This document shows positions 1 through 64,000 of a stretch of DNA of 64,000 nt, one piece after another (within the stretch, counting starts at the first letter, position 1; every line of letters begins with the position of its first letter). The translations under genes and the position numbers were made by a program. This DNA is from Escherichia phage MLP3. The DNA is taken from the sequence record OK148440, one strand, 5' to 3'. The notes under the pieces were generated by a model. That model saw only the letters and a list, made by a program, of their open reading frames with translations, made no database searches and was not told the origin of the DNA.

Positions 1-365
1 AACCAACCCAAATCACCTTTCAGTGCTTGAACACTTGGGTCGATCATTTTAATCAGATTTAGAATACCAGAGTTCTTAGCTCGTGGGTTTACATCGAAAG
101 ATTTAAACTGGCAAGCAGGACGAGGGTCCAGAGGTTTGCCTTCATTATCAGTCCCTGTTGCATCCACGCCAATCAGTTCAAAAGCCAAGTCCATACGGAA
201 AGCTGGGTTCTTAGGAGTAACTGCTTTAGTCTTAGGGTCAATCCAAGGGTCACGATTGTGAACACCTAAACCTACAACACGAACAATACGTGCTTCGTAC
301 TCACCATCAGGGATTACATCGTAGTTGGATTTACGGGATACAGACAGTTCAGGGATCATAGACAT
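1..365 (-). CDS. hypothetical protein, C-terminally truncated by window edge
   Basis: ATG at 363-365 (minus) with AAGGA about 10 nt upstream; frame open to position 1; absent from ORF track because incomplete. Confidence 0.45.
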   Translation of the reverse strand, partial: MSMIPELSVSRKSNYDVIPDGEYEARIVRVVGLGVHNRDPWIDPKTKAVTPKNPAFRMDLAFELIGVDATGTDNEGKPLDPRPACQFKSFDVNPRAKNSGILNLIKMIDPSVQALKGDLGW

Positions 366-781
366 ATTAATATTTCCTTATATAAATTTAAGATTGTTGC
401 TCTCTTTGAGCGGTTTGTATACTATATACATTACACTTATACAGATAAGGTTCTATTATACTATAACCTTTTTGGTAGTAGATAATGACAAGTAGTAATG
501 TATATATGGTATAGCTAGTAAAGCTATTGCAGGCTTGTATATTGGGCAATTCATAGAATCCCTTGCAAGTACCGAAGGGCAGGAGCCACCTGCGAGATAA
601 AAATAGAGAATTAAGGAAATCCTTGATTTAGGTTGTAGGGACTCCTAGGGACTTTGATTCTCTATTTAAAAGAATATTAATTACTTACTACCTAAATAAT
701 TAACTAACTTACTTAAACCAAACTCAAGAATAATAGATAAAAAGATTATTCCTAAGAAAGCTAAAAAGTAAAGGATATAAG

Positions 782-946
782 TTACCATTCAAGTAAACCT
801 TTAAAGTTAGTTTGTTCTACTATCCTCTGATAATGAAGATTAGAATCAGCTTGTTTCTTTAACATCTCATTATATTTATCTCTGATAGAGTCTTTATAAA
901 CTACAGGTTCTTTAAATAATGAGATCTTGTTCTTTTCTTCTTTCAT
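782..946 (-). CDS. small hypothetical protein (ORF-track ORF 782..1030 trimmed to internal ATG)
   Basis: Internal ATG at 946 preceded by AGGAAGG at 6 nt; the longer form overlaps the phosphatase gene by 118 nt. Confidence 0.35.
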   Translation of the reverse strand: MKEEKNKISLFKEPVVYKDSIRDKYNEMLKKQADSNLHYQRIVEQTNFKGLLEW

Positions 947-1433
947 CGAAAACCTTCCTAATCTCTTGCAGAGAAACAGCTTTATAATTAATTTGCTCCA
1001 TTGATGTACAGAAATATCTCCAATCATCAATTACATGATTATGGGTATGAGCATAAATATTAAACTTCCCTCTCATTTCATCAGTGTGAATAGGAATATG
1101 AGTTACCCAAAACTCTTTATATTTATAATCACCAGAGATTCTACGGAAGACTTTCATCATATCAGGGAGAAGTTCTAACCTGTCATGGTTTCCTAAGACT
1201 AGATGCTTCTCTCCTTTTACTTCAGCGATGATATCAAGGGCATACTTTTCAAACACCCAATCACCGGTAAAGAAAGTTTTATCACGTTTAGTAACATGGT
1301 CAAACGCTGCTAAGATAGCTTTGTCGTGTTCTTCAATACTACTAAACCTCTTCCTAAAGCTACAGATGTTACGATGGCCTAGGTGACCATCACCTGCAAA
1401 ATAAACTTCAGCCATTCTCGTATGTGTCCTCAT
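912..1433 (-). CDS. calcineurin-like metallophosphoesterase
   Basis: Motifs GDGHLGH, GDWV, LVLGNHD, HTH typical of metallophosphatases; true start may be the internal Met (MAEVYFAGDGH). Confidence 0.75.
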   Translation of the reverse strand: MRTHTRMAEVYFAGDGHLGHRNICSFRKRFSSIEEHDKAILAAFDHVTKRDKTFFTGDWVFEKYALDIIAEVKGEKHLVLGNHDRLELLPDMMKVFRRISGDYKYKEFWVTHIPIHTDEMRGKFNIYAHTHNHVIDDWRYFCTSMEQINYKAVSLQEIRKVFDERRKEQDLII

Positions 1434-1558
1434 AATATGAGTAGTTGAAGGATTCAGCTTTCGTTTCAGCCTCCTCCATATCGTCTGTTTCCAGAATCAC
1501 TTTCCAGCCAGAACCATCAGGATACTCAGCTCCTTCGTCTAGCCAGACTTTATATCGT

Positions 1559-1762
1559 TTAGATAGTGCAACCATCGCAGATGTAATCTCCGCTTAGAGA
1601 CTCTTGCAAGAGCCGGGATTGTTCATCTGATACCAACTTGTCAACCTCTTCTTTCAGAGCCATAAGGTCAACAAAGGTTAGTAGCTCGTGTCGGTCAGCA
1701 ATCACTTGGTATTTGTAGTCATTAGTATGTGGTGCGCTTTGTACGACGTAAATATTAGACAT
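1559..1762 (-). CDS. hypothetical protein
   Basis: ORF in co-directional tightly packed minus-strand array. Confidence 0.45.
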   Translation of the reverse strand: MSNIYVVQSAPHTNDYKYQVIADRHELLTFVDLMALKEEVDKLVSDEQSRLLQESLSGDYICDGCTI

Positions 1763-1986
1763 TATAAGATCTCCCTTTGTTTAGCGTTAATGACTGACAT
1801 TGCTGTGATTGGGTTGTTTGTTCCAAGATACTCTAGAACAGGTGGACTACTAACTGGTTTACCAGCCTCCACGTAATTCTTAACCTTTCCACCAAGAACT
1901 GCTAGAGAAGCCTGAGCTTCTGCTTCATCAGTATGAACTCGGTCAACTACTTTCTTTCCAATCTTATAAGTATGAACCCAAATCAT
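1762..1986 (-). CDS. hypothetical protein
   Basis: ORF in minus-strand array, abutting neighbours. Confidence 0.45.
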   Translation of the reverse strand: MIWVHTYKIGKKVVDRVHTDEAEAQASLAVLGGKVKNYVEAGKPVSSPPVLEYLGTNNPITAMSVINAKQREIL

Positions 1987-2189
1987 TTAACTTCCTCAAT
2001 ATCAACTAGTTCAAAACTTCCTATTTCTTCAAGCTGGATAATCTCTTTAACCTTCTCAACAGCTTTAATAGGGTTTTCTTCTTCTACAACTTTACACCCT
2101 GACACTTCAAGACTGCCTGTTCCACGAAGGTATAAATTCAACTTATAAACTACTTTGTAGTATTTCATCGTGCTCCCAATTTCTTTCAT
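1983..2189 (-). CDS. hypothetical protein
   Basis: ORF with 4-nt overlap to upstream gene. Confidence 0.45.
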   Translation of the reverse strand: MKEIGSTMKYYKVVYKLNLYLRGTGSLEVSGCKVVEEENPIKAVEKVKEIIQLEEIGSFELVDIEEVK

Positions 2190-2322
2190 AATATCCAGAG
2201 TTGTAGTTTAGGGCGCATTTCTCGGCCTCTTCTATGTCGTCTGTGTTTAGGATATTAACCCAACCACCAACTTCATCAAAACCCTCTTCTACCTCATTGA
2301 ACCACACGCTGTATTTCTTCAT
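2143..2322 (-). CDS. hypothetical acidic protein (alternative longer start at 2358)
   Basis: Internal ATG at 2322 forms ATGA overlap with stop of the upstream small ORF. Confidence 0.4.
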   Translation of the reverse strand: MKKYSVWFNEVEEGFDEVGGWVNILNTDDIEEAEKCALNYNSGYYERNWEHDEILQSSL

Positions 2323-2498
2323 CTTGATAAGACCCTTCCCCAATCCTTGATGTAACATCGACCATCAACCCACTTGGTCTCTGATTTAAACTCTTGAGAG
2401 ATTCTTGTTTCACAGTCTTCTTTACTGTAATCACCAAGAGCATCCATCACCCAAAGAAACAGAGCAATTACAATAGACCAGATTAGAAACTTCTTCAT
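2319..2498 (-). CDS. small membrane protein (59 aa)
   Basis: ATG at 2498 overlapping stop of 2495..2887 gene (ATGA); hydrophobic N-terminal segment IWSIVIALFLWVM; below ORF-track size cutoff. Confidence 0.35.
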   Translation of the reverse strand: MKKFLIWSIVIALFLWVMDALGDYSKEDCETRISQEFKSETKWVDGRCYIKDWGRVLSR

Positions 2499-2887
2499 CG
2501 TATCACCAGAGGCTCTTCAGAGTACACAGGAGAGGCTATTTCTACCGGAGGTGCTGCTCTAAGGTCATTAAGCCTTACGCCCTTCAGCATACCATCTAGG
2601 TGGTCCATTTTAGGGATACCTACAGGGAAGTCATCAATCCAAACATCCACAAAGAAACCCAAGCTCTGAGTGACGGAATCCTTCTGAACACCATTGCAAA
2701 AGATAACAGGAATATCTAGACTTGCTGCATCTGCTAGAAGCTCCTCATTTGAATACCCATTAGGTTGAGCAAAACGATAGGTGACAATACGAACATCATG
2801 TCCACGAGATTTCATAAGACCTACAATGTGGGTCCACATCTCTTTGTCCACTGTAAAAGTATCATCATAATCTAAACCAATATTCAT
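2495..2887 (-). CDS. HAD-like hydrolase (putative nucleotidase/phosphatase)
   Basis: N-terminal DYDDT matches HAD motif I DxDxT; size about 130 aa. Confidence 0.5.
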   Translation of the reverse strand: MNIGLDYDDTFTVDKEMWTHIVGLMKSRGHDVRIVTYRFAQPNGYSNEELLADAASLDIPVIFCNGVQKDSVTQSLGFFVDVWIDDFPVGIPKMDHLDGMLKGVRLNDLRAAPPVEIASPVYSEEPLVIR

Positions 2888-2898
2888 ATTAGCCTCTT

Positions 2899-2927
2899 AG
2901 ACAAGAAAAGCCACCCGAAGGTAGCTT
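2899..2927 (-). terminator. intrinsic terminator-like hairpin
   Basis: Minus strand AGCTACC-TTCG-GGTGGCT followed by TTTTCTTGTC immediately after stop of 2926..3171 gene. Confidence 0.45.
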
Positions 2928-3171
2928 ATTTATTCTGTGTTTCCAGTTCGCTGATACGAACTTTCAAACCGTTAATCTCAGCCTGAGCAGCTTCTAGTTT
3001 AATTAGAGCTTCTTCAGCGTCAGCTTCTGTTTGAAGAACCGCAGTGGTTAGTTCGTATAAAGCTTGGCGGAGAGAATCTTTTCCCATAGCATGAATCTGT
3101 GCAACAAAGAATTGCTTACCTTCCGTGGTTTCCAAAGTCTCTTTTAATTCTTTAGATGTTAAAGTCATCAT
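2926..3171 (-). CDS. coiled-coil protein
   Basis: 81-aa helical, heptad-like sequence; SD GGGAG upstream of ATGATG. Confidence 0.5.
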   Translation of the reverse strand: MMTLTSKELKETLETTEGKQFFVAQIHAMGKDSLRQALYELTTAVLQTEADAEEALIKLEAAQAEINGLKVRISELETQNK

Positions 3172-3338
3172 TACTCCCTTTCATAAATTTTAAGAACTGT
3201 ACCGCCATCTGCTTCAATCTGAGCAACTACTTCATCGCGCTCTTCATCAGAATAAACCAGTTGGTTGTGAAATTTGCCTGTACTATCTTGGAAATACACA
3301 TTCCATTTTGGAGCAGGTTTACGAATCAAATCCATCAT
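3171..3338 (-). CDS. small hypothetical protein (55 aa)
   Basis: ATG at 3338 with AGGAG 9 nt upstream; stop overlaps next start as TAATG. Confidence 0.3.
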   Translation of the reverse strand: MMDLIRKPAPKWNVYFQDSTGKFHNQLVYSDEERDEVVAQIEADGGTVLKIYERE

Positions 3339-3550
3339 TGATCTTTCTCCTCTCGTTCAACCCATGTATGGAAAAGCTCCCCATACACTTTGGCATCATC
3401 AAAACGTCCTTCTTCCTGTGCGAGTTTTTGTTGCTTCAAGCACCATTCAGAACTTTTTACTTCTTCCACTTCCTTGTCTCCTTAAAAAGAACTAATCAAT
3501 AAGACTAGTTCATTTCGTAATACGATTCAGCTCTTCCACTGAACTAATCA

Positions 3551-3862
3551 CTACTTCTCCACCACAAAGAGGTTAACTTCAATGAAAGTTTCGTATTGTG
3601 TTGACTCCTGCTTACGGGTGTAGTAGAAATGACGACCTTCTAATGCACCTCCGTACTGAGTGGCACATCTTTTAACCATCTCTTTTATCACATCTACAAC
3701 TGATTCGCCTTTCCACGGACGTAACCCCTGAGTTGGGACTTTTGCTGTACAGGTTACTTGTGTGTAACCTACATCTTGTAGAGATATCTCAAGAATCAGC
3801 TTTGCCCAAGCATCAAAATTAAGCTTGGGGTTATATTTAACTTCAGTTTTGATATCAATCAT
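3551..3862 (-). CDS. hypothetical protein
   Basis: 103-aa ORF directly downstream of polymerase gene with ATGA overlap. Confidence 0.5.
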   Translation of the reverse strand: MIDIKTEVKYNPKLNFDAWAKLILEISLQDVGYTQVTCTAKVPTQGLRPWKGESVVDVIKEMVKRCATQYGGALEGRHFYYTRKQESTQYETFIEVNLFVVEK

Positions 3863-5709
3863 TAGTGAGTATGATTCCAGTTTAATCCAATCTTACAATC
3901 TGATGCAAGAGGACATTCCATCTTGAGGTATTCCCCTGCTTTACGAACACATTCTTCAGTGAGGATACGAAGTTTGTTAACATCATCACGATGTACAGTG
4001 AACTGTCCTTCATCATGCATGTCAATAACCTTCGCACAACGAACACCATCCCGCTCAATCCATTTATTGAGGAATAGCATTGCATACTTCATAACAATCG
4101 CCCCAGCGCTCTGTAAGAGTGTATTTAAGGCTTTATGGACCATAACCTTTCCAGTTGCATCTCTTCTCATTGTAATACGACGTCCATCCACACCGTAGAT
4201 GTATCCACTTTGCGCTTTCTCTGTCATACGTTCAATAAGGATTGCAATACAAGGGTTCTCTGCTAAGAATCTTGCTCTCATGATAGCCCCTTCGTCAGAG
4301 CCACCACCTACAATACTTCCTAATTTAGCGTCACCTGCCCCATAGTTAAAGGCATATATAAACGTCTTAGCGTTATCACGAGTAGGAAGACCAGCAAGTT
4401 TTTGGTTATGTGAGTGAATGTCTCCTTCTAAAAGAATATCTCTGTACATAACAGCAGAAGCTAGACCACGTTCAGCTTCTCGTTTCTTAGCCGGGTTGTT
4501 TTCTCGCTCTGCTTCAGCGAGCATCTCACGACATTCTTTAATAAGGTAGTGAGCTAGCATCCTCAGCTCAAGACCAGAGCCATCGTAACCTAAGAAGATT
4601 TCACGACCAGCAGGAACATAGAACTTATAGGCACCTACAGGTTTGTCTTTCTTGCCCGGTTTTCCCACTTCGTAGATAATGTTAGTACCCTTTCGTACGT
4701 AACACCCATCAGGGATATGGTTGGTAATGATGAAAGGATGGTTATGACTATCGTCTGAGGAATAGTCAGATTGAAAAAGACTGCGGCACTCGTGACCAAA
4801 CAAACCGCGAGAAGGAATATTAACAACAATGCGATGTTTAAAACGAAATGTCGGAGTAGCGCAGCTATTAGCTTCGGCGGACAACTTACCATCTTTACGT
4901 TCCTTGTCGATAAGCCCGCTAATCAAACCTAGCCTGTGAGCCGCTACAACGCGTCTCTTAAGCAAACTTCCTACACCCCCTAGCTCACCCCCAAGCCCCT
5001 CTTCAAGAGTCTCCTCAAGGTTTGTAGGGGCTGTGGGCCACTTGTTTGATGTAGCCAAAGCTTTTTTGATTTCATCAAAGGTTACAGGTTTCTTCCTATT
5101 CGGATTAAGACCTAAACCACTGACGTAGGCTTTCATGTAGTTGACAGTGTGATAACGGAAATGTTTATCCAAAAATCTTCGGATATCAGCATCTATCATC
5201 TCCGCTGTCTGTTTCTCTTTAGCATTACCTCGAATCCAAGCAGAATACCATGCAGAGTATGTACCATACTTCTTCATAGCTCTACGGATTTCAAATGTAT
5301 TCCAAGGTTTCTTAGAATAATTCCACTCTGGAGGTATGAAGCCCTCATCCATCAAGGCTTCTTTAATACGTGCATCTTTCGATGGGTCGAAGTCTACATA
5401 CTCAACGCAAGTAAACGCCCCACCGATATCTTCTCTTTTAAGACCAACCCTATCGCAATAGAGCTGAGGCCACTTCTGTAAAGCACCTGATTTCTTAAAA
5501 GGCTTAGCATAAGTTGAACCATCCACCCGCATTTTAGGGAGGAGAGGAATCAGTTCTTTATCAATATTGACAATAATCTCTTTGAGAAGGTGAACAAACC
5601 ACCGAGCGTTTCTTCTGTTGAAGTTGACTCCATGCTTCGCTTGTTTTGAGATTATATCAGCGACTGTCATCTCCGTTATGAAAGGTAACTTATCAGGGTT
5701 ATCCATCAC
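3862..5709 (-). CDS. DNA polymerase, family A polymerase domain (no exonuclease domain)
   Basis: Motif A DGSGLELRMLAHY, motif B RDNAKTFIYAFNYGAG, motif C VIDMHDE. Confidence 0.9.
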   Translation of the reverse strand: MMDNPDKLPFITEMTVADIISKQAKHGVNFNRRNARWFVHLLKEIIVNIDKELIPLLPKMRVDGSTYAKPFKKSGALQKWPQLYCDRVGLKREDIGGAFTCVEYVDFDPSKDARIKEALMDEGFIPPEWNYSKKPWNTFEIRRAMKKYGTYSAWYSAWIRGNAKEKQTAEMIDADIRRFLDKHFRYHTVNYMKAYVSGLGLNPNRKKPVTFDEIKKALATSNKWPTAPTNLEETLEEGLGGELGGVGSLLKRRVVAAHRLGLISGLIDKERKDGKLSAEANSCATPTFRFKHRIVVNIPSRGLFGHECRSLFQSDYSSDDSHNHPFIITNHIPDGCYVRKGTNIIYEVGKPGKKDKPVGAYKFYVPAGREIFLGYDGSGLELRMLAHYLIKECREMLAEAERENNPAKKREAERGLASAVMYRDILLEGDIHSHNQKLAGLPTRDNAKTFIYAFNYGAGDAKLGSIVGGGSDEGAIMRARFLAENPCIAILIERMTEKAQSGYIYGVDGRRITMRRDATGKVMVHKALNTLLQSAGAIVMKYAMLFLNKWIERDGVRCAKVIDMHDEGQFTVHRDDVNKLRILTEECVRKAGEYLKMECPLASDCKIGLNWNHTH

Positions 5710-5722
5710 CCACTCCTTATAG

Positions 5723-6076
5723 TTATTGGTATATTAAGTCTGTGAATGCTTGGTTGTCTTCAACAATATCTAAAGCTTCATATGAATCAGCCAATTCATC
5801 CACATAAAAGACTGCTGGAATATCTTCTGCTCGCTGTCTACGAGATTCCCTTTGTTCATTGATATTTCTTTGAACCTGTGCAAGTTTCATACCCCACACC
5901 TGCTCATACAACTCTGGATATTTGTCACTAACCACTACATAGTTTCGAGCTGGTTGGTTTCTATTAATCTTCGCTGTCAACTCAATAAACTGGCGAAACT
6001 CTTGAATAGAGAGGTTGTCATGAATATTATCCCATTTGAGAACGCAGTGACGTTCTAGGCGTTGAGGTACTGGCAT
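5723..6076 (-). CDS. hypothetical protein
   Basis: 117-aa ORF in minus-strand array. Confidence 0.5.
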   Translation of the reverse strand: MPVPQRLERHCVLKWDNIHDNLSIQEFRQFIELTAKINRNQPARNYVVVSDKYPELYEQVWGMKLAQVQRNINEQRESRRQRAEDIPAVFYVDELADSYEALDIVEDNQAFTDLIYQ

Positions 6077-6079
6077 AAC

Positions 6080-6349
6080 TTACTCCACTGTCGGGAATGG
6101 TTTTAGGTTGTTCATGGCTGTACGAACATCAGCACAGATTTCAGGATCACGATAAGAGAGGAATTTACCATCCTTACCACGAATCATTACATTAGTCCGT
6201 GCTGTTTTATTAGGCAATAAAGAAATCCCTCCAATAAGATGGTTGGTAGGGTGTTGTCCTTGATTAACCTTGTAGTCATGAGTCTGAGCGTCACCATTAA
6301 AGAGATGATCACGAATTTGGATTAAGCTAATCTTCATATTATGCACCAA
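6080..6349 (-). CDS. hypothetical protein, tandem paralog (ARTNV-RG-DGKF-S-RD family)
   Basis: Shares NKTARTNVMIRGKDGKFLSYRD...NLKPFP with adjacent gene. Confidence 0.5.
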   Translation of the reverse strand: MVHNMKISLIQIRDHLFNGDAQTHDYKVNQGQHPTNHLIGGISLLPNKTARTNVMIRGKDGKFLSYRDPEICADVRTAMNNLKPFPTVE

Positions 6350-6626
6350 AGTTAGGGAAAGGTTTCAGATTTTCAATAGACTTAGCAATACGCTTAGGAA
6401 CAGCCTTATCACGGAAGGAGATGAACTTTCCATCAGGACCACGAAGGGCTACATTAGTACGAGCTGTTGTTTTGTTAAACTGAATCATCTCAACAGAGCT
6501 TGTAACATTTTCTACAGGAAAAGTATAGCTCTCAGTTGTGTTCAGAGAAGGGAGGAAATCAGTTACAGTGATGTAAGTTACTTTAGACATATTTATTACC
6601 TTAGGTTCTATAAAAGAAAAGGCCAC
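6339..6626 (-). CDS. hypothetical protein, tandem paralog (ARTNV-RG-DGKF-S-RD family)
   Basis: Shares KTTARTNVALRGPDGKFISFRD...NLKPFP with adjacent gene. Confidence 0.5.
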   Translation of the reverse strand: MAFSFIEPKVINMSKVTYITVTDFLPSLNTTESYTFPVENVTSSVEMIQFNKTTARTNVALRGPDGKFISFRDKAVPKRIAKSIENLKPFPNFGA

Positions 6627-6645
6627 CCGAAATGGGTAGCCTTAT
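6611..6645 (-). terminator. intrinsic terminator-like hairpin
   Basis: Minus strand GGCTACCCATTTCGGGTGGCC followed by TTTTCTTTT downstream of 6647..6964. Confidence 0.4.
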
Positions 6646-6646
6646 A

Positions 6647-6964
6647 TCAACTTGAGCTTAAAGCTCCTTTGCGACCGCCTGCTGATTTTCCAGCACGATC
6701 TCCACTTTTGCCGCCGTTCGAGCGATTTCGAGAGACTGATTCAACACGTAAGTTACTTGACGCATTAGAACCTCCCGACTTGATTGATCGTTTGTGTCCA
6801 ACATCTTTACCTCGGACAGCAGCTTTTCCATCGCGCTTTTCAACGATGCGACGTGCACGGTGGCGCTGAGCATCTCCGCTCTTGCTACCAACGCCGGTCT
6901 CACCCCTTGCGATTGCAGTTCTTCGTTCTTGTGCATAATCACGTTTCGCCTTATCGGTCATCAT
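6647..6964 (-). CDS. basic Gly/Ser/Arg/Lys-rich protein (possible nucleic-acid-binding)
   Basis: ATGATG preceded by strong SD AAGGAG; third-codon composition resembles neighbouring genes better than the overlapping 6658..6942 frame. Confidence 0.45.
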   Translation of the reverse strand: MMTDKAKRDYAQERRTAIARGETGVGSKSGDAQRHRARRIVEKRDGKAAVRGKDVGHKRSIKSGGSNASSNLRVESVSRNRSNGGKSGDRAGKSAGGRKGALSSS

Positions 6965-7008
6965 AACTCCTTAATATATCAGTGTACACTAAGGAGTATA
7001 CATTATGT

Positions 7009-7746
7009 TTATGATTTTTCAGATTCCATTGCTTTAACAATAGCTTTACAGAAACCTGAACGAACAATATCATCTGATTCGCCATCTACTAGAGCGGCAA
7101 ATTCAAATAACTGGTGACGGTAGATGAAATCAGTAGCCCAATCAAGACCGCTCTCACCACGCATGTCGTGCTGGTTAGTGTCCCCCATGCAGAACATCTG
7201 AGAGGTTTCACCAAGACGTGTCATGATTGAATATGCTTCATCAGGAGTAGTGTTCTGGAACTCATCAACAATCACGATAGCATCGTTGAACGAGCGACCA
7301 CGTAGATATTCCAGAGGTACGAACTCAATATTACCATTACCTACTTGACATTCGTAGAAACCTTTACCGTAGCGCTGAGTAATAACATCAACGATTGGCA
7401 TTAGGTATGGTTCAAACTTCTCACGAAGCCCACCGGGAAGTAATCCAAGACTATTACCCATACCAACAGCAGGTCGGCTTAGGATAATCTTCTCAATCTT
7501 CCCACTCTTCAGAGCATCGATCACTGTAGAAGTGATTACGAAGGTCTTACCACATCCAGCAGGAGCATCTGTGAATACAACCTGTTTTGTTTTGATTGCA
7601 TCAAGCAATTCACTCTGGAATTGGTTCTGAGGTACTACCGGCTTAGCAAGAACTACTTCTTCAAATTCCCGCTTTCCTTTCTTGGTGACGAGAGCTTCAC
7701 GACGTAATTCTCTCCGTGATGCTTTCCGAGATTCTCTACGACTCAT
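7009..7746 (-). CDS. phoH: PhoH-like ATPase
   Basis: Walker A APAGCGKT, LSRP, LLPG...EKFEPY, VIVDEFQN motifs. Confidence 0.85.
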   Translation of the reverse strand: MSRRESRKASRRELRREALVTKKGKREFEEVVLAKPVVPQNQFQSELLDAIKTKQVVFTDAPAGCGKTFVITSTVIDALKSGKIEKIILSRPAVGMGNSLGLLPGGLREKFEPYLMPIVDVITQRYGKGFYECQVGNGNIEFVPLEYLRGRSFNDAIVIVDEFQNTTPDEAYSIMTRLGETSQMFCMGDTNQHDMRGESGLDWATDFIYRHQLFEFAALVDGESDDIVRSGFCKAIVKAMESEKS

Positions 7747-7924
7747 TTCCTACCTCCGTGTTCTTCATATAAGAAGCTACAGGATTTACACTCTGAGCAA
7801 TGGATACCTATAACCTTAATTTCGACAAACTTCTTATTCTTCCCTTTAGTCGGGGAGCCTTTGGCAAGCTCCCGTATTACTTTCGAGTCCAAATGGAGAA
7901 GAGTTGATTCACATTTAAAACATT

Positions 7925-8245
7925 TCAGATTGATTTGTCCTTATGTAAACGGTATACTTCAGTAGCCATACAAGCTATACGCTCGTCATGTGGGAGATGC
8001 ATACCAGTAGAGCCGTTCCATCCTTCGAACTCTGAATCAAAGAATCCAATAGGCTCGGGATACATCTCTTGCAAGGTGGTTAAGTCATCAGCCACTTGTT
8101 GCCATTTATCGTCAGACCAGATTGGGTCATCCAACCAATAATACAAATAGGAGTGGATAAGCATCTGTGTTCTATGTCGTTTAATCACTTCAGCAGGACT
8201 GATTTCATTTCCGTTACCAGTCCTAAATGTATTATTGTTGATCAT
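7925..8245 (-). CDS. hypothetical protein
   Basis: 106-aa ORF. Confidence 0.5.
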   Translation of the reverse strand: MINNNTFRTGNGNEISPAEVIKRHRTQMLIHSYLYYWLDDPIWSDDKWQQVADDLTTLQEMYPEPIGFFDSEFEGWNGSTGMHLPHDERIACMATEVYRLHKDKSI

Positions 8246-8721
8246 TCCAAAACCCTTTCTTCTAAATCATAAAAGATTTGATTTGTCCCATTATTCTCAA
8301 CAAGCACTGTTCCATTATCTAGCAGGGTAGCAACTTGGGAATAAGGAATGTTCTTTAACATCAGAGCATTAATGGTCGGCTTGTTTTTGAAGTAAGCGAC
8401 AGGCTCAACATAGAAGGAAATCCCACGACTTCCTTTAATTGGGGTGCTTGAAGATAGAACCCAAATTGTTTCTGGCTTGTCTATTTCCTTTTCAACACCA
8501 ACCTCAACAAGCGAGTCAGCAGCGAAACCTACAGGACGACTAGAAGAGCCAAGCGCCCGAATAAATCCCGGTAATTTTGACATATTAGACCAACTACCAG
8601 TGTTTTCATTAAACACAGGTCTTACATCACCATATGCCCAAACCAGATTATCATAGTCACGGGCTATGTATTTGGTCCAATCAGGAACATCATACTCTCT
8701 TCCTTCAAAAATAGCTTTCAT
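8242..8721 (-). CDS. hypothetical protein
   Basis: 159-aa ORF. Confidence 0.5.
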   Translation of the reverse strand: MKAIFEGREYDVPDWTKYIARDYDNLVWAYGDVRPVFNENTGSWSNMSKLPGFIRALGSSSRPVGFAADSLVEVGVEKEIDKPETIWVLSSSTPIKGSRGISFYVEPVAYFKNKPTINALMLKNIPYSQVATLLDNGTVLVENNGTNQIFYDLEERVLE

Positions 8722-9030
8722 TTAGATAACCTTGTGCTTGTAGATGCTAGGGTTGAAGTAATGCAACCAGTTTATGTATTGTTTCTGTTCAAGGTAGTGT
8801 CTGCAATCATGACAAAAAGCATGACCCAAACCTGTTTCCTCGTTCAGCTTGAAGTTGATAAGAAGCTTCTGCTTTTGACAGAAGCTACATGCTTTAGTGG
8901 GCTTCACGTAGTGCATCCCATGAGATTGGGAAAAGTTTACGAAGCTCTTCATCAACAGTTGATGCGAACACTCGTACTTCATACTGAGCATGGTCGGACA
9001 GTCGCTGACGACATAACTCTGACCAGCCAT
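8722..9030 (-). CDS. Cys/His-rich small protein (start uncertain; overlaps 3' end of thyX)
   Basis: CSFCQ...CHDCRHY zinc-finger-like motifs; no convincing SD at any candidate start. Confidence 0.35.
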   Translation of the reverse strand: MAGQSYVVSDCPTMLSMKYECSHQLLMKSFVNFSQSHGMHYVKPTKACSFCQKQKLLINFKLNEETGLGHAFCHDCRHYLEQKQYINWLHYFNPSIYKHKVI

Positions 9031-9544
9031 ATAAAGAACCTGTCCACACCCACTCAGTGATCATACCTTGAGGTAGAACGAATCGGGCTTGCTCTGGAGC
9101 AATAAACTTAATCAACTCATCATATGACTCAAGAGCTGTTTCATATGCCCGATTAATCAGAACTAGTGCAGAGTTTTGCGCTCCTGTGGTGAGGAGATTC
9201 CCCGCACCTGCATGGAGGTCCGAAGGTCTTTCAAAAATCTCTTTAGGGATGAAGAGTTCAACTGCTCCATCTTTATACCGCCGGGACATTTCGTTCCACG
9301 AGAATCCAACTTGATGCTTGCCCAGCTGTCTCGCAATTGCGATTGGCGCTTTGCATCGGAAGCTAATTGTCGGATGGCGGAATGGTGTGACATGCTTTTC
9401 TCTGGCAAGGAACTTGATAAGGCGTTCATCTCGTTCATTTAACTCTCCTTCACGAGTAACCCCAAAGGAAACTCGAGCTGCATTAACAACAGATTTATCA
9501 GAACCCATTGCTTCAATTAGTGTTGCTTGTAATTGTTCGTTCAT
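8894..9544 (-). CDS. thyX: flavin-dependent thymidylate synthase ThyX
   Basis: ThyX signature RHP(x)...S and SRRY (RHR-x7-S-like motif). Confidence 0.8.
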   Translation of the reverse strand: MNEQLQATLIEAMGSDKSVVNAARVSFGVTREGELNERDERLIKFLAREKHVTPFRHPTISFRCKAPIAIARQLGKHQVGFSWNEMSRRYKDGAVELFIPKEIFERPSDLHAGAGNLLTTGAQNSALVLINRAYETALESYDELIKFIAPEQARFVLPQGMITEWVWTGSLYGWSELCRQRLSDHAQYEVRVFASTVDEELRKLFPISWDALREAH

Positions 9545-9558
9545 CCTTGAATTCTTCC

Positions 9559-9774
9559 TTAGTAATGAATCTTTTTATAAATCAGGTTGCTTCCACTTTC
9601 TGTTTCAATCCCTTTCTGGATTGTAATCTTAGAAGCACCGGTATTAGCAATTTTTAAAGCTCGTTTAAAGCGGCGAGCCTCTCTCCGTGTTGTGTATGAG
9701 GAGAAGCTAGGGATTGTACTATCAAAATTAAACCACTTAACTACCCAAAAAGTAATCCAAGGTTTCTTTTCCAT
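9559..9774 (-). CDS. small basic protein, paralog family A (TRQEAR...KK...Y-Cterm)
   Basis: Similar to 11431..11646 and 11646..11858 (W-rich N-term, RREARRFKRALK, C-terminal KKIHY). Confidence 0.5.
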   Translation of the reverse strand: MEKKPWITFWVVKWFNFDSTIPSFSSYTTRREARRFKRALKIANTGASKITIQKGIETESGSNLIYKKIHY

Positions 9775-9775
9775 A

Positions 9776-10105
9776 TTAAATACCTTTCAGAGCTATATCT
9801 AAAAACGCACGGAGGTTTGATTCAGTTTGCATACCGGACAAGCTGTAGTGAGCACCACTGTTCATATTAGGAACTACAAAGGCTGGGATACTACGAACAC
9901 CGTATTCAACAGCTCGCTCTCGACCATCACCTTCAGTGATATTCACTTCTTCAACCTCTACGTTGTAATCAGCTACAACTTTCTTAAACACAGGAGCCAT
10001 AGCTGCACAGGGTGCACAGGAATTACTATAAAACTTAATAACTTTACTCATTCTATTCCTTGTTAATAAACAGATTGATATGACGCTGGGTAGCAGGAAC
10101 AACAA
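9776..10105 (-). CDS. thioredoxin-like protein
   Basis: CAPC active-site motif, SIPAFVV strand, about 109 aa. Confidence 0.65.
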   Translation of the reverse strand: MLFLLPSVISICLLTRNRMSKVIKFYSNSCAPCAAMAPVFKKVVADYNVEVEEVNITEGDGRERAVEYGVRSIPAFVVPNMNSGAHYSLSGMQTESNLRAFLDIALKGI

Positions 10106-10228
10106 TAAAAGACTTATACTGCCCTTTTGCTAAATCATGGGCAATCTTCTTCGTCTGACCAAGACCCATTACACAGCCACTAACGATAATGGCATGTGCT
10201 TGTAGCTCTTCAGGGAGGCTTAATTTCA

Positions 10229-10450
10229 TTATGCAGTCCACAGGTGGAGAAGGAAAGGAATCACAACAGAGAAGACTACCAGAGCAATGCTGCCATGTTT
10301 AATGGGTTTAGCGTCATTCGGGTTCTCTTTAAGCATCTGTTTCTGAGCTACATAAACGATACCGCCAACAAAAATTGCCCATACAGACCATACGATTGCT
10401 GAAAACATACTCATATCCTTATAAAGAAGTTCGCCCCACCTCTTGAACAA
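10229..10450 (-). CDS. small membrane protein
   Basis: Two hydrophobic segments (FSAIVWSVWAIFVGGIVYV; IALVVFSVVIPFLLHLW). Confidence 0.4.
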   Translation of the reverse strand: MFKRWGELLYKDMSMFSAIVWSVWAIFVGGIVYVAQKQMLKENPNDAKPIKHGSIALVVFSVVIPFLLHLWTA

Positions 10451-10471
10451 AGAGACAGGGCGGAGGTTTGA

Positions 10472-11047
10472 TTAGTAAGACACGTCACCACTGGAGTGGG
10501 ACATGTTGCTCTTGACGAAGTAACAGAACTTGCCAAGACCTTCATTAATTTCTTGAAGCATACTCTGATCAACTGGATAGGTGCACAAGTCTGAATCAAA
10601 CTCGTCCATCTTCTCAATGATACACATAAGAGTCATGCACATGTCGGAAAGCATACCGTCCATGTCGAGATCAGCGTTACCTTCTCGGAACCAAGCGTGA
10701 CCTAAATAGTTACTAGCAGTGGCATCCACCTTAACACAATGGAAGCGCATACGCTCTGCTATTCGGTCGCCTGCCTCACGGGCATAATCTTCTAGTTCAT
10801 CGAACATACCATGAACACCTTGGAAACCAGCTCCAGAGACGTTCCAGTGGTAGTTCTTTGCTTTGATGTGTAGAAGTTCAAGGTTAGCCTGCACACCACA
10901 AAGAATGTGCTCTAGGCTGTTACTGCTAATCAGTTTATTCATTCCCTCAAGACGAGAGATAGAAGAATCAGTAGTAGAGAATGGATTACTAGAACCCACT
11001 CTTGTTAGTTCTGGTAAGTCGAAGACATTATTATGCATTAGGTGCAT
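10472..11047 (-). CDS. Dps/ferritin-like protein
   Basis: HWNVSGAGFQGVHGMFDE resembles the Dps ferroxidase-site helix (HWNV...F...H...DE). Confidence 0.55.
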   Translation of the reverse strand: MHLMHNNVFDLPELTRVGSSNPFSTTDSSISRLEGMNKLISSNSLEHILCGVQANLELLHIKAKNYHWNVSGAGFQGVHGMFDELEDYAREAGDRIAERMRFHCVKVDATASNYLGHAWFREGNADLDMDGMLSDMCMTLMCIIEKMDEFDSDLCTYPVDQSMLQEINEGLGKFCYFVKSNMSHSSGDVSY

Positions 11048-11378
11048 CCCCTTCTAAGTTAGTTGAATTAGCTACATTACGAGCAATGTTATCCATGACC
11101 TGCTGTGTAATAACAATGCAATTCTGAGGGTCTACCGATTTAGAACGCCCCATCTCAGGGTCATAGACTTTGACTCGCTTGGCTGTTGAGCCAGTAACTT
11201 GCAACACTTTGAGAAGATAACCTTGGTTTCCAATAGACCATGCAACAACATCACGATTCTTGATATAACGACCAAGCATATCACGATGATAGAACTGCTG
11301 CATAACTTTAGCTTTGCTAATCTCTTCAGATGGCGGGGCCACTTTACTCAAATCTAACATAACTCTCTCCTGTTTCAT
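11031..11378 (-). CDS. hypothetical protein
   Basis: 115-aa ORF. Confidence 0.5.
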   Translation of the reverse strand: MKQERVMLDLSKVAPPSEEISKAKVMQQFYHRDMLGRYIKNRDVVAWSIGNQGYLLKVLQVTGSTAKRVKVYDPEMGRSKSVDPQNCIVITQQVMDNIARNVANSTNLEGDAPNA

Positions 11379-11430
11379 ACAATATTCTTATACTGTATAT
11401 ACATTTGAGAGTTATCATATCTACTACCAA

Positions 11431-11646
11431 CTAGTAATAAACCTTGCTGGATATGAATCCAGCACTGTTATGGATATTTTCAATCCAACGATGAATCTCC
11501 ACCTTTTCAGCGATTCCTAAAGCTTTTGTAGCTTTTATAGTTTTCTTAGCAAGACGAGCCTCTTGTCTTGTGTTGAATAATTGAATACAATCACCACCAA
11601 GAGTTTTGTTAGCCCATTTAGTACGAACTGCCCATAATTTATCCAT
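11431..11646 (-). CDS. small basic protein, paralog family A
   Basis: WAVRTKWANK...NTRQEARLAKK...SKVYY; tandem with 11646..11858. Confidence 0.5.
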   Translation of the reverse strand: MDKLWAVRTKWANKTLGGDCIQLFNTRQEARLAKKTIKATKALGIAEKVEIHRWIENIHNSAGFISSKVYY

Positions 11647-11858
11647 TAGTAATGTACCTTTCCGCTGATATAGAAACGACCTGATTTAAAGTCTTGAGCT
11701 TTGTGGATAGTGATCTTATTAATTGTGCTTTCACAACTTAATAAGAACTTCTTATGAGCGCGAGCTTCTTGACGGGTATTCCTAATACCCATTGACTCTG
11801 TACCACTGCTCCAGTGAATACGAACTACCCAACGTCTTTTCATTGTTCCAAACTCCAT
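11646..11858 (-). CDS. small basic protein, paralog family A
   Basis: WVVRIHW...NTRQEARAHKK...GKVHY. Confidence 0.5.
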   Translation of the reverse strand: MEFGTMKRRWVVRIHWSSGTESMGIRNTRQEARAHKKFLLSCESTINKITIHKAQDFKSGRFYISGKVHY

Positions 11859-12049
11859 TATCTGTCAACCGATTTAGGGACAAACTGCATTACACAGACC
11901 TGACTACGAGGGAGATTTATTTCACAAGCGGCTCTTCTCGTCTCAATCTTAACGCTAGAATCTGGACCAACGTTAGATATAAATACTCCCATAGCAAATG
12001 CCCCAACTACAAAACCTATAGCTAAGTAAGTAGCTTTTTCTTCTTTCAT
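11858..12049 (-). CDS. small membrane protein
   Basis: N-terminal hydrophobic helix LAIGFVVGAFAMGVFI. Confidence 0.4.
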   Translation of the reverse strand: MKEEKATYLAIGFVVGAFAMGVFISNVGPDSSVKIETRRAACEINLPRSQVCVMQFVPKSVDR

Positions 12050-12054
12050 CTTGG

Positions 12055-12588
12055 TTATACACCCTTAGATGCAACTACACCATTACTGCCGTTGTATCGA
12101 CCCTTCACTGCATAAGAGTCATCACCAGCGTGAGAGTGTTCGAACATAACCATTTGACCAACACGCATCCCAGCACGAACTCGTAAGCTATGATTATGGG
12201 TAACGTTATGAAATTCAAAGGTTAGTTTACTGCTGTTAAACCCTGCATCAGCCCAACCAGCATGGAGGTGGTTTAAACCACAACGAGCCATTGAGGAGCG
12301 AAGTACAAACAGGCTTGAGATGTTATCTGGAAGGTTAAACTCTTCCATTGAGTGCGCTAAGAAGAATTGCCCCGGAGTGATAACAATACCATCTTCAGGG
12401 ATTTTTACTTCTTTCCACTTGAGGTTTTCTTTAGCATCAATGTCAACAATTCCGTCAGCCTGTTCTTCAACAAGGATAGTATCACCAATACGGATATCCA
12501 CGCTAGCAGCGTTAACATATTTATGCTCCGCATCTAAAAAGCCATTATCAATAACGCTGTGTAATTCTTGAGAACCTAAAAGACTCAT
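12055..12588 (-). CDS. dcd: dCTP deaminase
   Basis: dCTP deaminase/dUTPase-fold motifs VDIRIG, GWADAGF, GRYNGSNG. Confidence 0.8.
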   Translation of the reverse strand: MSLLGSQELHSVIDNGFLDAEHKYVNAASVDIRIGDTILVEEQADGIVDIDAKENLKWKEVKIPEDGIVITPGQFFLAHSMEEFNLPDNISSLFVLRSSMARCGLNHLHAGWADAGFNSSKLTFEFHNVTHNHSLRVRAGMRVGQMVMFEHSHAGDDSYAVKGRYNGSNGVVASKGV

Positions 12589-14036
12589 GAGTTTCTGTTT
12601 CCTTGTACAGATGATGCCAAATTATTAATCATGTTACGAGCTGTTTCACGAGATAGTGTAACACCTGCTAAGTTGTTATGAAGCTCACCAGATAGCTCAC
12701 GAGCAGCAGCTCGAAGTTCTGTACCAAGTGTAGTATCGGAGTGAGCCAAACCATTACGACGACTATAAGGTCGAGGAGCTTCGTTAGCGTCATTAGCCAA
12801 TGATGCAAAACCAATACGAGCAGCTTCACGAGCCGCTATAGTTGACACTCGATCTTCCGTAGGGGTTGGCAAATCACCAACTTCTACACGTTCTATATCA
12901 CCAGCACGTAGACCCTGAGCGACTGAGCTTACTGTTTCCCATGAACGACGAGAACGCTGTAAATCACCCATTGACGGAGAAGGAATAGGACGAGCAGTTC
13001 CTCCTTGGACATGCCATGTACGAGTATCCATTCCAGAAGAGCGTGCACTACCAAAACTGCCAGTGAAAGTGTCACGAGGTGCCATTGTAGGAGGAACTGC
13101 GAATCTTTCCTGTTGCCAAGAATCGCGTCTGTTAGTTCCCGGAGTCCAAGGTTGTTCAATTGCTTCAGCACCGATAGTAACTAATCCACTAGACCATTCT
13201 GTCTGTAGGTTAACTTCTTCATCAAGATAAATACGACCCCTTTCCTGAGGAATATTTAATGCAACCTCCATCATCTTCAGGGTATAATGACGACGTTGAT
13301 TCTGGTATAAGTTTACACCAGCCATAGGTCCAACTAACTCACTGATTGGATAAACTTCTGGCTCACCAAAAGCACCCATCGCAAGGTGCATGTATTCGGT
13401 AGAACTGCTATAAACTGCAACAGTTGCTTCAGGCCACTTTTTGTAGACATACTTCATTTCACGGCCTGTCACCACAGGGATAGAATCAGTATATGCCATT
13501 GCAAACAAACCTTCGTTTGACACATACATATCATTAAGAGTCATAAATCCTTGACAGATCATAGGGAAACGACGACTCAAAGTATCCATATCCAAAGGTA
13601 GATTAATCATCATCTGGATTTTAACTTGATCAATCTCAATTTCCAGAATCTCTTGGAAAGTGAAAAGTGATTCAGTATAGGTTGTTCCACTGATAGGCTG
13701 AACTAAGCGAGATGTGGTTTGAAGTCCTTTACTTTCTGTCCAAGATAAGAAGTTGTCAAGGAAAAGTGCAGCATTACCTGCGTTAGCAGGGCTGTTTTCC
13801 TGACGAGTGTTCCAACGAAACCCTCCTTGAACTAGGAAGATATCAACATCATTCGGAGTTCGATTTTGGAAGAACGTATCACGGATAGCACCACCTGCAA
13901 TAACAGGATAGATGCCATCAGGAACTACGTTGTCTCTGATCAGATTGCGAATCAGATCAAGCCCTACGCTGAGGGCTTCTCCTTCTTGAAGGTTTAATTC
14001 AGACAATGGAATCTTAATCATTTCTACATTTTCCAA
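12585..14036 (-). CDS. Pol-beta superfamily nucleotidyltransferase (CCA-adding/polyA-polymerase-like head domain)
   Basis: IAGGAIRD ... DVDIF matches the GG-x-VRD / DxD motif of tRNA nucleotidyltransferase head domains; C-terminal 250 aa low-complexity. Confidence 0.55.
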
Positions 14037-14572
14037 TTTAGAGATGGGGGATTCTTATAATCAAATCCAGCCATTTGACAAAGACACATGTAAACTTTAA
14101 CTGTCAAGTTAACGTCTTGCTCACAATAGGCGAACATGTCTTCAGTGAATGCGTCCCATGCCTCCTCCTGTTCTCCATAATCTCCTTTCAGCTCCCCAAG
14201 AAACTCGCCCCATTGTTTGAGGCCGTGACCACGAGGGCCATGTCTAGGGTCGCCTTTGGGGTATTCTGGACTATCACCAATACGGTCAGGCTTGAGATAT
14301 CTACTCAGGCACAAAGTATCGAAGACGTTAAAGCGAAAAGGTATCACATGAGAATAAAACTTAAACAAAGCAGGAAGGTCAAAATCAATAATATTGTGAC
14401 CTATTACTACATCAGCTTCTTTCAGTTTGTGTAGTGCTTCTTCAATTTGGTGAGGGCGATACCCCCACCGCTCTCCAGATAATACATCAAATATCCAGAT
14501 ACACCAGACATTCTGAATACCATCATAGAGATTATCCCCCTCAATATCAAACGCATACAGTTTCTTTACCAC
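14024..14572 (-). CDS. DEDDy 3'-5' exonuclease (stand-alone PolA proofreading domain)
   Basis: Exo I FDIEGD, Exo [11 protein letters not shown], Exo III YCEQDV. Confidence 0.8.
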
Positions 14573-16356
14573 GGACGTGCCTCCCCTTCTTGTGCAAGTA
14601 AGGAAGCTGCATCCTCTCCATTGGTAACGGTAAAAGGATGCTCTTCATCAACTTCATGATCTTCTCGTTCTACAAGACGACCTGTTTCATTGATGTATTT
14701 GGTATAGCAAACCCCTGTCTGTCCATAGTTACGCTCTTTGAGCAGTCGTATGATTGACAAGTTTTTACCTAACCCATCCGCTTGTTTGTTACGTTCAAAA
14801 CCAATAATACACTGACACCAGCGCATCAATGAACGTGAACCAGTAAACTGTACTTCTTTAACCTGACCACCTTCTTCGTGGGGTGCACCACCTGCCGGAG
14901 CGTTCAAGTGAGATAATACAAAAGCAGTGAAGTCTAATTCCTTACACATACCAGCAAGCTCTGAAGCAATCTTGCTGATTTCTGTGTTTACCTCAGATGG
15001 GGTTAAGTGAGATACCAATGCAGTGATGTTATCAAGAATGATAAATTTACACTGATTCTCAACTACCCAAAAGCGAATACACTGCTTAATGTCTTCCCAC
15101 TCGTTCTGCCCAAAGTTGTCATACAAGAAAAACTTATCAGCGTATCGAAGTGCTTCATCTCGTAGCTGGCTTTCTTCGTACTCAACATCCGGTCGGTGGA
15201 ATGGAATAGATGCAGATTTACCTGCAATGTTCTTAACAGACATGCCTACCTTCTCTTCCAAGAAGAAGCCACCACCATTAAAACCATGCTCAAGGCAAAG
15301 CCATGCTACTAGTTCGTGTGCGATTAAGGTTTTACCTGAACCAACACCACCGCCGATTGCAACCATCTCTCCCCAACGAATACCAAAGGTCATGTCGTTA
15401 AGAGTTTTCCACGGATAAGGAATACCCCATTCCGCTTTCTTCAGAGCATCTTCGAGGCAATCAAAAACTGTAACAGCGCCGGCAGGAGATTCCCGCTTAG
15501 CTGAATACTTCAGATTGTTGAAAAGCTCTTGACCTCTCCCTGCAAGTAACATGTCGTTTGCATCTTTGATTTCCTTTTCTTGTCCGTTATAAGTGAACGT
15601 ACCTTTTGGAATCCTTGCAAACTTAACATGCGGGTACAGAGAACGACCCTTAGTTAAAGCAATCTCACCTGCATCATCATTGTCCATGCAGAGTACAATC
15701 TCCTCGAAACCATTAATAAAATCACGGTTTCTTGATAATACAGAAGAGATTGAACCTGCACCGAACGGAAGAGAGACGCAAGCAGGTTTGATGTTAGTTG
15801 CGTTTGTAAACGCGGTAAGTACGTGGAACCCAGACATACAAGAGAGAGGATCTTCAAAGATGAAGAGTTTCTTGTTGTATACGTCACCACGTTGTGCTTG
15901 AGCCATACCAAACAAGTCGGCTTCTTTCACATTACCTACATAATAGAACTTCTTGCTGTCTAGAAGTTTTACTTCATATCCAACAATGTTCCCATCACGT
16001 TCACGAGGGAAGAAGTAGCTGTCAGGAGTTTGACCATCTGTTTGGCTTAAACCGATACGGCATCCATAACGTTCAGATACAGCTTTAGGAATTAAGCGAC
16101 GAGTCAACTCTCCCTGAGGAAGCTCTAAGCAATCGTCTAAGACTTCTCGGAGTTCTTCAGGGGACAGCTCTTTCTTTTCATTAGGAGTGGGCGTCGTTCC
16201 TTTCTCGAAGATTTCATACGCACCACATCTGTTACATGAACCCCACTCCTCACCGGACTCTTCATTTCGGAAGAGAATCATGTGATTGCGGGTCTTATCA
16301 CGACCATGAGAGATACACTCTTTACAGCCTGTGTCTCCCAAAATGATCTTTGACAT
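14566..16356 (-). CDS. primase-helicase (T7 gp4-like; zinc-finger + TOPRIM + DnaB-type helicase)
   Basis: N-terminal CKEC...CNRCG zinc ribbon; Walker [10 protein letters not shown]; helicase motif SHLN. Confidence 0.85.
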
Positions 16357-16391
16357 GCTCTATCCTCCTTGGAATTCCTTGAGCAATCTTC

Positions 16392-16598
16392 TTAGTAAAA
16401 CGATCGTATTTCTTCCCACACATCATCTTGCAAGTTTCTAAAACCCTGCAAGGTTTGCTTTGTTCTGTGAATAAATTCTTCAGAGTGCTTATCAGGTGTG
16501 AGCATACTGACAAACTTTTCATAGCGATTAATCTTCCACCGCATCTTCAAGTAGTCAGATTCCAGCTTTCTTAACTTCTGCCTGTCAGTTACTGTCAT
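16392..16598 (-). CDS. small hypothetical protein (ORF 16392..16694 trimmed to internal ATG)
   Basis: ATG at 16598 with AGGTGAGAAGG upstream; longer form overlaps the GGCT-like gene by 110 nt. Confidence 0.35.
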   Translation of the reverse strand: MTVTDRQKLRKLESDYLKMRWKINRYEKFVSMLTPDKHSEEFIHRTKQTLQGFRNLQDDVWEEIRSFY

Positions 16599-17016
16599 CC
16601 TTCTCACCTGCCAGATATGCTGTCCAGTCACCAGATTCAACCAGAACATCTTGTTCTTCGTCGATGTGATAAATCCATGCTTCCACAGTTTCACCGCTAT
16701 CCAATAATACTGGAATCAGCGTACGCTTGTAAAAGGTGTATGGGTTATCATTACCACGATGACCTTCTAGACCGTCATACGGACCTTCCAGACCAGCTTG
16801 GGTTGTTTCAAAGACTTCTACACGAACAGGCTTACCATTGCTATCATGCTCCAAAGATACACTTGGGAAGTATGCTGTGCAATACTGATACAGGTTACAG
16901 TTGTTGACTGTCCACCCTTCACCAATAGACACACCACCTGCACGAGCGTTGATAGCGTGGTTGTGTTGACCTTTACGAAGAGAACCATACGTTGCAACTA
17001 ATACTTTATCAGACAT
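16585..17016 (-). CDS. gamma-glutamyl cyclotransferase-like (AIG2/GGCT fold) protein
   Basis: N-terminal VATYGSLRKG motif characteristic of GGCT/AIG2-like proteins; about 143 aa. Confidence 0.6.
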   Translation of the reverse strand: MSDKVLVATYGSLRKGQHNHAINARAGGVSIGEGWTVNNCNLYQYCTAYFPSVSLEHDSNGKPVRVEVFETTQAGLEGPYDGLEGHRGNDNPYTFYKRTLIPVLLDSGETVEAWIYHIDEEQDVLVESGDWTAYLAGEKDDSN

Positions 17017-17020
17017 TACA

Positions 17021-17218
17021 TTACCTTTTGTTTAAGATTTCTTTTGTACAAGAAGTCCCGTTACACACGAGAATTGTTTGAGTTACAGAATCGACAACCG
17101 TTACATGACTGCCACATTGAGTTATGATTTGACCTCTCCCTGAATCTTTAGAGATACACTCATCAGCGGCAATTGCTGATACGCTGAACAAGGAGAGTAG
17201 GAGTAGAATCTTTTTCAT
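17021..17218 (-). CDS. small secreted Cys-rich protein
   Basis: Signal-peptide-like N-terminus MKKILLLLSLFSVSAIAA; six Cys. Confidence 0.5.
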   Translation of the reverse strand: MKKILLLLSLFSVSAIAADECISKDSGRGQIITQCGSHVTVVDSVTQTILVCNGTSCTKEILNKR

Positions 17219-17224
17219 GGCAGC

Positions 17225-17641
17225 TTACCAATCATATTCGAAACCAGAATAGCCGGAGAAGAGGATTGATCGGATTGTCTTTTCAGGAAATTCTTCAAAA
17301 CTTTCCTTAATAGCCCCCTTGGTTTCATCAGACACTGATCCTTTTTCACCAAACCAATATTCTCCAAAAATGTCAGAGAAGGTATAGGTTCGATATTTTT
17401 CCAAGTAGTAACAACCTTCCACCGCATCGGTAACCTCCTCACTGATGACACAAGAAGCTACAGGGAAAAGTGAGCTGTGCTCCATAAACAAACACCAACG
17501 ATTAAAGAGAGGAATCTCTTCATCTTTCAGAAGACTTTCTAATTCTTCCTTTGCCTCTTTCTTGTGCTTCTCAAAGAGGTTTTTGGAATACTCTACATCT
17601 AAGATATGGCTTTTAAACATATCCAGTTTATTGTCAACCAT
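17225..17641 (-). CDS. hypothetical protein
   Basis: 138-aa ORF. Confidence 0.5.
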   Translation of the reverse strand: MVDNKLDMFKSHILDVEYSKNLFEKHKKEAKEELESLLKDEEIPLFNRWCLFMEHSSLFPVASCVISEEVTDAVEGCYYLEKYRTYTFSDIFGEYWFGEKGSVSDETKGAIKESFEEFPEKTIRSILFSGYSGFEYDW

Positions 17642-17698
17642 TTTACAACCTCCAGTTAAATTCGAACTAGCCCCCTCTTTCGAAGAGGCTAAAGCAAA

Positions 17699-17884
17699 TT
17701 ATTCTACTTCGAAGTGTTTGATCACACCAGTCAGTACATCAGATTGGAACGTACCTACTAGCTCTGTACCTCGGAAAAAGTTAACACTTGTTCCAAGTGA
17801 TTCAAAGCGATCTGCTTGAATGTCCAGAGATTGAATATTTCCTTCTGCTGACATTGTACGAAACATGATTGTGTATTTATTCAC
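17699..17884 (-). CDS. hypothetical protein
   Basis: 61-aa ORF. Confidence 0.4.
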   Translation of the reverse strand: MNKYTIMFRTMSAEGNIQSLDIQADRFESLGTSVNFFRGTELVGTFQSDVLTGVIKHFEVE

Positions 17885-18123
17885 AGACTTGTTACTCCCT
17901 TATCTGCTTGTGCAATTGCGATGATACGCTCAGCACATTCCATTGAATATTTATCACCTCGTTTGAGGAAGGTGATGATTGCAGAGAACTGATTACCAAT
18001 CATTCTCTTATTTGTGATACCGAACTCTTCACAGAGTTGGTTGATAGCTTTACGAGAGCCTACAATCAGAGGCTCTTTTTCTTCGGTCATTCCACGGCTG
18101 ATCAAATCTTCGATAGACAACAT
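17881..18123 (-). CDS. hypothetical protein
   Basis: 80-aa ORF. Confidence 0.45.
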   Translation of the reverse strand: MLSIEDLISRGMTEEKEPLIVGSRKAINQLCEEFGITNKRMIGNQFSAIITFLKRGDKYSMECAERIIAIAQADKGVTSL

Positions 18124-18149
18124 TACAAATTCCTTTTTGTTTAATTTAA

Positions 18150-19385
18150 TTACAGAGTTACTGCTACTTCGCTACCCTCAACATTGACAGACTCTAACTT
18201 GCGAGGGTTATGAATCTGGACTGGATTGACCGGAACGTTCCAACCACTGCGGTAGAAGTTACGACCATCACAGAACAGGATGACATTGGCAGACATTGCA
18301 TTCGGTTGCAGGTTGTTGTGGACATGACGGATATTTGCAATCCAGTAGCCACGAGACAAAGTGTAGCCAGTAGGTGCATTACGAATAGTTTGAGTATTCA
18401 TCTGACCTTCCAGTTGCATTTCTTCAGGAACCACATCAACTGAATCAATCGGCTGTGCTACTTGTCCTTCCAGTGCAAAGTTTTCATCATCAGCACTTTC
18501 AATATCATCCACCAACTCACCGTCTCCATCTTCAATCGGAGTCTGGTAAACCACTTTATACTGAGGAGTATAGAGAGGGTTTTGAGCTTTAACAAACTCA
18601 AGAATGTTATGACGGTAGGTATCCAGAGTTGTACCAGTCAGGCCCGGTGCTGTATTAACTTCCAGTACCCACGCTTCTTGACCTTTGGTGATAATATCAA
18701 CTGCACCGAAATCCAGACCCATTGATTCAACAGCTTTCACTGCATTGATCAGAGAGGCGTCATTCGGAGCATCTGTGAAGGAGCTTGAGTAAACCCAGCC
18801 AGTGTGGTGATTACGAATATCTTCACGATAGTTAGGGTCTTCGCGATAACCATTGCGACGAATCTTCTTCTGAACATAGGTGATTACACCTTTGAACACA
18901 TGGACACGCCACTCACGACGTGGGCCTTGAATGCCTTTAGTGTACAGTTCAGCTCGACCAAGACCATCACCCGGTTCTACAACAACAATGCCCGAACCAG
19001 AGTGACCAGTCAGCTCATGGCGCTCATACACAATATTACCAGTGTTTGACCACTCTTGAGCAGTCTCTTGAGCATCTGTGTATTCCACAGTTTTAACACC
19101 TGCTTGGTCCATCACGCTGAAAGCACGACGTTTGTTCGCTGCCATATGTAAGGCTGCGGTACGGTTAAGGACGGTTGCAGAACCAAAGAATGATTCAGGA
19201 TAGCGACGGTTCCCGTAGTTAACAACCACATCACCTTCACGAGAACGCCAGCGGCTATTCTCTGAAAGAAGACCCATCACGTTAGCATTGATGCGTTCAT
19301 CACGGATAGTATCACTGATAGCAGATACTAGAGCGTTAACAGAATCAGACGGGCCATACGGAAGAACACGGATACGAGTAGTCAT
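18150..19385 (-). CDS. ATP-grasp family ligase
   Basis: ATP-grasp signature WVLEVNTAPGLTG and glycine-rich ELTGHSGSGIVVV. Confidence 0.7.
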   Translation of the reverse strand: MTTRIRVLPYGPSDSVNALVSAISDTIRDERINANVMGLLSENSRWRSREGDVVVNYGNRRYPESFFGSATVLNRTAALHMAANKRRAFSVMDQAGVKTVEYTDAQETAQEWSNTGNIVYERHELTGHSGSGIVVVEPGDGLGRAELYTKGIQGPRREWRVHVFKGVITYVQKKIRRNGYREDPNYREDIRNHHTGWVYSSSFTDAPNDASLINAVKAVESMGLDFGAVDIITKGQEAWVLEVNTAPGLTGTTLDTYRHNILEFVKAQNPLYTPQYKVVYQTPIEDGDGELVDDIESADDENFALEGQVAQPIDSVDVVPEEMQLEGQMNTQTIRNAPTGYTLSRGYWIANIRHVHNNLQPNAMSANVILFCDGRNFYRSGWNVPVNPVQIHNPRKLESVNVEGSEVAVTL

Positions 19386-19387
19386 TT

Positions 19388-19618
19388 TTAGATACCTTTT
19401 AGTTTAAGAATTTCGTTACGACAGGATTGAATTTTAGCTTCGATTGCCCAATACTCAGCGAACATTTCGTCTTCTTGGTCATCGCTTGGAGAGTCGATTA
19501 AGTTAAAAGCAAACGGATACAGCTTTCGCTGCTCCGTTACCAGTTGTTGAAGTCGGAGTTGTTGATACTCCAGCATTGTCAGGTGAGGCTTAGCTCCCTT
19601 GCTTGACATGAGGCTCAA
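19388..19618 (-). CDS. hypothetical protein
   Basis: 76-aa ORF. Confidence 0.45.
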   Translation of the reverse strand: MSLMSSKGAKPHLTMLEYQQLRLQQLVTEQRKLYPFAFNLIDSPSDDQEDEMFAEYWAIEAKIQSCRNEILKLKGI

Positions 19619-19823
19619 CTTTAATCCCCTTCATTTTAACATAGTCAGCCAACACGTTATTGATAACGGTTGGAAAAGGGATTTCTACTGGAGAGTCAAC
19701 CAGCTTCCCAATACCTTCTTGCATCCACTTCTGGATTGCTCGGAGGTTATCACATCCTGTGCTTGTCATCGGAATACGGCGGGTAGTTACCACGTTATCC
19801 AACATCAGTTTACGAACTTCCAT
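19590..19823 (-). CDS. hypothetical protein
   Basis: 77-aa ORF. Confidence 0.45.
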   Translation of the reverse strand: MEVRKLMLDNVVTTRRIPMTSTGCDNLRAIQKWMQEGIGKLVDSPVEIPFPTVINNVLADYVKMKGIKVEPHVKQGS

Positions 19824-19834
19824 AACTATACCTC

Positions 19835-21868
19835 TTAGTGTTTACCTTTACAGTAATCTGAATTACAGATCACCCTGTTTTCTTTGTTCAGTGAGCAAGT
19901 TTCTGCATCACGCCACGGAATTTGTTTATAACAAACTGCACAAAACCCAATTGAAGTCCAGAGGGCTTTTGTAAACTCAGCTGTTCGTTGTCCATCGTAA
20001 CTGACAACTGTTTTTCGGAGAGAGGTTGACTTTTCTGGAAATGTCTCCGCTTTCTCAGCGGGTACCTCCTTTGGGGCATTCTTTGGACCATAAACAGAGA
20101 TGGCATAAGTATCACCACCACGTTTTTCCAAATACGAATTAGGAACATCTGCAAGTGTGATGTCCCCTGAACGTTTTGCTGAGCTGACCATTACAATCAT
20201 ACGGCTAAGCATACGTTCATCAACACGAACAGCTACTTCAGGACGACGTGGGTTGGTTGTGTCCACTGCTTTAGTCCAAATATAACCCTCAGACAGCGTA
20301 ACATTCTTTACTTTGTCTTTGATTTCTTTGGAGCAGATATAACAAACATCTTCACCACGAAGTTTACTCATTTCGTTGTCAAACTCGAAATCAGTCTTGA
20401 CTTCACCACAGATAGCACATACACCCAAAGGCACATCTTCTTCCTCTTCAGAGGTTTTAGATAACGCTTCGAAGCATTCTGGATGCCAGTATGCCTGATA
20501 AGCAAACACAGCCTTACGAGCATCTTTCCAGTCAATGTGCTTATCACAACCACCACAGTCACCATGAGAGTGAGATTCCCAGAACTTACGAGTGACTTCT
20601 ACACCATTCTTAGTGATGAAGGAGTCCTCTGCATCAAAAGGGATATCATCATCAAAATCAGCAGTAGTGCTTTGAGGCTCCTTATCTGTAGCATCAACAA
20701 ACAGCCCTGAAGTTAGTACGAGGCGAATCATACTGTCCACTTCGGAGATACAAGCAATCGTCCCGCGATATACTACCTTTGGGTTTTCAAGAGCCTTAAG
20801 ATATTCATCTTTGGCTACGTTGTGAACATCCCCTTCGACATACTCTTGAGCTTTATCATCGTAGATGTAACCAACCATCTTACCACGATCTGTGTTGTTA
20901 TAAGCATGGAACTCGTGAGGAATAATATCCACACGACCATCACGACGATAAGGAAGACCACGATCGGCAGCCAGTTTGTTCTGGTCTTCAATCGCTTTAC
21001 GACGACGAATGTCTCCGCTTGTCACGCCGGGCTTGTCGTCTTTGTTTCCGTAAATGTCGCTTGTGCTGCTGCTTGATTTGTTTGTCTGTTGGTTCTGATA
21101 AAGAGAGGAGTTCGAGTAATAGCCGCCCCAGCGACTCGTTACCGTAAAAACCGGAAGCGTGTGCTCCACCTCTTGAACCAGAGTCATACGACTGTTAGAC
21201 ACATCAAAGATATACTCAGTTCCCACTTTACATTCGAAGTGGTCATTGATACGGTTCTTATGGGACTTAGAACGCTCTAAAATCCACATAAGCATAGCTT
21301 CTTCAGAAGCTCCAAACCAATCCAAACCACAGCGGGCTAGGTGGAAAGGACGCTCATCATTACGGATAATGTGAAGTGTGTTGTCTTTAGCATCATGCCA
21401 AATCAAAGTGAATGCACCATCCAGTTTTTGGATAGTCTCTGCTGCTCCAATGGTGTTAATTGAGTGGCAGATGTTTTCACTATCAACTTCGAAACGCTTA
21501 CTGTCAGGAAGGAGATCTTGATCTAACAGGGTTCCATTATGAACCAGAGTAATATCCCCGTGAGTAAATGGGTGAGCATTTCGAGCATTGACAGCCCCAC
21601 GAGTGGCATGTCGGCTGTGACCAACAATCCACGAAGGAGGAACTACGTAGTTCGTAAGCCCTTTGGTAATATTTGTATATTCTGTCTGGAGCATAAAAGC
21701 ATAAGAAGGAAGAGCTTCTTTATAAGAGAAGACTTGCTTTTCACCTTTACGCTGACCAAACACACCAGTTGAGTGCTGTCCACGGAAAACACCAGCATAC
21801 AGAAGTTGGTTGAAAATGTCCAAATCTGCTGAGGTCATGTTGCCGCCAGCTAATACGATACCACAAAT
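19835..21868 (-). CDS. class II (Ntn) glutamine amidotransferase fused to a Cys-rich C-terminal domain; probable AUU start
   Basis: GlmS-like HSRHATRG...NAHPF and LVHNGTL motifs; in-frame upstream codons ATT-TGT-GGT-ATC-GTA encode (I)CGIV matching the MCGIV N-terminus of GAT-II enzymes; AGGTGG SD 8 nt upstream of ATT; TAG two codons further upstream. Confidence 0.7.
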   Translation of the reverse strand: MCGIVLAGGNMTSADLDIFNQLLYAGVFRGQHSTGVFGQRKGEKQVFSYKEALPSYAFMLQTEYTNITKGLTNYVVPPSWIVGHSRHATRGAVNARNAHPFTHGDITLVHNGTLLDQDLLPDSKRFEVDSENICHSINTIGAAETIQKLDGAFTLIWHDAKDNTLHIIRNDERPFHLARCGLDWFGASEEAMLMWILERSKSHKNRINDHFECKVGTEYIFDVSNSRMTLVQEVEHTLPVFTVTSRWGGYYSNSSLYQNQQTNKSSSSTSDIYGNKDDKPGVTSGDIRRRKAIEDQNKLAADRGLPYRRDGRVDIIPHEFHAYNNTDRGKMVGYIYDDKAQEYVEGDVHNVAKDEYLKALENPKVVYRGTIACISEVDSMIRLVLTSGLFVDATDKEPQSTTADFDDDIPFDAEDSFITKNGVEVTRKFWESHSHGDCGGCDKHIDWKDARKAVFAYQAYWHPECFEALSKTSEEEEDVPLGVCAICGEVKTDFEFDNEMSKLRGEDVCYICSKEIKDKVKNVTLSEGYIWTKAVDTTNPRRPEVAVRVDERMLSRMIVMVSSAKRSGDITLADVPNSYLEKRGGDTYAISVYGPKNAPKEVPAEKAETFPEKSTSLRKTVVSYDGQRTAEFTKALWTSIGFCAVCYKQIPWRDAETCSLNKENRVICNSDYCKGKH

Positions 21869-21945
21869 TTTCTAATCCACCTGAAGGGTAAACCCTTTCA
21901 TCTAATTAACCTTTAAATGCGCCCTGTATAAGAGCGCCCGTTGTG

Positions 21946-23046
21946 TTACAGCAGTCGTTCTAATTGCATTTCCAGATGGTCTGGAATATAACCAGTGACG
22001 TTATCATCACTGCTACCTGATTCACGCATCAATGCAAACATGTGACGAATTTCACGAACCGTTGCGATTCGAGTGCTTTCAATCTGAGGGGTGTAGTAGG
22101 TCATGATCTCTTCGTAGACACTGTTGGCATTACCGCGCACATATCCCAAGAAACCATAGAAGTCATTCATATCACGTAAGTTGATAAGGACTTCACCATC
22201 AGGGCCAGTCTGTTGCACACGAACACGACCAACCAAAGTTACAGATTGCTCACGACAGAAGAGAATATCACGAGCAAGACGATACCCTTCAGTGAGATCA
22301 CTGTCTCTTGGAGTATAGTCTAGGGGTAGATGTTGAATCATAGGAGCGAAGCGCAGCTCATTCAACTTCTCAACATAAGCTTCATTGTCTAAATCTGCAT
22401 ATTCAACAGCAAGTTTCTTGAGAACCAAGAAGCGGTTGACCAGATTCAGAAGTTGGCTCTTTTTCCACTTCGGCTCTGAGATACGGAACTCAACAGAACC
22501 AAATTGAGATAGAGGCAAAAGATTAAGGGAGGTATATTTATCCCAGCTATTAACAAGAGAGTGGAAGAAAGCTTCCCCGTCTCGGTTGAACGCTGACGAA
22601 GCATTCATAACTTGTGCTTGAACGACAGCAAAAGCTGGACAGAAGTTGCTACGATAGCGATGGTATCCAGAACATTTGAACATCATCTTTTCATAGAACG
22701 TCCATCCAAGAATAACTTTCTTAAGGATATTACTATCAGCGTCACGCATATCCATATGAACGTGAGTGGAGCAGCGCCAAGTTCCCTCGGCTCCAGAATC
22801 CTGTACTGCTTCACTCAGATTGTTAATAGCACGAAGTAATTCTTCACCGTTGTAAGGTCGTGCACATACTAATTCACAACCATCACGAAGAGAGCCATCT
22901 TCAGTACAAACCCACATATCAGCGTCAATGTCAGTTGTACCTTCGACTTCTAACTCAATACCAACACCACACTGAAAAGCAATACTTGGATGCGGTTCAG
23001 ATAAGCGAGGGTTACGGTATCCAAAAACTTGTGCTACGGTTGTCAT
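21946..23046 (-). CDS. carboxylate-amine ligase (amidoligase / GCS2-like)
   Basis: GVGIELEVEG and STHVHMDM motifs resembling GCS2/YbdK-type carboxylate-amine ligases. Confidence 0.55.
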   Translation of the reverse strand: MTTVAQVFGYRNPRLSEPHPSIAFQCGVGIELEVEGTTDIDADMWVCTEDGSLRDGCELVCARPYNGEELLRAINNLSEAVQDSGAEGTWRCSTHVHMDMRDADSNILKKVILGWTFYEKMMFKCSGYHRYRSNFCPAFAVVQAQVMNASSAFNRDGEAFFHSLVNSWDKYTSLNLLPLSQFGSVEFRISEPKWKKSQLLNLVNRFLVLKKLAVEYADLDNEAYVEKLNELRFAPMIQHLPLDYTPRDSDLTEGYRLARDILFCREQSVTLVGRVRVQQTGPDGEVLINLRDMNDFYGFLGYVRGNANSVYEEIMTYYTPQIESTRIATVREIRHMFALMRESGSSDDNVTGYIPDHLEMQLERLL

Positions 23047-23669
23047 AATGATTCCACCAACTCTACATTATATGATGACAGGTCTGAAGAAATATGCTTG
23101 AACTTCTCCAGAAGGTTTAAAGATTGACGACCATTGTCGCCATAACCAGCTTCAAGAAGCACGTTTCCAACGTAAGCCCCTTTGTAATAAACTTTTCCAT
23201 CGACAGGATTGATATAGATGAAACGAGTAACCAACCCTTCAAACTCTGGATTAAACAGGTTATACACCAAATCACCCGGAATCGAACGTCCGAGAGAAGG
23301 TGGAGTACCACGAAGTTTATTCCCCATCAAGCCTTTAGCTCGCTGACGAACAGGGTTGATATGGGTCCAGCTCACCATGTTATTACCATGCTGAAGGTAT
23401 CCTACATCTGGAGACTCCAGAATGAGGCTGTGATCAAACACTGGGATATTACTAACAATCTGACGTTCAAACTGACCTTCAGAGTTTTTAGTCCAGCGTT
23501 CCGCCTCAAACACTAAAGACATTTCAGCGTCGTGTGAGTAGTCGTCAATATCAAAGTTACCTTGCTGACGAACATCAAGCACATATAGAGGGAGGTTTTT
23601 ACCATCAGGTGATCGCTGAGCAATCCATGTTCCACAATAATAGTGTTGAAAATCTCTTAACAAGCTCAC
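23043..23669 (-). CDS. hypothetical protein in amidoligase cluster
   Basis: 208-aa ORF translationally coupled to neighbours. Confidence 0.5.
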   Translation of the reverse strand: MSLLRDFQHYYCGTWIAQRSPDGKNLPLYVLDVRQQGNFDIDDYSHDAEMSLVFEAERWTKNSEGQFERQIVSNIPVFDHSLILESPDVGYLQHGNNMVSWTHINPVRQRAKGLMGNKLRGTPPSLGRSIPGDLVYNLFNPEFEGLVTRFIYINPVDGKVYYKGAYVGNVLLEAGYGDNGRQSLNLLEKFKHISSDLSSYNVELVESL

Positions 23670-23678
23670 AATATCACC

Positions 23679-24530
23679 TTATACAATCTGGAGTTTAGAG
23701 GAGAATTTATCCGCTTCTTTAACATCGTTACTGTTGATGATGTTGTGAAGCTTTTCAATTGGAAGGCGAGAGTGAAGTGACATCAATACTTCCATATCAC
23801 AGCCTTGAACAACCTTATCAACTTGCTCATAAACAAACTTGCGGGTTGACTTCTCGCCAATCCAGAAGTTAGAAAGAGAACGATATTCAATACCGTAATC
23901 TTTGTAGCGAATGGCAGAAGCCTTTCCGTATAACTCTTTACGACGAGTATCTTTATCCATGATCACAGCTGGCAAGGACAGGAAGTAATCACACAACACA
24001 CCCAACATCATTTGAGTCTGACGACTAATTTCCAGCGTACCAGTGACGCCAAGGTGAACATGACCGCCAGCAGTACGCAGACCTTTGTCTGTCGCTACTG
24101 GAGATGGGTTTTTCTGACCAGTGAAGGCGTTGAAATCAGGAGTACAACCAAATACAAAGGCTGACGGATGGAAAGATTCCAGCTCTTCTGAAGTGAACAC
24201 ATGAGAGCTAATCCCAAGTGCTGCCTCCATGCCACGTTCATTGAGAACTTTGTTAGTCAGATCAATACCACGCTGAATGTTATCATTAAACGCTTCAAAC
24301 CCTTTCTGTGGGTTAATATCGAACTCGGCCAGAACGTTGTCTTCTTGAAGACGAACATCAGGGGCCAGATCAATTTTGTTGTCTTTAGAGCAGCCCAGCT
24401 TACCAGCCACAGAGGTGATAATACCAGAAGCAGTACGAACAAACATTTCAGGGTCAGAACCAATAAGGAAAGCACGCTTAGTCATTGTAATACTCCACGA
24501 GTTCATCAAAAAGGGAAACAACACGAGCAC
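23679..24530 (-). CDS. second amidoligase-like protein (tentative)
   Basis: FLIGSDPEMFV and GGHVHLGV motifs reminiscent of the E-x-E and HVH motifs of carboxylate-amine ligases. Confidence 0.4.
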   Translation of the reverse strand: MLVLFPFLMNSWSITMTKRAFLIGSDPEMFVRTASGIITSVAGKLGCSKDNKIDLAPDVRLQEDNVLAEFDINPQKGFEAFNDNIQRGIDLTNKVLNERGMEAALGISSHVFTSEELESFHPSAFVFGCTPDFNAFTGQKNPSPVATDKGLRTAGGHVHLGVTGTLEISRQTQMMLGVLCDYFLSLPAVIMDKDTRRKELYGKASAIRYKDYGIEYRSLSNFWIGEKSTRKFVYEQVDKVVQGCDMEVLMSLHSRLPIEKLHNIINSNDVKEADKFSSKLQIV

Positions 24531-25428
24531 CAGCTTCTTCTGGTGTCATTGAGGAAGGTACTGCTTGCATCAGTCGTTCGATAAAACTGCGAACAGTAAT
24601 TCTGTCCATACGCTGATCTAATACTTCTCTCTTGTGACCTGCACAAGTTGACCAGAGACGCAACCACTCACTCATACTCTCGTAATGGTCAGGGTCTTGG
24701 TCACGACGACGTGCCATACGACGGAGAACTCCATCATTGTGGTTTCGTACATAACCATCTCGGTTATCATCAACACCGAACACATTCTGAACCCATACGT
24801 TTTCAGAAAATTCATCAGTGGTGCAAATTAGTGGCAGAAATGCAATTGCACTCATGTCACCATCAAAATAAGTCGCTGCTGACTCGTCAGTTGAGTCTAC
24901 GTCATTACTATAACACCAGCGACCAAAGAAGTTACGACTTAAACCAGCTAAGCGTAGAGCTAAACCGATTCGTTGTCGCTTAAGCAACTCTTCCTTGTCT
25001 TGTACGCCTTCCTGAAGGAACTCCATTCCATTAAAATCACCATCCAAATAGCTACGGATGGTCATTAGTCCAGTAAACACCTTGTCTGCTGGATGGTTTC
25101 GAAGGTTCACGGCAATGGAGTTCACCGAAGTGACAGAGAACATATCTTTATAGCAAGACATTGAGTTAAAAATATCTGTTGCTTCAACTAAAGCTCTTTC
25201 GATATCTTTAGCTGGCACGCCATAAAAATTGTGAGGCCAGAAGTTAATAACTTCAATTTCTGAAGTTCTATCACGAAGGCTTGTTCGGTTACGACTTTCA
25301 CCGTTAATGTCTGTAACAGAATACATGTGCATACAGTTAAAAGTACCAAAGCAAGCTCTTCCTTTGAACACTGACTCACCGAAATCCTCTGCCGGTGTTA
25401 CCGGAGCAATCGATGCGGAGATTGACAT
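24478..25428 (-). CDS. hypothetical protein in amidoligase cluster
   Basis: 316-aa ORF. Confidence 0.55.
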   Translation of the reverse strand: MSISASIAPVTPAEDFGESVFKGRACFGTFNCMHMYSVTDINGESRNRTSLRDRTSEIEVINFWPHNFYGVPAKDIERALVEATDIFNSMSCYKDMFSVTSVNSIAVNLRNHPADKVFTGLMTIRSYLDGDFNGMEFLQEGVQDKEELLKRQRIGLALRLAGLSRNFFGRWCYSNDVDSTDESAATYFDGDMSAIAFLPLICTTDEFSENVWVQNVFGVDDNRDGYVRNHNDGVLRRMARRRDQDPDHYESMSEWLRLWSTCAGHKREVLDQRMDRITVRSFIERLMQAVPSSMTPEEAGARVVSLFDELVEYYND

Positions 25429-25436
25429 ATTCGCCT

Positions 25437-26654
25437 CTATTTATTAAAGAATAATTTTTCCATAATGGTTTCCCACTCTTCTGAGGGGAGGGTTGAGAAC
25501 CCGTTTCCGTGAAGCCTGTTTGTCATGCAACTAATAATATTGTACATGTTGTAGCTTCGGGTGGATTCTGTTCCATTGTTCCAGTTATAACCGAAAACAA
25601 TTTTATCGAAGGAGGTTTTATCCGTAGTTACTTCTCGGATGAACTCAACCAAGAGCGATTTCTCTGTGATGACCGCACGTTCACCATCTGGCAGATTACA
25701 ATACTGAGGAAGAAGGATTGGTAAGAACATCGAATTGTTCACTCGACAATCACGAACACCTTCACTGCGATAGATTAGGCTTGAGAAGTCTTCATCACGC
25801 AGGTGTCCTTCACCTTCAGTGTATTCACACTGTCGCCATTTGGTCTGGCGAGGTTCAATCATTGTACTGCCAACGCCTACTGTATACAGAGACGCTTGGA
25901 AGATACACGAGTCGTAATCATTCCCTGTTAAAGCAACTTGCTCATTGCCGAACACATCCACTGAAGAGTTAATCAGTCGGCTGAATGCAAGAGAGGCTAG
26001 TGGAGACCAACCTTTCTTATACATCTTGTTCAGCATTTCATACACAGCAGATTTTTCATCATCTGTATAGAATGTACGATTCAGCATCAGATAGAACAGA
26101 GCGCGATCAGCAGGACAACCATCAGTACAAACACCCATGAATCCTACTTCATGCCATACCAGACATGAGTCAGAATCTTTATCCATGAATGCTTCAAAGG
26201 CTTCCATTACAGCCCTGTCAGTAACATCAGGACGGTTGTTTTCTTCTGCCCATGTTTCTACATGAGAAGGAGGACGAGGGTCTCCATTCTCCACCCCTTC
26301 GCGGAAATATTGAGTGGTAATAGGCTTTTTATCACCATAACGTTTTACACCATAAGCGGGAAGGTGTGTACCAGAGTTCCAGATGTACTTAATTTCGGAC
26401 ATAGGCATCATGTTTTCGAGAACGTTCTCTTCAGCAGTGCCTTGACGAACCATCATATTTTCACTCCACACCTTAATGCGGATATTCCAGCCGTAGTTGC
26501 TGTCATACGTGTTATAATAATCAGGATCACCATCTTCATCTTCATCATAATCACCACCCTGATAGTAACCTGCTTTCAGGAAACCATAACAAGGAGGCCA
26601 GACGGTTACAACATCATCTGATTCTTTCCAGCTTTGAAGTGTTACAGGGAACAT
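25437..26654 (-). CDS. hypothetical protein in amidoligase cluster
   Basis: 405-aa ORF. Confidence 0.55.
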   Translation of the reverse strand: MFPVTLQSWKESDDVVTVWPPCYGFLKAGYYQGGDYDEDEDGDPDYYNTYDSNYGWNIRIKVWSENMMVRQGTAEENVLENMMPMSEIKYIWNSGTHLPAYGVKRYGDKKPITTQYFREGVENGDPRPPSHVETWAEENNRPDVTDRAVMEAFEAFMDKDSDSCLVWHEVGFMGVCTDGCPADRALFYLMLNRTFYTDDEKSAVYEMLNKMYKKGWSPLASLAFSRLINSSVDVFGNEQVALTGNDYDSCIFQASLYTVGVGSTMIEPRQTKWRQCEYTEGEGHLRDEDFSSLIYRSEGVRDCRVNNSMFLPILLPQYCNLPDGERAVITEKSLLVEFIREVTTDKTSFDKIVFGYNWNNGTESTRSYNMYNIISCMTNRLHGNGFSTLPSEEWETIMEKLFFNK

Positions 26655-26665
26655 CTTTTACCTCT

Positions 26666-27028
26666 TTACTCTGCTACCAAAAGGCTCAGAGATTTGCGAA
26701 TGTAGTCAATACTACGGAAGTTTCGATAATTCTCTTGGAAGCGCATCTTTTCAAACTCTGCTTCCTGAAGCTCTACCTCTGCTGCTTTATATCCTGATAA
26801 AGCTAAACTTACCACATCCTGAGGTAAGGTATTACGACGGCGAATAAGATATTTATTCGCTTTTAGTTTACCTTGTGCACGAGCCATTTTGGCCTTTGCC
26901 GCCTTGATACCATGAGAAATCCAAAGCAGTTGCTGTTTCAGATCTTCCTCATCCATACCACCTAAATCATTTGCTACTTTATGCAGCGTAGACAGGTTCA
27001 CATGGCCTTTAATGGGGCGTAGGTTCAT
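26666..27028 (-). CDS. hypothetical protein
   Basis: 120-aa ORF. Confidence 0.5.
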   Translation of the reverse strand: MNLRPIKGHVNLSTLHKVANDLGGMDEEDLKQQLLWISHGIKAAKAKMARAQGKLKANKYLIRRRNTLPQDVVSLALSGYKAAEVELQEAEFEKMRFQENYRNFRSIDYIRKSLSLLVAE

Positions 27029-27192
27029 AACTTCTCCTGTTTGTCACATTGATTGGTTAGCCAGTTGTAAGACCCACTGTTGTTCTTGCTTAACTCGCAA
27101 GATGCAAAAGAGTACATCCTGACAAACCCCACAGTGGCTAAGCAAATAAAGATTGCTGCCAATAAGAATTTAGCTTTCAACTTATTATCCAT
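27025..27192 (-). CDS. small membrane protein (55 aa)
   Basis: ATG at 27192 with GAAGAGG SD; hydrophobic LLAAIFICLATVGFV; stop overlaps next ATG (ATGA); below ORF-track cutoff. Confidence 0.35.
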   Translation of the reverse strand: MDNKLKAKFLLAAIFICLATVGFVRMYSFASCELSKNNSGSYNWLTNQCDKQEKL

Positions 27193-27212
27193 ACAACCTC
27201 TTCTTTGAGCTT

Positions 27213-27237
27213 AAAAAAGGACTCTCCTAAGAGAGCC
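27213..27237 (-). terminator. intrinsic terminator-like hairpin downstream of conserved element R1
   Basis: Minus strand GGCTCTC-TTAG-GAGAGTCC followed by TTTTTT. Confidence 0.45.
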
Positions 27238-27300
27238 AAGCTTTAAGGCCAATTAAATAGATATCACCCAATATCTGTGGATAACCTGCTCTTAAAATAT

Positions 27301-27436
27301 TCTATCCGACGGATGTTCGAGGATTATTCCTCTCCCTAGCATCGGCCCCATACGGGAAAGATTAAATTAAGTTTAGGTTAGTTGAGCCAGAATAGCTCAC
27401 ATAGCCCTCTGATACTCACAAGGGCTATAGATGTTA
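27301..27436 (-). promoter_or_regulatory. conserved ~130-nt element R1 with 8-bp hairpin (copy 1 of 2)
   Basis: About 70 percent identical to 32598..32722; shared blocks TCTATC, TCTCCCTAGC, CTCACATAGCCCTCTGATA-N-CACAAG-GCTATA; hairpin 27401-27408/27421-27428. Confidence 0.5.
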
Positions 27437-27682
27437 CTCTGTGGCTCCGTCGAATCGGAGGATTGCTGCTGGAACAGGGTATACTTCCAGATCTTCATCC
27501 AGTCGGTATAGATGCCCTGTACTTAAATTTACAGCTGTTACTGGCTTAGAGTGGCCTCCAGCCTGTATGGAAGGAACTCTGATAAAGAACTCTTCTGGAT
27601 ATTCAACAGAGTGGAACACACTTCCTGAATAAAGATCTTTTATTTTAGAAGTTTGTTTAGGAGTTTTATCAGCAATTTTCAT
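27434..27682 (-). CDS. small protein, paralog family B (L-x-DL-x-PG-x-VF core)
   Basis: MKI...KDLYSGSVFHSVEYPEEFF; family also at 28803, 29073, 32721, 32946. Confidence 0.5.
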   Translation of the reverse strand: MKIADKTPKQTSKIKDLYSGSVFHSVEYPEEFFIRVPSIQAGGHSKPVTAVNLSTGHLYRLDEDLEVYPVPAAILRFDGATE

Positions 27683-27915
27683 TACAGACCTTTCTTAGCA
27701 CGATCTTTGGCAGTTTTGCCAGTGCGGATACGATGGGAAACATTAACCAGCTCGCCACCTTCGACGATGGTTACGCTTTTGTTTTTCGCAATATCAAACA
27801 CAGTTTTCTCTGTGCCGCCCAGACGAATCTGTTTAGGCTCACTGTGGGTCTGAGTTGATTTAGACTGGAACTGGAACGGCTGACGGATGGCATCAATTGC
27901 GCTAACTTTAGACAT
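27682..27915 (-). CDS. hypothetical protein
   Basis: 77-aa ORF. Confidence 0.45.
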   Translation of the reverse strand: MSKVSAIDAIRQPFQFQSKSTQTHSEPKQIRLGGTEKTVFDIAKNKSVTIVEGGELVNVSHRIRTGKTAKDRAKKGL

Positions 27916-27943
27916 GTTTTTATTACCTTACATTAAAGAGAGA

Positions 27944-28357
27944 TTAAACAACGAATTGGAACGCTTCGTATCCAAACTTATATAAGAAATCGTGTTTGAA
28001 CTTCGTTACACGACCACGGTCACGGAAAGATTTCAGACGGTTACTGAACCCAGCCATCGGCTCAGGGTCAATAGGACTACGAATCTTCATAGCTACAGAG
28101 TGCAGCTTGAAGCGCTTACCAGTGCTACATGCCATCATCACATACTCCATACGAGTAGTCCAGATGTTAAGCACCATACTTGTTTTCTCCGCTGACCAAC
28201 CAGTCTTGCGGGCGATTTCCTTATGGATGTTAAGCTCCAAAGGAAGTGGGAATTGCTTGTTGAATGAAGCCGGATAGAGTTTGACCAGAAGATCAATGTT
28301 TTCTTTATACGTTAAGTAAGCTAATTTCTTGCTTACGTTGGGGAATTTCCCAGACAT
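27944..28357 (-). CDS. ProQ/FinO-domain RNA-binding protein (tentative)
   Basis: N-terminal region LVKLYPASF...PLPLELNIHKEIARKTGWSAEKTSMVLNIWTTRMEY resembles the ProQ/FinO domain. Confidence 0.45.
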   Translation of the reverse strand: MSGKFPNVSKKLAYLTYKENIDLLVKLYPASFNKQFPLPLELNIHKEIARKTGWSAEKTSMVLNIWTTRMEYVMMACSTGKRFKLHSVAMKIRSPIDPEPMAGFSNRLKSFRDRGRVTKFKHDFLYKFGYEAFQFVV

Positions 28358-28390
28358 TTTTGAAGCTCCAAAACAGCGCCGAAAAGAGAG

Positions 28391-28432
28391 GCGTCATAGT
28401 AGCTAAAAGGAGGAGAGAAGAGGGCTTATTTA
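28391..28432 (-). promoter_or_regulatory. bipartite conserved motif GCGTCATAGTAG-N13-AGAAGAGGGCTTAYTTA (copy A)
   Basis: Second copy at 34508..34550; both preceded by a short hairpin; located just upstream (minus sense) of the ProQ-like gene. Confidence 0.4.
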
Positions 28433-28555
28433 CTTGCCTTTTTCTGTCCGTTAATGTACCAGATAACTGAACCGTCAGGCTGTCGTTGACCGAAGCCTTT
28501 CAAGTTAACCATTTCTTCTTCAGAGTAGGCACGTTTTCTCACTGATTTTCTCCTG

Positions 28556-28813
28556 TCAGTAGAAGGTGTGTGTAGAGTCGTCGTTCATAGATAACCAAAC
28601 GAAGAAGACAATCACACAGAAAGCAATAACACCGAGAATTGCAAGGATTATAGTGTTAGCTAATGTGATATCTAACACGCTTTGCAGATACATAAAGAAC
28701 TGTACGACACCACATACCATCAGCACAACCCCAACGACAATGAGGAGCCAATATGTGCAGAGAAGGACTGCATCTAATAGTGATACATACTTTGGATGAT
28801 CTTTATGTCTCAC
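28556..28813 (-). CDS. membrane protein
   Basis: Several hydrophobic helices (LLCTYWLLIVVGVVLMVCGVV; ILAILGVIAFCVIVFFVWL). Confidence 0.45.
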   Translation of the reverse strand: MRHKDHPKYVSLLDAVLLCTYWLLIVVGVVLMVCGVVQFFMYLQSVLDITLANTIILAILGVIAFCVIVFFVWLSMNDDSTHTFY

Positions 28814-29069
28814 TGATCTTTTCCACTAAATCCAGAGTTGCTGATTCAAATACAACACCAACTACCATATTAGGTGCCATATTACGAACGTATCCGCTCT
28901 GCATAGACACGGCCCGAGAGTATTCAGAACCGTTAGAACTTTTGTTTACCTTCATGTAAAGGGTTTGCTCTTTATCTTCTTTCAGAGTAAAGAAAGAGCC
29001 GGGAAGAAGCCTCTGAACAGTCAGAGGGATATCTGCAACATGAGTCTTATTGATAGTAAGAACTGTCAT
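28803..29069 (-). CDS. small protein, paralog family B (divergent)
   Basis: LLPGSFFTLKEDKEQTLYMKV matches family core. Confidence 0.45.
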   Translation of the reverse strand: MTVLTINKTHVADIPLTVQRLLPGSFFTLKEDKEQTLYMKVNKSSNGSEYSRAVSMQSGYVRNMAPNMVVGVVFESATLDLVEKISET

Positions 29070-29072
29070 TGC

Positions 29073-29327
29073 TTATTCCTTAATAGTTGCTTCAGCTTTA
29101 ATAGGAATAACAGCAACATCTTTACGAGGTGCTGTCGCTCGACCTGTGTTAAGGCAGGCTACAAGTCTATGCTCGTCCGCACCCTTGATGCAGAGTCGAG
29201 TTGAGAACTCAGTAGACAGCAAGATGTACAAATCATCATCTTCACTGTTAGGGTACATGAAGCAATCCCCAAGTCGTAAAGCACTGAGAGGTATTGCACT
29301 CTTACCTGCTGGTTTATTAACTTTCAT
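29073..29327 (-). CDS. small protein, paralog family B
   Basis: LSALRLGDCFMYPNSEDDDLYILL matches family core. Confidence 0.5.
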   Translation of the reverse strand: MKVNKPAGKSAIPLSALRLGDCFMYPNSEDDDLYILLSTEFSTRLCIKGADEHRLVACLNTGRATAPRKDVAVIPIKAEATIKE

Positions 29328-29603
29328 TTTACCACCTTTAGTTATGGACCAATTTATGAGAGAACTCTCGGAAGAATGCTTTCATAAATAGGGGGAGGGG
29401 ACGAATCCTCCCATATCCTATTAATTAATATTGCATGTAAGATCTAACAATTCGATGCTGTAGTGGATAGCGTAAAACGCTTACCGGCATTAAACCCAGC
29501 CCATGAGGGGCTTATGTGAATAAAATGCTCAACATTGAGCGGTTAGTTGATAGGAGATCTGAAGTCCTATCTCAAAGGACTCTCGTAAGAATCCTTCACG
29601 ATA

Positions 29604-29870
29604 TTACTTAGTAATAAAGACTGTCACCTTATCCATTACCCAGCCTATCAGCATAAGGAAAGGTAAGAAGAGGATAAAGATCAGCATAAAAGGCCAGAAG
29701 AATATCACCGTCCAAATAGAGTATTCATCAGGCTTACCACTCCATGAGGAATGGAAGAAGTTGTAGAGTGTATTGGTTTTGAAGCACCATTTAACTACAA
29801 TGGCTGCCAACCACCAACCAATAACATAAATCAGGAGGACATACGCTGCTGTAACCATTGACCGTTCCAT
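29604..29870 (-). CDS. membrane protein
   Basis: Hydrophobic helices throughout 88-aa ORF. Confidence 0.45.
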   Translation of the reverse strand: MERSMVTAAYVLLIYVIGWWLAAIVVKWCFKTNTLYNFFHSSWSGKPDEYSIWTVIFFWPFMLIFILFLPFLMLIGWVMDKVTVFITK

Positions 29871-30085
29871 TGATAGTTGCGAGTTACCACGTTTCCGTGG
29901 ATAAGAAAGTGCTGGCGGCGAAGGATATCTTTAACGTTGTAATAGGCAGCGTTACCGAGATGGCCTTCTTTGATAAGCCAACGAAGATTACGAATATCAA
30001 CCAACAGCATTTTTACTTGCTGTTGGCATGAAGTTTGAGCTGCTGTTTCAAGTAGAGCTTTCGTATCAGAATAATGACCGGACAT
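29831..30085 (-). CDS. hypothetical protein
   Basis: 84-aa ORF. Confidence 0.4.
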   Translation of the reverse strand: MSGHYSDTKALLETAAQTSCQQQVKMLLVDIRNLRWLIKEGHLGNAAYYNVKDILRRQHFLIHGNVVTRNYQWNGQWLQQRMSS

Positions 30086-30086
30086 A

Positions 30087-30419
30087 TCACCACTCCTTAC
30101 CTGTTGTTGTCACAGAGCCACCACACAGCTCACCACGGGAGATGAAGTCATAACGTGACCAATCACCTTGGGTAGCCATATCACGATCTGCATAAGCTTT
30201 CTCGTCAACAGCACCGCCATTGGAACAAGAAGCACCGGCATAACGTATATCAACCTCACCACTAGGAATCTTCTCCCCGCTATGCCAACGGGAAACACAG
30301 ACACCTTCTACAGATAATGCACACCATCCATCAGGACGATGCTGTACACAGCCTGTAAGAGCTACACAGGCGATAAAGATACAGGTTAAGGTAATTACAC
30401 CACCCCAACTCATAAGCAC
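30087..30419 (-). CDS. putative lipoprotein
   Basis: Signal peptide ending in lipobox LTGC (ACVALTGC). Confidence 0.5.
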   Translation of the reverse strand: MLMSWGGVITLTCIFIACVALTGCVQHRPDGWCALSVEGVCVSRWHSGEKIPSGEVDIRYAGASCSNGGAVDEKAYADRDMATQGDWSRYDFISRGELCGGSVTTTGKEW

Positions 30420-30430
30420 CTCCTATTTGA

Positions 30431-30520
30431 TTTGGTGGACTATCTGGAATCGAACCAGAAGCTCACTAAGAAAGCAATTCCCACTGTTATAAAAGCACTT
30501 GCCTCAACAGGGATACACTA
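30431..30520 (-). ncRNA. tRNA-like element (non-canonical; possible second tRNA or pseudo-tRNA)
   Basis: Minus-strand sense ends ...TCTGG-TTCGATT-CCAGA-TAGTCCACCA (canonical T-arm and CCA-like end) but no canonical acceptor/D/anticodon fold found by eye. Confidence 0.3.
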
Positions 30521-30551
30521 ACTCTGGTGCCGTACCCATACTAGCCCTAAA

Positions 30552-30627
30552 TGTGGTGCACCCTACAGGACTCGAACCTGTAACCAACGACTTAGAAGGT
30601 CGCTGCTCTGTCCGTTGAGCTAAGGGT
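30552..30627 (-). tRNA. tRNA-Arg (anticodon UCU)
   Basis: 76-nt cloverleaf folded by hand: acceptor GCACCCT/AGGGTGC, D-stem GCTC/GAGC, anticodon stem GCGAC/GTCGT with loop CTTCTAA, T-arm ACAGG-TTCGAGT-CCTGT, encoded CCA. Confidence 0.9.
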
Positions 30628-30638
30628 GCTGAATTTGT

Positions 30639-30848
30639 TTAACTGAAGATACGCAAGGCCACATCGTGACCGATATGACCGGGAACTTTATGCTGTTCTA
30701 TTTTCAAACAGTGTTTACAGATACGAGATACACGAGATTCTTTTCTCTCTACTGGAGTGTCTTTAGCGTGAGTGATATGTAAGTTTTCAGTGACCACCCA
30801 TTCATGTTTACATCCAGAATCTTCGGGCTTTTTCTTACGAAAGAACAT
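30639..30848 (-). CDS. small zinc-ribbon protein
   Basis: CKHEW...CKHC Cys/His pairs. Confidence 0.45.
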   Translation of the reverse strand: MFFRKKKPEDSGCKHEWVVTENLHITHAKDTPVERKESRVSRICKHCLKIEQHKVPGHIGHDVALRIFS

Positions 30849-30856
30849 AACACCCC

Positions 30857-31021
30857 TTAGATCAGATCTGTTTTCTTGTGCTTACCACACACTTTACAGC
30901 GGGAATAGATACGCAACCCCTGTCGCTCTCCTCCAGCAAGACGATGTGTAACCTTCAATTCATAAGTAGAAAGATCTTCCCACTCATGGAAATGAAAGAG
31001 ACGCTTGAACCATTTAATCAT
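30857..31021 (-). CDS. small zinc-ribbon protein (54 aa), paralog of 31031..31216
   Basis: MIKWFKRLFHFHEW...CKVCGKH parallels MIKWLKRVFHCHDW...CKVCGDV; below ORF-track cutoff. Confidence 0.4.
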   Translation of the reverse strand: MIKWFKRLFHFHEWEDLSTYELKVTHRLAGGERQGLRIYSRCKVCGKHKKTDLI

Positions 31022-31030
31022 AATGATTCC

Positions 31031-31216
31031 TTAGATTACATCACGATGACTAACATCACCACACACCTTACACTGAATAACGTAACGTGTGCCCTTGTCA
31101 TTGTTCCCATCTGAATCTGTATAGACCAGAGGACGGGTGTTAATAATCTTCCAATCATGACAATGGAAGACACGCTTTAGCCATTTAATCATACTAAGCA
31201 CACGCCGGTAATTCAA
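31031..31216 (-). CDS. small zinc-ribbon protein
   Basis: HCHDW...CKVCGD motif. Confidence 0.45.
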   Translation of the reverse strand: MNYRRVLSMIKWLKRVFHCHDWKIINTRPLVYTDSDGNNDKGTRYVIQCKVCGDVSHRDVI

Positions 31217-31451
31217 TTAACTGAGGAGTACGACAAGGGCCATCCTCATACACACCTACTAGTGTTGGCATGTAAGGCCCAGCGCACTGGTATTCATCGA
31301 ACAGTTCATTGTAAGTAGGCTTCCACTTCCAAGCCCACACATAACCCATTCGATCAATGGCAATGTAACGAGTGTTCAGAGGAACCTGCATCATCACATC
31401 ACCAACTGCTATTACTTTCGTAATAACTACTGCTCGGAAGTTTGTCTTCAT
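31194..31451 (-). CDS. hypothetical protein
   Basis: 85-aa ORF. Confidence 0.45.
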   Translation of the reverse strand: MKTNFRAVVITKVIAVGDVMMQVPLNTRYIAIDRMGYVWAWKWKPTYNELFDEYQCAGPYMPTLVGVYEDGPCRTPQLIELPACA

Positions 31452-31756
31452 GACTTTGCAGCCTCCATCATTTTATTCATTTTAGCCACACCTTTACGGA
31501 TAAGAGGCATAAATTCATCAGCCAGTTCAGTGGATAAAAGTTTAAGCCCGCCTGATTTAATACCGTTCACCGCCTTCTCAACTTCATCCGACAGCAATGT
31601 CATTGTTAACCACGGGGATTTTATTACCACAGTAAAGCCTGGTTCATACCGCGAGTGACTGTAGGTGAACTCTAAATGAGTAACACCGGGCATCTTAGAC
31701 ATTTGAGCACGGATATCTACATTAGGGTTGCAGCGAGTTGAAGATGAAATTGTCAT
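31448..31756 (-). CDS. hypothetical protein
   Basis: 102-aa ORF. Confidence 0.5.
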   Translation of the reverse strand: MTISSSTRCNPNVDIRAQMSKMPGVTHLEFTYSHSRYEPGFTVVIKSPWLTMTLLSDEVEKAVNGIKSGGLKLLSTELADEFMPLIRKGVAKMNKMMEAAKS

Positions 31757-32094
31757 GGCGCTTTAATCTCAATCTGAACGTTGACGACGAATACAGTATG
31801 GTTTGCACTGTACACTGAAGTGCCTATGATTGGCTTATCATCACTGAGGATTTCAACAGCGTGCTCAAGGTTAATCTTCAGATGAAGACGCCCTGATTCC
31901 ATGAAGAAATCACCAGCACGTATCTCACCGAACTTAGCTGGCACACCGATAGAGGGTATCAGTATGTCAGTGCGACCTTTACGGTCAAATAAACGATTGA
32001 ACATATCAACCTCTCTTGTTAGTTTAAGTAAGAGTTGTCCCTTAATTAAAACAACAAAGGCCACCCCTAAGGGCAGCCTCTTATTTAAGCGCAA
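31753..32094 (-). CDS. hypothetical protein
   Basis: 113-aa ORF. Confidence 0.5.
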   Translation of the reverse strand: MRLNKRLPLGVAFVVLIKGQLLLKLTREVDMFNRLFDRKGRTDILIPSIGVPAKFGEIRAGDFFMESGRLHLKINLEHAVEILSDDKPIIGTSVYSANHTVFVVNVQIEIKAP

Positions 32095-32300
32095 GCACTA
32101 CGCAGTTTGTTATTCAAGAAGCGATCTTCTGCATTATACAGGAATGCATAGAACAACTCTTTTGCTACATCCCGATCGCAATTGAGACATTTAGAGATCT
32201 GTAACAACAAACCATCACGACTATTAGGATGATCAATTATCGCAAGACGAATAATCTCACGAATACCAATGTCATGCTCAGCCGCCATAGAACCAATCAC
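32085..32300 (-). CDS. hypothetical protein
   Basis: 71-aa ORF. Confidence 0.45.
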   Translation of the reverse strand: MIGSMAAEHDIGIREIIRLAIIDHPNSRDGLLLQISKCLNCDRDVAKELFYAFLYNAEDRFLNNKLRSACA

Positions 32301-32457
32301 CCTGACGTTTACGAATGTTAGTTGTCAGACGAAGCATGGCAGACTCAATCTTCAAAGCACCATTTGCTACTGCATCCATACGTTCAGGACGGTTCATACG
32401 TTTGGTTGTCTTTTTCATAATGTTCTCTCTTTATTGATGGAGGCAGGATTGCCAGTT

Positions 32458-32493
32458 AATATAAAGGGAAGCCCTACACGTTAAGGCTTCCGC
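32458..32493 (-). terminator. intrinsic terminator-like hairpin downstream of conserved element R2
   Basis: Minus strand GGAAGCC-loop-GGCTTCC (7 bp) followed by CTTTATATT. Confidence 0.45.
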
Positions 32494-32597
32494 TTGTACA
32501 AACTGTCGAGAACTCTCTACCCCTAGAATGTTCTCTATCCCAAACCGATACATACCCCTACATATCGGAATGCCATTCGAAAATTAACAGGTTTTAG

Positions 32598-32722
32598 TCT
32601 ATCACCGGATGTTTGAGACAAGTCTCTCCCTAGCGGTGAGCCATATGGCGTTGAGATTATAGTTAATTGAGGAACACCCTCACATAGCCCTCTGATAAAC
32701 ACAAGAGCTATAAGTCGATGTT
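32598..32722 (-). promoter_or_regulatory. conserved ~130-nt element R2 with hairpin (copy 2 of 2)
   Basis: Homolog of 27301..27436; hairpin 32684-32691/32704-32711; the single stem mismatch on the plus strand becomes a G-U pair in minus-sense RNA. Confidence 0.5.
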
Positions 32723-32945
32723 ACTTGTTGGTTAGTCGTGCGTTAGGTACAGGTCTGACTACAGTCGATTTACACTCAGAATCACGCTTACCTGTATAAA
32801 GGTTAACAAAATAACTTTTGTTTTCACCATAACACGCAGTACGCATGTAGTATTGAGTTTCATTGTAGTTAAACTGGAAGACTTCACCCGGATTTAGGTC
32901 TCCGAGAGTTACAACCTCTGGCGTACTATCAATGTCAATCTTCAT
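32721..32945 (-). CDS. small protein, paralog family B
   Basis: MKI...LGDLNPGEVFQFNYNETQYYM. Confidence 0.5.
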   Translation of the reverse strand: MKIDIDSTPEVVTLGDLNPGEVFQFNYNETQYYMRTACYGENKSYFVNLYTGKRDSECKSTVVRPVPNARLTNK

Positions 32946-33176
32946 TTAACCACCAATATTAGTCACTTGAACATCAAATACAGGGATAACTTCATGATGT
33001 TCCTGTAACTGGAATAGTGTTCCCTGACGAAGACCAACCACACGATGCATATCATTCAGGCAGGTGTCTGTCTTTAGATAGAGGTGTTCAGAGTTAGTTG
33101 GTAGACGGAATACATCACCCGGACGTAGATCGCTGAGTTTTTTAGTAACAACTAAAGATGGGAGATTAATTTTCAT
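32946..33176 (-). CDS. small protein, paralog family B
   Basis: MKI...LSDLRPGDVFRLPTNSEHLYL. Confidence 0.5.
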   Translation of the reverse strand: MKINLPSLVVTKKLSDLRPGDVFRLPTNSEHLYLKTDTCLNDMHRVVGLRQGTLFQLQEHHEVIPVFDVQVTNIGG

Positions 33177-33364
33177 TTGATTAACACCAAATCAGTACGA
33201 CGTTCGAAGGAAGGGGAGGATTCACCATTCCACTGAACAAGATAACAGAGAACACCATCAATCGTTGTTCTCCGACGAATAACACCTGTAACAGTTCCAC
33301 CAACAAGGCGAACGGTGTCGCCAACGGTAAATTTAACCTTTGATCGCATCTCCTGTTTCCTCAT
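33173..33364 (-). CDS. hypothetical protein
   Basis: 63-aa ORF. Confidence 0.45.
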   Translation of the reverse strand: MRKQEMRSKVKFTVGDTVRLVGGTVTGVIRRRTTIDGVLCYLVQWNGESSPSFERRTDLVLIK

Positions 33365-33638
33365 TCTGGCGTTTAATTTCTTCAGTGAGTTGTTTGTTTA
33401 GATCTTGAATACGCTTAATCTCCCAACCCAAAGAAGCCAAACGATCGTTACGTGCTTCGATTTGTTCCTGCATTTTGAGTAATTTGGAACGAACATCAGC
33501 ATTAAAAACTTCTTCTTGCTTAAGAAGGAACTCGTAACGACGCTTCCAGCTTGCTGATTTATTTCTTAAAATAATAAACCCTAGAGTAGAAACCGTTACA
33601 GTGAGTACGAAAAGGAACTTATAAACCTCTAAAGACAT
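33333..33638 (-). CDS. membrane-anchored coiled-coil protein (spanin- or FtsB-like architecture)
   Basis: N-terminal TM helix FLFVLTVTVSTLGFIIL followed by charged coiled-coil. Confidence 0.45.
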   Translation of the reverse strand: MSLEVYKFLFVLTVTVSTLGFIILRNKSASWKRRYEFLLKQEEVFNADVRSKLLKMQEQIEARNDRLASLGWEIKRIQDLNKQLTEEIKRQNEETGDAIKG

Positions 33639-33839
33639 ATCTTTATCCTCTTAAAGTAAGATATTATAAGAAATATTATTTAGAATTTATTATTTCTAAA
33701 CTTAATTTCTATCAATAATTTTCAGAGGTCTATATACAGTCATTACCTCTGGTCCCAAATCACTTCCACTTTTTACAGAGAAAATCATAAGTGTGTGATT
33801 TATAAGGAAATTTAGTTTGTCAATATTGGCACCTACGAA

Positions 33840-34226
33840 TCAGTCACGGGAGCTATTATTGAACACTAAATCACCACAATACATCGGATTGGTATACCAC
33901 TTTGGCACCCCTTCGCTCTTACTCTGAAAGTATGTACCACTGTATAAAGGCACATAATCTTTCTTCAGTGCACGCCTTGCAAGCCGCTCGCTTTCTCTGA
34001 TTGATTTCTTTATCAGAGGGTTATCATCACGAATTAGCTTTACATAACGCTTAAAAGGTTTCTCCTTCTTTAATAGGACGGGTATCCACTCGAACTGGTT
34101 TCGTTGATTTATAACCTGCTCGGCAGTCAGTTTTCGTTGTGACATTCTGTTTATTACGGTATCCGCTACTAATGCTTTGCAAGCGGTTGGCTGATTCCCT
34201 GCCTCATAATAAATAGTCAATGTCAA
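33840..34226 (-). CDS. SleB/CwlJ-like cell wall hydrolase domain protein (TTG start as in ORF track)
   Basis: LTIYYEAGNQP...ALVADTVINR resembles the Hydrolase_2 (SleB) N-terminal motif. Confidence 0.45.
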   Translation of the reverse strand: MTLTIYYEAGNQPTACKALVADTVINRMSQRKLTAEQVINQRNQFEWIPVLLKKEKPFKRYVKLIRDDNPLIKKSIRESERLARRALKKDYVPLYSGTYFQSKSEGVPKWYTNPMYCGDLVFNNSSRD

Positions 34227-34278
34227 AAGTAGCTGGGCTGTCGTTATCAGAACTTACTACCCCCTTGTTTTACGGGCA

Positions 34279-34307
34279 TAAAAAAGCCCCATCCGAAGAC
34301 GGGGCGA
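34279..34307 (-). terminator. rho-independent terminator
   Basis: Minus strand GCCCCGTC-TTCG-GATGGGGC (8-bp stem, one G-U) followed by TTTTTT. Confidence 0.6.
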
Positions 34308-34360
34308 CCTGAAAGAGTGAACATGACCTCACTCATTTAAGAATCCTCGTAAAGACTCTT

Positions 34361-34386
34361 AAAAAAGCGGCCTCGTTAAAGGCCCG
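34361..34386 (-). terminator. rho-independent terminator
   Basis: Minus strand GGCCT-loop-AGGCC followed by TTTTTT. Confidence 0.5.
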
Positions 34387-34465
34387 GTCAAATGACCATC
34401 CAATAGGGATTGAACCATGCCAATGATTCACAAAGGGAGTTCCCTTTAGGTATCACTAGCTACGC

Positions 34466-34486
34466 AAAAAGCCGCACAAAGGCGGC
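34466..34486 (-). terminator. rho-independent terminator
   Basis: Minus strand GCCGC-CTTTGT-GCGGC followed by TTTTT. Confidence 0.6.
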
Positions 34487-34507
34487 AGACAAAGACGCTC
34501 AAGAAGA

Positions 34508-34550
34508 GCGTCATAGTAGTTGACCACTGGTACAGAAGAGGGCTTACTTA
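34508..34550 (-). promoter_or_regulatory. bipartite conserved motif GCGTCATAGTAG-N14-AGAAGAGGGCTTAYTTA (copy B)
   Basis: Matches 28391..28432; preceded by hairpin GACGCTC-AAGAA-GAGCGTC (34494-34512). Confidence 0.4.
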
Positions 34551-34987
34551 ACTCTTGCTGTTTTGAGTGGGTCAATATATTTTTCAACTCCCCACTTATG
34601 TTTACTATCAGCGTAGAAAACATCTGGTGCACATTGGCTAGTAGTAGGAAATGCTTTCGGTGGCTTAGTGCTACCTTTATTCTTCTGCTTACCTTTAGTG
34701 CGACCGTTACAAAAGATTTCTAAACGCTTTTCTTGTTCCGTTTTCGCCGCCCCGTTGATTAACAAGGAACGCTTGTGATCAGCAAGAAGAAGCGCATCAG
34801 CACGATGAACACGACGACCTAGTACCTTTGGTACAGGAGATTCTTTATGTTCTTGAGCGGCCTGTTTCATAGCCCTGCGTTTAAGGCTACGTTTGCTAAT
34901 ATGGTTAACAGCGGCTGGCTTTTCTTTTTCCAGCTCATTCATAGAGAACACTCGTCCGCCTTTCATGCTGATTTTAGATTTAGCCAT
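34544..34987 (-). CDS. basic hypothetical protein
   Basis: 147-aa Lys/Arg-rich ORF. Confidence 0.5.
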   Translation of the reverse strand: MAKSKISMKGGRVFSMNELEKEKPAAVNHISKRSLKRRAMKQAAQEHKESPVPKVLGRRVHRADALLLADHKRSLLINGAAKTEQEKRLEIFCNGRTKGKQKNKGSTKPPKAFPTTSQCAPDVFYADSKHKWGVEKYIDPLKTARVK

Positions 34988-35057
34988 TGTTTTATTCCTT
35001 TCGCTGATAAATTATATCGTGCAAGCCTTACCACATAGCAAGGCTTAACCAAATAAC

Positions 35058-35267
35058 TTAATCAATTAAACTAAACGATTTCCAACTACGTGTAATTGCT
35101 ACCTTTTCGCCATCAAAGAGAACACTTACAGAGATCAGTTTACCGCGACAACTGGATACCGTGGTAATACGTCCGGTTAATGCCTTACCTTTATTCAGGT
35201 AGTGATAGCGGACACGACGTCCTAACAAACGAGTAGCTTTCTTCTCTAACGTGCTTAAGCTGGTCAT
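35058..35267 (-). CDS. hypothetical protein
   Basis: 69-aa ORF. Confidence 0.45.
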   Translation of the reverse strand: MTSLSTLEKKATRLLGRRVRYHYLNKGKALTGRITTVSSCRGKLISVSVLFDGEKVAITRSWKSFSLID

Positions 35268-35488
35268 TAAATAGCCCCTTTATATTGGAGTGATCTTACA
35301 CGACGATACATAACAGTTGATGCACTAATCGCCGCTTGTTTTCTTTCGTGCTCATGCTGATTCTTTCGAATCTTATCCATCTCGGCATCATTACGACGAC
35401 GTTGTAAGATTCTGCTACATTTGCGATGGTTATTATTAGCACGTGCTTTCTTACAGATAGGGCACAAATGGGATTGAGTTAAGATCAT
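35267..35488 (-). CDS. basic zinc-finger-like small protein
   Basis: CPICKK...HRKC motif; Arg/Lys-rich. Confidence 0.45.
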   Translation of the reverse strand: MILTQSHLCPICKKARANNNHRKCSRILQRRRNDAEMDKIRKNQHEHERKQAAISASTVMYRRVRSLQYKGAI

Positions 35489-35709
35489 TTGCGTAACCCC
35501 AGCTTACGAAGGAATCGGCCTAACTTAGTTTCTTGCGTGATAGTGTAAGTAACAGAGTTATCAATCAAGGCTTGTTCTTGAATCGGCGACGGATACCATT
35601 CACCGGTAAGAATGCATTTGCATTCGATTCCATATTTATCGGTTTTACGATAGGTCATGTTGTTGAGAATGTTACGATACATCTTAACTTCTGTTTTCAG
35701 TTTTGGCAT
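35485..35709 (-). CDS. hypothetical protein
   Basis: 74-aa ORF. Confidence 0.45.
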   Translation of the reverse strand: MPKLKTEVKMYRNILNNMTYRKTDKYGIECKCILTGEWYPSPIQEQALIDNSVTYTITQETKLGRFLRKLGLRK

Positions 35710-35764
35710 GGTGTTTATCTCTTTTTAGTTTCTTTGATTAGCACACTGAATCAATGCACTAGTA

Positions 35765-35797
35765 AAAGAAAAAGGCGCTACCCTTTCGAATAGCGCC
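35765..35797 (-). terminator. rho-independent terminator
   Basis: Minus strand GGCGCTA-loop-TAGCGCC followed by TTTTTCTTTT, downstream of 35817..36728. Confidence 0.55.
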
Positions 35798-35816
35798 TCA
35801 TGTGTTTTATTGTTGG

Positions 35817-36728
35817 TTATGCTGCCAGTTGACGCGCCGCCATAATCTCGGCAGCTTTGCGTAACACTTCCTCTTCTTCCTGCGCAGCTTTCTCATTAGC
35901 TTTGACAGTTGAAGCGTTTGAGATACGACCGCGAAGGTTAGACAATTTTTCAGTCATTTCATTGATCACCTTTTCCATTTCATCGGCGTACGAGTCCAGA
36001 GATTCAAGCTCTTTAGTTGAGGCATTAATCAGGTAGTCATCGCTGATAGAAACAGTTGAAGCGGTTACTTTCTTAAGGAGTGAATCGAAAGTTTTCTTAA
36101 CTTTGCCTACTTCTTCACTCAATGCGATAGTATTGTCAGAAGATGCGCCGTTGCGTTCATCTGCCAGTAGTGCCGCTTCAATACGGATTGCAGCCAGACG
36201 GTCAACCAGTGCATAAATATCCTGATTAAAGTTTTCGTTAACCTTCTGGTTGATCTGGTTTGCTACCGGAACATTGTCGTTGCAACCTTTGTAGAATGCT
36301 GGGTTATCAACCTGCACGTCTTCACCTTTAGCAAAGCGTTCAAAGGAATTAGACCAGCGGGCGCGGTTTTGTTCCATTTTGGCCTTAACTTGTTCCGGTT
36401 TAGCATCCTCTTTCGCTTTCGCTTCACCTTCCAGATTAATCCATTTCTTTTTACCGTTCGCCCCGTCGCTGTTGTACTTGATCGGGGTTAAGAAAGAGAT
36501 GGCAACCGCAATCACGTCTAAGTCACGATAACGCTCAGTTAACAAGAAATCAACCGCCGCCTGCAATACATCCAGTTTCTTACCGTTGGTGCGGAAGTGC
36601 TGCAAATGGCCTAACAGGAAGTTAGAAACATCTTGTTTGATTGCCGCGTTGTTGCTACGAATGTTGTTAGCCAGTGCATTAAAGCCGGATTCGTTAACCA
36701 GATTAAAAACTTTAGCCATGATATTCAC
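35817..36728 (-). CDS. hypothetical protein (303 aa)
   Basis: Long ORF; first gene after the 1.9-kb non-coding gap. Confidence 0.55.
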   Translation of the reverse strand: MNIMAKVFNLVNESGFNALANNIRSNNAAIKQDVSNFLLGHLQHFRTNGKKLDVLQAAVDFLLTERYRDLDVIAVAISFLTPIKYNSDGANGKKKWINLEGEAKAKEDAKPEQVKAKMEQNRARWSNSFERFAKGEDVQVDNPAFYKGCNDNVPVANQINQKVNENFNQDIYALVDRLAAIRIEAALLADERNGASSDNTIALSEEVGKVKKTFDSLLKKVTASTVSISDDYLINASTKELESLDSYADEMEKVINEMTEKLSNLRGRISNASTVKANEKAAQEEEEVLRKAAEIMAARQLAA

Positions 36729-37541
36729 CTTTCAATTGTAAGGGCACTATGCCCCGCTCTCTATGAGCTTTTTAAGTCACTATTGACTTATCAATAATCA
36801 CTCAATATCAAGTAATTATTGATAAGCGAGGCGGTCTTATCAGGAGTTAACCTTGCCGCCTCCTTATCCGTGATGTTTCATCTGGTATCTTTAATTAGTC
36901 GCTATAAATAAAGCCGACCTGATAGCGATGATCAATCATCACAATAAGGCAGTGCGTCCGACTCTATTTAATTACTTTATCGTAACCGTCGGCAATATCG
37001 TCTACTTTGCTTTCGCTCCCGCCTATCCTTTTGTACTAACTCTCAATCGCTAACCATCGCCCACTACGGGAGGTTATTGCGAAAGAGTCATTAGCCGTCT
37101 AATACATTGACGTTTTATATCTTTCAGCAGGTTTACTACATAAACTGATTATGTACGCCATCAATAGTGGCCTCAAATCATTCACATCGTAAACGTTCAC
37201 ACTAAACCTTATTGTTAAATAGCAATTTGCCACTTTTTAACCATTCACCGCCGCCCCCAATTGGGCGTTAATTCGTCGGATTTGCCTACCCTGATAAACT
37301 TCTTTCACTGTAGCACCTTGTTAGCGATGGCCGCCGCTACCCTTTAACCGTGGGCGATTAGTTTAGGCCGTTGCGTGTACTCAATGAATCCGTTTTATCA
37401 GTGGTGACGTTTCCAGTTAAGGGATTGTAAAAACTGTTTACCCTGATAATTTAGGGAGTCTTACGCCGTTTTATCTGGTATGTTTTCCGATGGTTATTAT
37501 CATCCAACATATTCAACCGATATAGGAGAATGTTTAAATTG

Positions 37542-37552
37542 TTAAAGAGCGG
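37542..37552 (+). promoter_or_regulatory. TTAAAGAGCGG motif copy 1
   Basis: Exact 11-mer repeated at 37772 and 37908, variant at 38311; followed by TATCAGTGTG. Confidence 0.3.
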
Positions 37553-37771
37553 TAAATCTATCAGTGTGCTTTCTCACACTATGCAACTGTTAGCCGTTGT
37601 TACGCTTTTCTTAAGCGGTGAATTGCTTAAGTGTGCTCATTATGAATCATGCTGTTTTAGCTGTCAACCGCTTTTTAATCTTTTTCGTCGTTCCCTTTAT
37701 TGGGAGGATATATCAATCAGCTATATTTGATTGAAGATTAAGCGGTAAGGCTTAACTCGCGATTCATATTT

Positions 37772-37782
37772 TTAAAGAGCGG
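37772..37782 (+). promoter_or_regulatory. TTAAAGAGCGG motif copy 2
   Basis: Exact 11-mer; followed by TATCAGAGTG. Confidence 0.3.
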
Positions 37783-37907
37783 TGTTTCTTACTGCTTGGT
37801 GAACATTCTATCAGAGTGTTTCACCTTGTCAACTCTTTTTATCATCTTCTTTTATTCTATTCCCTTATCTCGCTTGAATCTATGCGAAAGGGCAAGATGA
37901 TAAATTG

Positions 37908-37918
37908 TTAAAGAGCGG
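37908..37918 (+). promoter_or_regulatory. TTAAAGAGCGG motif copy 3
   Basis: Exact 11-mer preceded by AAATTG as in copy 1; followed by TATCATAGTG. Confidence 0.3.
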
Positions 37919-38052
37919 GGCACTAAGTGCCGGATGTTTCAAGTCATCGCTGACCGTGTGAACATCTTATCATAGTGATTCGATGTGTCAACAACTATTT
38001 TTCGATTAATGCATCTTGATAAACTAGCGACCATTAAGGCCGCTAACCTACC

Positions 38053-38253
38053 TCAGTTCATACGTTTAAAGGTTAAATCTTTATCCGTACTTACCAGCGA
38101 AAGCACCGCAATAGCTTTGCCTTTATCGGCATCGGCTACCATCTCTTTAGCTTGCTGTAGCGTACTACCGACTATTCTCATAATCATGTTAGTAACGTTA
38201 ATGCTAGTGCAAGTGATTTGCGTGTCTTTGCTTGAGAAGGTGTAAATATTCAT
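38053..38253 (-). CDS. small hypothetical protein (66 aa)
   Basis: ATG at 38253 with TGAGGA SD 8 nt upstream (ORF-track ORF 38053..38292 trimmed). Confidence 0.35.
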   Translation of the reverse strand: MNIYTFSSKDTQITCTSINVTNMIMRIVGSTLQQAKEMVADADKGKAIAVLSLVSTDKDLTFKRMN

Positions 38254-38310
38254 TGATAAATCCTCATTATGGCATGGTTGGGAGTTTATCAAGATACACT
38301 AATCAGATTC

Positions 38311-38320
38311 TTAAAGAGCA
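38311..38320 (+). promoter_or_regulatory. TTAAAGAGCA variant motif copy 4
   Basis: Variant of the 11-mer. Confidence 0.2.
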
Positions 38321-38568
38321 AGGCTAAACATCTAGCCTATCAGGAGGTAATTTACTGCGTCACGTCCTGACAAGATTCAATATACACTATCCTAAAACCG
38401 TTGCAAGCCTTTTTCTAAAATAATTTCACTTTCTTTTAGGCATAGAGGAACACGCGCACGAATAGCATCAAGGGAGGAAGAAAACAAGCCTTATAATCGA
38501 AAATAAGGCATACAGGAGGCGTTCTAACGAGCTAAACAGGGGCAAGATGTGCAATCACCTTAGAAATG

Positions 38569-38591
38569 AAAAAAGCGCCTCAAAAGGGCGC
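38569..38591 (-). terminator. rho-independent terminator
   Basis: Minus strand GCGCC-CTTTTGA-GGCGC followed by TTTTTT, immediately after stop of 38603..38974. Confidence 0.6.
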
Positions 38592-38602
38592 TTAGGGAAG
38601 TT

Positions 38603-38974
38603 TTACGGATTGGTGCAAGTGCCGTTACCGGATGATATTTCGTTCATCGACTCATCAAACAACGTCATGCTAGACCGCATCATGTGATCTATAGTGATTT
38701 GCTTTCCGGTAATTTCGTTAACAAGCATCGCATACTTGCCATCAACGACACGACGATCATAGTCATTCAGGTCAATCAATACTACCTTGCTAGACTTCTT
38801 TCCAGTGTCGTAGTTTTCCATAAGGTAGGTGCATTGCAGACCATCAAGGCTAGACTCATTGAATACGGCAGCATAGGACACGGAAGAAATAGCGAACAAA
38901 GCAGAACATACAGCTAATTTAATTTTCATGATCCAACCCTTAAGCGGAACGTGCAACAAAGAAAAACAAGTCAT
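38603..38974 (-). CDS. secreted protein
   Basis: Signal-peptide-like N-terminus MKIKLAVCSALFAISSVSYAA. Confidence 0.55.
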   Translation of the reverse strand: MTCFSLLHVPLKGWIMKIKLAVCSALFAISSVSYAAVFNESSLDGLQCTYLMENYDTGKKSSKVVLIDLNDYDRRVVDGKYAMLVNEITGKQITIDHMMRSSMTLFDESMNEISSGNGTCTNP

Positions 38975-39021
38975 AGATAAATGCTATGATACAGAGAACT
39001 AACAGACAATGCAAAAAATAC

Positions 39022-39294
39022 TTATGTAACATTACTCACCACTTTATCTAGATGATCATTGAACGTTTCACAAATGGATTGCACTTCGTCAATATCTAAT
39101 AGCAGACCGTGACGGGCAAAGAATTGAGCTAACTCAAGATAATCCGCACCAATAAGCATGACACCATTGAAAGGGGCGATCTTAACATCTTGAGATGTTA
39201 CCAATAATAAATTACCAATATCAGCAATAGCGTCATAATTCAGCGTAACGCCTACACCGTAATTGTGTGTTTCAATAATGGCAATAGTTTCCAT
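39022..39294 (-). CDS. hypothetical protein
   Basis: 90-aa ORF. Confidence 0.45.
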   Translation of the reverse strand: METIAIIETHNYGVGVTLNYDAIADIGNLLLVTSQDVKIAPFNGVMLIGADYLELAQFFARHGLLLDIDEVQSICETFNDHLDKVVSNVT

Positions 39295-39296
39295 CG

Positions 39297-39545
39297 TTAA
39301 TTATCCTCGACGGTTAGTAGTTCTTCCAGTGACAAACCGGATTTAACCAGCAAATCACGATATTCGTTAGCATCCATCGGATCGAGGCCGGATAATCGGG
39401 CAACGGTCATGCGTGCATGTGCTGAAGACAAGGAAGCTAAAGCACGGATAGGAATCAATACAAGCCCATACTTGCCACTAATAACTAAATCACCGTGCTG
39501 GATGCACATATGAGCATTTACTACGATTGCAAATGATTCGTTCAC
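39297..39545 (-). CDS. hypothetical protein
   Basis: 82-aa ORF. Confidence 0.45.
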   Translation of the reverse strand: MNESFAIVVNAHMCIQHGDLVISGKYGLVLIPIRALASLSSAHARMTVARLSGLDPMDANEYRDLLVKSGLSLEELLTVEDN

Positions 39546-40405
39546 TTGATAGCCTCACAATTAGCAAAGTTAATAAAAGTTGTATAGACTGCTATACCGT
39601 CATTGTAGGCAGTGGTAGCGAGTACAGTTTCGCTAACATCGCCATAACTAACGAGATTAGTTACAAACTGTAATTTCTCTTTCTCAATCTTCTGATATAG
39701 AGAATAAGTTACCATGTCATGATCACTATCAGCACGCTTTAAATTAATAACCGATTGAACGCCAGACTTATCACCTAAGGGGGTAAGAGTGACACGCACA
39801 CTACTAACACTGACGTCATTGAAACGAACACGCCAAAAGGCATCATTTCCATCACTTCCAACGTCACGGCAAGCCATATCAGGAGCGTTTTTAAACGTGC
39901 TAACAAAGGATTGCAGACCAGTAGAAAGAGAGTCTTTTGCCTGAACATTGGTAGAGATAGCACTAACACCGATAGCTGCAACCAGTGCATAAGAAGCCAG
40001 ATTAACAGACTTCATAATCTTACTTGCAATAGAAGGCTTGCTATCTTTCTTCTTCTTGTTCTGAATAGCTTCAACCATAGCAGACAAGCGGGATAATACT
40101 GCGTTAGCATCGCGGCAAGATTCAGGCCAATCCTTTTGAGTCCAACTATCTAAATTAGCCTGAATGTAACAGTTGATAGCATCTTGCATATCGGTAAAAC
40201 CATTCTCTTTCATCGACTCTTTATCTTCACACTGTAAGGCGTTCGCGGTGGAATCAATGATGAGGCAAGCCAGAATGACAGAGTTTTTGAAGCTGGTACG
40301 AGCTTGCTGGTTATCCATCCATTGAGAAGGCACACCAACGGAAAGACCTAACGAAGAAAGTACATCATTTGCTTGATTCAAGTATTTAATTGCTAACTTT
40401 GACAT
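39542..40405 (-). CDS. hypothetical protein (287 aa); first gene of the leftward block
   Basis: Long ORF adjacent to the divergent intergenic region. Confidence 0.55.
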   Translation of the reverse strand: MSKLAIKYLNQANDVLSSLGLSVGVPSQWMDNQQARTSFKNSVILACLIIDSTANALQCEDKESMKENGFTDMQDAINCYIQANLDSWTQKDWPESCRDANAVLSRLSAMVEAIQNKKKKDSKPSIASKIMKSVNLASYALVAAIGVSAISTNVQAKDSLSTGLQSFVSTFKNAPDMACRDVGSDGNDAFWRVRFNDVSVSSVRVTLTPLGDKSGVQSVINLKRADSDHDMVTYSLYQKIEKEKLQFVTNLVSYGDVSETVLATTAYNDGIAVYTTFINFANCEAIK

Positions 40406-40789
40406 TTCCTTATCCTTTCGGTTGATGTGAATTAAAAACTACGATTGCAACTATATATTAAAGGAAAAACCTGTCAACCACTTATTTTCAAACTATTTCA
40501 TAACTCACTGAATATAAAAGGAATTTAATTTACTAAACTTTCTTGTTCAGAGATACAGCTTACCAAATAGATGTTATTTTATAACACTTACAGAACGGGT
40601 AGCAGACCAACGGGATAGATAGATGGGTAAGACGTGCCGCATAGGTTAGCCAATGGGTAAGAAGCCTAACGAGGAAGGGGAAACGGGTAGGATATAATGT
40701 AAGTTAGTTACAGTTAACAGGTCAGACCATGCGGTAATAAATTACCAGTCAATTCGCTACTATCGTAGCTCATATCAAATTCCTACTCA

Positions 40790-40870
40790 TCAAAGATAAA
40801 AGAAAAAGAAAAAAGAAACGCTGAAAAAGAAAAGAATAAAAGAAAGAATAAAAATAATAACTAAAGTAAA
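40790..40870 (+). repeat. oligopurine A-rich tract (AAAGA-type low complexity)
   Basis: aaagataaaagaaaaagaaaaaagaaacgctgaaaaagaaaagaataaaagaaagaataaaaataataa, almost pure purine on plus strand. Confidence 0.5.
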
Positions 40871-41357
40871 CAACTACCAGTCTAAACATACATACATCAA
40901 TAATCCACTCATGAATAATCACATAAGTTATTACATTCAAACTATGGGGGATGGTCATCAATGGTATAGTTTACATAGGTTATCATTAATGTTCTTACTA
41001 TTAATACCGGTTAGTTATAGTCTTCTATTAGTATGCCTGTACAGTGCTAGCCTTTCATCCCTTCTCAACATGAGTAAGAGAAATACGGGTAGGAAATCAC
41101 TGGTTAGATATACATGGGTAAATAATCAATGTGTAATATCAATGGGTAGGTTATTTATGGGTAGGTATGCCACTGAACGCAGGTAGGGCAAGGCTTAGAG
41201 CTTAAAGGCTGATTGATTTCCTAAAGGCAATTGCATTGGTAATAACCCTTTTTTAAATGAGGACTCCCCCCTTTTAGGAAACGCGCTCGGAGCGGCTAGG
41301 TCCATCCGGTCAAATTGAAATTTTAAACTCTTATATATAAGAATAAGGAACTATTTT

Positions 41358-41522
41358 ATGTGGAAGATTAAGTTACTAATTAAGCAATTCAAATGTCAAC
41401 ACGAATACTACCCGATACGGATATCGAGAGGAGATGAACGGTTACACGCTTATTACAAGAGTACATGGAGATGTGCAGACTGTGGTAAGGTTAGGAATAG
41501 TAAATGGGTGGATAGACCATAG
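41358..41522 (+). CDS. small zinc-ribbon protein (54 aa)
   Basis: ATG at 41358 with AAGGA upstream; CQHEYY...CADCGK; below ORF-track cutoff; lies between repeat clusters. Confidence 0.3.
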   Translation: MWKIKLLIKQFKCQHEYYPIRISRGDERLHAYYKSTWRCADCGKVRNSKWVDRP

Positions 41523-41714
41523 AGAGTATGGGGTGGCCTTAACATGACATGGCCTTAATGGGTAAGCACTACTTCGTAGTGACGATGCCTTAATGTGGGG
41601 TAGCCTTTATGGAGTCCCCTTTACATCAGCGTACACGGGTTAGTACACGGGTGGGCCTTTAGATGAGTACGCCTTTATGGGTTGATCACTCTCGTTTATC
41701 AGAGGAGAATAAAT

Positions 41715-41963
41715 ATGTTTCTAGACTTTTTATCAGAGGTACTTCCCTACTTCCGCACTGAGAAATGTGCATTTGTATTTGATGAAGGGGAGGAGTCAAT
41801 GACTTGTTTGGGTAGATTGGTAGACCTAGACGACGATGAAGATTTTGATGCTACGATGGACATTAGTTCATTGGGCTGGTTGTACATGAGATGCTTTGTA
41901 AGTTACAAGGCTGAAACGTTTAAAGATTATCGCTATAGCGCTGAAGGAGAGAATGATGAATAA
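41715..41963 (+). CDS. hypothetical protein (first gene of rightward block)
   Basis: ATG at 41715 with GAGGAG 8 nt upstream (internal Met of ORF-track ORF 41682..41963). Confidence 0.45.
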   Translation: MFLDFLSEVLPYFRTEKCAFVFDEGEESMTCLGRLVDLDDDEDFDATMDISSLGWLYMRCFVSYKAETFKDYRYSAEGENDE

Positions 41964-42609
41964 CATGACAGGAACTAATACACTGAATGCAATCTATGAG
42001 AACATGGGATGTAAAGGCGAAGTTACTTACAATGGTTCACTCCGTCCTTTATCAGAGGACACTTTCTATCTGAATCGTGTTCATGAAACTACTGGAGGTA
42101 AATCCCGAGTTGAGATGGTAAAACAACTGGCTCATGGTTCTGTGTACGGTTATGCTCCTTCAACCCGTGAAATATGGGAAGGTTTGATTCCTCGTACAGA
42201 AGCTAAAGATGTGAAAGACTATTTCACTGTGGCAAAAGAAGTTAAACGTAAGTGTCCATCCAATTTAGAAGTTGTTCCGTATGTAGCTGACAAACATGCA
42301 CACCTACCGGACTATGCCCGTGAGATGATTGAGATGATTGAAGAAGCCGAGTATGAAGCTCTGAATAATTATTTAAATTCAAAAGATCAATGGTCACGTA
42401 ATGTAGTAATTGATGAAGAAGGTAATGAAGTAGTTACGTGGGTACATGCTAGTGAACAAGCTCTGGACCCCGAGCTTGAAGAATACAAAAAATTTTTGGC
42501 GTCCTCTTCTTTTGATGTAGAGAATGACAAATCTGTTCCAGTTAGCTGGGAAGGTGAAACTGTAGCTCTCCAGACTTTGTTCAACCTACACGTAGGTGAT
42601 GTAGATTAA
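41953..42609 (+). CDS. hypothetical protein (218 aa)
   Basis: ORF with AAGGAG SD; followed by terminator. Confidence 0.55.
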   Translation: MMNNMTGTNTLNAIYENMGCKGEVTYNGSLRPLSEDTFYLNRVHETTGGKSRVEMVKQLAHGSVYGYAPSTREIWEGLIPRTEAKDVKDYFTVAKEVKRKCPSNLEVVPYVADKHAHLPDYAREMIEMIEEAEYEALNNYLNSKDQWSRNVVIDEEGNEVVTWVHASEQALDPELEEYKKFLASSSFDVENDKSVPVSWEGETVALQTLFNLHVGDVD

Positions 42610-42620
42610 TAAAAGGTGTT

Positions 42621-42646
42621 GCCTCCTCTCGTGGGAGGCTTTTTGT
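42621..42646 (+). terminator. rho-independent terminator
   Basis: GCCTCC-loop-GGAGGC followed by TTTTTG. Confidence 0.6.
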
Positions 42647-42674
42647 TATAACGATAATGTAGAAGGAGTATAAG

Positions 42675-43142
42675 ATGTTTGGAGAAAAAGGAGAACTCAC
42701 GCCTGCACAGGTAGCTGAGATTACAGGAAGACTGCCCGGAGTAACGGAAGAACTTGAATCCAAGGGCATGGAACCAAGCACAGGGAAGTTTACTAAAGGT
42801 AATAAATTTGGACGTCCCAAAGGTAGTAGAGGTAAATTGACACAGCTCATGCTCGATCGTGTTGCTGCTAGTCATCTGTCTCCCGATGAAGTGTTGATTC
42901 AGATTTATGAAGATCCAAATATTCCACCCGATCTTAGATTCAAGGCTGCAAGTAAAGTCGCTGATCTGGTATATCCTAAGGCAGCTTCTGTTGAGGTTAA
43001 GATTGAGGAAGAGAATGTAATCAATGAAGAATCACTGAACGCACAGATTCGAGACTTCTTGACTGGTGCACTGAAAGTGGATGTGCTACCTCCAGAGGAC
43101 TCTGAGGACGCTGAAAAGGAGGAGGAAGCGGACGAGAGTTAA
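42675..43142 (+). CDS. terminase small subunit (putative)
   Basis: 155-aa protein immediately upstream of TerL; N-terminal HTH-like LTPAQVAEITG; acidic C-terminus. Confidence 0.6.
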   Translation: MFGEKGELTPAQVAEITGRLPGVTEELESKGMEPSTGKFTKGNKFGRPKGSRGKLTQLMLDRVAASHLSPDEVLIQIYEDPNIPPDLRFKAASKVADLVYPKAASVEVKIEEENVINEESLNAQIRDFLTGALKVDVLPPEDSEDAEKEEEADES

Positions 43143-43149
43143 TAGGAAT

Positions 43150-43198
43150 AGAGGGGAGGGTTCTTTTCGCGAGGGATCTCTCCCTTTTTTATTTTATT
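43150..43198 (+). terminator. terminator-like structure (attenuator?) between TerS and TerL
   Basis: GGGAG...CTCCC stem followed by TTTTTT-A-TTTTATT. Confidence 0.4.
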
Positions 43199-43208
43199 GG
43201 AGGAATAT

Positions 43209-44750
43209 ATGTCGTTAGATAAAGAAATCTATGAAGCTCTAACTGGAGACAAGTTGAGTATAGAGGAAAAGAAAGCTTTGCTCAATATGTTAAAAGAAAG
43301 GGACCAGTGGAGAAAATATAACAAGATGTTGGCTTTTAAAGCTTACGACTTTCAGAAGAAATTCTATGCAGCAGGGTTGAAGCATCGCTTTCGATTCCTG
43401 TGCGCAGCTAACCGTGTTGGTAAATCTTACAGCGAGGCATACGAGTTTGCTTGTCATGTCACAGGTCGCTATCCAACTTGGTGGACAGGTTACAGATTTA
43501 ATCGACCCATATTGGCTTGGGCAGTAGGGATTACAGGGGACTCTACAAGAAAGGTATTGCAAAAGGAATTGTTTGGAACACCTATCGGAAAGGATATGAA
43601 TCTAATAGGAACAGGTGTTATTCCTCGTGATGCTATCGTATTGGACACGATAGAACGAGATGGGAACAAATTACAGATTGTACAAATTAAGCATCAAAAC
43701 GCGAGAGGCGAGTTTGACGGTTTAAGTACATTAGAGTTCCGTTCTACCCAACAGGGTGAACATACATTGATGGGTGCTACAGTTGATTATATTTGGCTGG
43801 ACGAAGAAGATCCATATGAATCTATGGCAATCTTCTCTCAGTGCGTAACACGTACACTTACAACTAAAGGTTTAGTTACTATTACAGCTACACCAGAGAA
43901 CGGTTTAACAGAGCTGGTGGATAAGTTTATGAAAGGTGAAGGAGATGAGAACACAGGTTCTCTGTATTTCCAGAATGCTTCTTGGTGGGATGCTCATGTA
44001 GATTTAGGTGGACATATCACTGACCAAGATATTAAAGACATGACTGAAGGTATCCCAACATGGCAGTTAGAGATGCGTTCAAAAGGTATGCCGTTGCTTG
44101 GTTCTGGTTTGATTTATGATGTATCAGATGACATGATTAAGTGTGATCCCTTTGAGATACCTGATACGTGGAAACGTGTTTGTGCTATTGATATTGGTAT
44201 CGATCACCCGACAGCCGCTGTTTGGACAGCATACGATGCTAACACTGATACGATTTATGTTTATGACTGCTATAAAGAAGGTGGATTTACTCCGGTGTAC
44301 CATGCACCAGCTATTAATGGTCGTGGTCAGTGGATTCCAGTTATTCTTCCTCACGATGCCGATAATATTGAGAAGGGAAGTGGTTCGTCTGTTGCTCAAT
44401 TCTATAAGAATGCAGGGGTTAATGTACAGAGTGAGACCTTCTACAACAAGATTGGAATGGATGGTAAGAAGAACTTCTTTGTAGAGCCGGGAATTACTGA
44501 TATTCGTGAACGTATGATGTCAGGTCGTTTTAAAATCTTTAACATTGCTTCGTGTGCTAAACTCTTTGAAGAGAAAGCTCGCTATCACCGTAAGGTTGGC
44601 AAGATTGTTAAGGAACATGATGACTTGATGGATGCTATGCGATATTCAGCTTGTTCTGTAACACATCGTGGACGTAGTAAGCATGATGCTAGTTATGGTA
44701 GTTCATCGCTTTATCAAGACAATATTAACAGATGGAATTCGAGTTACTAA
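43209..44750 (+). CDS. terminase large subunit
   Basis: ATPase Walker A-like AANRVGKS; nuclease-domain DIGIDHP; ATG at 43209 with GGAGG SD (ORF-track start 43197 is TTG). Confidence 0.9.
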   Translation: MSLDKEIYEALTGDKLSIEEKKALLNMLKERDQWRKYNKMLAFKAYDFQKKFYAAGLKHRFRFLCAANRVGKSYSEAYEFACHVTGRYPTWWTGYRFNRPILAWAVGITGDSTRKVLQKELFGTPIGKDMNLIGTGVIPRDAIVLDTIERDGNKLQIVQIKHQNARGEFDGLSTLEFRSTQQGEHTLMGATVDYIWLDEEDPYESMAIFSQCVTRTLTTKGLVTITATPENGLTELVDKFMKGEGDENTGSLYFQNASWWDAHVDLGGHITDQDIKDMTEGIPTWQLEMRSKGMPLLGSGLIYDVSDDMIKCDPFEIPDTWKRVCAIDIGIDHPTAAVWTAYDANTDTIYVYDCYKEGGFTPVYHAPAINGRGQWIPVILPHDADNIEKGSGSSVAQFYKNAGVNVQSETFYNKIGMDGKKNFFVEPGITDIRERMMSGRFKIFNIASCAKLFEEKARYHRKVGKIVKEHDDLMDAMRYSACSVTHRGRSKHDASYGSSSLYQDNINRWNSSY

Positions 44751-44847
44751 AACATGGATGCCGGAGTCTAAGTTAACCGGATATGTAGGGGAGGCATAGT
44801 CCTCCCTTTAGTAATTCCTTCCAAGCTATCACCGAGGGAGAGATTAG

Positions 44848-47091
44848 ATGGCTAAGAAGAAATTTAGTGAAGATGTTTTGGATGAATTACGCGTTGACCT
44901 TCAACGTCGATTCAATTATGCTCAAGGATATGTAGACTTAGCTGTAAAAGGCTATGCTCGTGAGGCTTGGGAATACTTCTATGGGAACCTTCCTGCTCCA
45001 GTTACTGCTGGTAGTTCTAGTTGGGTAGACCGTACAGTATGGGAATCAGTGAACGGTACGCTCCAAGATATCATTAACGTGTTCTGTTCTGGTGACGAAG
45101 CGGTAACTTTCGTAGCCGATAACCAAGAAGATAGTGATGCTGCTGACGTAGCCACTAAACTTGTCAACCAAATTTTGTTACGTGATAATCCGGGATACAA
45201 TATTATCTCTTCAGCGGCACAAGAGTGTCTGGTTACACGTAACTCTTTTATTAAATATTATTGGGATGAACAGACTTCTACTCAAACAGAAGAAGCAGAG
45301 GGTGTTCCTCCGGAAGCTTTGGCTGCATATGTCCAAGGTTTAGAAGCTGGTGGGCTTCAAGATTTAGAAATCTTTACCACTGACAATGAAGATGGTACAG
45401 TGGACGTTAAAGTAACTTACAAACAAACAGTAAAACGTGTTAAAGTAGAATATGTTCCTTCAGAACAGATTTTTGTTGACGAACACGCTACCTCTTTTGC
45501 AGATGCTCAGTACTTCTGTCATCGCACACGTAAATCTAAAGAAGATCTGGTTGCTATGGGCTTCCCTAAAGACGAAATTGAAGCTTTTAACGATTGGACG
45601 GATATGATGGACACTACCCAATCGACTGTTGCTTGGTCACGTACTGACTGGCGTCAGGATATAGATTCAGATATCGGTGTAGACACTGATGATATCGCTT
45701 CTATGGTTTGGGTTTACGAGCATTACATCCGTACTGGTGTACTGGATAAGAATAAAGAAGCAAAACTCTATCAAGTTATTCAAGCAGGTGAGCATATTCT
45801 CAGTTGTGAAGAAGTAACTAGCATTCCTTTTGTAACATTCTGCCCTTATCCTATTCCGGGTTCATTCTATGGACAATCTGTTTATGATATCACCAAAGAT
45901 ATTCAGGATTTGCGTACCGCTTTGGTTCGTGGTTATATCGATAACGTAAACAATGCTAACTATGGTCGATATAAGGCGCTTGTAGGCGCGTATGACCGTC
46001 GTTCTTTGCTAGACAACCGTCCGGGCGGTGTAGTAGAAATGGAGCGTCAGGATGCGATTGATCTCTTCCCATACCATAATCTACCTCAAGGTATCGATGG
46101 CTTGCTGGGAATGTCTGATGAGTTGAAAGAAACTCGTACTGGTGTTACTAAGCTTGGTATGGGTATTAACCCTGATGTGTTTAAGAATGATAACGCATAT
46201 GCAACTGTTGGATTGATGATGAATGCTGCTCAGAACCGTCTCCGTATGGTCTGTCGTAACATTGCTCACAACGGTATGGTTGAATTGATGCGTGGTATTT
46301 ATAATTTAGTCCGAGAAAATGGTGAGGTTCCTTTACAAGTACAAACCCCTCGTGGTATGGTTCAGGTTCATCCTAAACAACTGCCTGCTCGTCACAATCT
46401 ACAAGTTGTTGTAGCTATCTCTCCTAGCGAGAAATCAGAACGTGCACAGAAACTCATTAGTCTGAAGCAATTAATTGCTGCTGATGCTCAGTTAGCACCT
46501 CTGTTTACTCTGGAGCAAGATCGTTACATGACTGCACAGATCTTCGAGTTGATGGGAATTAAAGACACTCACAAATACTTAATGCCTCTGGAACAGTATC
46601 AACCGCCAGAACCTTCTCCGATGGAAATCCTCCAGCTTGAGATGACTAAAGCACAGGTTGAGAACGTACAGGCTTCTTCTCAGAAGATGATTGCTGATGC
46701 ATTCGACCAGCGTGAACGTACTACGTTTGAACAGCAGAAAGCTGCGGACGAGTTCAGCTTACGTCAAGAAGAACTGCAATTTAAGCAAGAGAATGCTGCT
46801 GATCAGATGACTTTGGAGAATCGTAAAGAAGACAACAGTGCTACACTTGAACAGGCTAAGCACAAGTTGGCTCTGCTCCAGCAACAGGTCCGTCAGTATG
46901 AATCTGTACTTAAAGAATTGCAGATGACTCTTAATCATCAGGTCGATGTTGAGAAAGTTGCAAATCAGGCTAAAATTCAAGATAAGACTTTGGAACTCCA
47001 AAAGAAAGAAGCAAATGAAACTAAGAAAGAACAGCAAAGTTCAATCAAAGATTCACGGATTCCTAACCGTCGTCTTGGTAGTAGAAAATAA
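44848..47091 (+). CDS. portal protein
   Basis: 747-aa protein directly after TerL in canonical order; coiled-coil C-terminus. Confidence 0.75.
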   Translation: MAKKKFSEDVLDELRVDLQRRFNYAQGYVDLAVKGYAREAWEYFYGNLPAPVTAGSSSWVDRTVWESVNGTLQDIINVFCSGDEAVTFVADNQEDSDAADVATKLVNQILLRDNPGYNIISSAAQECLVTRNSFIKYYWDEQTSTQTEEAEGVPPEALAAYVQGLEAGGLQDLEIFTTDNEDGTVDVKVTYKQTVKRVKVEYVPSEQIFVDEHATSFADAQYFCHRTRKSKEDLVAMGFPKDEIEAFNDWTDMMDTTQSTVAWSRTDWRQDIDSDIGVDTDDIASMVWVYEHYIRTGVLDKNKEAKLYQVIQAGEHILSCEEVTSIPFVTFCPYPIPGSFYGQSVYDITKDIQDLRTALVRGYIDNVNNANYGRYKALVGAYDRRSLLDNRPGGVVEMERQDAIDLFPYHNLPQGIDGLLGMSDELKETRTGVTKLGMGINPDVFKNDNAYATVGLMMNAAQNRLRMVCRNIAHNGMVELMRGIYNLVRENGEVPLQVQTPRGMVQVHPKQLPARHNLQVVVAISPSEKSERAQKLISLKQLIAADAQLAPLFTLEQDRYMTAQIFELMGIKDTHKYLMPLEQYQPPEPSPMEILQLEMTKAQVENVQASSQKMIADAFDQRERTTFEQQKAADEFSLRQEELQFKQENAADQMTLENRKEDNSATLEQAKHKLALLQQQVRQYESVLKELQMTLNHQVDVEKVANQAKIQDKTLELQKKEANETKKEQQSSIKDSRIPNRRLGSRK

Positions 47092-47100
47092 GGATACTGA

Positions 47101-47337
47101 ATGAATACAAGACAGCAATTCAATAAAGAGCACGCCGCCGCTTTGGCGGCTCTCAATCACAACGGCATTCTTGACGCAGCATTAGAGGCATTAAAAGAAA
47201 CCCTCATGAGAGATATTGTATTAACCGAGGCTCATGAGAATAAGAAACGCGAAGAGTGTTATCAAAAGTATAAAATGGTTGGTAGCTTAAAAGAGGTCAT
47301 AAAAGCTGCTATCAATAATGCAGGAGATATTTCCTAA
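47101..47337 (+). CDS. hypothetical small protein between portal and scaffold
   Basis: 78-aa ORF with AAGGA SD. Confidence 0.5.
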   Translation: MNTRQQFNKEHAAALAALNHNGILDAALEALKETLMRDIVLTEAHENKKREECYQKYKMVGSLKEVIKAAINNAGDIS

Positions 47338-48419
47338 TGGCAAATGATTATATTGACCCGAACGATTTTAAATCTTTCCTCCAACTAGACGACTTAAAAG
47401 GCTCCTTCAAAGAAGAGCTTAGTCAATTAGAATCAGAACGTGAACCAGAAGTGAACATTGATGATGAATTCCCAGAACAGTCTGAGACTTTTGATCTTGA
47501 TGCTTCCGACCTTCTCGGTGATGACGATACGTTAGCGTTCGAAGATGAAGATGGTTGGGAAGATCGTGAAGAGGAAGGCGAAGAAGAAGAGGAAGAGTCT
47601 GAGTTCTCTGATGAAGACGGTGAAGAAGATGATTCCGGTGAAGCAGATCACGATGAAGCTGCTAACAGCGATGAAGATGGCGAAGAAGGTGAAGTCTTTG
47701 ACGTAGATTATGAAACTGTTATCACCCTTCCTGATGGTCGTGAGATGACTATTGAAGAGTTGTCTAATGGCTATTTGACTGGTGCAGAAATGTCCGAACG
47801 TGAGACTACTTTGCAGCGTCATGTTGAAGCTTTTGAAGAACGTGTTGCTGGCTTGGGGGATGTATTAGAACTAGCTGCCCTAGAAGCAGACCGAGTAATT
47901 GAAGATTACAACGGTTTTGATTGGGACAAACTTGCACAAGAAGATCCTCAAGCTTATGTAGAAAACAAACGTTTCTTAGAAAAATATACAGCTCGTCGCC
48001 AACAGCTTGAACAAGCTCAGCTTAAAATCAAGCAAGAAGCACTAGCAAAAGAACAACAGCTCTTCCAAGCTAAATGTACTGAGTGTGTAAGCGTACTTAA
48101 ACGTGAGATTCCTAATTGGGATGACAACTTGTATCAGAACCTGATGCAGTATGCAATCGACTTAGGTGCTACAGAAGAAGAAGTGCTGAAAGAGAACCGT
48201 CCGTCAATCTTCCTAGCTCTACACAAAGCATACCAGTTTGATAAAGGTAAGCAGCAGGTGATGGCTAAGATTAAACGTCCCGGCTCTCCACGCAAGGTTG
48301 TGAAGTCCGATGCTTCTAAGTCTCGTTCTTCCAATACGCCAGACAACGCTAAGGTTGCCAAGGCATTCTCAGAGGGTCGTATTCGTCACGAAGACGCATT
48401 TAAGTATCTCGTAGATTAA
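47337..48419 (+). CDS. scaffolding protein (putative)
   Basis: Position before capsid gene; highly acidic Glu/Asp tract and coiled-coil segments. Confidence 0.55.
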   Translation: MANDYIDPNDFKSFLQLDDLKGSFKEELSQLESEREPEVNIDDEFPEQSETFDLDASDLLGDDDTLAFEDEDGWEDREEEGEEEEEESEFSDEDGEEDDSGEADHDEAANSDEDGEEGEVFDVDYETVITLPDGREMTIEELSNGYLTGAEMSERETTLQRHVEAFEERVAGLGDVLELAALEADRVIEDYNGFDWDKLAQEDPQAYVENKRFLEKYTARRQQLEQAQLKIKQEALAKEQQLFQAKCTECVSVLKREIPNWDDNLYQNLMQYAIDLGATEEEVLKENRPSIFLALHKAYQFDKGKQQVMAKIKRPGSPRKVVKSDASKSRSSNTPDNAKVAKAFSEGRIRHEDAFKYLVD

Positions 48420-48459
48420 TCGACAAATTTATTTTTAATAGTATAGGAGCTAATATAAC

Positions 48460-49515
48460 ATGGCAAATCCAACTTTATTTGTATCTTACGACCAGAATGG
48501 TAAAAAACTTTCTTTTGCTAACTGGATTTCTGTCCTGTCTCCGCAAGACACTCCGTTTGTGTCTATGACTGGTAAAGAGTCTATCAATCAGACTATTTTC
48601 AGCTGGCAGACCGATGCTCTGGCGAGCGTAGATGCTAACAACGCCCACGTCGAAGGCTCTCGTGCTGAAGACGGCGAAATGAAACCGACTGTAATCAAGT
48701 CCAACGTTACTCAGATCCTGCGTAAAGTTGTTCGTGTTTCTGATACTGCTAACACCACCGCTAACTACGGTCGTGGTCGTGAACTGATGTATCAGCTGGA
48801 GAAGAAAGGTAAAGAGATTAAACGTGACCTCGAGAAAATCCTGCTGTCCGGTCAGGCTCGTACCGATATTCTGGCAGACCAGTATCTGACCAACTCTGCA
48901 ACTGATCCTGCTGTTGTAGGTCAGAATGATACCTCAGCTGCTCGTAAGACTGGTGCTTTCCAGTTCCTGTGTGCACACAATGGTGTTGCTGGTGGTGTTG
49001 TTAAGAAAGAAGATGGTCCTGCTGACCCGGATACTGGTGCAGTAACTGTTAAAGTTGCACAGAATGCTTCTAACCCGACTACTAACATCGGTTTTGATGA
49101 AGCTGATATCTTTGATATGACTCTGCAATTGTATACCGCTGGTTCTGAAGCAGACATCATCATGATTAACCCTGCTCACGCTAGTATCTTTGCTAAGCTT
49201 CAGGAAAACTCTGTTGGTTCTCGTCAGCGTATCTTTGAGAACACCAAACAGTTCATCTATGAAGTTAACAGCATCACTGACCCGCTGGGCCAGAGCTATA
49301 AAATCATCGTTAACCGTTGGATGCCTGCTGATGCAGTTTACTTCTTCCGCAGCTCTGACTGGACTCAGATGGTTCTTCGTGCTCCGAAACGTACTGAACT
49401 GGCTAAAGATGGTTCTTACGAGAAGTGGATGATTGAAATGGAAGTTGGTCTGCGTCACCGCAACCCGTATGCTTCCGGCGTTCTGTTCACTGCTGCGGGA
49501 AAGGTGGCGGCGTAA
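48460..49515 (+). CDS. major capsid protein
   Basis: 351-aa ORF after scaffold gene; strong SD; highly biased codon usage. Confidence 0.8.
   Translation: MANPTLFVSYDQNGKKLSFANWISVLSPQDTPFVSMTGKESINQTIFSWQTDALASVDANNAHVEGSRAEDGEMKPTVIKSNVTQILRKVVRVSDTANTTANYGRGRELMYQLEKKGKEIKRDLEKILLSGQARTDILADQYLTNSATDPAVVGQNDTSAARKTGAFQFLCAHNGVAGGVVKKEDGPADPDTGAVTVKVAQNASNPTTNIGFDEADIFDMTLQLYTAGSEADIIMINPAHASIFAKLQENSVGSRQRIFENTKQFIYEVNSITDPLGQSYKIIVNRWMPADAVYFFRSSDWTQMVLRAPKRTELAKDGSYEKWMIEMEVGLRHRNPYASGVLFTAAGKVAA
49497..49503 (+). other. candidate -1 programmed frameshift slippery heptamer G_GGA_AAG
   Basis: X_XXY_YYZ motif 4 codons before capsid stop; -1 frame continues open into the Ig-like ORF. Confidence 0.5.
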
Positions 49516-50039
49516 CAGTAGACAGTGTGACTGTTAGCCCTGCGTCTTTAGCAAGCCTAGAGACAGGGGCTACTCGGCAGTTCACTGCAAGCGCGGAGAA
49601 AAGTGATGGTTCTACCGAAACAACTGGCTTTACTTGGTCAGTGACAGGAGGTGGTTCTATCACTCAGTCGGGTTTGTATACTGCTCCGAGTGCGTCTCAA
49701 TCCACTGATGTATCCATTACTGCAACTTTAGAAGGTGTTTCTGGTACAGCAACCATTTCTGAAATTGTTGCTCCTGCTCCTACTATTGTAGCTAAGGGTC
49801 CAATTACGGGTAAAACTGGTGGTTCTTCCACTAACTTCACTACCATGTTTACTGTAACTAATTCTACTGCTGCGGATTACACGTTTGTTGTAACCCCTAC
49901 AGAAGCTGGTACAGTAAGCGCCGCTGGTGCGTTAACCTTAGATGCTGCTGCAAGTGGCGAAGTTACTGTTCAAGCAAGTTTGACAGCTGACCCGTCCATC
50001 AATGCAACATGCACTTTTACTGGTGTAACACCTGCTTAA
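49497..50039 (+). CDS. Ig-like (Big_2-type) C-terminal extension of capsid protein, expressed by -1 frameshift (long form)
   Basis: -1 frame from the slippery site is open to 50039; Thr/Ser/Gly-rich beta-strand sequence typical of Ig-like domains; no SD for an independent start at 49527. Confidence 0.5.
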   Translation, partial: GKGGGVTVDSVTVSPASLASLETGATRQFTASAEKSDGSTETTGFTWSVTGGGSITQSGLYTAPSASQSTDVSITATLEGVSGTATISEIVAPAPTIVAKGPITGKTGGSSTNFTTMFTVTNSTAADYTFVVTPTEAGTVSAAGALTLDAAASGEVTVQASLTADPSINATCTFTGVTPA

Positions 50040-50046
50040 AACTAGA

Positions 50047-50076
50047 CCCTGCCTTCGGGCGGGGTTTTTTCGTTTT
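50047..50076 (+). terminator. rho-independent terminator after capsid module
   Basis: CCCTGCC-TTCG-GGCGGGG followed by TTTTTT. Confidence 0.7.
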
Positions 50077-50140
50077 AAGACCTATACAAGCTAGTGTGTA
50101 ATGTATATTCTTTGTCTACATATAACAAGGAGGACAACCT

Positions 50141-50653
50141 ATGGCAATGCCAGATTTCAGAGGAGCTTTTACATATAACCCAAATACAGGGCATCTTTTC
50201 TGGTCTATGAGTAACATATTCAATAAACAGAAAGGTCAACGTGCTGGATGTATTAATAGTAAGGGATATCGTGTGTTAACCTTCAAGAAGAAATCTTACC
50301 TAGAGCATAGAGTCATAGCTGAACTCTTTCTTCCTAAAGTAGAAGGGAAGGAGTATGTCAACCATAAGAATGGAATAAAAGATGACAACAGGATTGAGAA
50401 GCTAGAGTGGTGTACTCAACAAGAAAACTGTGTACATGCTTATGAAACAAAACTCTCAACACCAAGGAATCTTGAGGATAATCCTAATTCCAAACTTACT
50501 AAAGAACAAGTTCTTTTCTGTTTAGAGAACTATAAACCGAGGGACAGACAGTTCGGAGCTAGAGCTTTAGCTAGGAAGTTTGGAGTCTCTTCAAGCACAA
50601 TAAGCCTAATAATCAATGGCACAAACTGGAAGGAGGTATCCTATGTTGCCTGA
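50141..50653 (+). CDS. HNH homing endonuclease
   Basis: HNH_3/NUMOD-like motifs YLEHRVIAELF, VNHKNGIKDDNRIEKLEW, QQEN; AT-rich insert between capsid and tail genes. Confidence 0.75.
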   Translation: MAMPDFRGAFTYNPNTGHLFWSMSNIFNKQKGQRAGCINSKGYRVLTFKKKSYLEHRVIAELFLPKVEGKEYVNHKNGIKDDNRIEKLEWCTQQENCVHAYETKLSTPRNLEDNPNSKLTKEQVLFCLENYKPRDRQFGARALARKFGVSSSTISLIINGTNWKEVSYVA

Positions 50654-51392
50654 CGTTCAATACCCCATCAATACCTATGGGTGGCTAAAGAAGGCCGTGT
50701 CCCTCTGGGCAGATAGGGACGATGACGAATTTGTTAATCAAATTCCAAACTTTATTAACTTTGCAGAGAAAGAGATTTATCGTAACTTACGTATTCCTCC
50801 TCTGGAAAAAGAAGTGTATTTAGATATTAAAGATGGAGTAGCTTATATTCCTCCTGATTACTTAGAAGCTCAATGGATGATGAGAGCCAAAGATGGCACA
50901 ATCTTCCAAGTAACCTCTCCTGAAGAGATTAGCTATCGTAGACAGCATGGAACAATTAACCCATCTCACTGGAATAACCAACCTGTCAACTTTGCTCGTT
51001 TCGGTAGTCGTTTCATTTTCTACCCTAGCATCGAAGCAGATACTCCGTACTACCCTGATGATGGAAGCCCTTTGATTCCAGCAGAAAACTCAGTGATTCT
51101 TAGCTATTATGCAGACCCACCGGAATTCCATGAAGATACAGATACTAGTACTATTCTTACTATAGCACCAGAACTTCTTCTGTACTTCACCCTACGTCAT
51201 GCTTGTCTCTTTGTTCAAGATGATAATGGTGTTCAGAAATGGTCAGCATTAGGAAAAGCTATCCTTGATGAAATAGTAGAGCAGAATAAGAAACAAGAGT
51301 ACTCAGGTTCACCTATCGCAATTCCGAATAACATGACTCGACTTCAGAGCAGCTTGCCTGATATTTATGGTATTCGTACTTCTCGTGTATAA
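50643..51392 (+). CDS. structural protein (putative head-tail or tail component)
   Basis: ATG at 50643 with AGGAGG 6 nt upstream (ORF-track start 50616 lacks SD); overlaps HNH stop. Confidence 0.5.
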   Translation: MLPDVQYPINTYGWLKKAVSLWADRDDDEFVNQIPNFINFAEKEIYRNLRIPPLEKEVYLDIKDGVAYIPPDYLEAQWMMRAKDGTIFQVTSPEEISYRRQHGTINPSHWNNQPVNFARFGSRFIFYPSIEADTPYYPDDGSPLIPAENSVILSYYADPPEFHEDTDTSTILTIAPELLLYFTLRHACLFVQDDNGVQKWSALGKAILDEIVEQNKKQEYSGSPIAIPNNMTRLQSSLPDIYGIRTSRV

Positions 51393-51401
51393 GGAGATAA
51401 T

Positions 51402-54044
51402 ATGATCGTTTATAATAACCAAGCACCCGATGCAGTGAATAATGTTGGGCAGTTTGGTGCTACTGAAGGCTCTATTGGAGCTTATAAGCAAGCCGCAGAA
51501 TATGCAGCTGACTCTAAATATTGGGCACTGTTAGCAGAATCTAAGTTTGGTACAATTGATGACTTGATCGCTGAAGTAGAACGTCTGTATCAACAGGGTG
51601 TTCTTATGAAGCAAGATATTGAAGATCTTAAGCAGGACTTTAAAGATCAAGATGCTCGTCTGATGAACTTGATTGCTCAGACTAATGCAGCAGTATCTGA
51701 TGCAAATAACGCAGTCGCCCTTATTAACCAGAAACTCATTGAGGTTCAGAAACAGCTTGATGTTCTGTTGGGAATGTCCGTTAATGTGACTACCCTTCCT
51801 CCGGGAACTCCGGCTACTGGTTCTTTTAATCCTAACACTGGTGTAATCTCTCTAGGTATCCCAGAAGGCGAACCCGGAAAGGATGGTTCTGTTAAGGATT
51901 TAGACACAGCTCCTACTGGTGTTCCAGAGCTAGGTGACTTGGGTTTCTATGTTGATAAAGATGACAACACCGTCCATAAAACTACTCTAGAGAATATTGC
52001 TAACTTAATCCCATCTGTTCGTTCTGTCTCTGTTAACGGTGGTCCAGCTCTTGATGGAGAAGTTGCCTTAACACTTAACAAGGAGACGGTTGGTTTAGGG
52101 AATGTTCTGAACGTCGCTCAGTATAGTCGTCAAGAGATTAACGACAAGTTTGACAAAACCACAAAGACATACCAATCGAAAGCAGAAGCTGATGCTGACG
52201 CTCAGTACCGTCAAGTTGGTGAGAAGGTTTTAGTCTGGGAAGCTACTAAGTATGAGTTCTACACTGTTGCTGCTAACAAAACACTAACCCCTGTTAAAAC
52301 TGAAGGTAGAATTCTTACCGTTAACTCTCGCTCTCCAGACTCTAGTGGTAACATTGACATTACCATTCCAACAGGAAACCCTTCTCTATATCTTGGTGAG
52401 ATGGTGATGTTCCCTTATGATCCAACGAAGAATATCTCCTACCCAGGAGTTCTTCCTGCTGATGGTCGTCTGGTATCAAAAGAATCTGCTTCAGATTTAG
52501 GCCCATCCCTTGTCAGCGGACAGCTCCCTGTTGTTTCAGAAACTGAATGGCAAGCGGGGGCTAAACAGTACTTCTCTTGGGGTAAGTTAGCAGACGGTAT
52601 TACCGATGCGGATTCTACTAATTTTATCAACATTCGACTCCCTGATTGGACTGGAGGGGAGGCAATAAGAGCACCAGATTCTGATAAAGACTCTCAGTAC
52701 AATGGGTCTGTACAGGCTCAGAAACCTTATGTTGTTACTGTAAATAACCAAGCTCCTGATGAGATTACTGGTAATGTGAACATCTCCAGATCAATTTTAG
52801 GTGCTGCTTCTTCTGGAGCAAACTCTGACATTACATCTTTATCTGGACTCACAACACCGCTATCCATCTCTCAAGGTGGTACTGGAGCTAAAGATGCTGC
52901 TGGTGCTCGTTCTAATTTAGGTCTAGGTTCAACAGCTACCCTCAACACAATACCTGTAGCCAATGGTGGCACAGGAGCAACTACTGTTGATGTTGCTCGT
53001 TCCAATTTATCCATAGACCGAATAGATCAAGCCTCCGGGGAGAGTAAATTATTATCCCCTAACAAAGAAACCTACCTCTTTGTGGATAACAATGGGTGGG
53101 GCTGTTATAGTACCTCAGCTGGAAGGGTTGGTGATGTGGCTCTTTCTGTTGAAAGAGGTGGTACTGGAGCTAAAGATGCTGCTGGTGCTCGTTCTAATTT
53201 AGGGTTGGGGAGTGTTTCCACTCTAGATAACGTTCCTATCGCTAGTGGTGGGACAGGGGCTGGAGATGCTGCTGGTGCAAGGTTTAATCTTGGGTTAGGT
53301 AACTCAGCCACAATGAATACCGGAACTAACAGTGATAATGTTCTTAAGGTTGGTGATTTTGGAATTGGAAGACCTGATGGTGCTCTTGTTTTTGATACTA
53401 CTTCACAAGACCAACTTCTTGCTGGACTTGACACTTATGGGCTGTGTGTGTTTAGGAATAACCAACAAATAGCAGCACCTTGGGATATATGGAATTACTC
53501 CTCAAACCTCTTCTTTAGGGCAGGAGACACATACAGTATGATAAGTATTCCGTTTGAGTCTGCCGGTAAGATAAAAGTTTTTGGTGGTGCAGCAGGCAGT
53601 GGGTGGAAAACCTCAAGGACGGTATATGATACTGTAAATACAACTGTTGACGTCAATGGCTTTATCAAAGCAGCGTCACCAATAGTTAAGGTATTCCATG
53701 ACGGAAGTTTTGAAACAAACGAACAATCTGATGGAGTTAGTGTTAAGAAAATCTCCACCGGGGTTTATTTAATTTCAGGGTGTCTTGGTCTTAATTCTGA
53801 TGCAGGATGGGGTGGTGTAGATGGAGGTTTTGAAATCCCAATAGACCGAAACAAACAACCTAGAGTTTGGCTTGACTATGAGGTTAAAGAGGATGGTTCT
53901 CTTTTAATTAAAACTTATCATAGAACCCATTCAACATCCCCAGCTTTTGCTAGAAACGAGTTGGAAGGTTTTTCTGACGGAGACCCTGTTGACATTCCTA
54001 AGGATGCTTTCATTTCGGTTCGTGTTGAAATGCCTTCTAAGTAA
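51402..54044 (+). CDS. tail fibre protein with internal GGTGA...SNLGLG repeats
   Basis: N-terminal coiled coil; repeated QGGTGAKDAAGARSNLGLGS and GGTGAGDAAGARFNLGLGN segments; 880 aa. Confidence 0.65.
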   Translation: MIVYNNQAPDAVNNVGQFGATEGSIGAYKQAAEYAADSKYWALLAESKFGTIDDLIAEVERLYQQGVLMKQDIEDLKQDFKDQDARLMNLIAQTNAAVSDANNAVALINQKLIEVQKQLDVLLGMSVNVTTLPPGTPATGSFNPNTGVISLGIPEGEPGKDGSVKDLDTAPTGVPELGDLGFYVDKDDNTVHKTTLENIANLIPSVRSVSVNGGPALDGEVALTLNKETVGLGNVLNVAQYSRQEINDKFDKTTKTYQSKAEADADAQYRQVGEKVLVWEATKYEFYTVAANKTLTPVKTEGRILTVNSRSPDSSGNIDITIPTGNPSLYLGEMVMFPYDPTKNISYPGVLPADGRLVSKESASDLGPSLVSGQLPVVSETEWQAGAKQYFSWGKLADGITDADSTNFINIRLPDWTGGEAIRAPDSDKDSQYNGSVQAQKPYVVTVNNQAPDEITGNVNISRSILGAASSGANSDITSLSGLTTPLSISQGGTGAKDAAGARSNLGLGSTATLNTIPVANGGTGATTVDVARSNLSIDRIDQASGESKLLSPNKETYLFVDNNGWGCYSTSAGRVGDVALSVERGGTGAKDAAGARSNLGLGSVSTLDNVPIASGGTGAGDAAGARFNLGLGNSATMNTGTNSDNVLKVGDFGIGRPDGALVFDTTSQDQLLAGLDTYGLCVFRNNQQIAAPWDIWNYSSNLFFRAGDTYSMISIPFESAGKIKVFGGAAGSGWKTSRTVYDTVNTTVDVNGFIKAASPIVKVFHDGSFETNEQSDGVSVKKISTGVYLISGCLGLNSDAGWGGVDGGFEIPIDRNKQPRVWLDYEVKEDGSLLIKTYHRTHSTSPAFARNELEGFSDGDPVDIPKDAFISVRVEMPSK

Positions 54045-54052
54045 ATTAACAA

Positions 54053-54073
54053 TGCTCCCTTCGGGGAGCTTTA
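54053..54073 (+). terminator. terminator-like hairpin
   Basis: GCTCCC-TTCG-GGGAGC followed by TTT. Confidence 0.45.
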
Positions 54074-54084
54074 AGGAGATTTAA

Positions 54085-56253
54085 ATGTCTAGAGAATTAA
54101 TGCCCAAATCTGGTATAATGATGCCTCATGTGGTTGTAACCAGAGATGCGGCTGTTGTTGGTGTTTCTACCGTAGATGGACAGGTAGGAGCTGTGAATCT
54201 GACTGATAAATACTTACAGAAAACTGACGCAGCTGCTACATACCAGACTAAAGTAGAAGGGGCTACTAAGCAATATGTAACCGACGCTATCAATCCCATT
54301 ATGACAAATGCTCTTTTTAAAGATGACCCCTTTGTTAATAATGACACACCTATCCGCTCCGGTGGTGGTAATGGTGTTGAATCGGTAGACATGATTAAAG
54401 TCACTCCTGAGAATAATATCAAACTGGGGAGCTATGCTTCTTCTGTTCAGGGGGTTGAGATTCATTCTGCTGGTCGTCTTCAGGTTGTTGATCAGAACGA
54501 TTCTGGAGTCGAAACTAAATACCCGATATACTCCAAAAGGTATCGCCCGGAAGTTGAGGATTTACCTTTCGCTTCAATCGGTTCCTACGTCAAAGATTCC
54601 AAAGGACGCACTATTGGTGTAACTCGTACTGGTATCAACTCTGATATCAAACAACTTACCCAGAAGGTAACTTTCACTCAACCCGTTACTGTTCCTGATG
54701 CAGTTGGTGATTATGATGCGGTTACTTTGAGACAGCTTCGAAACAGCGGTGGTGGTTCTGGTGGTCCTACAATGAGTGGAATTTCTAACTTTGGGATTGG
54801 GGATTTTCATTTACGTGACAGCCGTGCTTTCATCCCAGCTTTTGAGGTAGTGTCTGATGGGCAGCTTTTGAATCGTGCTGACTACCCAGATTTATGGGCT
54901 TATGCACAACTGCTATCTCCAATCGAAGACTCTCTTTGGTTGTCTAATATCTATCAGAGGGGTAGGTATTCTACCGGAAATGGTACAACAACTTTCCGTG
55001 TTCCTGACCGAAATGGTATCCAAGAGGGGTCACTGAGAGCTTTATATGGCCGTGGTGATGGTGGTAATTCTGCTGCAAATGGTCAAGTGTTTGATTCTGC
55101 TGCACCGAATATCACATATGCGTCCCCTCACACAATGGTAACACTAGCCTCCGCTCCGGGGCAGGTGGCGACTAACGGGGCAATTCAATCAATCACCTCT
55201 ACAGACGATGTGGCTCCAGTGGGGGCTGGAGGTAAATACATATCCACAAACTTTGACGCATCGCGTTCCAGTCCTATTTATGGTCGCTCCACTGAGGAGA
55301 TTCTGACCCGTAACTTTGTAGGTGTTTGGACTATTCGTGCGCATGGTGGTTTTACTGCTGCTAACACCTCTTGGTCAGTTATTAACAGTGATGCAAACCG
55401 TCCTGCTGGTGGAACTAAAGCTTCTAGCGGTTCTGTTGTTGCTGAATATAAAATTGGTTCAGAAGTAGAGGCTTCTACTACGCTCCAAACTGATGCTTAT
55501 ATCGACGGAGCTTATTATGGGATTATCAATGTTTATAATAAAACCAAAGGAGTTACCAAGCAATTAGCTTTTGACGATTCTGGAACCCTGAACTCTGATA
55601 GATATGTTGCTCGGTTTGGGACATTGATGTCTTGGAGTGAAACAGGAAGTCGCAGAGGGACGTTTTCTACAGACAACCAAGGGGTTGGTGCTAACTACTC
55701 TTTTAACTCTATACTGAGTGCTTCCCAAGCATCCCAAGGTGGATACAAAACTACTACCCATGTAGGGATGATTCACAATGATGCTGGAACTTTTGCTGAT
55801 TCTTGTTGGCACGTAGCTGGGGATGAAGATAACAAGTATGGTTGTCGTTTAACTCTTCGACCAAACAGAAATGAGATTTATTACTACACTTGGCAGCCAA
55901 GTTCAACCGGAACTTATACTCTTGCTATGAATCCTGTATCTGATGAAAAGTTGAAACATAACATCCAAGATATCTCTCCTGATGAAGCAATTCGTGCGAT
56001 AAAAGGTTTGGATTTCAAATCGTTTGTGTACAACAATGATAATCAAGGAAGAACTCGTCGTGGTATCATTGCACAGCAGGCAGAGAAAGTTGAACCTCTT
56101 TATGTTAAAACTCGTAAATTCCATGACAACGATGGGGTAGAGCAGGAACAGAAAGAGTTGGATGCAACTCCAATGCTTTTAGATACCATGCAGGTTGTTC
56201 AAGATCTGCTGAAGCGTATTGAAGTTCTAGAAGCGAAGTTAGCAGAGAAGTGA
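54085..56253 (+). CDS. tail fibre/spike with C-terminal intramolecular chaperone (peptidase S74) domain
   Basis: C-terminal SDEKLKHNIQDI motif (S74 Ser-Lys dyad context) followed by coiled coil. Confidence 0.7.
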   Translation: MSRELMPKSGIMMPHVVVTRDAAVVGVSTVDGQVGAVNLTDKYLQKTDAAATYQTKVEGATKQYVTDAINPIMTNALFKDDPFVNNDTPIRSGGGNGVESVDMIKVTPENNIKLGSYASSVQGVEIHSAGRLQVVDQNDSGVETKYPIYSKRYRPEVEDLPFASIGSYVKDSKGRTIGVTRTGINSDIKQLTQKVTFTQPVTVPDAVGDYDAVTLRQLRNSGGGSGGPTMSGISNFGIGDFHLRDSRAFIPAFEVVSDGQLLNRADYPDLWAYAQLLSPIEDSLWLSNIYQRGRYSTGNGTTTFRVPDRNGIQEGSLRALYGRGDGGNSAANGQVFDSAAPNITYASPHTMVTLASAPGQVATNGAIQSITSTDDVAPVGAGGKYISTNFDASRSSPIYGRSTEEILTRNFVGVWTIRAHGGFTAANTSWSVINSDANRPAGGTKASSGSVVAEYKIGSEVEASTTLQTDAYIDGAYYGIINVYNKTKGVTKQLAFDDSGTLNSDRYVARFGTLMSWSETGSRRGTFSTDNQGVGANYSFNSILSASQASQGGYKTTTHVGMIHNDAGTFADSCWHVAGDEDNKYGCRLTLRPNRNEIYYYTWQPSSTGTYTLAMNPVSDEKLKHNIQDISPDEAIRAIKGLDFKSFVYNNDNQGRTRRGIIAQQAEKVEPLYVKTRKFHDNDGVEQEQKELDATPMLLDTMQVVQDLLKRIEVLEAKLAEK

Positions 56254-56257
56254 GATA

Positions 56258-56277
56258 AGCCCCTTCGGGGGCTTTTA
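56258..56277 (+). terminator. rho-independent terminator
   Basis: AGCCCC-TTCG-GGGGCT followed by TTTT. Confidence 0.6.
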
Positions 56278-56342
56278 GGAGTGAAACTGGTGAATAAGTA
56301 ATGAAACTACTATATCCAAAAGGAAAATGAAAGGAGAAGAAA

Positions 56343-56561
56343 ATGAAAATGATGAAACAGGTAACTTATGGTCTAGCTTGCTTAGGGACAGGTTTTGTGA
56401 TTTCCACAGCAGTACCTGTAAATGCAGTAGGCTCTCATTCTATTATAGAAGCTCCTGTAGAGAAGCTTAGTTCTCAATGTAAACAAAGGACCATTCAAAA
56501 TAATTTGGTTGTTATTTGCCCAGACGCTCAATCTTCAGCTCTGAGAAAAATTCTTCCTTAA
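56343..56561 (+). CDS. small secreted/membrane protein upstream of endolysin
   Basis: Signal-like N-terminus MKMMKQVTYGLACLGTGFVISTAVPVNA; AAGGAG SD. Confidence 0.45.
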   Translation: MKMMKQVTYGLACLGTGFVISTAVPVNAVGSHSIIEAPVEKLSSQCKQRTIQNNLVVICPDAQSSALRKILP

Positions 56562-56594
56562 TTGACCTAAAATAACAACAAAAGGAGGTCAAAG

Positions 56595-57086
56595 ATGGAC
56601 GCTATCGCATTGCCGCCTATACAGATGAGCCTAAGTCCGGCTGGTATGGAGTTTATCATGAAGCATGAAGGCATGAGAACTAAAGCCTATAAAGACTCCG
56701 CTGGAATCTGGACTATATGTGTAGGGGCTACGCGCGATATGAATGGGTATCCAGTAAGACAAGGATTAACGTATTCTATAGAGGATTGTCTAGCTCTGCT
56801 AGATAGAGACACACAAGACTCTGTTCGTGCTACTCAGAAAAACATAAGAGTTCCTATGCTAGCTCATGAATTTGATGCTGTCACTTCTTTCAACTTTAAT
56901 GTTGGTGGTGGTGCTTTGTCAGCTTCAAAACTTAGGAAAGTGATCAACGGAGATGTGAAGGGTGATGTTTACTCAGAGTTCTTACGTTGGGATAAGATAA
57001 CTGTTAAAGGTGTAAAGCAGCGGAGTCCGGGACTTCACAATCGCAGGGTTGCAGAAGCAAATCTATACACTACAGGAAAATATTAA
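56595..57086 (+). CDS. T4-type lysozyme (GH24 endolysin)
   Basis: HEGMRTKAYKDSAGIWTICVGAT matches the catalytic E-x8-D-x5-T region of phage lysozymes. Confidence 0.85.
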   Translation: MDAIALPPIQMSLSPAGMEFIMKHEGMRTKAYKDSAGIWTICVGATRDMNGYPVRQGLTYSIEDCLALLDRDTQDSVRATQKNIRVPMLAHEFDAVTSFNFNVGGGALSASKLRKVINGDVKGDVYSEFLRWDKITVKGVKQRSPGLHNRRVAEANLYTTGKY

Positions 57087-57098
57087 TGGAGGTGCCTT

Positions 57099-57902
57099 TT
57101 GGCTATCGAAACAACTGCGGTAGTTACTACCGATTTAAACCCCCTATACCCACGGGACAGGGATTATCTTTATGAAGGGGCTGCCCAGATACGACTGGTC
57201 AAACAAGTATTAATTAACACCTTTCCTAACATCACAGAGCCAGTTCAACTTGACTCAGATTCTTTCAACATCTTAGCAAACAAGGTTTCCTTTACTGGAG
57301 ATTCTATGGATGTTGGAGGTTTGATGATCAAAAACTTAACTCCGGGAACTGGTGATAAAGATGCTGTAACCAAAGGTCAGATGGAAGCTTTCATGTTAAA
57401 CTGGATGCAGAATAAACTCTATCGTATTGGGGCTTACTATATCACTGAAGAAGATATCAACCCCGGAGATTCTAGCTCTCTTGGTTTTGGTTCTTGGGCT
57501 AAAGTAACTGGTGTTGTTATGGGTACTGGTGTTGTTAACCCTGATGGCTCTGTTCCTAATGCTCAGCGTGTAGAGTTCCAAGCAGGTGGTACTGGTGGTC
57601 GTGTATTTAACACAATTCGTGCTGACAACATGCCTCTGACTACAATCAATGGTTCTAGTTTTCAAGTTAGTTCTTATTCTCACTCACATAATATCACAAT
57701 GGGTCGTGGAGATGCTAGTGGTCACAACAGCAGTCCTAATTGGTATAGTCCGGGTGGTGGTTATACTCAGGTAACTGACACTAACACCCACTCTCACTCA
57801 ATTACAGGTTCTGTTAGTTTTGGACGTGATGATGTATCGAGACAACCCATCAACACTTTGCCGCCTTTCAGAGCAGCGCATATCTGGAGACGTATTAGCT
57901 AA
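57099..57902 (+). CDS. tail fibre-like protein (TTG start)
   Basis: TTG at 57099 with GGAGG 6 nt upstream; GDKDAVTKGQ motif common at tail-fibre N-termini. Confidence 0.5.
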   Translation: MAIETTAVVTTDLNPLYPRDRDYLYEGAAQIRLVKQVLINTFPNITEPVQLDSDSFNILANKVSFTGDSMDVGGLMIKNLTPGTGDKDAVTKGQMEAFMLNWMQNKLYRIGAYYITEEDINPGDSSSLGFGSWAKVTGVVMGTGVVNPDGSVPNAQRVEFQAGGTGGRVFNTIRADNMPLTTINGSSFQVSSYSHSHNITMGRGDASGHNSSPNWYSPGGGYTQVTDTNTHSHSITGSVSFGRDDVSRQPINTLPPFRAAHIWRRIS

Positions 57903-57911
57903 GGAGGAACT

Positions 57912-60900
57912 ATGGCGCTTTATCCAATAAAATCTTTAGGGGCTGTAGGGGTTATTGCTGACCAAGCTCCGACTGATTTAGCACCTAATGCTTTCACTAA
58001 TGCTATCAATGCCCGCTTTGTAGAGCAAAGAGTTTTTAAGACGGGGGGCAATGCCCCTCTTTCTTATGTAGAAGAAGATAAAGAGATTACACCACTTTCT
58101 TTTATATCAATGCCTTTTGACTACTATAGTGCAGGTAATAGCTTTCTGATTGTTGGTACAGACAAAAAGCTATACAAGCTAACAGATGAAAGTTTGACAG
58201 ATATTAGCCGAAAGGTTGCTACTGTCACAAAAAGAGCTTCCGCTTCTATTAAGATATATCCGGTTGTTTCTCAGATTGTTCCTAAAGAAACTTCTATTTC
58301 AATGAATTTCAATCAAACTAAAACCTTGGAAGTTTCTATTCTTCCTGAAGATGCTAATAACACAGCTTTAGTTTGGGAGGTTAGTAATTCTTCTTATGGT
58401 AAAGTAGAAGCTGACACCGAGAACCCTAAAACTGCAACCTTGACGTCTTATGAAAAAGAAGGGAATTTAGTAGTTACTGTATCAACAGCTGATAAATCTA
58501 TTAGTGCTCAGATTGCAGTAAACATCATAGATGGTGATTCTGGTATCTTCTTAAGTCAGGATACAATAACTGTCCGCAAAGGTGGTAACACAACGCTAAC
58601 TGCTGTTACTGGAAAAACTCCTGTAACTTGGGTCTCTAGTAATGCTTCTGTTGTGTCTGTAACACCTAATGCTAATACACTGACAGCTACTTTGTCTGCT
58701 AATGGTGAGGGTACTGTAACAATAACTGCTGATAACGGAACTAAGAGTGCTTCTTGTCAAATTACTGTTATACCTCAGATAGACAGTATCACTCTGAGTC
58801 AGACAAGCGTTCAAATGAGCAGGGGTACTCAGTATGTTTTAACTGCTACGGTTAATCCTTCAGATGCTCCCAATAAAAGCATAACTTGGACTTCCTCTAA
58901 TCCTGCCATTGCCACAGTTTCTGGAAATAGTACAGAAGCGGTAATAACAGGGTTACTAGCTGGGTTTACTGAAATCACAGCTGTTACTCAAGAGGGTGAT
59001 AGATCAGCAACCTGTACAGTGAGAGTTGATTTAGCTGGGAGAATGATGCGAACTTCTGCAATGGCTTTATCAGAACCTGTTGTAGATTCTATACAAGAAG
59101 AAGAAACCAATAATACTCCTATCGAATCAGAAGAGGTTTTATATTTTGTTAATGAGCCATCTGGAGTTGATACCTCAGGGATGTATGAAGGTAACAACTT
59201 CTATGATTACTCAAACGTCAATGATATGGAAGGTTTTGCACGAGCTGCACTTATGTCCAGTGATACTCCGTTGCAATCTTTATCACTAGATATCATCGAT
59301 GCCTCTCTTGATGTTGGGGAAGATATTGTAATTACAGCCAATGCTTTGCCTGAGGGAGAGTATTTCTATCAGTGGACAGTGGACAAAGCAGGATATGTTT
59401 CAACCACATCTACTACCGGGAAATCTCTAAAACTGACAGCTATTCGTAAAGGTGAGATCAAAGTTACTTGTACTGCTAGTCAAATGACTCAGAAAGATTA
59501 TGATGCTTTTGACGACTATCCTTGGTATCACACCATAATCTCTAACTGTGCAGTGGCTACCACTCACTATGAAACACCACAGGTCAAAGAGTTTGAATCT
59601 GAGTATTTCGTAGATCTTCCGGGATGGGGTGAGCAAACAGTCGTTGATAATGATGGCAACCCTTCTGTTAAGAAATTTAACTGGAAGTGTGAGCGTATTC
59701 GTGCATTCAACAACAGACTTTTTGCTCTGAATATGAGGGAATCTAATGCATCTGGTGTAACTACTCACTACCCTCTAAGACTCCGGTGGTCGAATTTCGC
59801 TAACGAAAACAAAGCTCCATCTCTTTGGGATGATTATGCTTATGATCGTTTAACAACTTCAGACCTATCAGCAAACATTGTTGGTCAAACTGAGGCTTTG
59901 GAAAATGGGTACGCTGGGTATATAGATTTAGCAGATTCTAACGGAAGCTTGATTGATGTACTTCCTCTGAAAGATTACCTTTTTGTTTACACGGAGTTCG
60001 AAACCTACATTGGTTCTCCAACCAATAACACATATCAGCCCCTTATGTTTAAGAAGCTGTTTAATGACTCTGGCATACTTGCTCCTGAGTGTGCAGTTGA
60101 AGTCGAAGGTGGACACTTCGTAGTAACTCAAAATGATGTGATCTTACACAATGGTGCATCTAAAAAATCTATAGCATCTAACCGAGTCAAGAATCTTCTC
60201 ATTAATGAGATCTGTCTAGTAAACCCTCTAGCTACTAGAGTTCACCTACACCAAGACAAGAAAGAGGTTTGGGTTTTATATGTAGGTCCGGGAGAGCCTA
60301 AAGAGAGTTTTGCTTGTAATAAAGCCGCTGTTTGGAATTATGAGTTTGACACTTGGTCTTTCCGTACAATACCATATGCTCAGTGTATTGGGTTAGTCGA
60401 TCCACCAGTTCTTGAGAGAGGTCCAATCTGGGCAGATTTTCAAGAGATCACTTGGGATGATCCCTCTATTAACCAATTAGTCTGGAGAAAGGATGCTAAT
60501 AACTTCCGTCAAAGGATTACAATAGTTGGCTCTTTCCTGAAGGGATTCTATCAAGTGGATGTTGGTGCTCTGGACTACATCTATGACAGAACCAATGATA
60601 GGATTATAGAAAAACCTTTAGAAATGAGGCTAGAAAGAACTGGTATTGATTTTGATAGTGTCACTAACGAGTGGAATCAAAAACATATTAATAGATTTAG
60701 ACCTCAAGTCACTGGTACGGGTACTTATACTTTTGAAGTCGGTGGAAGTCAATTCTCAAACGAATATGGACACAATCACTCAACTAAAGAGTTTAGGGTA
60801 GGCTCAGATCGTCATGTATCCGTGAGACTGAACCATCCATACCTATTCTATAATGTTATAGATAATGATGTTAACAGTAATGCTTCTATGAATGGTTTAA

Positions 60901-60932
60901 CCATAGAGTTTAGTGTTGGCGGTCGAAGATAA
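57912..60932 (+). CDS. large structural protein with three Big_2 (bacterial Ig-like) domains
   Basis: Three about 80-aa repeats ending ...TVTV/TITA...; 1006 aa; strong SD. Confidence 0.65.
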   Translation: MALYPIKSLGAVGVIADQAPTDLAPNAFTNAINARFVEQRVFKTGGNAPLSYVEEDKEITPLSFISMPFDYYSAGNSFLIVGTDKKLYKLTDESLTDISRKVATVTKRASASIKIYPVVSQIVPKETSISMNFNQTKTLEVSILPEDANNTALVWEVSNSSYGKVEADTENPKTATLTSYEKEGNLVVTVSTADKSISAQIAVNIIDGDSGIFLSQDTITVRKGGNTTLTAVTGKTPVTWVSSNASVVSVTPNANTLTATLSANGEGTVTITADNGTKSASCQITVIPQIDSITLSQTSVQMSRGTQYVLTATVNPSDAPNKSITWTSSNPAIATVSGNSTEAVITGLLAGFTEITAVTQEGDRSATCTVRVDLAGRMMRTSAMALSEPVVDSIQEEETNNTPIESEEVLYFVNEPSGVDTSGMYEGNNFYDYSNVNDMEGFARAALMSSDTPLQSLSLDIIDASLDVGEDIVITANALPEGEYFYQWTVDKAGYVSTTSTTGKSLKLTAIRKGEIKVTCTASQMTQKDYDAFDDYPWYHTIISNCAVATTHYETPQVKEFESEYFVDLPGWGEQTVVDNDGNPSVKKFNWKCERIRAFNNRLFALNMRESNASGVTTHYPLRLRWSNFANENKAPSLWDDYAYDRLTTSDLSANIVGQTEALENGYAGYIDLADSNGSLIDVLPLKDYLFVYTEFETYIGSPTNNTYQPLMFKKLFNDSGILAPECAVEVEGGHFVVTQNDVILHNGASKKSIASNRVKNLLINEICLVNPLATRVHLHQDKKEVWVLYVGPGEPKESFACNKAAVWNYEFDTWSFRTIPYAQCIGLVDPPVLERGPIWADFQEITWDDPSINQLVWRKDANNFRQRITIVGSFLKGFYQVDVGALDYIYDRTNDRIIEKPLEMRLERTGIDFDSVTNEWNQKHINRFRPQVTGTGTYTFEVGGSQFSNEYGHNHSTKEFRVGSDRHVSVRLNHPYLFYNVIDNDVNSNASMNGLTIEFSVGGRR

Positions 60933-60937
60933 CAAAT

Positions 60938-60965
60938 AGGGGCTTCGGCCCCTTTTATTGTTTTT
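60938..60965 (+). terminator. rho-independent terminator
   Basis: AGGGGC-TTCG-GCCCCT followed by TTTTATTGTTTTT. Confidence 0.7.
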
Positions 60966-60967
60966 AA

Positions 60968-61948
60968 TTGGAGGTACTTATGGGTGCTGGAGGTTTTCGA
61001 AAGAATACTGGTAGAAACAACACCACACTTCCGTACAATGTTGGTTTTCTAAACAATGTGCAGGATACAGAAACTTACAACGTTGCCGTCTATGATGAAC
61101 TACAAAAAGTTAGTACAGCAACTAATCAGATGTTTCAAGCCATTGATGAAATACATGAAGAAATTGATGTTAGGATTAAAGCTCTTAATGCAATGAATCT
61201 TCAATTTGATGAACTTGAAAACAGAATTACTACAGAGATCGAAACAGCTATTGCTGATATTCAAACACAGATGGGCAATCTGTCCACTGAAGATATTTGG
61301 GATAATTCAGTACAACCGCCAGTTAAGCTAGAAAGTTCTATGGCAGGGTTTAAAACTTCTATAGAAGGTAATGAGGTTAAGATACAATCTGTTGAGGGAA
61401 TCGTAAACCAGCAGGGAGAGGAAATTGGCTTAGTTCAAACAGAGATCTCCAACATTAACAGCAGTCTATCTTCTTATATGAAGCTATCTGACTACGAGGC
61501 TACGTGGGGGGTTAACTCAAATGTCAACGGTAGGTATGCTGGTGTCAAGTTAACTAACAACGGAACAAACAGTCAATTCCAAGTAACAGCTAACAAATTT
61601 ATTGTTGGTGATGGCAGCTCTGGTAACACACCTTTTGTGTTTGAGGGTGGTAGGGCTAGAATGGAGTTCGCTGACATAAAGAACGTCAACATCACAACTG
61701 CTCAGATTGCCAACGCTAGGATCCAATGGGCACAGATTGATAACGTATCTATCTCCAATGCTCAGATTCAGAATTTATCAGCGGATAAAATCACTGCTGG
61801 TTCTATGTGGGGTTCTAACTGGAGACTTACTGTTGGTGGTGATTTTGTTATGGGTGGTACAGGTGGTTCTCAGTTGTGGATGAATGGTAATAGAATAGAT
61901 TTTTATGATGGGAGTGGAACTCTTCGCATAAGAATAGGGAGTTGGTAA
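60968..61948 (+). CDS. tail protein (coiled-coil N-terminus; fibre-like C-terminus)
   Basis: 326-aa ORF with GGAGG SD; repetitive IANARIQWAQIDNVSISNAQIQN segment. Confidence 0.5.
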   Translation: MEVLMGAGGFRKNTGRNNTTLPYNVGFLNNVQDTETYNVAVYDELQKVSTATNQMFQAIDEIHEEIDVRIKALNAMNLQFDELENRITTEIETAIADIQTQMGNLSTEDIWDNSVQPPVKLESSMAGFKTSIEGNEVKIQSVEGIVNQQGEEIGLVQTEISNINSSLSSYMKLSDYEATWGVNSNVNGRYAGVKLTNNGTNSQFQVTANKFIVGDGSSGNTPFVFEGGRARMEFADIKNVNITTAQIANARIQWAQIDNVSISNAQIQNLSADKITAGSMWGSNWRLTVGGDFVMGGTGGSQLWMNGNRIDFYDGSGTLRIRIGSW

Positions 61949-61949
61949 C

Positions 61950-62984
61950 ATGGCATATGGAATATGGACACGCCCGGTTGGTCCGGGTCCAGCGGCCCCT
62001 GCTGATATTTATATTGATAGTGGTAGCACATTCCCTCAACTCAGAAATAGGGTCAGTGGGAATTTCTCTTTTAGTGGAAATACCTGTGACTTGCCTATAA
62101 GTGGTTGGGATGGTAGTGGTCAGATAGTTATAGTTCCAACAGGGTCTGTTGTTTGGGAGAGATACATACCTCCCAATTTAACATCTGATGTATATTGGAT
62201 AACTGACATATCTGTTATTAATAACTCAACCTTCAGAGTTACTATGGACTATAATGTAAACGGTTGGATATTTGATATGGCTTTTAATGTGTATCAAATA
62301 TGGCCTAGAGCTAATAGGAACTATGGAATCACATTCTCCAACTCTGCTGACTATTTCTCAATCTCTGATTCTGGAGTTGTTGGTCAATGTATTTGGGCTT
62401 GGGAAGGTGACATAAATGGTTCTCTTCAAATACCAGATATTGGTGGTTTTGATATGAGCCGAGCAACTGTCTACGCAAATTGGAGTAACGGAGGAGCAGG
62501 GCTTCTATACAATCCATCCAATAGGGTTGTTTATGTGTACCAGAACAGGTCTCATGATAATGGTAACACAAACCAAACAGGATCCATTGGCGGTGTTAGA
62601 ATTGCCGTCTTCTGTGATGGTTCTGGAGTACCGACTCATAATGGAGGTTTAAATATCTTTTCTCCAAATGGGTCTCAGTGTGTATTTTCTACATATAGAA
62701 CCCCTTTTAGTGTTGAGGGATTTATGCCTATGAGTGGTGGTAACACATCTCTGGCCTATCCAATGATACCACTATCTTACGGAGCCGGAGCAATAAGAGG
62801 CAGGACTAGTGGTTGGTATTTTCAACACACAAGATCTCACATGATGAATGGCTCTTCTTTCAGCACAGGTTTCGGTAGGATGATTTACTCTTGGAGTGAC
62901 CAATACGATTTAGGAGGGGGTGGTGCTCTCGGATTAAGCATTCCGATATTAGATGCTAGGAAAATATTCAGGAGTATACAATAA
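61950..62984 (+). CDS. tail protein (hypothetical)
   Basis: 344-aa ORF translationally coupled to previous gene. Confidence 0.5.
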   Translation: MAYGIWTRPVGPGPAAPADIYIDSGSTFPQLRNRVSGNFSFSGNTCDLPISGWDGSGQIVIVPTGSVVWERYIPPNLTSDVYWITDISVINNSTFRVTMDYNVNGWIFDMAFNVYQIWPRANRNYGITFSNSADYFSISDSGVVGQCIWAWEGDINGSLQIPDIGGFDMSRATVYANWSNGGAGLLYNPSNRVVYVYQNRSHDNGNTNQTGSIGGVRIAVFCDGSGVPTHNGGLNIFSPNGSQCVFSTYRTPFSVEGFMPMSGGNTSLAYPMIPLSYGAGAIRGRTSGWYFQHTRSHMMNGSSFSTGFGRMIYSWSDQYDLGGGGALGLSIPILDARKIFRSIQ

Positions 62985-62993
62985 GGAGTTATT

Positions 62994-63791
62994 ATGTCAA
63001 TTAGAATGGGTATTGAAGAACTAGACCCAATGGTTCAACAGGCTTCAAAGAAGTATGGGATTCCTGCTGCTTTGATTCATGCTGTAATCCAAAGAGAGTC
63101 TAGTGGTCGTCCTACAGTGGCTTCTGGAACTGGTCCTGTAGGTTTAATGCAGATTAGTAAAGGGTTGGCTAAAGATTACGGTTACAAACTTGAAGATAGG
63201 TTAGACCCTGCAAAGAATATTGACATGGGTGCTAGATATTTAAGAGATAACCTGAAAGCTTTTGACGGCGATGTGAGGAAGGCTTTGGTGGGGTATTCAG
63301 AAGGGACTGGTGGTGCTAAGCAAATGTTTGCTGGTAAGAAAGGGTTTACACCTCAAGCTTTAGATTCAATGAATAATAAGCTGTTCCTACCATTCTTTGA
63401 TAAGAATACAGCAGCGGCACAAGTGGCTAATCCTGTAGGTGCTTTGAAAGCAGTACAGCCTGTGGACCAGTTTGATTCTAATACGCTGACTAGAGAAGGT
63501 GCTGCAAACGCTCCTACTCAAGCAGAGATAGCTGCAAGCAAGGCTGGAGCTTTAGGTGGTCGTCCTGTAGAGTTTTACTCTGATGAACAATCTACTGGGG
63601 AAAATCAAAAACCTCAACAGAACTTTGGAAATGCTGTATTGGCAGCTGCTTCTATGCTTGCAGGAAAACAGCCTAACTCTCAAACCGTACAGAGAGCACA
63701 TGCCCCTACTCAAGCAGGTTCTCGATACAGTCCACAAACACAAGCCGTGCTGAGACGTTTGTCTAGCATAGGTACTGATATTTACAGATAA
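62994..63791 (+). CDS. lytic transglycosylase (SLT domain), probably virion-associated
   Basis: SLT motifs QRESSGRP...GPVGLMQI...YLRDNL; located among tail genes. Confidence 0.8.
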   Translation: MSIRMGIEELDPMVQQASKKYGIPAALIHAVIQRESSGRPTVASGTGPVGLMQISKGLAKDYGYKLEDRLDPAKNIDMGARYLRDNLKAFDGDVRKALVGYSEGTGGAKQMFAGKKGFTPQALDSMNNKLFLPFFDKNTAAAQVANPVGALKAVQPVDQFDSNTLTREGAANAPTQAEIAASKAGALGGRPVEFYSDEQSTGENQKPQQNFGNAVLAAASMLAGKQPNSQTVQRAHAPTQAGSRYSPQTQAVLRRLSSIGTDIYR

Positions 63792-63800
63792 GGAGGACGT

Positions 63801-64000
63801 ATGTCTCTTTTCGGTTCTGCTCCTAAATCTAAGACTACGGTAGCTCCGTCTTCTCAGGTTGATGCTCTTCTGAAACAGATTGTAGCAAATGCTCAGGCTA
63901 TGAATCAAAACGATCAAGGTTTTATTAATCGTAACATAGCAGGTTTTAATGAAAATCAAACAGCAGCTCTTTCTAATTTAGCAAATTCTAACACACTCAA
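63801..64000 (+). CDS. hypothetical protein, truncated by window edge
   Basis: ATG at 63801 with AAGGAGG SD; open to end of window. Confidence 0.5.
   Translation, partial: MSLFGSAPKSKTTVAPSSQVDALLKQIVANAQAMNQNDQGFINRNIAGFNENQTAALSNLANSNTL

Follow-up and report, generated by a model that had tools for sequence, protein, structure and literature searches.

The window analyzed here is a stretch of 64,000 nucleotides from Escherichia phage MLP3 (OK148440), a Suseptimavirus of the IME267/SU7-like relatives of phiEco32, in which the genes around two intergenic sites are encoded on the minus strand. At the first of these (site A), a 38-aa early gene (28426..28542, minus strand; phi32_94 homologue; PHROG 14557, E=1e-27), whose homologue is annotated as a CDS in IME267 and phiEco32, is followed directly downstream by a ProQ/FinO-like gene (27944..28357, minus strand). 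The latter matches the Pfam ProQ/FinO family (PF04352) with E=3.7e-6 and 27.3 bits, barely over the 27-bit cutoff. The second (site B) follows a 147-aa early gene (34544..34987, minus strand; phi32_120 homologue; PHROG 11641), homologues of which are carried by 97 phage records.

A sequence-only reading had noticed a bipartite motif at these sites, and both copies are real: GCGTCATAGTAG-N13-AGAAGAGGGCTTA occupies 28391-28428 and GCGTCATAGTAG-N14-AGAAGAGGGCTTA occupies 34508-34546, both on the plus strand. None of 100 dinucleotide shuffles of the window gave a match to the motif, and each half-block taken alone recovers just the same two exact copies. The genome-wide search for further copies that had been suggested turned up none elsewhere in the window, and the complete genome of IME267, the nearest relative of the window phage, carries exactly two. 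The placement had been described correctly as well. Copy A lies upstream (in minus sense) of the ProQ/FinO-like gene, 33 nt before the ATG of ORF 27944..28357, and copy B has the stop codon of the 147-aa ORF 34544..34987 on one side and three terminator-like hairpins (34471-34486, 34369-34384, and 34286-34305) on the other. At both copies a hairpin precedes the first block in plus sense, and it also overlaps that block, wherein GCGTC forms one arm. The blocks had been given accurately in plus sense, but the minus strand is the transcribed strand here. In minus sense, each module consists, in order, of a gene, its TAA, a pyrimidine tract, TACTATGACGC, and a hairpin with GACGC as its 5′ arm.

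Sequence comparison defines TACTATGACGC as an invariant core of 11 nt, located at 28391..28401 in copy A and at 34508..34518 in copy B (both minus strand). Ahead of it, copy A carries the pyrimidine tract GCCCTCTTCTCTCCTCCTTTTAGC (28402..28425, minus strand), whose only three purines are at the tract ends, and copy B carries the spacer GCCCTCTTCTGTACCAGTGGTCAAC (34519..34543, minus strand), a short pyrimidine tract followed by ...TCAAC. At every site A, the 20 nt before the core include at most one G. The second block of the motif is simply the stop codon and the first part of the pyrimidine tract: the TAA of the 38-aa gene (28426-28428) falls within it at copy A, as does the TAA of the 147-aa gene (34544-34546) at copy B, and variants of this block and of the tract among relatives are mostly exchanges of C and T. 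The fixed spacing claimed for the two blocks is confined to the genus of the window phage, since the gap from GCCCTCTTCT to TACTATGACGC measures 13 nt at site A of phiEco32, 14 nt at window copy A, and 15 nt at window copy B. Because this distance varies, and because Kuravirus site B has nothing matching the second block that far from the core, we reject a bipartite promoter with fixed spacing.

The hairpins at the two sites differ in strength. Copy B forms GACGCUC/UUCUU/GAGCGUC followed by UUUGUCU (34487..34512, minus strand), the first terminator-like site of the region. Its hairpin (34494-34512) has 7 bp, a predicted stability of −11.3 kcal/mol, and 5 U residues in the next 8 positions, and thus has the form of an intrinsic terminator as defined by a G+C-rich stem of at least 5 bp, a loop of 3-8 nt, and a subsequent U-run. 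An annotated “terminator” in the SU7 GenBank record overlaps the stretch homologous to this hairpin. A second terminator-like site, GCCGCCUUUGUGCGGC-UUUUU (34466..34486, minus strand), is kept downstream of site B in all relatives examined, and the terminator scan calls two more hairpins (34369-34384 and 34286-34305, minus strand) within the non-coding stretch of about 300 nt that follows copy B. The copy A hairpin, GACGCC/UCUCUUUUC/GGCGCU (28375..28395, minus strand), has four G-C pairs, one G.U pair, and one A.C mismatch, and is weaker at about −5 kcal/mol. It is followed by GUUUUGG and then by the GGAG ribosome-binding site of the ProQ-like gene, and the scan does not call it terminator-like (4 U in 8). 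In Kuravirus copies the stem is present with just 1-3 U in the 8 positions after it; without a U-run, this hairpin is not itself an intrinsic terminator, and no canonical terminator was found downstream of Kuravirus site A.

Among the modules compared, loop length ranges from 5 to 11 nt. The loops (UUCUU, UCUCUUUUC, CUUUCUGU, and similar) and the 5′ flanks all show a pyrimidine bias that is strand-specific. The two arms covary at pair 6 (C-G to U-A) and pair 7 (U-A or U.G to C-G), both close to the loop, among sequences that are closely related. The GACGC of the 5′ arm is constant even where pairing with the 3′ arm has been lost (Ptacy1479 A and B, L010 B), and the core is kept where the hairpin has decayed. 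GACGC is therefore constrained as sequence.

Conservation in related phages, on which the sequence-only reading had made its proposal depend, is borne out: the core is present at both sites in nearly every relative examined and occupies the same two positions, after the phi32_94 and phi32_120 homologues, in both genera. Of 31 distinct modules, 26 retain TACTATGACGC unchanged, and none departs from ACT..GACG. The core reads TACTAT or TACTGT, the commonest variant, in 30 of them, and CACTAC at site B of E20-1. Site A occurs in about 91 phage records at 90-100% identity. Between genera, the segment from its stop codon to GACGC is 95% identical, compared with 79% in the coding sequence upstream and 47% over the 80 nt that follow; judged by sequence identity, the site A core is better conserved than the adjoining coding sequence. 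The similarity between copies A and B reaches past the core (TTTGCGTAG, GGGAAYTCCC), and the site A module of L010 is a chimera of A-type and B-type sequence. Such recombination between the sites could inflate the apparent conservation.

The modules also hold their position as neighboring genes change. Some relatives have gained a gene upstream of site B (Paul, ev_rybdy3, Ptacy1479), others the ProQ-like gene downstream of site A. In either case the module is still found in untranslated sequence, directly 3′ of an upstream stop codon, and its hairpin is kept. This gene is found at site A in the Suseptimavirus-type genomes examined, and a phi32_93 homologue takes its place in the Kuravirus genomes. 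The block between sites B and A ranges from about 4 to 7.5 kb among relatives, and in megablast comparisons Kuravirus genomes begin to align with the window at 28385, within the copy A hairpin. When the covariance models of Rfam 15 were run over 27000-36000 (E≤5), a tRNA-Arg gene was the sole real match, and the only hit at the motif, RNaseP_arch, scored 13 bits (E=2.2) against a gathering score of 84 bits, which is noise. The combination of core and hairpin is undescribed in the literature searched, and the element is real and conserved across the phage subfamily.

Our preferred reading, which we hold tentatively as a possibility, is that the core is an RNA element, recognized sequence-specifically and coupled to a terminator or attenuator hairpin, with which the early operon is punctuated. 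The motif would be the sense (minus-strand) form of a module lying in untranslated RNA after two early cistrons. This module comprises a stop codon, a pyrimidine tract poor in G, the invariant UACUAUGACGC, and a short hairpin with GACGC as its 5′ arm, after which a U-run comes in the window phage. A putative trans-acting factor of the phage or host, probably a protein, would recognize the core sequence-specifically. Since the recognized sequence includes the 5′ arm, hairpin formation would depend on binding, and the state of the hairpin would set stop versus read-through of early transcription. The points of action would be the ends of two early sub-operons, after the phi32_120 and phi32_94 homologues. 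The sequences show the anatomy, the strand, the conservation, the hairpin covariation, and the terminator-like character of copy B; from these we infer the RNA-level action, the binding factor, and the read-through effect.

Several observations favor an RNA element of this kind. Both copies lie directly after a minus-strand stop codon, at or beside terminator-like hairpins. The conservation of the core at the same two sites in both genera and the covariation of the hairpin arms also count in its favor. Recognition on RNA rather than on duplex DNA is suggested by the strand specificity of the pyrimidine bias and by loops of differing length, and the variable spacing of the arms fits a single-stranded fold better than a dimeric site in duplex DNA. 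Likewise, the constraint on GACGC is as expected if a recognition site overlaps a terminator arm. In E20-1, the site B core is mutated to CACTACGACGC and the upstream ORF, without its stop codon, runs through both hairpins, a change compatible with translation replacing a lost read-through signal. Neither a scan nor reading by eye revealed a convincing promoter between site B and the next genes. Against an RNA element, the Kuravirus hairpins lack a U-run, the predicted accessibility of UACUAU (0.47) is about that of the region (mean 0.46), and the data do not formally separate an RNA site from a site in single-stranded or duplex DNA. Of the earlier suggestion of a promoter or regulator site, the promoter half is not supported, whereas a specific site recognized by a factor survives.

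Elsewhere in the phage, away from the motif, each of four early promoters has an rrn-type boxA after it; these true boxA sequences, with boxB-like hairpins, sit just downstream of the promoters. Early transcription therefore appears to be built for regulated read-through, which also favors the proposed RNA element.

A different possibility, which we consider unlikely, is that the modules specify sibling small RNAs derived from 3′ UTRs, extending from the stop codon to the hairpin or terminator (about 53-56 nt in the window phage and about 90-105 nt in Kuravirus) and released by processing or termination. The core would then be a seed for a host or phage target, possibly helped by the ProQ/FinO-like protein in Suseptimavirus. 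The anatomy is like that of 3′-UTR sRNAs such as CpxQ and RaiZ, given that the RNA begins at a stop codon, includes a conserved segment, and in the window phage ends with a hairpin and U-run. Furthermore, the two copies have just the core in common, as siblings might, and a ProQ/FinO-domain gene is the next gene after copy A. However, no partner is found in the phage, the best duplex reaching −12.8 kcal/mol versus −15.6 ± 1.3 for the best of shuffled cores, and neither strand of a 71-nt query matched E. coli genomes at E≤10. Within the seed, the GACGC half is predicted to be paired (unpaired probability 0.14), and the remaining bases show no special accessibility. Moreover, Kuravirus site A has no terminator to define a 3′ end, and the Kuravirus genomes examined have no ProQ-like gene there.

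It is similarly doubtful that the core acts as DNA, be it a site that a phage protein binds or nicks or a conserved “linker” at which related phages recombine and so swap the variable block of early genes lying between sites B and A. An invariant sequence of 11 bp, asymmetric and outlasting loss of the hairpin, does look like a protein site, and the core resembles the nick sites of HUH-type replication initiators (pMV158 TACTACGAC). The break at 28385 in the Kuravirus homology detected by megablast, the L010 chimera, and the variable size of the intervening block also speak for exchange. These points are countered by the 5-11 nt variation in arm spacing, by the strand specificity of the pyrimidine bias, and by a position that is always just after a stop codon. 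Nor did a Pfam scan of 13 neighboring and upstream early ORFs find a nickase, Rep, or recombinase; a Rep_1 match among them (E=0.02, 14.8 bits versus a 33.2-bit cutoff) is noise. A passive recombination linker would not be expected to be 100% invariant with sharp edges.

The element may instead have no function of its own, which we judge improbable. It could be a duplicated intergenic or terminator module kept alike by gene conversion, as the similarity of A and B beyond the core points to paralogous modules and L010 makes exchange visible. The sharp-edged conservation, exceeding that of neighboring coding sequence across genera, argues otherwise. In a variant of this explanation, ribosomes re-initiate about 25-30 nt past the upstream stop codon to translate a short ORF from an AUG or GUG in the core. 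Such a codon is present in 30 of the 31 versions, 25-31 nt after the stop codon, and in most Kuravirus site A versions the short ORF overlaps the phi32_93 start at its end. These ORFs, however, span only 5-30 codons, shift frame with indels, and have neither a conserved peptide nor a Shine-Dalgarno sequence, the peptides being unrelated past MT(L/P).

We think it very unlikely that the core serves a phage-modified RNA polymerase, such as one with sigma-70 whose region 4 is displaced by gp79, as a promoter made of one −10-like element (TTTTAG/TCAAC-TACTAT). The sole phage sigma factor with mapped promoters in this group is gp36, which uses the single element tAATGTAtA (PMC8948821, PMC12276001), with transcripts beginning 6-8 nt downstream (PMC8948821). 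The motif does not match this element. Exact TAATGTATA occurs in the window only at 425, 496, 6997, and 50099, none near the motif, and the nearest copy with one mismatch (28306-28314) is within the ProQ-like gene. In favor of a promoter, the mapped phage promoters of the group are single-element (PMC8948821), residual sigma-70 activity is noted in the presence of gp79 (PMC12276001), TACTAT fits TAnnnT (a weak feature alone) with TACTGT keeping T, A, and T, and copy A would give the downstream gene a sensible 33-nt leader. But a sigma-70 scan makes no call at either site. A TTGACA-like −35 hexamer 16-18 bp upstream of the −10 and a TG extension are both absent: the four module types have CCCTCT, AGGAAT, TCTCCA, and CCTCTT at the −35 position and TAG, AGC, or AAC before TACTAT. 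Kuravirus sites A and B have no common upstream element, and the motif is absent from the SU10 promoters in S2 Table (PMC4281155). An invariant GACGC after the hexamer is not typical of promoters, a promoter would not account for the covariation in the hairpin, and E20-1 alters exactly the two T positions while keeping the rest. At copy B, moreover, transcription would start inside the hairpin 5′ arm and reach a terminator within about 10-45 nt.

Equally remote is an endonuclease cut in or beside UACUAU that leaves a 5′-terminal hairpin to stabilize the downstream RNA while the upstream RNA decays. This would suit a hairpin starting directly 3′ of the invariant single-stranded part of an intercistronic element in a long early operon, and alone needs no U-run, but the core misfits the RNase E preference (RN|WUU, U at +2), RNase III needs longer stems, and Rfam gave only the RNaseP_arch noise.

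Several known systems invite comparison with the element. The middle and late gp36 promoters of phiEco32 belong to the same phage group and are likewise single conserved elements of similar length, but their sequence differs (4/9 matches at best), and the present element sits in the early region and directly adjoins a hairpin. At mosaic junctions, T4-type phages have PeSL cassettes and lambdoid phages have “boundary/linker” sequences, both of them short conserved intergenic cassettes. The phage element is similarly intergenic, includes a stem-loop, flanks a variable early-gene block, and has a homology breakpoint at copy A and chimeric modules. PeSLs carry a recognizable early sigma-70 promoter, whereas the phage element has none and only two copies per genome. 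ProQ/Hfq-associated 3′-UTR sRNAs of enterobacteria share the start at a stop codon, the conserved segment, the hairpin and U-run (in the window phage), and an adjoining ProQ/FinO-domain gene. In contrast to them, no target was found for this element, half of its seed is predicted to be paired, and the Kuravirus genomes examined have no ProQ-like gene at this position.

The lambda nutL and nutR sites also occur as two same-sense copies in early transcription units, each with a short hairpin beside a conserved single-stranded block, and nutR, like one copy here, directly follows the stop codon of the first gene (cro) ahead of terminators. A lambda-type nut site, comprising boxA (CGCUCUUUA-like) and a boxB hairpin with a purine-rich GNRA-like loop, was rejected, as the loops here are pyrimidine-rich and variable rather than a purine-rich boxB pentaloop. 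The arm and loop of site B read CGCUCUU(U), like boxA, but site A reads CGCCUCU... (5/10 matches). Of the two sites, only site B has this boxA-like 7-mer, and the window shows no enrichment of YGCTCTT (22 observed versus 17.7 expected). The invariant UACUAUGA has no counterpart in nut sites.

Finally, in the RAT-terminator pairs of BglG/LicT/SacY and at the PyrR sites, a protein controls attenuation by binding a site that overlaps the 5′ arm of an intrinsic terminator. Unlike these systems, the phage element lies at cistron ends inside an operon rather than in a 5′ leader, permits no alternative RAT-like hairpin to be drawn, lacks a U-run in Kuravirus, and occurs in a phage in which no CAT/PRD, PyrR, or similar protein was found. 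Nevertheless, in both cases a conserved sequence lies directly 5′ of a terminator-like hairpin and overlaps its 5′ arm, the sequence of this arm itself is under constraint whereas the 3′ arm need only complement it, and the whole resides in untranslated RNA ahead of genes that need read-through.

The two-block motif occurs exactly twice in the window, at 28391-28428 (site A, after the phi32_94 homologue, gene 94) and at 34508-34546 (site B, after the phi32_120 homologue, gene 120). This agrees with the sequence-only reading, and none of 100 shuffled sequences gave a match. Neither half-motif has a further exact copy in the window beyond these two sites. A genome-wide search for more copies, as had been proposed, gave two hits across the complete genome of IME267 and a single hit in phiEco32 when up to four mismatches and a spacing of 10-19 nt were permitted; no additional copies were found in the window or in these two genomes at the same settings, and none by a relaxed core pattern. 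Hairpins are present at both copies and a run of terminator-like hairpins follows copy B, as first described, while the ProQ/FinO-like assignment of the gene next after copy A (27944..28357) was upheld by a Pfam match (E=3.7e-6, slightly over the family cutoff). When IMG/VR was scanned with the bipartite pattern, three contigs matched, all phiEco32-like. A core-plus-arm pattern gave 89 IMG/VR matches, about the estimated chance number, and these were left out of the analysis. A search for a host origin found no match among 5,426 E. coli genomes, and Rfam and tRNA or tRNA-like element searches at the motif returned nothing.

The minus strand carries the genes around both copies. Read on this strand, copy A is ...AAA TAA GCCCTCTTCTCTCCTCCTTTTAGC TACTATGACGC C-TCTCTTTTC-GGCGCT GTTTTGGAGCTTCAAAAATG, and copy B is ...AAG TAA GCCCTCTTCTGTACCAGTGGTCAAC TACTATGACGC TC-TTCTT-GAGCGTC TTTGTCT GCCGCCTTTGTGCGGC TTTTT.... 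From this reading it follows that block 2 combines the upstream gene's stop codon with the first part of a pyrimidine tract. Block 1 is a core of 11 nt, and its five final bases are the 5′ arm of the hairpin. Stop codon, tract, core, and hairpin together are here called a module, and the pyrimidine bias of the module is confined to the transcribed strand. Between the GCCCTCTTCT block and the core lie 13, 14, or 15 nt; at Kuravirus site B, the block has no counterpart this far from the core. Thus, the proposal of a bipartite promoter is unsupported, although the broader idea that the motif is a recognition site survives.

Over 27900-35100, the window is 97.5% identical to Escherichia phage IME267 and 91-97% identical to other SU7-like phages (Gordonclarkvirinae, Suseptimavirus), and it matches Kuravirus genomes (phiEco32, SU10, NJ01, and others) only partially, at ~82% identity. 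Published gene classes for SU10 and phiEco32 place this stretch in the early region, which the host's sigma-70 polymerase transcribes (PMC4281155, PMC8948821). A 51-nt query around copy A recovered 91 phage records at 90-100% identity, spanning both genera as well as the shorter Bas93/94 genomes. The window's version of copy B is present in 19 records, all of Suseptimavirus type; downstream of the phi32_120 homologue, Kuravirus genomes carry a second, diverged copy that reads ...TAGTAGGAATATAGCCCCCTCTTTTAG TACTGTGACGC T-CTTTCTGT-AGCGTC. The conservation in related phages on which the original proposal had been made to depend is therefore present, with the core kept at both homologous sites in the two genera examined. 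Between the window and phiEco32, the segment of site A from the stop codon to GACGC is 95% identical, compared to 79% for the upstream coding sequence and 47% for the following 80 nt. Kuravirus genomes compared with the window by megablast begin to match at 28385, within the copy A hairpin.

From 20-odd genomes and contigs, 31 distinct modules were gathered (15 from site A and 16 from site B). The core TACTATGACGC is unchanged in 26 of them; TACTAT becomes TACTGT in four, site B of phage E20-1 reads CACTACGACGC, and ACT..GACG is invariant throughout (31/31). The sequence directly upstream of the core takes one of two forms, ...CCTCYTTTTAG or ...TCAAC. Hairpin pairs were counted by script, since MAFFT leaves the 3′ arms out of register. 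The 5′ arm consists of GACGC plus one or two pyrimidines and never varies among modules, and the 3′ arm tracks it. At pair 6, C-G is found at site A, and U-A both at site B and at site A of IMG/VR contig 2700988942; pair 7 is U-A or U.G at Kuravirus site A and C-G at Suseptimavirus site B. The loops span 5-11 nt and are pyrimidine-rich in every case. Predicted hairpin stabilities are -11.3 kcal/mol at Suseptimavirus site B, -5 to -8 kcal/mol in Kuravirus, and -5.2 kcal/mol at Suseptimavirus site A, and hairpins with a U-run behind them are confined to Suseptimavirus and to site A of contig 2700988942, with Kuravirus hairpins lacking one. Stability falls to ~0 at both sites of Ptacy1479 and at site B of contig 2700988942, and the core is kept there regardless. 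Therefore, the core is the primary unit of conservation and the hairpin is secondary. Folds of the whole region are unremarkable (z-scores of +0.5 to -2.0), and the accessibility of the core in predicted ensembles is not unusual.

Copies A and B are paralogous modules, and their similarity extends downstream into TTTGCGTAG and then GGGAAYTCCC. The site A module of contig 2700988942 mixes A-type and B-type features, which indicates that sequence has moved between sites. In this contig (6069-6130 and 12375-12470), site B has lost its hairpin and has an altered last core base (TACTGTGACGT), while a perfect hairpin of B type, complete with U-run, has been gained at site A. The two sites appear to have swapped features or to compensate for each other. 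In phage E20-1, the region homologous to window 34460-34987 (14749-15291) carries the site B core with two changes. The phi32_120 homologue there lacks its usual stop, and an annotated 180-aa protein spans the mutated core and both terminator hairpins. This is suggestive; translation could then prevent the hairpins from forming. Natural variants such as E20-1 and contig 2700988942 hint that phages can do without one of the two copies. A second hairpin, GCGTAGGGAATTCCCTCTACGC, containing the 10-bp palindrome GGGAATTCCC, lies after site A in all Kuravirus genomes examined (phiEco32 ~23990-24030) and is fully conserved there. Its homologue in the window (GGGAAATTCCCC, 28338-28353) has been incorporated into the ProQ-like gene as its codons 3-6; insertion of the gene thus made use of a piece of an older intergenic module.

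Several features argue for action at the RNA level. The module is located just after stop codons, its hairpin is of the single-strand type with a variable loop, its pyrimidine bias is that of the transcribed strand, and it is linked to terminators. On this basis, we consider a terminator-linked RNA element, rather than a promoter, to be the somewhat more probable reading. Less probable alternatives are an RNA processing site from which the downstream RNA emerges with a hairpin at its 5′ end, a DNA-level site or recombination linker, and a functionless module homogenised by gene conversion, or else a short ORF read by re-initiating ribosomes; no frame is conserved, which argues against a coding or short-ORF reading of the motif. 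It is mildly disfavored that the modules give rise to sibling 3′-UTR-derived small RNAs that use the core as a seed, because phage RNA of either sense holds no pairing partner better than shuffled controls, the rrnH operon offers none, and E. coli genomes hold none at the level of longer matches. A single-element promoter is unlikely, given that the invariant GACGC and covarying hairpin are not promoter features, that Kuravirus sites A and B have no upstream element in common, and that a copy B start 7 nt past the hexamer would fall in the hairpin arm with a terminator 10-45 nt further on.

Individual candidates were likewise rejected. The mapped phage-specific promoters of this group have the sequence tAATGTAtA (PMC8948821, PMC12276001), which is absent near the motif and has exact copies elsewhere in the window, and a promoter for the phage sigma factor gp36 was dismissed. 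TACTAT resembles a sigma-70 -10 element, but it is accompanied by neither a -35 element nor a TG, and a promoter scan makes no call. On the plus strand, inspection by eye revealed no convincing hexamers, and the hairpin read in that sense is not followed by a U-run, so a promoter or terminator there was rejected. A resemblance of the hairpin to boxA exists at site B only, and the 7-mer is not enriched. In the SU7 record, an annotated “terminator” overlaps site B, and the region's two annotated promoters lie elsewhere.

Genuine boxA-like sequences are found further upstream in the early region. When the window was scanned, its minus strand matched sigma-70-type promoters at 40477, 38406, 37991, 37832, and 37667. 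Each of the last four has the boxA sequence YGCTCTTTAA ~85-115 nt downstream of its -35 hexamer (37542-37551, 37772-37781, 37908-37917, and 38311-38320, minus strand), and the 64 kb contain no exact copies other than these four, which share one strand and fall inside 800 nt. One copy, CGCTCTTTAACAATTTATCA, shares 19 of 20 positions with UGCUCUUUAACAAUUUAUCA, the boxA region of the E. coli rrnH leader, and a phiEco32 copy resembles the boxA of the rrnH 16S-23S spacer. The elements are conserved in every relative checked (phiEco32, IME267, Bas93, ECBP2, and metagenomic relatives). Preceding the promoter-distal boxA is a boxB-like hairpin in which relatives show compensatory changes, and an untranslated leader of ~800 nt follows this boxA. 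The presence of rrn-type boxA elements after early promoters implies that early transcription is probably antiterminated with host Nus factors. Such antitermination would account for how polymerase can get through the copy B terminators, and it lends plausibility to a control signal further downstream.

Other non-coding features occur nearby on the minus strand. Upstream of copy B, a strong terminator-like hairpin (35772-35799; 12 bp, then a T-run) separates the phi32_124 homologue from that of phi32_123. It lacks the conserved core, and it is another point that early polymerase must read through. The ~300 nt after copy B contain no convincing ORF (34230-34470) and hold two more terminator-like hairpins and an sRNA-like unit composed of AGGATTCTTAAATGAGTGAGGTCATGTTCACTCTTTCAGGTC plus GCCCCGTCTTCGGATGGGGC-T6. 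The AGGATTCTTA box of this segment is found again near 29595 and 29380 with one or two mismatches, and the equivalent position in Kuravirus is occupied by the adhesin gene phi32_119. Two paralogous stretches of ~200 nt, at 27200-27445 and 32480-32730, both open with AGTAACATC..TATAGCYCTTGTG..TATCAGAGGGCTATGTGAG and further on share GCTAGGGAGAG..AACATCCG; at the end of the former stands a strong terminator-like hairpin with T6 after it. These stretches may be phage non-coding RNAs, and Rfam returned for them a single weak match (STnc100, E=0.33).

The feature is real and deeply conserved within Gordonclarkvirinae coliphages. It is absent from the searchable literature, a set that excludes the primary phiEco32 papers (PMC2587145, PMC3275717): no phage paper there contains the motif strings, and none pairs “boxA” with “phiEco32.” Nor is the element listed in the SU10 promoter/terminator table (PMC4281155). 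phiEco32 is a model of phage takeover of host transcription, through its sigma factor gp36 and gp79. Its published regulatory map consists of promoters only, and the passage of polymerase over ~27 kb of terminator-studded early genes is unaddressed in accessible papers. Present at both sites, and at site A better kept than the neighbouring coding sequence, the core is a strong candidate for a control point missing from the early programme. The core and the boxA leaders together offer directly testable handles on it. If the module is merely terminator flank kept alike by recombination, its value would be smaller, as a marker of mosaic junctions and as a caution against taking every two-block repeat for a promoter.

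Constraint on the 5′ arm is at the level of sequence, and the 3′ arm can decay; this favors a signal recognised by a factor. Tentatively, we propose that the element may act as a “stop or read on” signal of this kind at the ends of two early sub-operons. The missing U-runs of the Kuravirus hairpins and the ordinary accessibility of the core count against it. Far more speculative, and in our estimation improbable as a whole, is a reading in which virulent phiEco32-like phages have an undescribed read-through switch, with the element as its cis site. Early RNA polymerase would first be modified at the rrn-type boxA leaders and would then meet a sequence-specific “stop or go” signal, formed by UACUAUGACGC and the hairpin, once where the immediate-early block stops (after gene 120) and once where the delayed-early block does (after gene 94). 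A core-bound factor, of phage or host origin, would time the expression of the early genes downstream. The genes upstream of site B were screened for a candidate trans factor, and all of them come out as “unknown” in Pfam and PHROGs. The AlphaFold model of the gene-120 product has a pLDDT of 58 and a pTM of 0.20, and the gene-94 and gene-120 products are unrelated to each other.

In protein-controlled attenuators, a recognition site that overlaps one arm of a terminator gives a fixed 5′ arm and a decaying 3′ arm, and the motif is like them in having a 5′ arm constrained as sequence and a 3′ arm that is not. The proposed switch would be functionally analogous to the N/nut system of lambda, but its site and factor would be unrelated to lambda's.

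Follow-up and report, generated by a model that had tools for sequence, protein, structure and literature searches.

A conserved, paralogous RNA structure in the early leftward operon of phiEco32-like coliphages

The R2 gap and its neighbouring genes

The stretch of DNA analysed here, hereafter the window, is 64,000 nt long and comes from a phiEco32-like (Suseptimavirus/Kuravirus) coliphage; positions 31000-34000 are 99% identical to Escherichia phage IME267 and match approximately 98 records of Gordonclarkvirinae (Kuravirus and Suseptimavirus, phiEco32-like). Genes around the element studied, R2, lie on the minus strand, and R2 itself fills a non-coding gap at 32419-32725 that separates two minus-strand early genes (Table 1). 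These limits are slightly wider than those drawn in the initial annotation, extending from 32725, with the upstream TAA included, to the start codon with which the next ORF begins at 32418. The intergenic sequence of approximately 300 nt is 79-99% identical across 98 phage records.

A homologue of phiEco32 gene 112 lies directly 3' of R2 in every Gordonclarkvirinae genome examined, a case of conserved synteny. Its small product has a basic N-terminus (MKKTTKRMNRPER) and no family annotation, and in phage 7-11 the gene lies apart from the element. The gene upstream of R2 is swapped for unrelated genes in some genomes, and the 5' edge of the element, AAGUAAC (AAGTAAC at the DNA junction), stays fixed. 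We rejected a functional tie between R2 and the upstream small gene because that gene is one of a group of early paralogues present in several copies (PHROGs 9955, 16423, 6570 and others) and is replaced in some genomes; its adjacency to R2 is probably incidental. A protein-coding role for R2 was also rejected, since the longest stop-free stretches shift in frame and position among 18 homologues, which also contain indels of 1-2 nt. No sigma-70-like promoter was found on the minus strand of R2 and no phage-sigma motif near it; a TATAAT hexamer in the A/U-rich linker occurs in this window only and is not conserved in relatives. Finally, a blastn search of R2 against 5,426 E. coli genomes, carried out with host mimicry in mind, returned no match.

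Table 1. Positions of R2, its neighbouring genes and its paralogue R1 in the window.
Feature	Position	Strand	Description
Upstream ORF	32721-32945	-	74 aa; stop codon TAA at 32721-32723
R2 P1	32670-32725	-	Long irregular hairpin with internal loops; 21 pairs, 99.7% of cells paired (RNAalifold and counts); single-sequence fold agrees
R2 A/U-rich linker	32650-32671	-	Motif CUCA(N1-2)UAAC, common to R1 and 7-11 (alignments)
R2 P2 core helix	32640-32649	-	GCC-AUAU-GGC, 3 bp, conserved RUAU loop
R2 P3, internal loop and P3a	32602-32639	-	P3 of 6 bp; 7x7 loop with strands CUAGGGA (32627-32633) and AAACAUC (32608-32614); capping hairpin GAGA-CUUG-UCUC
R2 P5	32545-32568	-	Hairpin showing the first invariant UAGGGGUA loop; 9 pairs, 100% of cells paired
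R2 P6	32508-32535	-	Hairpin showing the second invariant UAGGGGUA loop; 12 pairs, 4 changed on both sides
R2 P7 domain	32453-32505	-	Outer helix CAGUU/AACUG around hairpin P7a
R2 P7a	32467-32491	-	GGAAGCC/GGCUUCC; 7 perfect pairs, 10 with G-U extensions; followed by CUUUAUAUUA
R2 leader 3' end	32419-32452	-	Nearly invariant; small hairpin P8 at 32443-32452; CCUCC box at 32439-32443
Downstream ORF, phiEco32 gene 112 homologue	32278-32418	-	46 aa, basic; PHROG 13305 match (E 4.5e-31), function unknown
R1 paralogue	27213-27438	-	Lies between phiEco32 genes 91 and 90
R1 P1	27391-27438	-	
R1 P0 closing helix	5' strand within 27367-27380, 3' strand within 27275-27295	-	UAACCU/AGGUUA and a covarying extension
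R1 P2	27347-27356	-	
R1 P3, loop and P3a	27306-27345	-	
R1 P5-like hairpin	27259-27276	-	Small G-loop hairpin
R1 strong intrinsic terminator	27213-27237	-	Called by terminator scan

R2 is a conserved RNA structure folded in the sense of transcription

Within the early leftward polycistronic transcript, R2 forms a conserved non-coding RNA structure whose fold follows the direction of transcription. The fold was predicted with RNAalifold from an alignment of 18 diverse homologues, and pair cells were counted on that same alignment. Across these homologues, 99.4% of the 1404 pair cells hold standard pairs and 13 pairs (44 cells) are changed on both sides, compared to only 37-47% of cells paired when partners were slid by one to three columns; the statistics of the structure far exceed those of both shuffled and slid controls. 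The strand is equally distinct, with 148 G-U cells versus 2 A-C cells in the helices of the 18 homologues and a consensus fold of -90.3 kcal/mol in the sense direction versus -59.9 kcal/mol in the antisense direction, a gap of 30 kcal/mol. The consensus fold of the paralogue R1 shows the same direction (-59.3 kcal/mol sense versus -42.0 kcal/mol antisense).

The initial annotation had described a hairpin in R2 with arms ATAGCCCT (32684-32691) and AGAGCTAT (32704-32711), and had taken its one imperfect pair as consistent with selection on RNA structure in the direction of transcription. Both arms are present in the sequence; on the plus strand they form seven Watson-Crick pairs and one C-A mismatch, and in the minus sense (AUAGCUCU / AGGGCUAU) a U-G wobble stands at that position. 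Phage WFI101126 carries the same C-to-U change there (pair 39-56: CG 16, UG 2). A single wobble could not by itself demonstrate selection on the minus-sense RNA, but the proposal is borne out by the asymmetry between G-U and A-C cells and by the sense and antisense consensus energies. The hairpin corresponds to the upper stem of P1 (32684-32711), the lower stem of which includes the upstream stop codon, and a perfect version of it occurs in R1 at 27396-27429 (91% identity). It is only the first of at least eight helices in the conserved unit of approximately 300 nt.

Among the remaining helices, two of the three pairs of P2 switch between CG and GC with all cells paired, and four of the six pairs of P3 are changed on both sides. 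The changes in P5 are transitions among G-U, G-C and A-U pairs, and every R2 copy keeps TAGGGGTA unchanged. A helix closing off the core of R2, comparable to P0 of R1, was considered and is not supported. At the 3' end of the leader, the CCUCC box is predicted to be able to pair with the weak Shine-Dalgarno sequence of gene 112, AAAGAGAGA (32424-32432); since all letters of the 3'-end helices (P8 and the CCUCC pairing) are invariant, covariation is silent on them either way.

R2 had also been said to be followed by a 7-bp terminator hairpin at 32467-32491. The hairpin, P7a, exists and its helix is conserved, six pairs having changed on both sides, but the terminator role did not hold up. The tail 3' of P7a in Kuraviruses is CCCUUAUAUCAAC or CGCUAUAUCAAC, not a U-tract, the stem encloses a 58-nt insert in most Kuraviruses, and P7a passes the terminator scan in this window only, by way of a borderline T-run. 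A tail lacking a U-tract and an insert within the stem in relatives indicate that P7a is a structural helix of the RNA rather than a conserved intrinsic terminator.

The paralogue R1, the common core and its distribution

BLAST ties R1 to R2 through P1 only, and a second block common to both, GCUAGGGNGAG...CUCRAACAUCCG, was found by alignment. The two elements are colinear: P1, overlapping the stop codon of the upstream gene, is followed by P2, by P3 with its internal loop and P3a, by a G-loop hairpin and by a final hairpin. In R1 this final hairpin, with which P6 of R2 is colinear, doubles as a strong intrinsic terminator. The R1 terminator lies 68 nt downstream of the R1 core and is followed by U6; its stem is kept by compensatory changes and closed by stable UUCG or GAAA loops in both phage families. 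Two natural copies in different downstream contexts offer a built-in comparison. Every R1-type copy, those of the Salmonella phages included, has the same perfect DnaA box, TTATCCACA, in a position overlapping the 3' strand of P0. In addition, AAGAGC can pair with the 5' arm of the terminator (GCUCUU) in Kuravirus R1, a pairing that, judged by the alignment, shrinks to 4 bp or disappears in the 7-11-like copies. No conserved promoter was found ahead of either R1 or R2.

The part common to R1 and R2 is a core of 52 nt. It comprises a small hairpin and a helix of 6 bp, together with an internal loop of invariant 7x7 form (CUAGGGN / RAACAUC) and the hairpin that caps it. A covariance model of this core was built from 23 cores (R1-type, 7-11-type and that of the divergent contig L057), with the R2 sequences left out. 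When run with filters off over the 64-kb window, the model identified exactly two sites, both on the minus strand, at 27302-27364 (E 9e-23) and 32599-32657 (E 3e-10); no third copy was found in the window, the next score having an E value of 0.68. The recovery of R2 by a model that contained no R2 sequence confirms that it is a genuine second copy, as had been proposed. Judged from sequence, R1 and R2 are shown to be ancient paralogues, of which R2 is the longer copy.

Aligning the core with this model gave 51 hits representing 36 distinct sequences. In the latter, all 455 of 455 pair cells are standard, seven of the 13 pairs are changed on both sides and two pairs show three Watson-Crick types each. 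Twenty-eight columns are invariant, the 7x7 internal loop among them. The N:R position of the loop covaries, and does so independently in three lineages (A:G 20, C:A 12, A:A 4 and C:G 0 among the 36 distinct sequences); both main states are present within each lineage, and the Watson-Crick C:G combination is never seen there. A pattern of this kind is expected of an isosteric non-canonical (sheared-type) pair, and the N:R position would be such a pair. Whatever the partner of the RNA, a small invariant internal loop with an isosterically covarying non-canonical pair is a well-defined target for biochemistry.

R2 was found in 98 records and R1 in 104 records including Grimontviridae (97 records at a coverage of at least 80%). 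Every Gordonclarkvirinae record has a copy of the R1 type; so do, at a nucleotide identity of 70-76%, the Salmonella phages 7-11, SE131 and pSal-SNUABM-01 of the Grimontviridae, a family whose proteins are only distant relatives of those of phiEco32 (PMC8948821). The 45-kb leftward region of phage 7-11 contains just one copy. A scan of public collections with the exact pattern returned many Kuravirus-like contigs and one divergent carrier, L057, which is labelled as a Flavobacterium MAG yet resembles Citroviruses of Enterobacterales. In the L057 copy, helices P2 and P3 show compensation and the hairpins downstream resemble those of R2, and the CUCA(N1-2)UAAC motif is absent. Matches to the pattern at L027, L032, L044, L049, L056 and L039 were discarded as chance, since they comprise two distinct sequences, those of L027 and L039, that lack the helices and fail the covariance model; the L027 sequence is identical at four further loci. 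Two Citroviruses related to L057, Pecta and CVT22, were searched and contain no element, indicating that the distribution is patchy. By these sequence matches, the family spans three phage families, namely approximately 98 Gordonclarkvirinae genomes, the Salmonella 7-11-like phages and one Citrovirus-like contig. Covariation supports the element as a candidate RNA player in coliphages of the therapeutic type (approximately 100 genomes) and in two additional phage families.

Comparison of the whole window with Rfam 15 at the gathering score returned tRNA only. At E values of up to 10, R2 gave only two chance-level matches and R1 gave sub-threshold matches to STnc100 and TarB over its terminator part. 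No description of such an RNA was found in the literature covered on Kuravirus, Gordonclarkvirinae and phiEco32, a set without the two primary phiEco32 papers (Savalia 2008 and Pavlova 2012). The R1/R2 element is an apparently undescribed family within a known kind, structured RNA in phage early transcripts.

Early operon context and possible roles of the element

The structure, strand, paralogy and conservation of R2 are established with high confidence, and the functions considered below are hypothetical. In the study of how phage sigma factors control transcription, phiEco32 and 7-11 serve as model phages; their early operons of approximately 25-30 kb have few sigma-70 promoters and many terminators. 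Strong sigma-70 promoters (TTGACA with good -10 boxes) occur on the minus strand of the window only at 37639-40477, and none scoring at least 11/12 was found between 27.2 and 7.4 kb; approximately 16-20 kb of genes past the R1 terminator are without a recognisable promoter of their own. Terminator-like hairpins are enriched in the window (23 found versus 12.9 expected), 20 of the 23 being on the minus strand, and those upstream of R2 lie at 35.8 kb and at 34.3-34.5 kb. R1 and R2 belong to one early leftward operon, 5-13 kb from its promoters. Given terminators on the minus strand and no promoter nearby, the genes just past the R1 terminator appear to depend on read-through from the distant early promoters. 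On the minus strand, perfect phage-sigma motifs (TAATGTATA) are confined to 6997-7005 and 425-433. In phiEco32, gp36 promoters are known ahead of genes 6, 13, 26, 40, 58 and 68, and the motif positions fit those published upstream of genes 68, 58 and 40 (PMC8948821). How polymerase travels past the terminators of the phiEco32 and 7-11 early operons is treated in the literature as an open question (PMC8948821). Lavysh et al. drew the same conclusion on read-through for 7-11, where early transcription must be antiterminated 'by a strategy that remains to be defined' (PMC8948821).

The closest known system by analogy is put of phage HK022, of which R1 and R2 are not family members. The put sites are two related compact irregular stem-loops in early transcripts that act in cis, need no protein and contain non-canonical stem pairs (PMC9378689). 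Like putL and putR, R1 and R2 are two related copies of a compact, irregular stem-loop with non-canonical stem pairs, carried in early transcripts of the host polymerase. The put copies lie upstream of terminators that have to be read through; here R1 has a strong terminator 68 nt downstream, and several terminator-like hairpins precede R2. However, put consists of two long stems (approximately 70 nt), whereas the present core is a 3-bp hairpin and one long irregular stem, and the put copies lie in two divergent operons just past the promoters, whereas R1 and R2 lie within one operon far from its promoters. The put class is defined by binding to the beta-prime zinc-binding domain and by suppression of termination without protein factors; binding of polymerase by R1 or R2 is hypothetical. 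Homology to put was rejected: the core model, run with filters off over HK022 24000-32000, which we take to be the early-control region with the put sites (these are not annotated in the record), gave a best score of 10 bits (E 0.2).

Other systems share some of this anatomy. In lambda, each nut site combines a hairpin with a short linear motif, the site occurs twice and nutL lies directly upstream of the N gene; R1 and R2 likewise have a hairpin followed by a short conserved linear motif, in two copies, one of which directly precedes a gene for a small basic protein. No CGCUCUUUA-like boxA was found beside the hairpin, CUCA(N1-2)UAAC being only a partial match of which part pairs in P0 of R1. 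No fixed GNRA-like pentaloop of the boxB type was found either, as the loops of P1 and P3a vary freely in sequence and length; in contrast to that of lambda boxB, the P1 loop may be 12 nt long, UUCG or a hexaloop. As a candidate counterpart of the arginine-rich N protein, the gene 112 product has a length of only 46 aa, and its gene is not beside the element in 7-11. The early genes of T7 are separated by paralogous irregular hairpins that serve as RNase III sites in a polycistronic RNA made by the host polymerase, and R1 and R2 resemble these T7/T3 sites as paralogous irregular hairpins with an internal bubble between early genes. The T7-type anatomy of an irregular hairpin of approximately 20 bp between early genes, in paralogous copies, was indeed found, with 21 pairs in P1, approximately 17 pair-equivalents in P3-loop-P3a, and two copies. 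Unlike the T7/T3 sites, however, the element has far stricter loop conservation, occurs at just two sites and possesses additional helices whose GGGG loops are fixed. Finally, as in riboswitch and attenuator leaders, a covarying folded domain stands before an intrinsic terminator (R1) or a ribosome-binding site that could be masked (R2), and the conserved domain with covarying helices is aptamer-like. Unlike such leaders, the element offers no conserved overlap of terminator and antiterminator, no clue to a ligand and no Rfam match.

We tentatively favour the explanation that the core is a cis-acting module, binding RNA polymerase or a factor, that would govern read-through or expression in this promoter-poor, terminator-rich early operon. 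The explanation draws on the compactness and invariance of the core, on its conservation across phage families that share little else, on its position in the nascent early transcript and, in R1 as the most widespread copy, on the conserved terminator a short way downstream of it, before promoter-less genes. Twenty-eight invariant letters set in freely covarying helices may be read as a docking site for a conserved cellular machine and not for a co-evolving phage protein; the likeliest partners would be the host RNA polymerase engaged in transcription, or an elongation or termination factor associated with it. The core would act in cis on the nascent early transcript and set the fraction of transcription that passes the intrinsic terminators of the operon, most directly the R1 terminator, and in R2 it would head a large structured leader, the 3' end of which could mask the weak ribosome-binding site of gene 112. 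Several observations sit poorly with such a cis-acting module. A second copy in the same transcription unit would be superfluous for a put-like element that rides polymerase for 10 kb, and an antitermination signal cannot first be loaded at R2, since several terminator-like hairpins precede it. No conserved terminator lies directly 3' of R2, the mutually exclusive AAGAGC/GCUCUU antiterminator pairing is found in Kuravirus R1 but not in the 7-11-like copies, and the core is not homologous to put. The patchiness among Citroviruses also looks more like that of an accessory module than of a core part of the transcription programme. It is possible, though somewhat doubtful, that the 52-nt core represents a novel RNA class that, like put, binds directly to the transcription machinery of the host and makes early elongation complexes resistant to intrinsic terminators or tunable at them. 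Such a class, with an architecture unrelated to put, nut and EAR and present in three phage families, would supply the undefined antitermination strategy postulated for 7-11.

That same patchiness would fit an accessory function in host takeover or anti-defence, as might be served by a stable RNA acting in trans, a possibility we consider rather unlikely. Early transcripts would end at the R1 terminator or be cut, leaving a persistent body of approximately 150-200 nt (P0-P2-P3-P5-terminator) that titrates a host protein (an RNase, an RNA chaperone, or a defence or translation factor) or reaches a host RNA through the conserved single-stranded UCCACAG. The anatomy of R1 (a structured body, then a hairpin and U6), the colinearity of R1 and R2 up to the terminator hairpin, the location in the early region and the loop letters held invariant across phage families, which point to a host partner, are all in keeping with such an RNA. 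Neither copy, however, is preceded by a conserved promoter, R2 has no terminator of its own and continues into the ribosome-binding site of gene 112, no Rfam small-RNA family scores above threshold, and the lack of similarity to E. coli means that the RNA is not a recognisable mimic of a host RNA. Cleavage could instead be the function itself, with P1, P3-loop-P3a or both serving as sites for RNase III (or RNase E) that leave protective hairpins at the new ends. We regard a processing or stability signal of this kind as unlikely: the fourteen invariant loop letters and the isosteric non-canonical covariation exceed what an RNase III site needs, the enzyme having loose sequence requirements, P3-loop-P3a is short for a classic substrate, and of the dozens of early gene junctions just two have a site. 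Counting for it are irregular hairpins of approximately 18-21 pair-equivalents placed exactly between genes, with P1 beginning at the stop codon of the upstream gene, and paralogous copies in one early operon of the host polymerase; as a conserved host enzyme, RNase III could also explain conservation across phage families.

Aptamer-like size, invariant junction letters and freely covarying stems would equally suit a metabolite or ion riboswitch, in which the 52-nt core would be an aptamer with two platforms, the terminator in R1 and masking of the ribosome-binding site in R2. The same core does stand ahead of different downstream devices, and a universal ligand would account for invariance across phage families. 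This is nevertheless quite improbable, as the R2 core lies approximately 170 nt (this window) to approximately 230 nt (most Kuraviruses) from the ribosome-binding site with three unrelated helices between them, the 7-11-like copies do not preserve the choice between terminator and antiterminator, nothing in the neighbouring genes hints at metabolism and no Rfam riboswitch matches. Least of all do we expect an element that works as DNA (a replication origin, a site bound by DnaA, a hairpin signal in single-stranded DNA or a recombination junction for early gene cassettes), which we consider highly improbable. The invariant DnaA box of the R1-type copies and the fixed AAGTAAC junction beside a varying gene upstream of R2 speak for it, and G-T, the least destabilising mismatch in DNA, was also counted on its side. 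However, R2 has no DnaA box, the RNA helix UAACCU/AGGUUA accounts for half of the box in R1, and a recombination junction needs no compensatory base changes; the strand asymmetry, the many G-U pairs and the isosteric non-canonical covariation are signatures of RNA.

Possible alternative fold of R2 and the DnaA box in R1

R2, the second of the two paralogous copies of the structured RNA, has two instances of AACAUC(C)G: one at the base of its first hairpin, P1, where it overlaps the stop codon of the upstream gene, and one within the internal loop, on its 3' strand. GGGUGUU, which makes up the 3' strand of lower P1, is a possible pairing partner for either one. A change of the R2 fold by a ribosome halted at the TAA of the upstream gene is therefore conceivable in principle; because the letters of AACAUC(C)G and GGGUGUU hardly vary, covariation gives no verdict on such a switch.

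The other copy, R1, contains a perfect DnaA box, TTATCCACA, which is invariant in all R1-type copies, including those of the Salmonella 7-11-like phages. Half of this box forms the 3' strand of P0, the helix closing the R1 core. The positions of these and other features are listed in the table.

Features in the window and in phage 7-11
Feature	Position	Strand	Remark
AACAUC(C)G, two copies, and pairing partner	32670-32680 and 32607-32613 / 32713-32720	(-)	in R2
DnaA box, perfect	27276-27284	(-)	inside R1
DnaA box, one mismatch	27185-27193		inverted orientation
Early-protein family ORFs, multi-copy, 72-82 aa	32721-32945, 32946-33176, 27434-27682	(-)	
tRNA-Arg gene, anticodon UCU	30554-30629	(-)	between R1 and R2
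Terminator-like hairpin, strong	32056-32081	(-)	11 pairs; two small genes downstream of R2
67-nt unit, four copies	52861-53299	(+)	spacing 90 and 192 nt; identity 64-100%
710-nt stretch, no annotated or convincing ORFs	37135-37845 of locus L059 (82134-82844 of phage 7-11 record)		

Early operon surrounding the RNA copies

Members of the early-protein family (motif MKI...DLxxGDVF...NLxTG...; PHROGs 9955, 16423, 6570, 7431 and 7832, of the function-unknown class) lie directly upstream of both R1 and R2, and one is also found upstream of the single RNA copy of 7-11-like phages. The tRNA-Arg gene is the sole Rfam match in the window.

Strong sigma-70-type promoters are all grouped at 37.6-40.5 kb (37639-40477, (-)). 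On the (-) strand no strong host-type promoter was found from the R1 terminator to about 7 kb (7400-27300), and no perfect phage-sigma motif downstream of that terminator until 6997-7005; sites that differ from it at one position lie at 23062-23070 and near 11 kb. There is an excess of terminator-like hairpins, nearly all of them on the (-) strand, and the strong one downstream of R2 displays a UAGGGG motif again in its loop, CUUAGGGGUG.

Related phages and a distant repeat

Between R2 and its counterpart in IME267, the best-matching phage, the match is a single 307-nt piece of equal length. Window 31000-34000 matches IME267 66842-70060 in two pieces (3001 versus 3219 nt), placing about 218 extra bases in IME267 somewhere within 3 kb. 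In phage 7-11, the 710-nt stretch lies just downstream of the homologue of phiEco32 gene 112; permuted tmRNA matched it below threshold (29.6 bits, E 4.5e-4), and ARAGORN found nothing in it. The divergent contig carrying the element, JBOFGJ010000684.1, deposited as a Flavobacterium MAG, is on nucleotide similarity a Citrovirus-like phage of Enterobacterales, and seven or more small early ORFs on the contig have EENE as their C-terminal peptide. Finally, the 67-nt repeats probably represent a repeated peptide motif within one coding region.

Follow-up and report, generated by a model that had tools for sequence, protein, structure and literature searches.

A stack of four terminator-like hairpins with conserved RNA structure between them in an early-region gap of a phiEco32-like coliphage

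The window analysed here, 64,000 nucleotides of Escherichia phage MLP3 (sequence record OK148440), is assigned by sequence comparison to a Suseptimavirus/phiEco32-like coliphage. Phage phiEco32 itself is a model of phage control over host RNA polymerase (gp36 sigma, gp79). Up to about 38 kb its genes are minus-strand, and beyond that plus-strand, in agreement with the GC skew, and the sole tRNA found by ARAGORN is a tRNA-Arg at 30554-30629. The analysis centers on a 319-nt non-coding gap (34227-34545) that separates two minus-strand genes and holds a stack of terminator-like hairpins (Table 1). Escherichia phage IME267 matches the 1.3 kb around this stack at 98.7% identity. The stack surroundings are 92-98% identical to the Suseptimavirus-type phages SU7, Bas86-88, EK010, PAS59 and NC-B, the flanks of the gap share about 80-87% identity with SU10 and phiEco32, both Kuravirus phages, and 22 records show full synteny with the window.

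The final gene ahead of the stack, encoding a 147-aa protein, also ends a promoter-proximal early unit of five genes that begins with a 303-aa ORF. Its product belongs to PHROG 11641 (function unknown) and has counterparts of 77-100% identity in 97 phage records. Within the same unit, a strong terminator with a 12-bp stem lies after the first gene (35799-35772), with no convincing promoter behind it. On its other side, the stack adjoins the Hydrolase_2 ORF, for which a scan between the last hairpin, T4, and the gene returned no promoter; the stack had been predicted to stand before a SleB-like gene, and it lies directly before one. Among the relatives, the ribosome-binding segment (AGGAGG or GGGGG, followed by GTTCTGATAAC) always adjoins the hydrolase gene.

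The SU10 genome paper describes this region as early and transcribed by sigma-70 polymerase of the host, with early promoters in two places only, upstream of CDS125 and between CDS120 and CDS121. It places no further early promoter down to CDS69, including the stretch between gene 120 and gene 69, and its four tabulated terminators all lie outside the gap. In published maps, early promoters are confined to the operon's far end, and T1-T4 are not mentioned.

Table 1. Features of the terminator stack, its flanking genes and the upstream early leaders (window coordinates).
Feature	Position	Strand	Basis
147-aa basic early protein gene, phiEco32 gp120 / SU10_0117 homologue	34544..34987	-	ORF list
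T1: GACGCTC/GAGCGTC stem, 7 bp (5 GC), weak tail TTTGTCT (TTTGTCTG)	34487..34512	-	Terminator scan, 34512-34494
T2: GCCGC-CUUUGU-GCGGC, 5 bp, all GC, tail TTTTTGCG / UUUUUGCG	34463..34486	-	Terminator scan, 34486-34471
hp4: irregular 40-nt hairpin, -15.7 kcal/mol	34420..34459	-	T2-T3 spacer, inverted repeat I1, folds
hp5 and hp6: short hairpins, hp6 = GGTCA-TT-TGACC	34386..34418	-	MFE and centroid folds
T3: GGCCUU-UAAC-GAGGCC, 6 bp (4 GC), then GC and UUUUUU	34361..34384	-	Terminator scan, 34384-34369
hp8: 10-bp hairpin, apical loop UUUACGAG	34336..34363	-	T3-T4 spacer, folds and covariation
hp9: 6-bp hairpin, 8-nt loop GGUCAUGU	34315..34334	-	T3-T4 spacer, folds and covariation
Conserved single-stranded linker UUUCAGGUC	34306..34314	-	Alignment, hp9-T4 junction
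T4: GCCCCGUC-UUCG-GAUGGGGC, 8 bp (6 GC), tail UUUUUUAU / TTTTTTAT	34278..34305	-	Terminator scan, 34305-34286
Hydrolase ribosome-binding region, AAGGGGGU and CUG 8 nt on	34242..34266	-	Adjoins the hydrolase gene in every variant
SleB-like cell-wall hydrolase gene, phiEco32 gp117 homologue	33840..34226	-	Pfam Hydrolase_2, E = 2.8e-7
Three strong sigma-70-type promoters	37991-37964, 37832-37805, 37667-37639	-	Promoter scan
Weaker sigma-70-type promoter	38406-38379	-	Promoter scan
Four BoxA elements in the early-promoter leaders	38319-38309, 37916-37906, 37780-37770, 37550-37540	-	Consensus search
BoxA leader context, outside the stack	37532..38338	-	BoxA and adjacent hairpins

The terminator scan identified four terminator-like hairpins on the minus strand between 34278 and 34512. 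Three of them, T2, T3 and T4, recover the three minus-strand hairpins with T-runs of the original prediction, to which T1 is now added. Each has a GC-rich stem-loop on the transcribed strand; a U-tract follows the stem in T2, T3 and T4 and is weak in T1 (UUUGUCU). T4 (-14.8 kcal/mol), with UUUUUU directly 3' of its stem, is by geometry the strongest and a canonical intrinsic terminator. T2 (-7.9 kcal/mol) likewise carries UUUUU directly 3' of the stem, while in T3, also at -7.9 kcal/mol, the U6 run is displaced from the stem by the two nucleotides GC. T3 can be regarded as a moderate terminator closing a lineage-specific insert, and T1 (-11.3 kcal/mol), located right after the gp120-homologue gene, as a weak terminator or a 3'-end hairpin.

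The clustering of these hairpins exceeds chance. A re-implemented scan gave 47 minus-strand hits across the 64-kb window, the densest cluster being the four within 260 nt, and in 30 first-order Markov simulations the largest cluster held one or two hits, three on one occasion and four never. The scan, this cluster statistic and the hairpin energies uphold the tandem arrangement that had been proposed. Folding of the whole 319-nt gap yielded z = -5.6 for the minus strand and z = -4.5 for the plus strand. The gap also contains short internal motif repeats (TTTACGAGG/TTAACGAGG, CCTTTGTG twice and GGTCAT twice), which are too short to interpret.

An alternative reading of the hairpins is that they are sites of processing or stabilization by RNase III or RNase E, as between the T7 early mRNAs, and that the U-runs are incidental. 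Three strong tandem sigma-70 early promoters do feed a long polycistronic RNA in a T7-like manner, and long irregular duplexes are formed by hp4 of the window and, in SU10, by hp8 in its 17-bp form. However, the geometry of T2 and T4 is that of textbook terminators, GC-rich stems directly followed by U5-U6, and most of the family lacks hp4, so that we consider this reading very unlikely.

Comparison with related phages reveals how the gap is built. About 21 phage records contain the entire gap at 94-99% identity. Kuravirus phages such as SU10 have the same flanking genes around a shorter gap of 241 nt, in which a T1-like hairpin without U-run is followed by a C-rich spacer, T2, hp8, hp9 and T4. 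The window lineage carries an additional stretch of about 100 nt, comprising hp4, hp5, hp6 and T3, placed between the tail of T2 and hp8. This T3-bearing non-coding insert was found only in the window lineage, and Kuravirus-type gaps lack T3. T2 and T4 are the ancestral pair, shared by those records of Kuravirus, Nieuwekanaalvirus and Suseptimavirus that were examined, and T3 came in with the lineage-specific insert. T2 occurs in every relative examined, its stem being broken only in E20-1. T4 is nearly family-wide, with one compensatory pair (U-A to G-C) between lineages and a different terminator in its place in ShigP1. The T1 hairpin is kept without U-run in Kuravirus and is lost in Bas89, 4E8 and KBNP1711.

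Beyond these two layouts, the gap accommodates coding inserts. KBNP1711, 172-1 and ev_rybdy8 have a 40-aa hydrophobic ORF between T2 and T4 instead of hp8 and hp9. Behind T4, an adhesin or collagen-like gene follows in phiEco32 and ShigP1 (in ShigP1 behind the substitute terminator), and an HTH gene in 172-1 and pEC-N1203, while EP335 and ev_rybdy8 hold an additional 57-aa ORF ahead of T1. The genes inserted after T4 or its substitute start about 20 nt past the preceding terminator, and each has its own terminator downstream. A search for a promoter of their own found no promoter-like site between the preceding terminator and the inserted gene. Altogether, at least five gap states occur among the relatives, and the variable inserts are bounded by terminators in the manner of morons. 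In the recombinant ECBP2, the gp120-like ORF is Kuravirus-like, with 71.8% DNA identity to the window, next to a gap that is 97.2% identical to it. The TH phages break at the same place, and this shared break marks a recombination junction at the gap's edge.

These observations are best explained if the gap serves as an insertion slot for accessory cassettes in the phiEco32 family. The arrangement resembles morons and the T4-type PeSL mobile regulatory cassettes, reportedly described by Juhala and colleagues in 2000 and by Arbiol and colleagues in 2010. As there, accessory ORFs come and go between the same two conserved genes, and near-identical stem-loop or terminator borders coincide with recombination junctions. 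Unlike them, the cassettes here are promoterless, and the slot of the window is filled by non-coding structured RNA with no ORF. The gap also marks a natural insertion site where foreign genes are tolerated, a useful property for engineering therapeutic Kuravirus or Suseptimavirus phages.

The insertion slot also bears on why there are several terminators. The original prediction reasoned that one terminator would suffice to end the upstream operon. This argument loses its force here: the strength of T1-T3 is only weak to moderate, and in a cassette-exchange hotspot such as this gap, terminators are gained and lost along with the inserts. Taken further, the whole stack might be only a by-product of cassette turnover, its extra hairpins representing redundancy or recombination linkers, as in morons and T4 PeSL cassettes. 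The strong variability of the gap among relatives, the terminator carried by each insert, the position of T3 inside the lineage-specific insert and the recombination junction in ECBP2 and the TH phages all fit this reading. It nevertheless seems improbable to us: hp8 and hp9, which are not terminators, keep their pairing through compensatory and G·U changes, and substitutions within the window lineage avoid the stems.

Both stem-loops that the original prediction had noted in the spacers are borne out, AAGAGTC...GATTCTT corresponding to hp8 and AGTGA...TCACT to hp9, and both are conserved with compensatory changes. We compared covariation over three lineages, represented by the window, SU10 and EP335 types. 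In hp8, four of the 10 pairs have changed on both sides, with 96% of cells paired among 15 sequences, and the columns stay in register around the loop UUU(A/G)CGAG in all three lineages. In hp9, all six pairs have changed on both sides between lineages around an invariant GUCAUGU, the loop being kept as (G/A)GUCAUGU. The stem reads GAGUGA/UCACUC in the window type, AGCAAC/GUUGCU in the SU10 type and UGCAAU/AUUGCU in the EP335 type, where the outermost position is unpaired. Across hp8 and hp9, 96-97% of cells are paired, compared with at most 53% in a control in which the 3' partners were slid by one to three columns and double changes nearly disappear; the covariation comes from only about three independent lineages. 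The 5' arm of hp8 reaches into the T3 U-tract.

Within the window lineage, 22 columns are variable, 13 of them unpaired and nine paired. Since 66% of all columns are paired, substitutions avoid the stems. In the solid stems, five of six changes retain pairing by turning G·U into G-C or A-U, and the sixth is the one that breaks T2 in E20-1. In T3 of TH42, a U>C change turns a U·G pair into C-G, and a metagenomic variant contributes one more wobble change in hp9. Because G·U pairs are possible only in the minus-strand RNA, it is the transcript that is under selection rather than the DNA or the opposite strand. Conservation of the gap by itself (93-98%) is no proof of selection, given that the hydrolase gene is 95-99% conserved. 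From these patterns, hp8 and hp9 together are best described as a conserved minus-strand RNA structure. In the lineage-specific insert, hp4, whose substitutions are confined to loop or bulge positions, is missing from most of the phage family, and support for hp5 and hp6 is weak, with one pair broken in Bas86.

The gap could also be read as coding for two tiny proteins, of 32 aa (34333-34431) and 29 aa (34247-34336). These ORFs exist, are annotated in Bas86, Bas87 and Bas88, and a GAGG motif lies 8 nt upstream of the second ATG. Both, however, cross terminator stems, and between phages that are nearly identical their frame is shifted by a 1-nt deletion in CACUCUUUC (SU7, TH42, PAS59 and IME267), by a 1-nt deletion in the T3 U-run of SU7 and by a 1-nt insertion in NJ01. 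They are left unannotated in SU7, PAS59, IME267 and E20-1, and we regard their expression as exceedingly improbable.

The original prediction offered two readings of the spacers, a multi-step attenuator and independently expressed small RNAs. In the first, taken here as a classical attenuator or riboswitch before the hydrolase gene, alternative folds would choose between formation of T3 and T4. Several hairpins do precede the promoterless gene, and in the SU10 type AGCAAC is able to pair with either of two GUUGCU copies. Against this, folds of 12 relatives contain no conserved antiterminator pairing that overlaps a terminator arm, and neither T4 nor T3 has a competitor for its 5' arm. The alternative pairing of the SU10 type has no counterpart in the window lineage, no Rfam aptamer was recovered, and 1-nt indels exclude a leader peptide. 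A long-range helix that closes the start of the gap onto the hydrolase ribosome-binding site appears in the MFE fold of the window and is not reproduced in the relatives. The attenuator is thus hard to maintain, and we give it very little credence.

A modified form of the second reading is the main rival to the terminator gate proposed below. The spacers would yield stable, trans-acting small RNAs by termination and/or RNase processing, of the 3'-UTR-derived type. The products would be an RNA of about 90-100 nt from hp8-hp9-T4 and possibly one of about 100 nt from hp4-hp5-hp6-T3, interacting through the hp9 loop (GGUCAUGU) and the linker (UUUCAGGU). In favor of this, the sequence of the hp9 loop and of the linker is conserved while the hp9 stem is wholly replaced by compensatory changes. 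A hairpin, a U-rich linker, a strong terminator and a U-tail form the layout typical of Hfq-class sRNA 3' modules, and the hp8-hp9-T4 unit resembles it. The unit is also single-copy and specific to the phage family: a covariance model of hp9-linker-T4 found no second copy in the window and hit only generic terminators (27209-27250 and 50010-50075), so that the unit is not a repeated cassette. As in 3'-UTR-derived sRNAs, hairpins, a terminator and a U-tail occur together, lack a promoter of their own and might be freed from a longer RNA. Among phage and bacterial sRNAs of the 3'-UTR-derived or processed kind, lambda OOP, P1 c4, P4 CI and those of the CpxQ type offer a comparison; the unit differs from them in showing no sequence or Rfam relationship.

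Several searches weigh against the small RNAs, above all in the independently expressed form first put forward. The promoter scan found no sigma-70-like promoter in 34227-34545, and the gp36-type motif TAATGTATA, allowing zero or one mismatch, had no match from 31724 to 38381. Rfam 15 returned no family for the gap at gathering scores, the best hit being anti-hemB at 20.3 bits against a threshold of 49.5; the Rfam and covariance check suggested beforehand thus brought up no described family, and covariation itself was found in hp8 and hp9. Nor did a BLAST search of 5,426 E. coli genomes turn up any match to the gap. In addition, a peptide gene substitutes for the unit in KBNP1711, 172-1 and ev_rybdy8, which makes it dispensable, and the loop of hp8 is variable within the window lineage (UUUA/G/U-C/A-GAG). 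Overall, we judge released small RNAs to be possible but rather unlikely. Metagenomes did not extend the comparison. The pattern GGTCATGT-N-TTTCAGGT gave at least 120 matches in IMG/VR, which are chance matches and uninformative, and of 61 matches to a tighter pattern seven were genuine, all within the same three lineages, so that no new diversity was gained.

About 3 kb upstream of the stack, each early promoter is followed by a perfect match to GYTCTTTAANA, the gamma-proteobacterial BoxA consensus (PMC5725501). The whole window contains five such matches versus 0.61 expected, a count that none of 100 shuffles reached, and four of them lie here on the transcribed strand. Three of these four sites have a hairpin just upstream, abutting in two cases and about 11 nt away in the third, and the loops are unrelated. 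At one site (37917-37898), BLAST identified 20 bases, CGCTCTTTAACAATTTATCA, in common with an E. coli rrn leader; in E. coli IAI39 they lie in the leader of a 16S rRNA operon, right after the boxB hairpin. The BoxA arrangement is conserved in SU10, SU7 and phiEco32, and the last 8 kb of Salmonella phage 7-11 contain no match to the consensus. Within the literature library searched, no paper links boxA with phiEco32. We also considered T1 itself as a BoxA and rejected it, as CGCTCTTC (in Kuravirus CGCTCTTTC) misses the GYTCTTTAANA consensus at three positions.

Perfect GYTCTTTAANA sites just past promoters are likewise found in the E. coli rrn leader (boxB and boxA), in BoxA-regulated genes and in CRISPR arrays. 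The difference from the rrn leader is that the BoxA elements here sit on the early transcript of a lytic phage, about 3 kb from the stack, and that their function is predicted. In vitro, an rrn antitermination complex that includes SuhB suppresses an intrinsic terminator (PMC6614801), whereas BoxA/Nus complexes without lambda N are best known to act against Rho and not against intrinsic terminators (PMC5725501). The BoxA elements may therefore act only in shielding ORF-poor early RNA from Rho. For a related phage, its authors state that antitermination "remains to be defined" (PMC8948821).

Taken together, we favor the interpretation that the locus is a graded fail-safe stack of four Rho-independent terminators, which closes the promoter-proximal early unit within a cassette-insertion gap, and we give it about an even chance of being correct. 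Most polymerases would stop at T2, T3 or T4, producing gp120 mRNAs of three lengths with hairpin-protected 3' ends, and hp8 and hp9 would form a selected RNA structure within the resulting 3' UTR. As the SleB-like gene lies behind the stack without a promoter of its own, the stack must limit transcription of the hydrolase. At the same time, the hydrolase gene and the cassette genes of the relatives are promoterless and lie behind terminators, so some polymerases must pass. On this proposal, only read-through polymerases would reach these genes, having been modified at the rrn-like BoxA leaders by SuhB and the Nus factors of the host. The stack would thereby set a low, polymerase-state-dependent level of downstream expression and block unmodified polymerases. 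The BoxA leaders are a plausible means of read-through; we infer both the termination efficiencies and the link to BoxA from sequence.

Stacked GC-rich hairpins with U-tails are likewise found in E. coli rrnB T1-T2 and in lambda tL1/tR1, downstream of N and nut. The layout resembles the lambda early operons in that terminators occur a few genes past strong early promoters with BoxA leaders and that the genes beyond are promoterless. In contrast to rrnB and lambda, four sites lie within about 230 nt here, with conserved non-terminator hairpins between them. Unlike lambda, this is a virulent podovirus without an established N-like protein, which later switches to its own sigma factor gp36 and whose late genes do not rely on antitermination. 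The 147-aa protein gave weak, colinear BLASTP matches to an approximate lambda N query (E = 0.075 and 0.56), and nothing lambda N-like was found for it in Pfam, PHROGs or the PDB.

A broader model, which we put forward tentatively and think unlikely to hold in full, is that behind each early promoter, virulent phages of the phiEco32 type carry a copy of the host's rrn antitermination leader (hairpin and BoxA). Nus/SuhB-modified polymerase would then pass a stack that gates delayed early genes and cassettes. The hp8-hp9-T4 RNA would be a functional partner of the gate, modulating T4 in cis or acting as a regulatory RNA after its release, and the 147-aa protein might be an N-like cofactor. The put RNA of HK022 lies close to its promoter and acts on distant terminators. 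By description, hp8 and hp9 resemble it as two adjacent conserved stem-loops on an early transcript, upstream of a terminator; they differ in position, with T4 only 9 nt away and the promoters at a distance of 3 kb.

The terminators are ordinary in kind, and it is their arrangement that is unannotated, conserved and modular. A terminator stack 3 kb into the early operon means that simple co-transcription of the early genes does not hold. Expression of most of the operon must either amount to a small fraction of that near the promoters, or the polymerase must become resistant to termination, for which the BoxA leaders offer a concrete and testable route. Just downstream of the hydrolase gene, near 33660, lies a candidate promoter with a perfect TATAAT -10 element that is annotated in SU7 and 4E8 as well; if it is real, only the hydrolase gene strictly requires read-through.

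The early unit contains a 12-bp terminator that, as judged from its sequence, seems to be a second site needing read-through, the passage of polymerase through terminators to genes lacking their own promoter. The first such site is the stack, the terminator hairpins T1 to T4 in the non-coding gap ahead of the SleB-like hydrolase gene. More specifically, the 12-bp terminator lies behind the first gene of the unit (303 aa), and no convincing promoter was found between it and the next three small ORFs.

The leaders of the early promoters carry BoxA elements (see table). A hairpin lies close upstream at three of the four sites, and 20 consecutive bases of the site at 37917-37898 (minus strand) are identical to an E. 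coli rrn leader. The same leader arrangement is kept in SU10, SU7 and phiEco32; no paper linking boxA with phiEco32 was found in the literature searched.

The protein encoded before the stack (34544-34987, minus strand; 147 aa, basic) gave two weak colinear BLASTP matches to lambda N. One aligns RSLKRRAMKQA with the arginine-rich motif (E = 0.56); in the other, IFCNGRTKGKQKNKGSTKP falls on the C-terminal RNAP-binding end (E = 0.075). Profile and structure searches gave no support for this likeness.

Features in the window (MLP3) and in related phages
Feature	Record	Coordinates	Strand	Remarks
Four BoxA sites	MLP3	37532-38338	minus	perfect GYTCTTTAANA matches, leaders of sigma-70 early promoters
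12-bp terminator	MLP3	35772-35799	minus	strong; -18.9 kcal/mol; tail TTTCTTTT
Exact gp36 promoter motif TAATGTATA	MLP3	425-433	minus	
Same motif	MLP3	496-504	plus	
Same motif	MLP3	6997-7005	minus	
Same motif	MLP3	50099-50107	plus	
Candidate promoter	MLP3	33657-33700	minus	AT-rich; perfect TATAAT ~20 nt before next gene (start 33638)
40-aa very hydrophobic ORF MESAISYLGEGGFFFLCGMLFGVIITLLILMIGFMEAVSR	KBNP1711 (L005)	about 2250-2370		
Same ORF	172-1 (L013)	1324-1446		
Same ORF	ev_rybdy8 (L146)			
Accessory gene	phiEco32 (L014)	1602-2535		right behind T4 or equivalent
Accessory gene	ShigP1 (L015)	about 1660-2562		as above
Accessory gene	172-1 (L013)	1502-1819		as above
Accessory gene	pEC-N1203 (L149)			as above
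Extra 57-aa ORF	EP335 (L144)	544-717		inserted ahead of T1
Extra 57-aa ORF	ev_rybdy8 (L146)	544-717		as above

A promoter equivalent to the candidate behind the hydrolase gene is annotated in the SU7 and 4E8 records. If it is real, the genes past the hydrolase would be independent of read-through at the stack. The exact copies of the motif of gp36, the phage sigma factor, are candidates for middle and late promoters; with one mismatch allowed, the total in the window is not above chance.

An in-frame ATG is lacking in the hydrolase ORF (34226-34266 region, minus strand). Its mechanical start, TTG 34226, is 32 nt from a strong Shine-Dalgarno sequence, GGGGG (34266-34259), and a conserved CTG at 34250 stands 8 nt past the GGGGG, immediately behind in-frame TAG TAA stops. 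Initiation at this CTG seems possible because the Kuraviruses keep an identical arrangement of Shine-Dalgarno sequence and CTG. In these phages, an ATG replaces the CTT of the window (34229-34227), slightly upstream of the TTG.

Several relatives carry additional genes in or next to the gap. In KBNP1711, 172-1 and ev_rybdy8, the hydrophobic ORF, perhaps a toxin-like gene or one for a small membrane peptide, occupies the slot between T2 and T4, and the conserved RNA hairpins hp8 and hp9 are gone. Behind T4 or its equivalent, phiEco32 and ShigP1 carry the gene of an 'adhesin' with signal peptide and collagen repeats; the gene inserted in 172-1 and pEC-N1203 codes for an XRE-type HTH protein. Every one of these accessory genes is followed by a terminator of the CCTCTCCC-GAAA-GGGAGGGG type, the stem of which varies among records. 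Furthermore, the 57-aa ORF, which on visual inspection resembles a coiled coil, overlaps the gp120 homologue at that gene's stop codon (TAAAATGA). The records of Bas86, Bas87 and Bas88 annotate in the gap (window 34247-34431, minus strand) two tiny CDS of 32 and 29 aa; 1-nt indels that shift their frame in sister phages, and their overlap with terminator stems, point to over-annotation.

By sequence identity, ECBP2 is mosaic at the gap edge: the gp120-like gene resembles that of Kuraviruses (71.8% identical in DNA to the window, 34540-34990), and the gap and hydrolase gene are window-like (97%). TH34, TH42, TH43 and Bas88 have the break in common with ECBP2, close to the gp120-like gene's stop codon.
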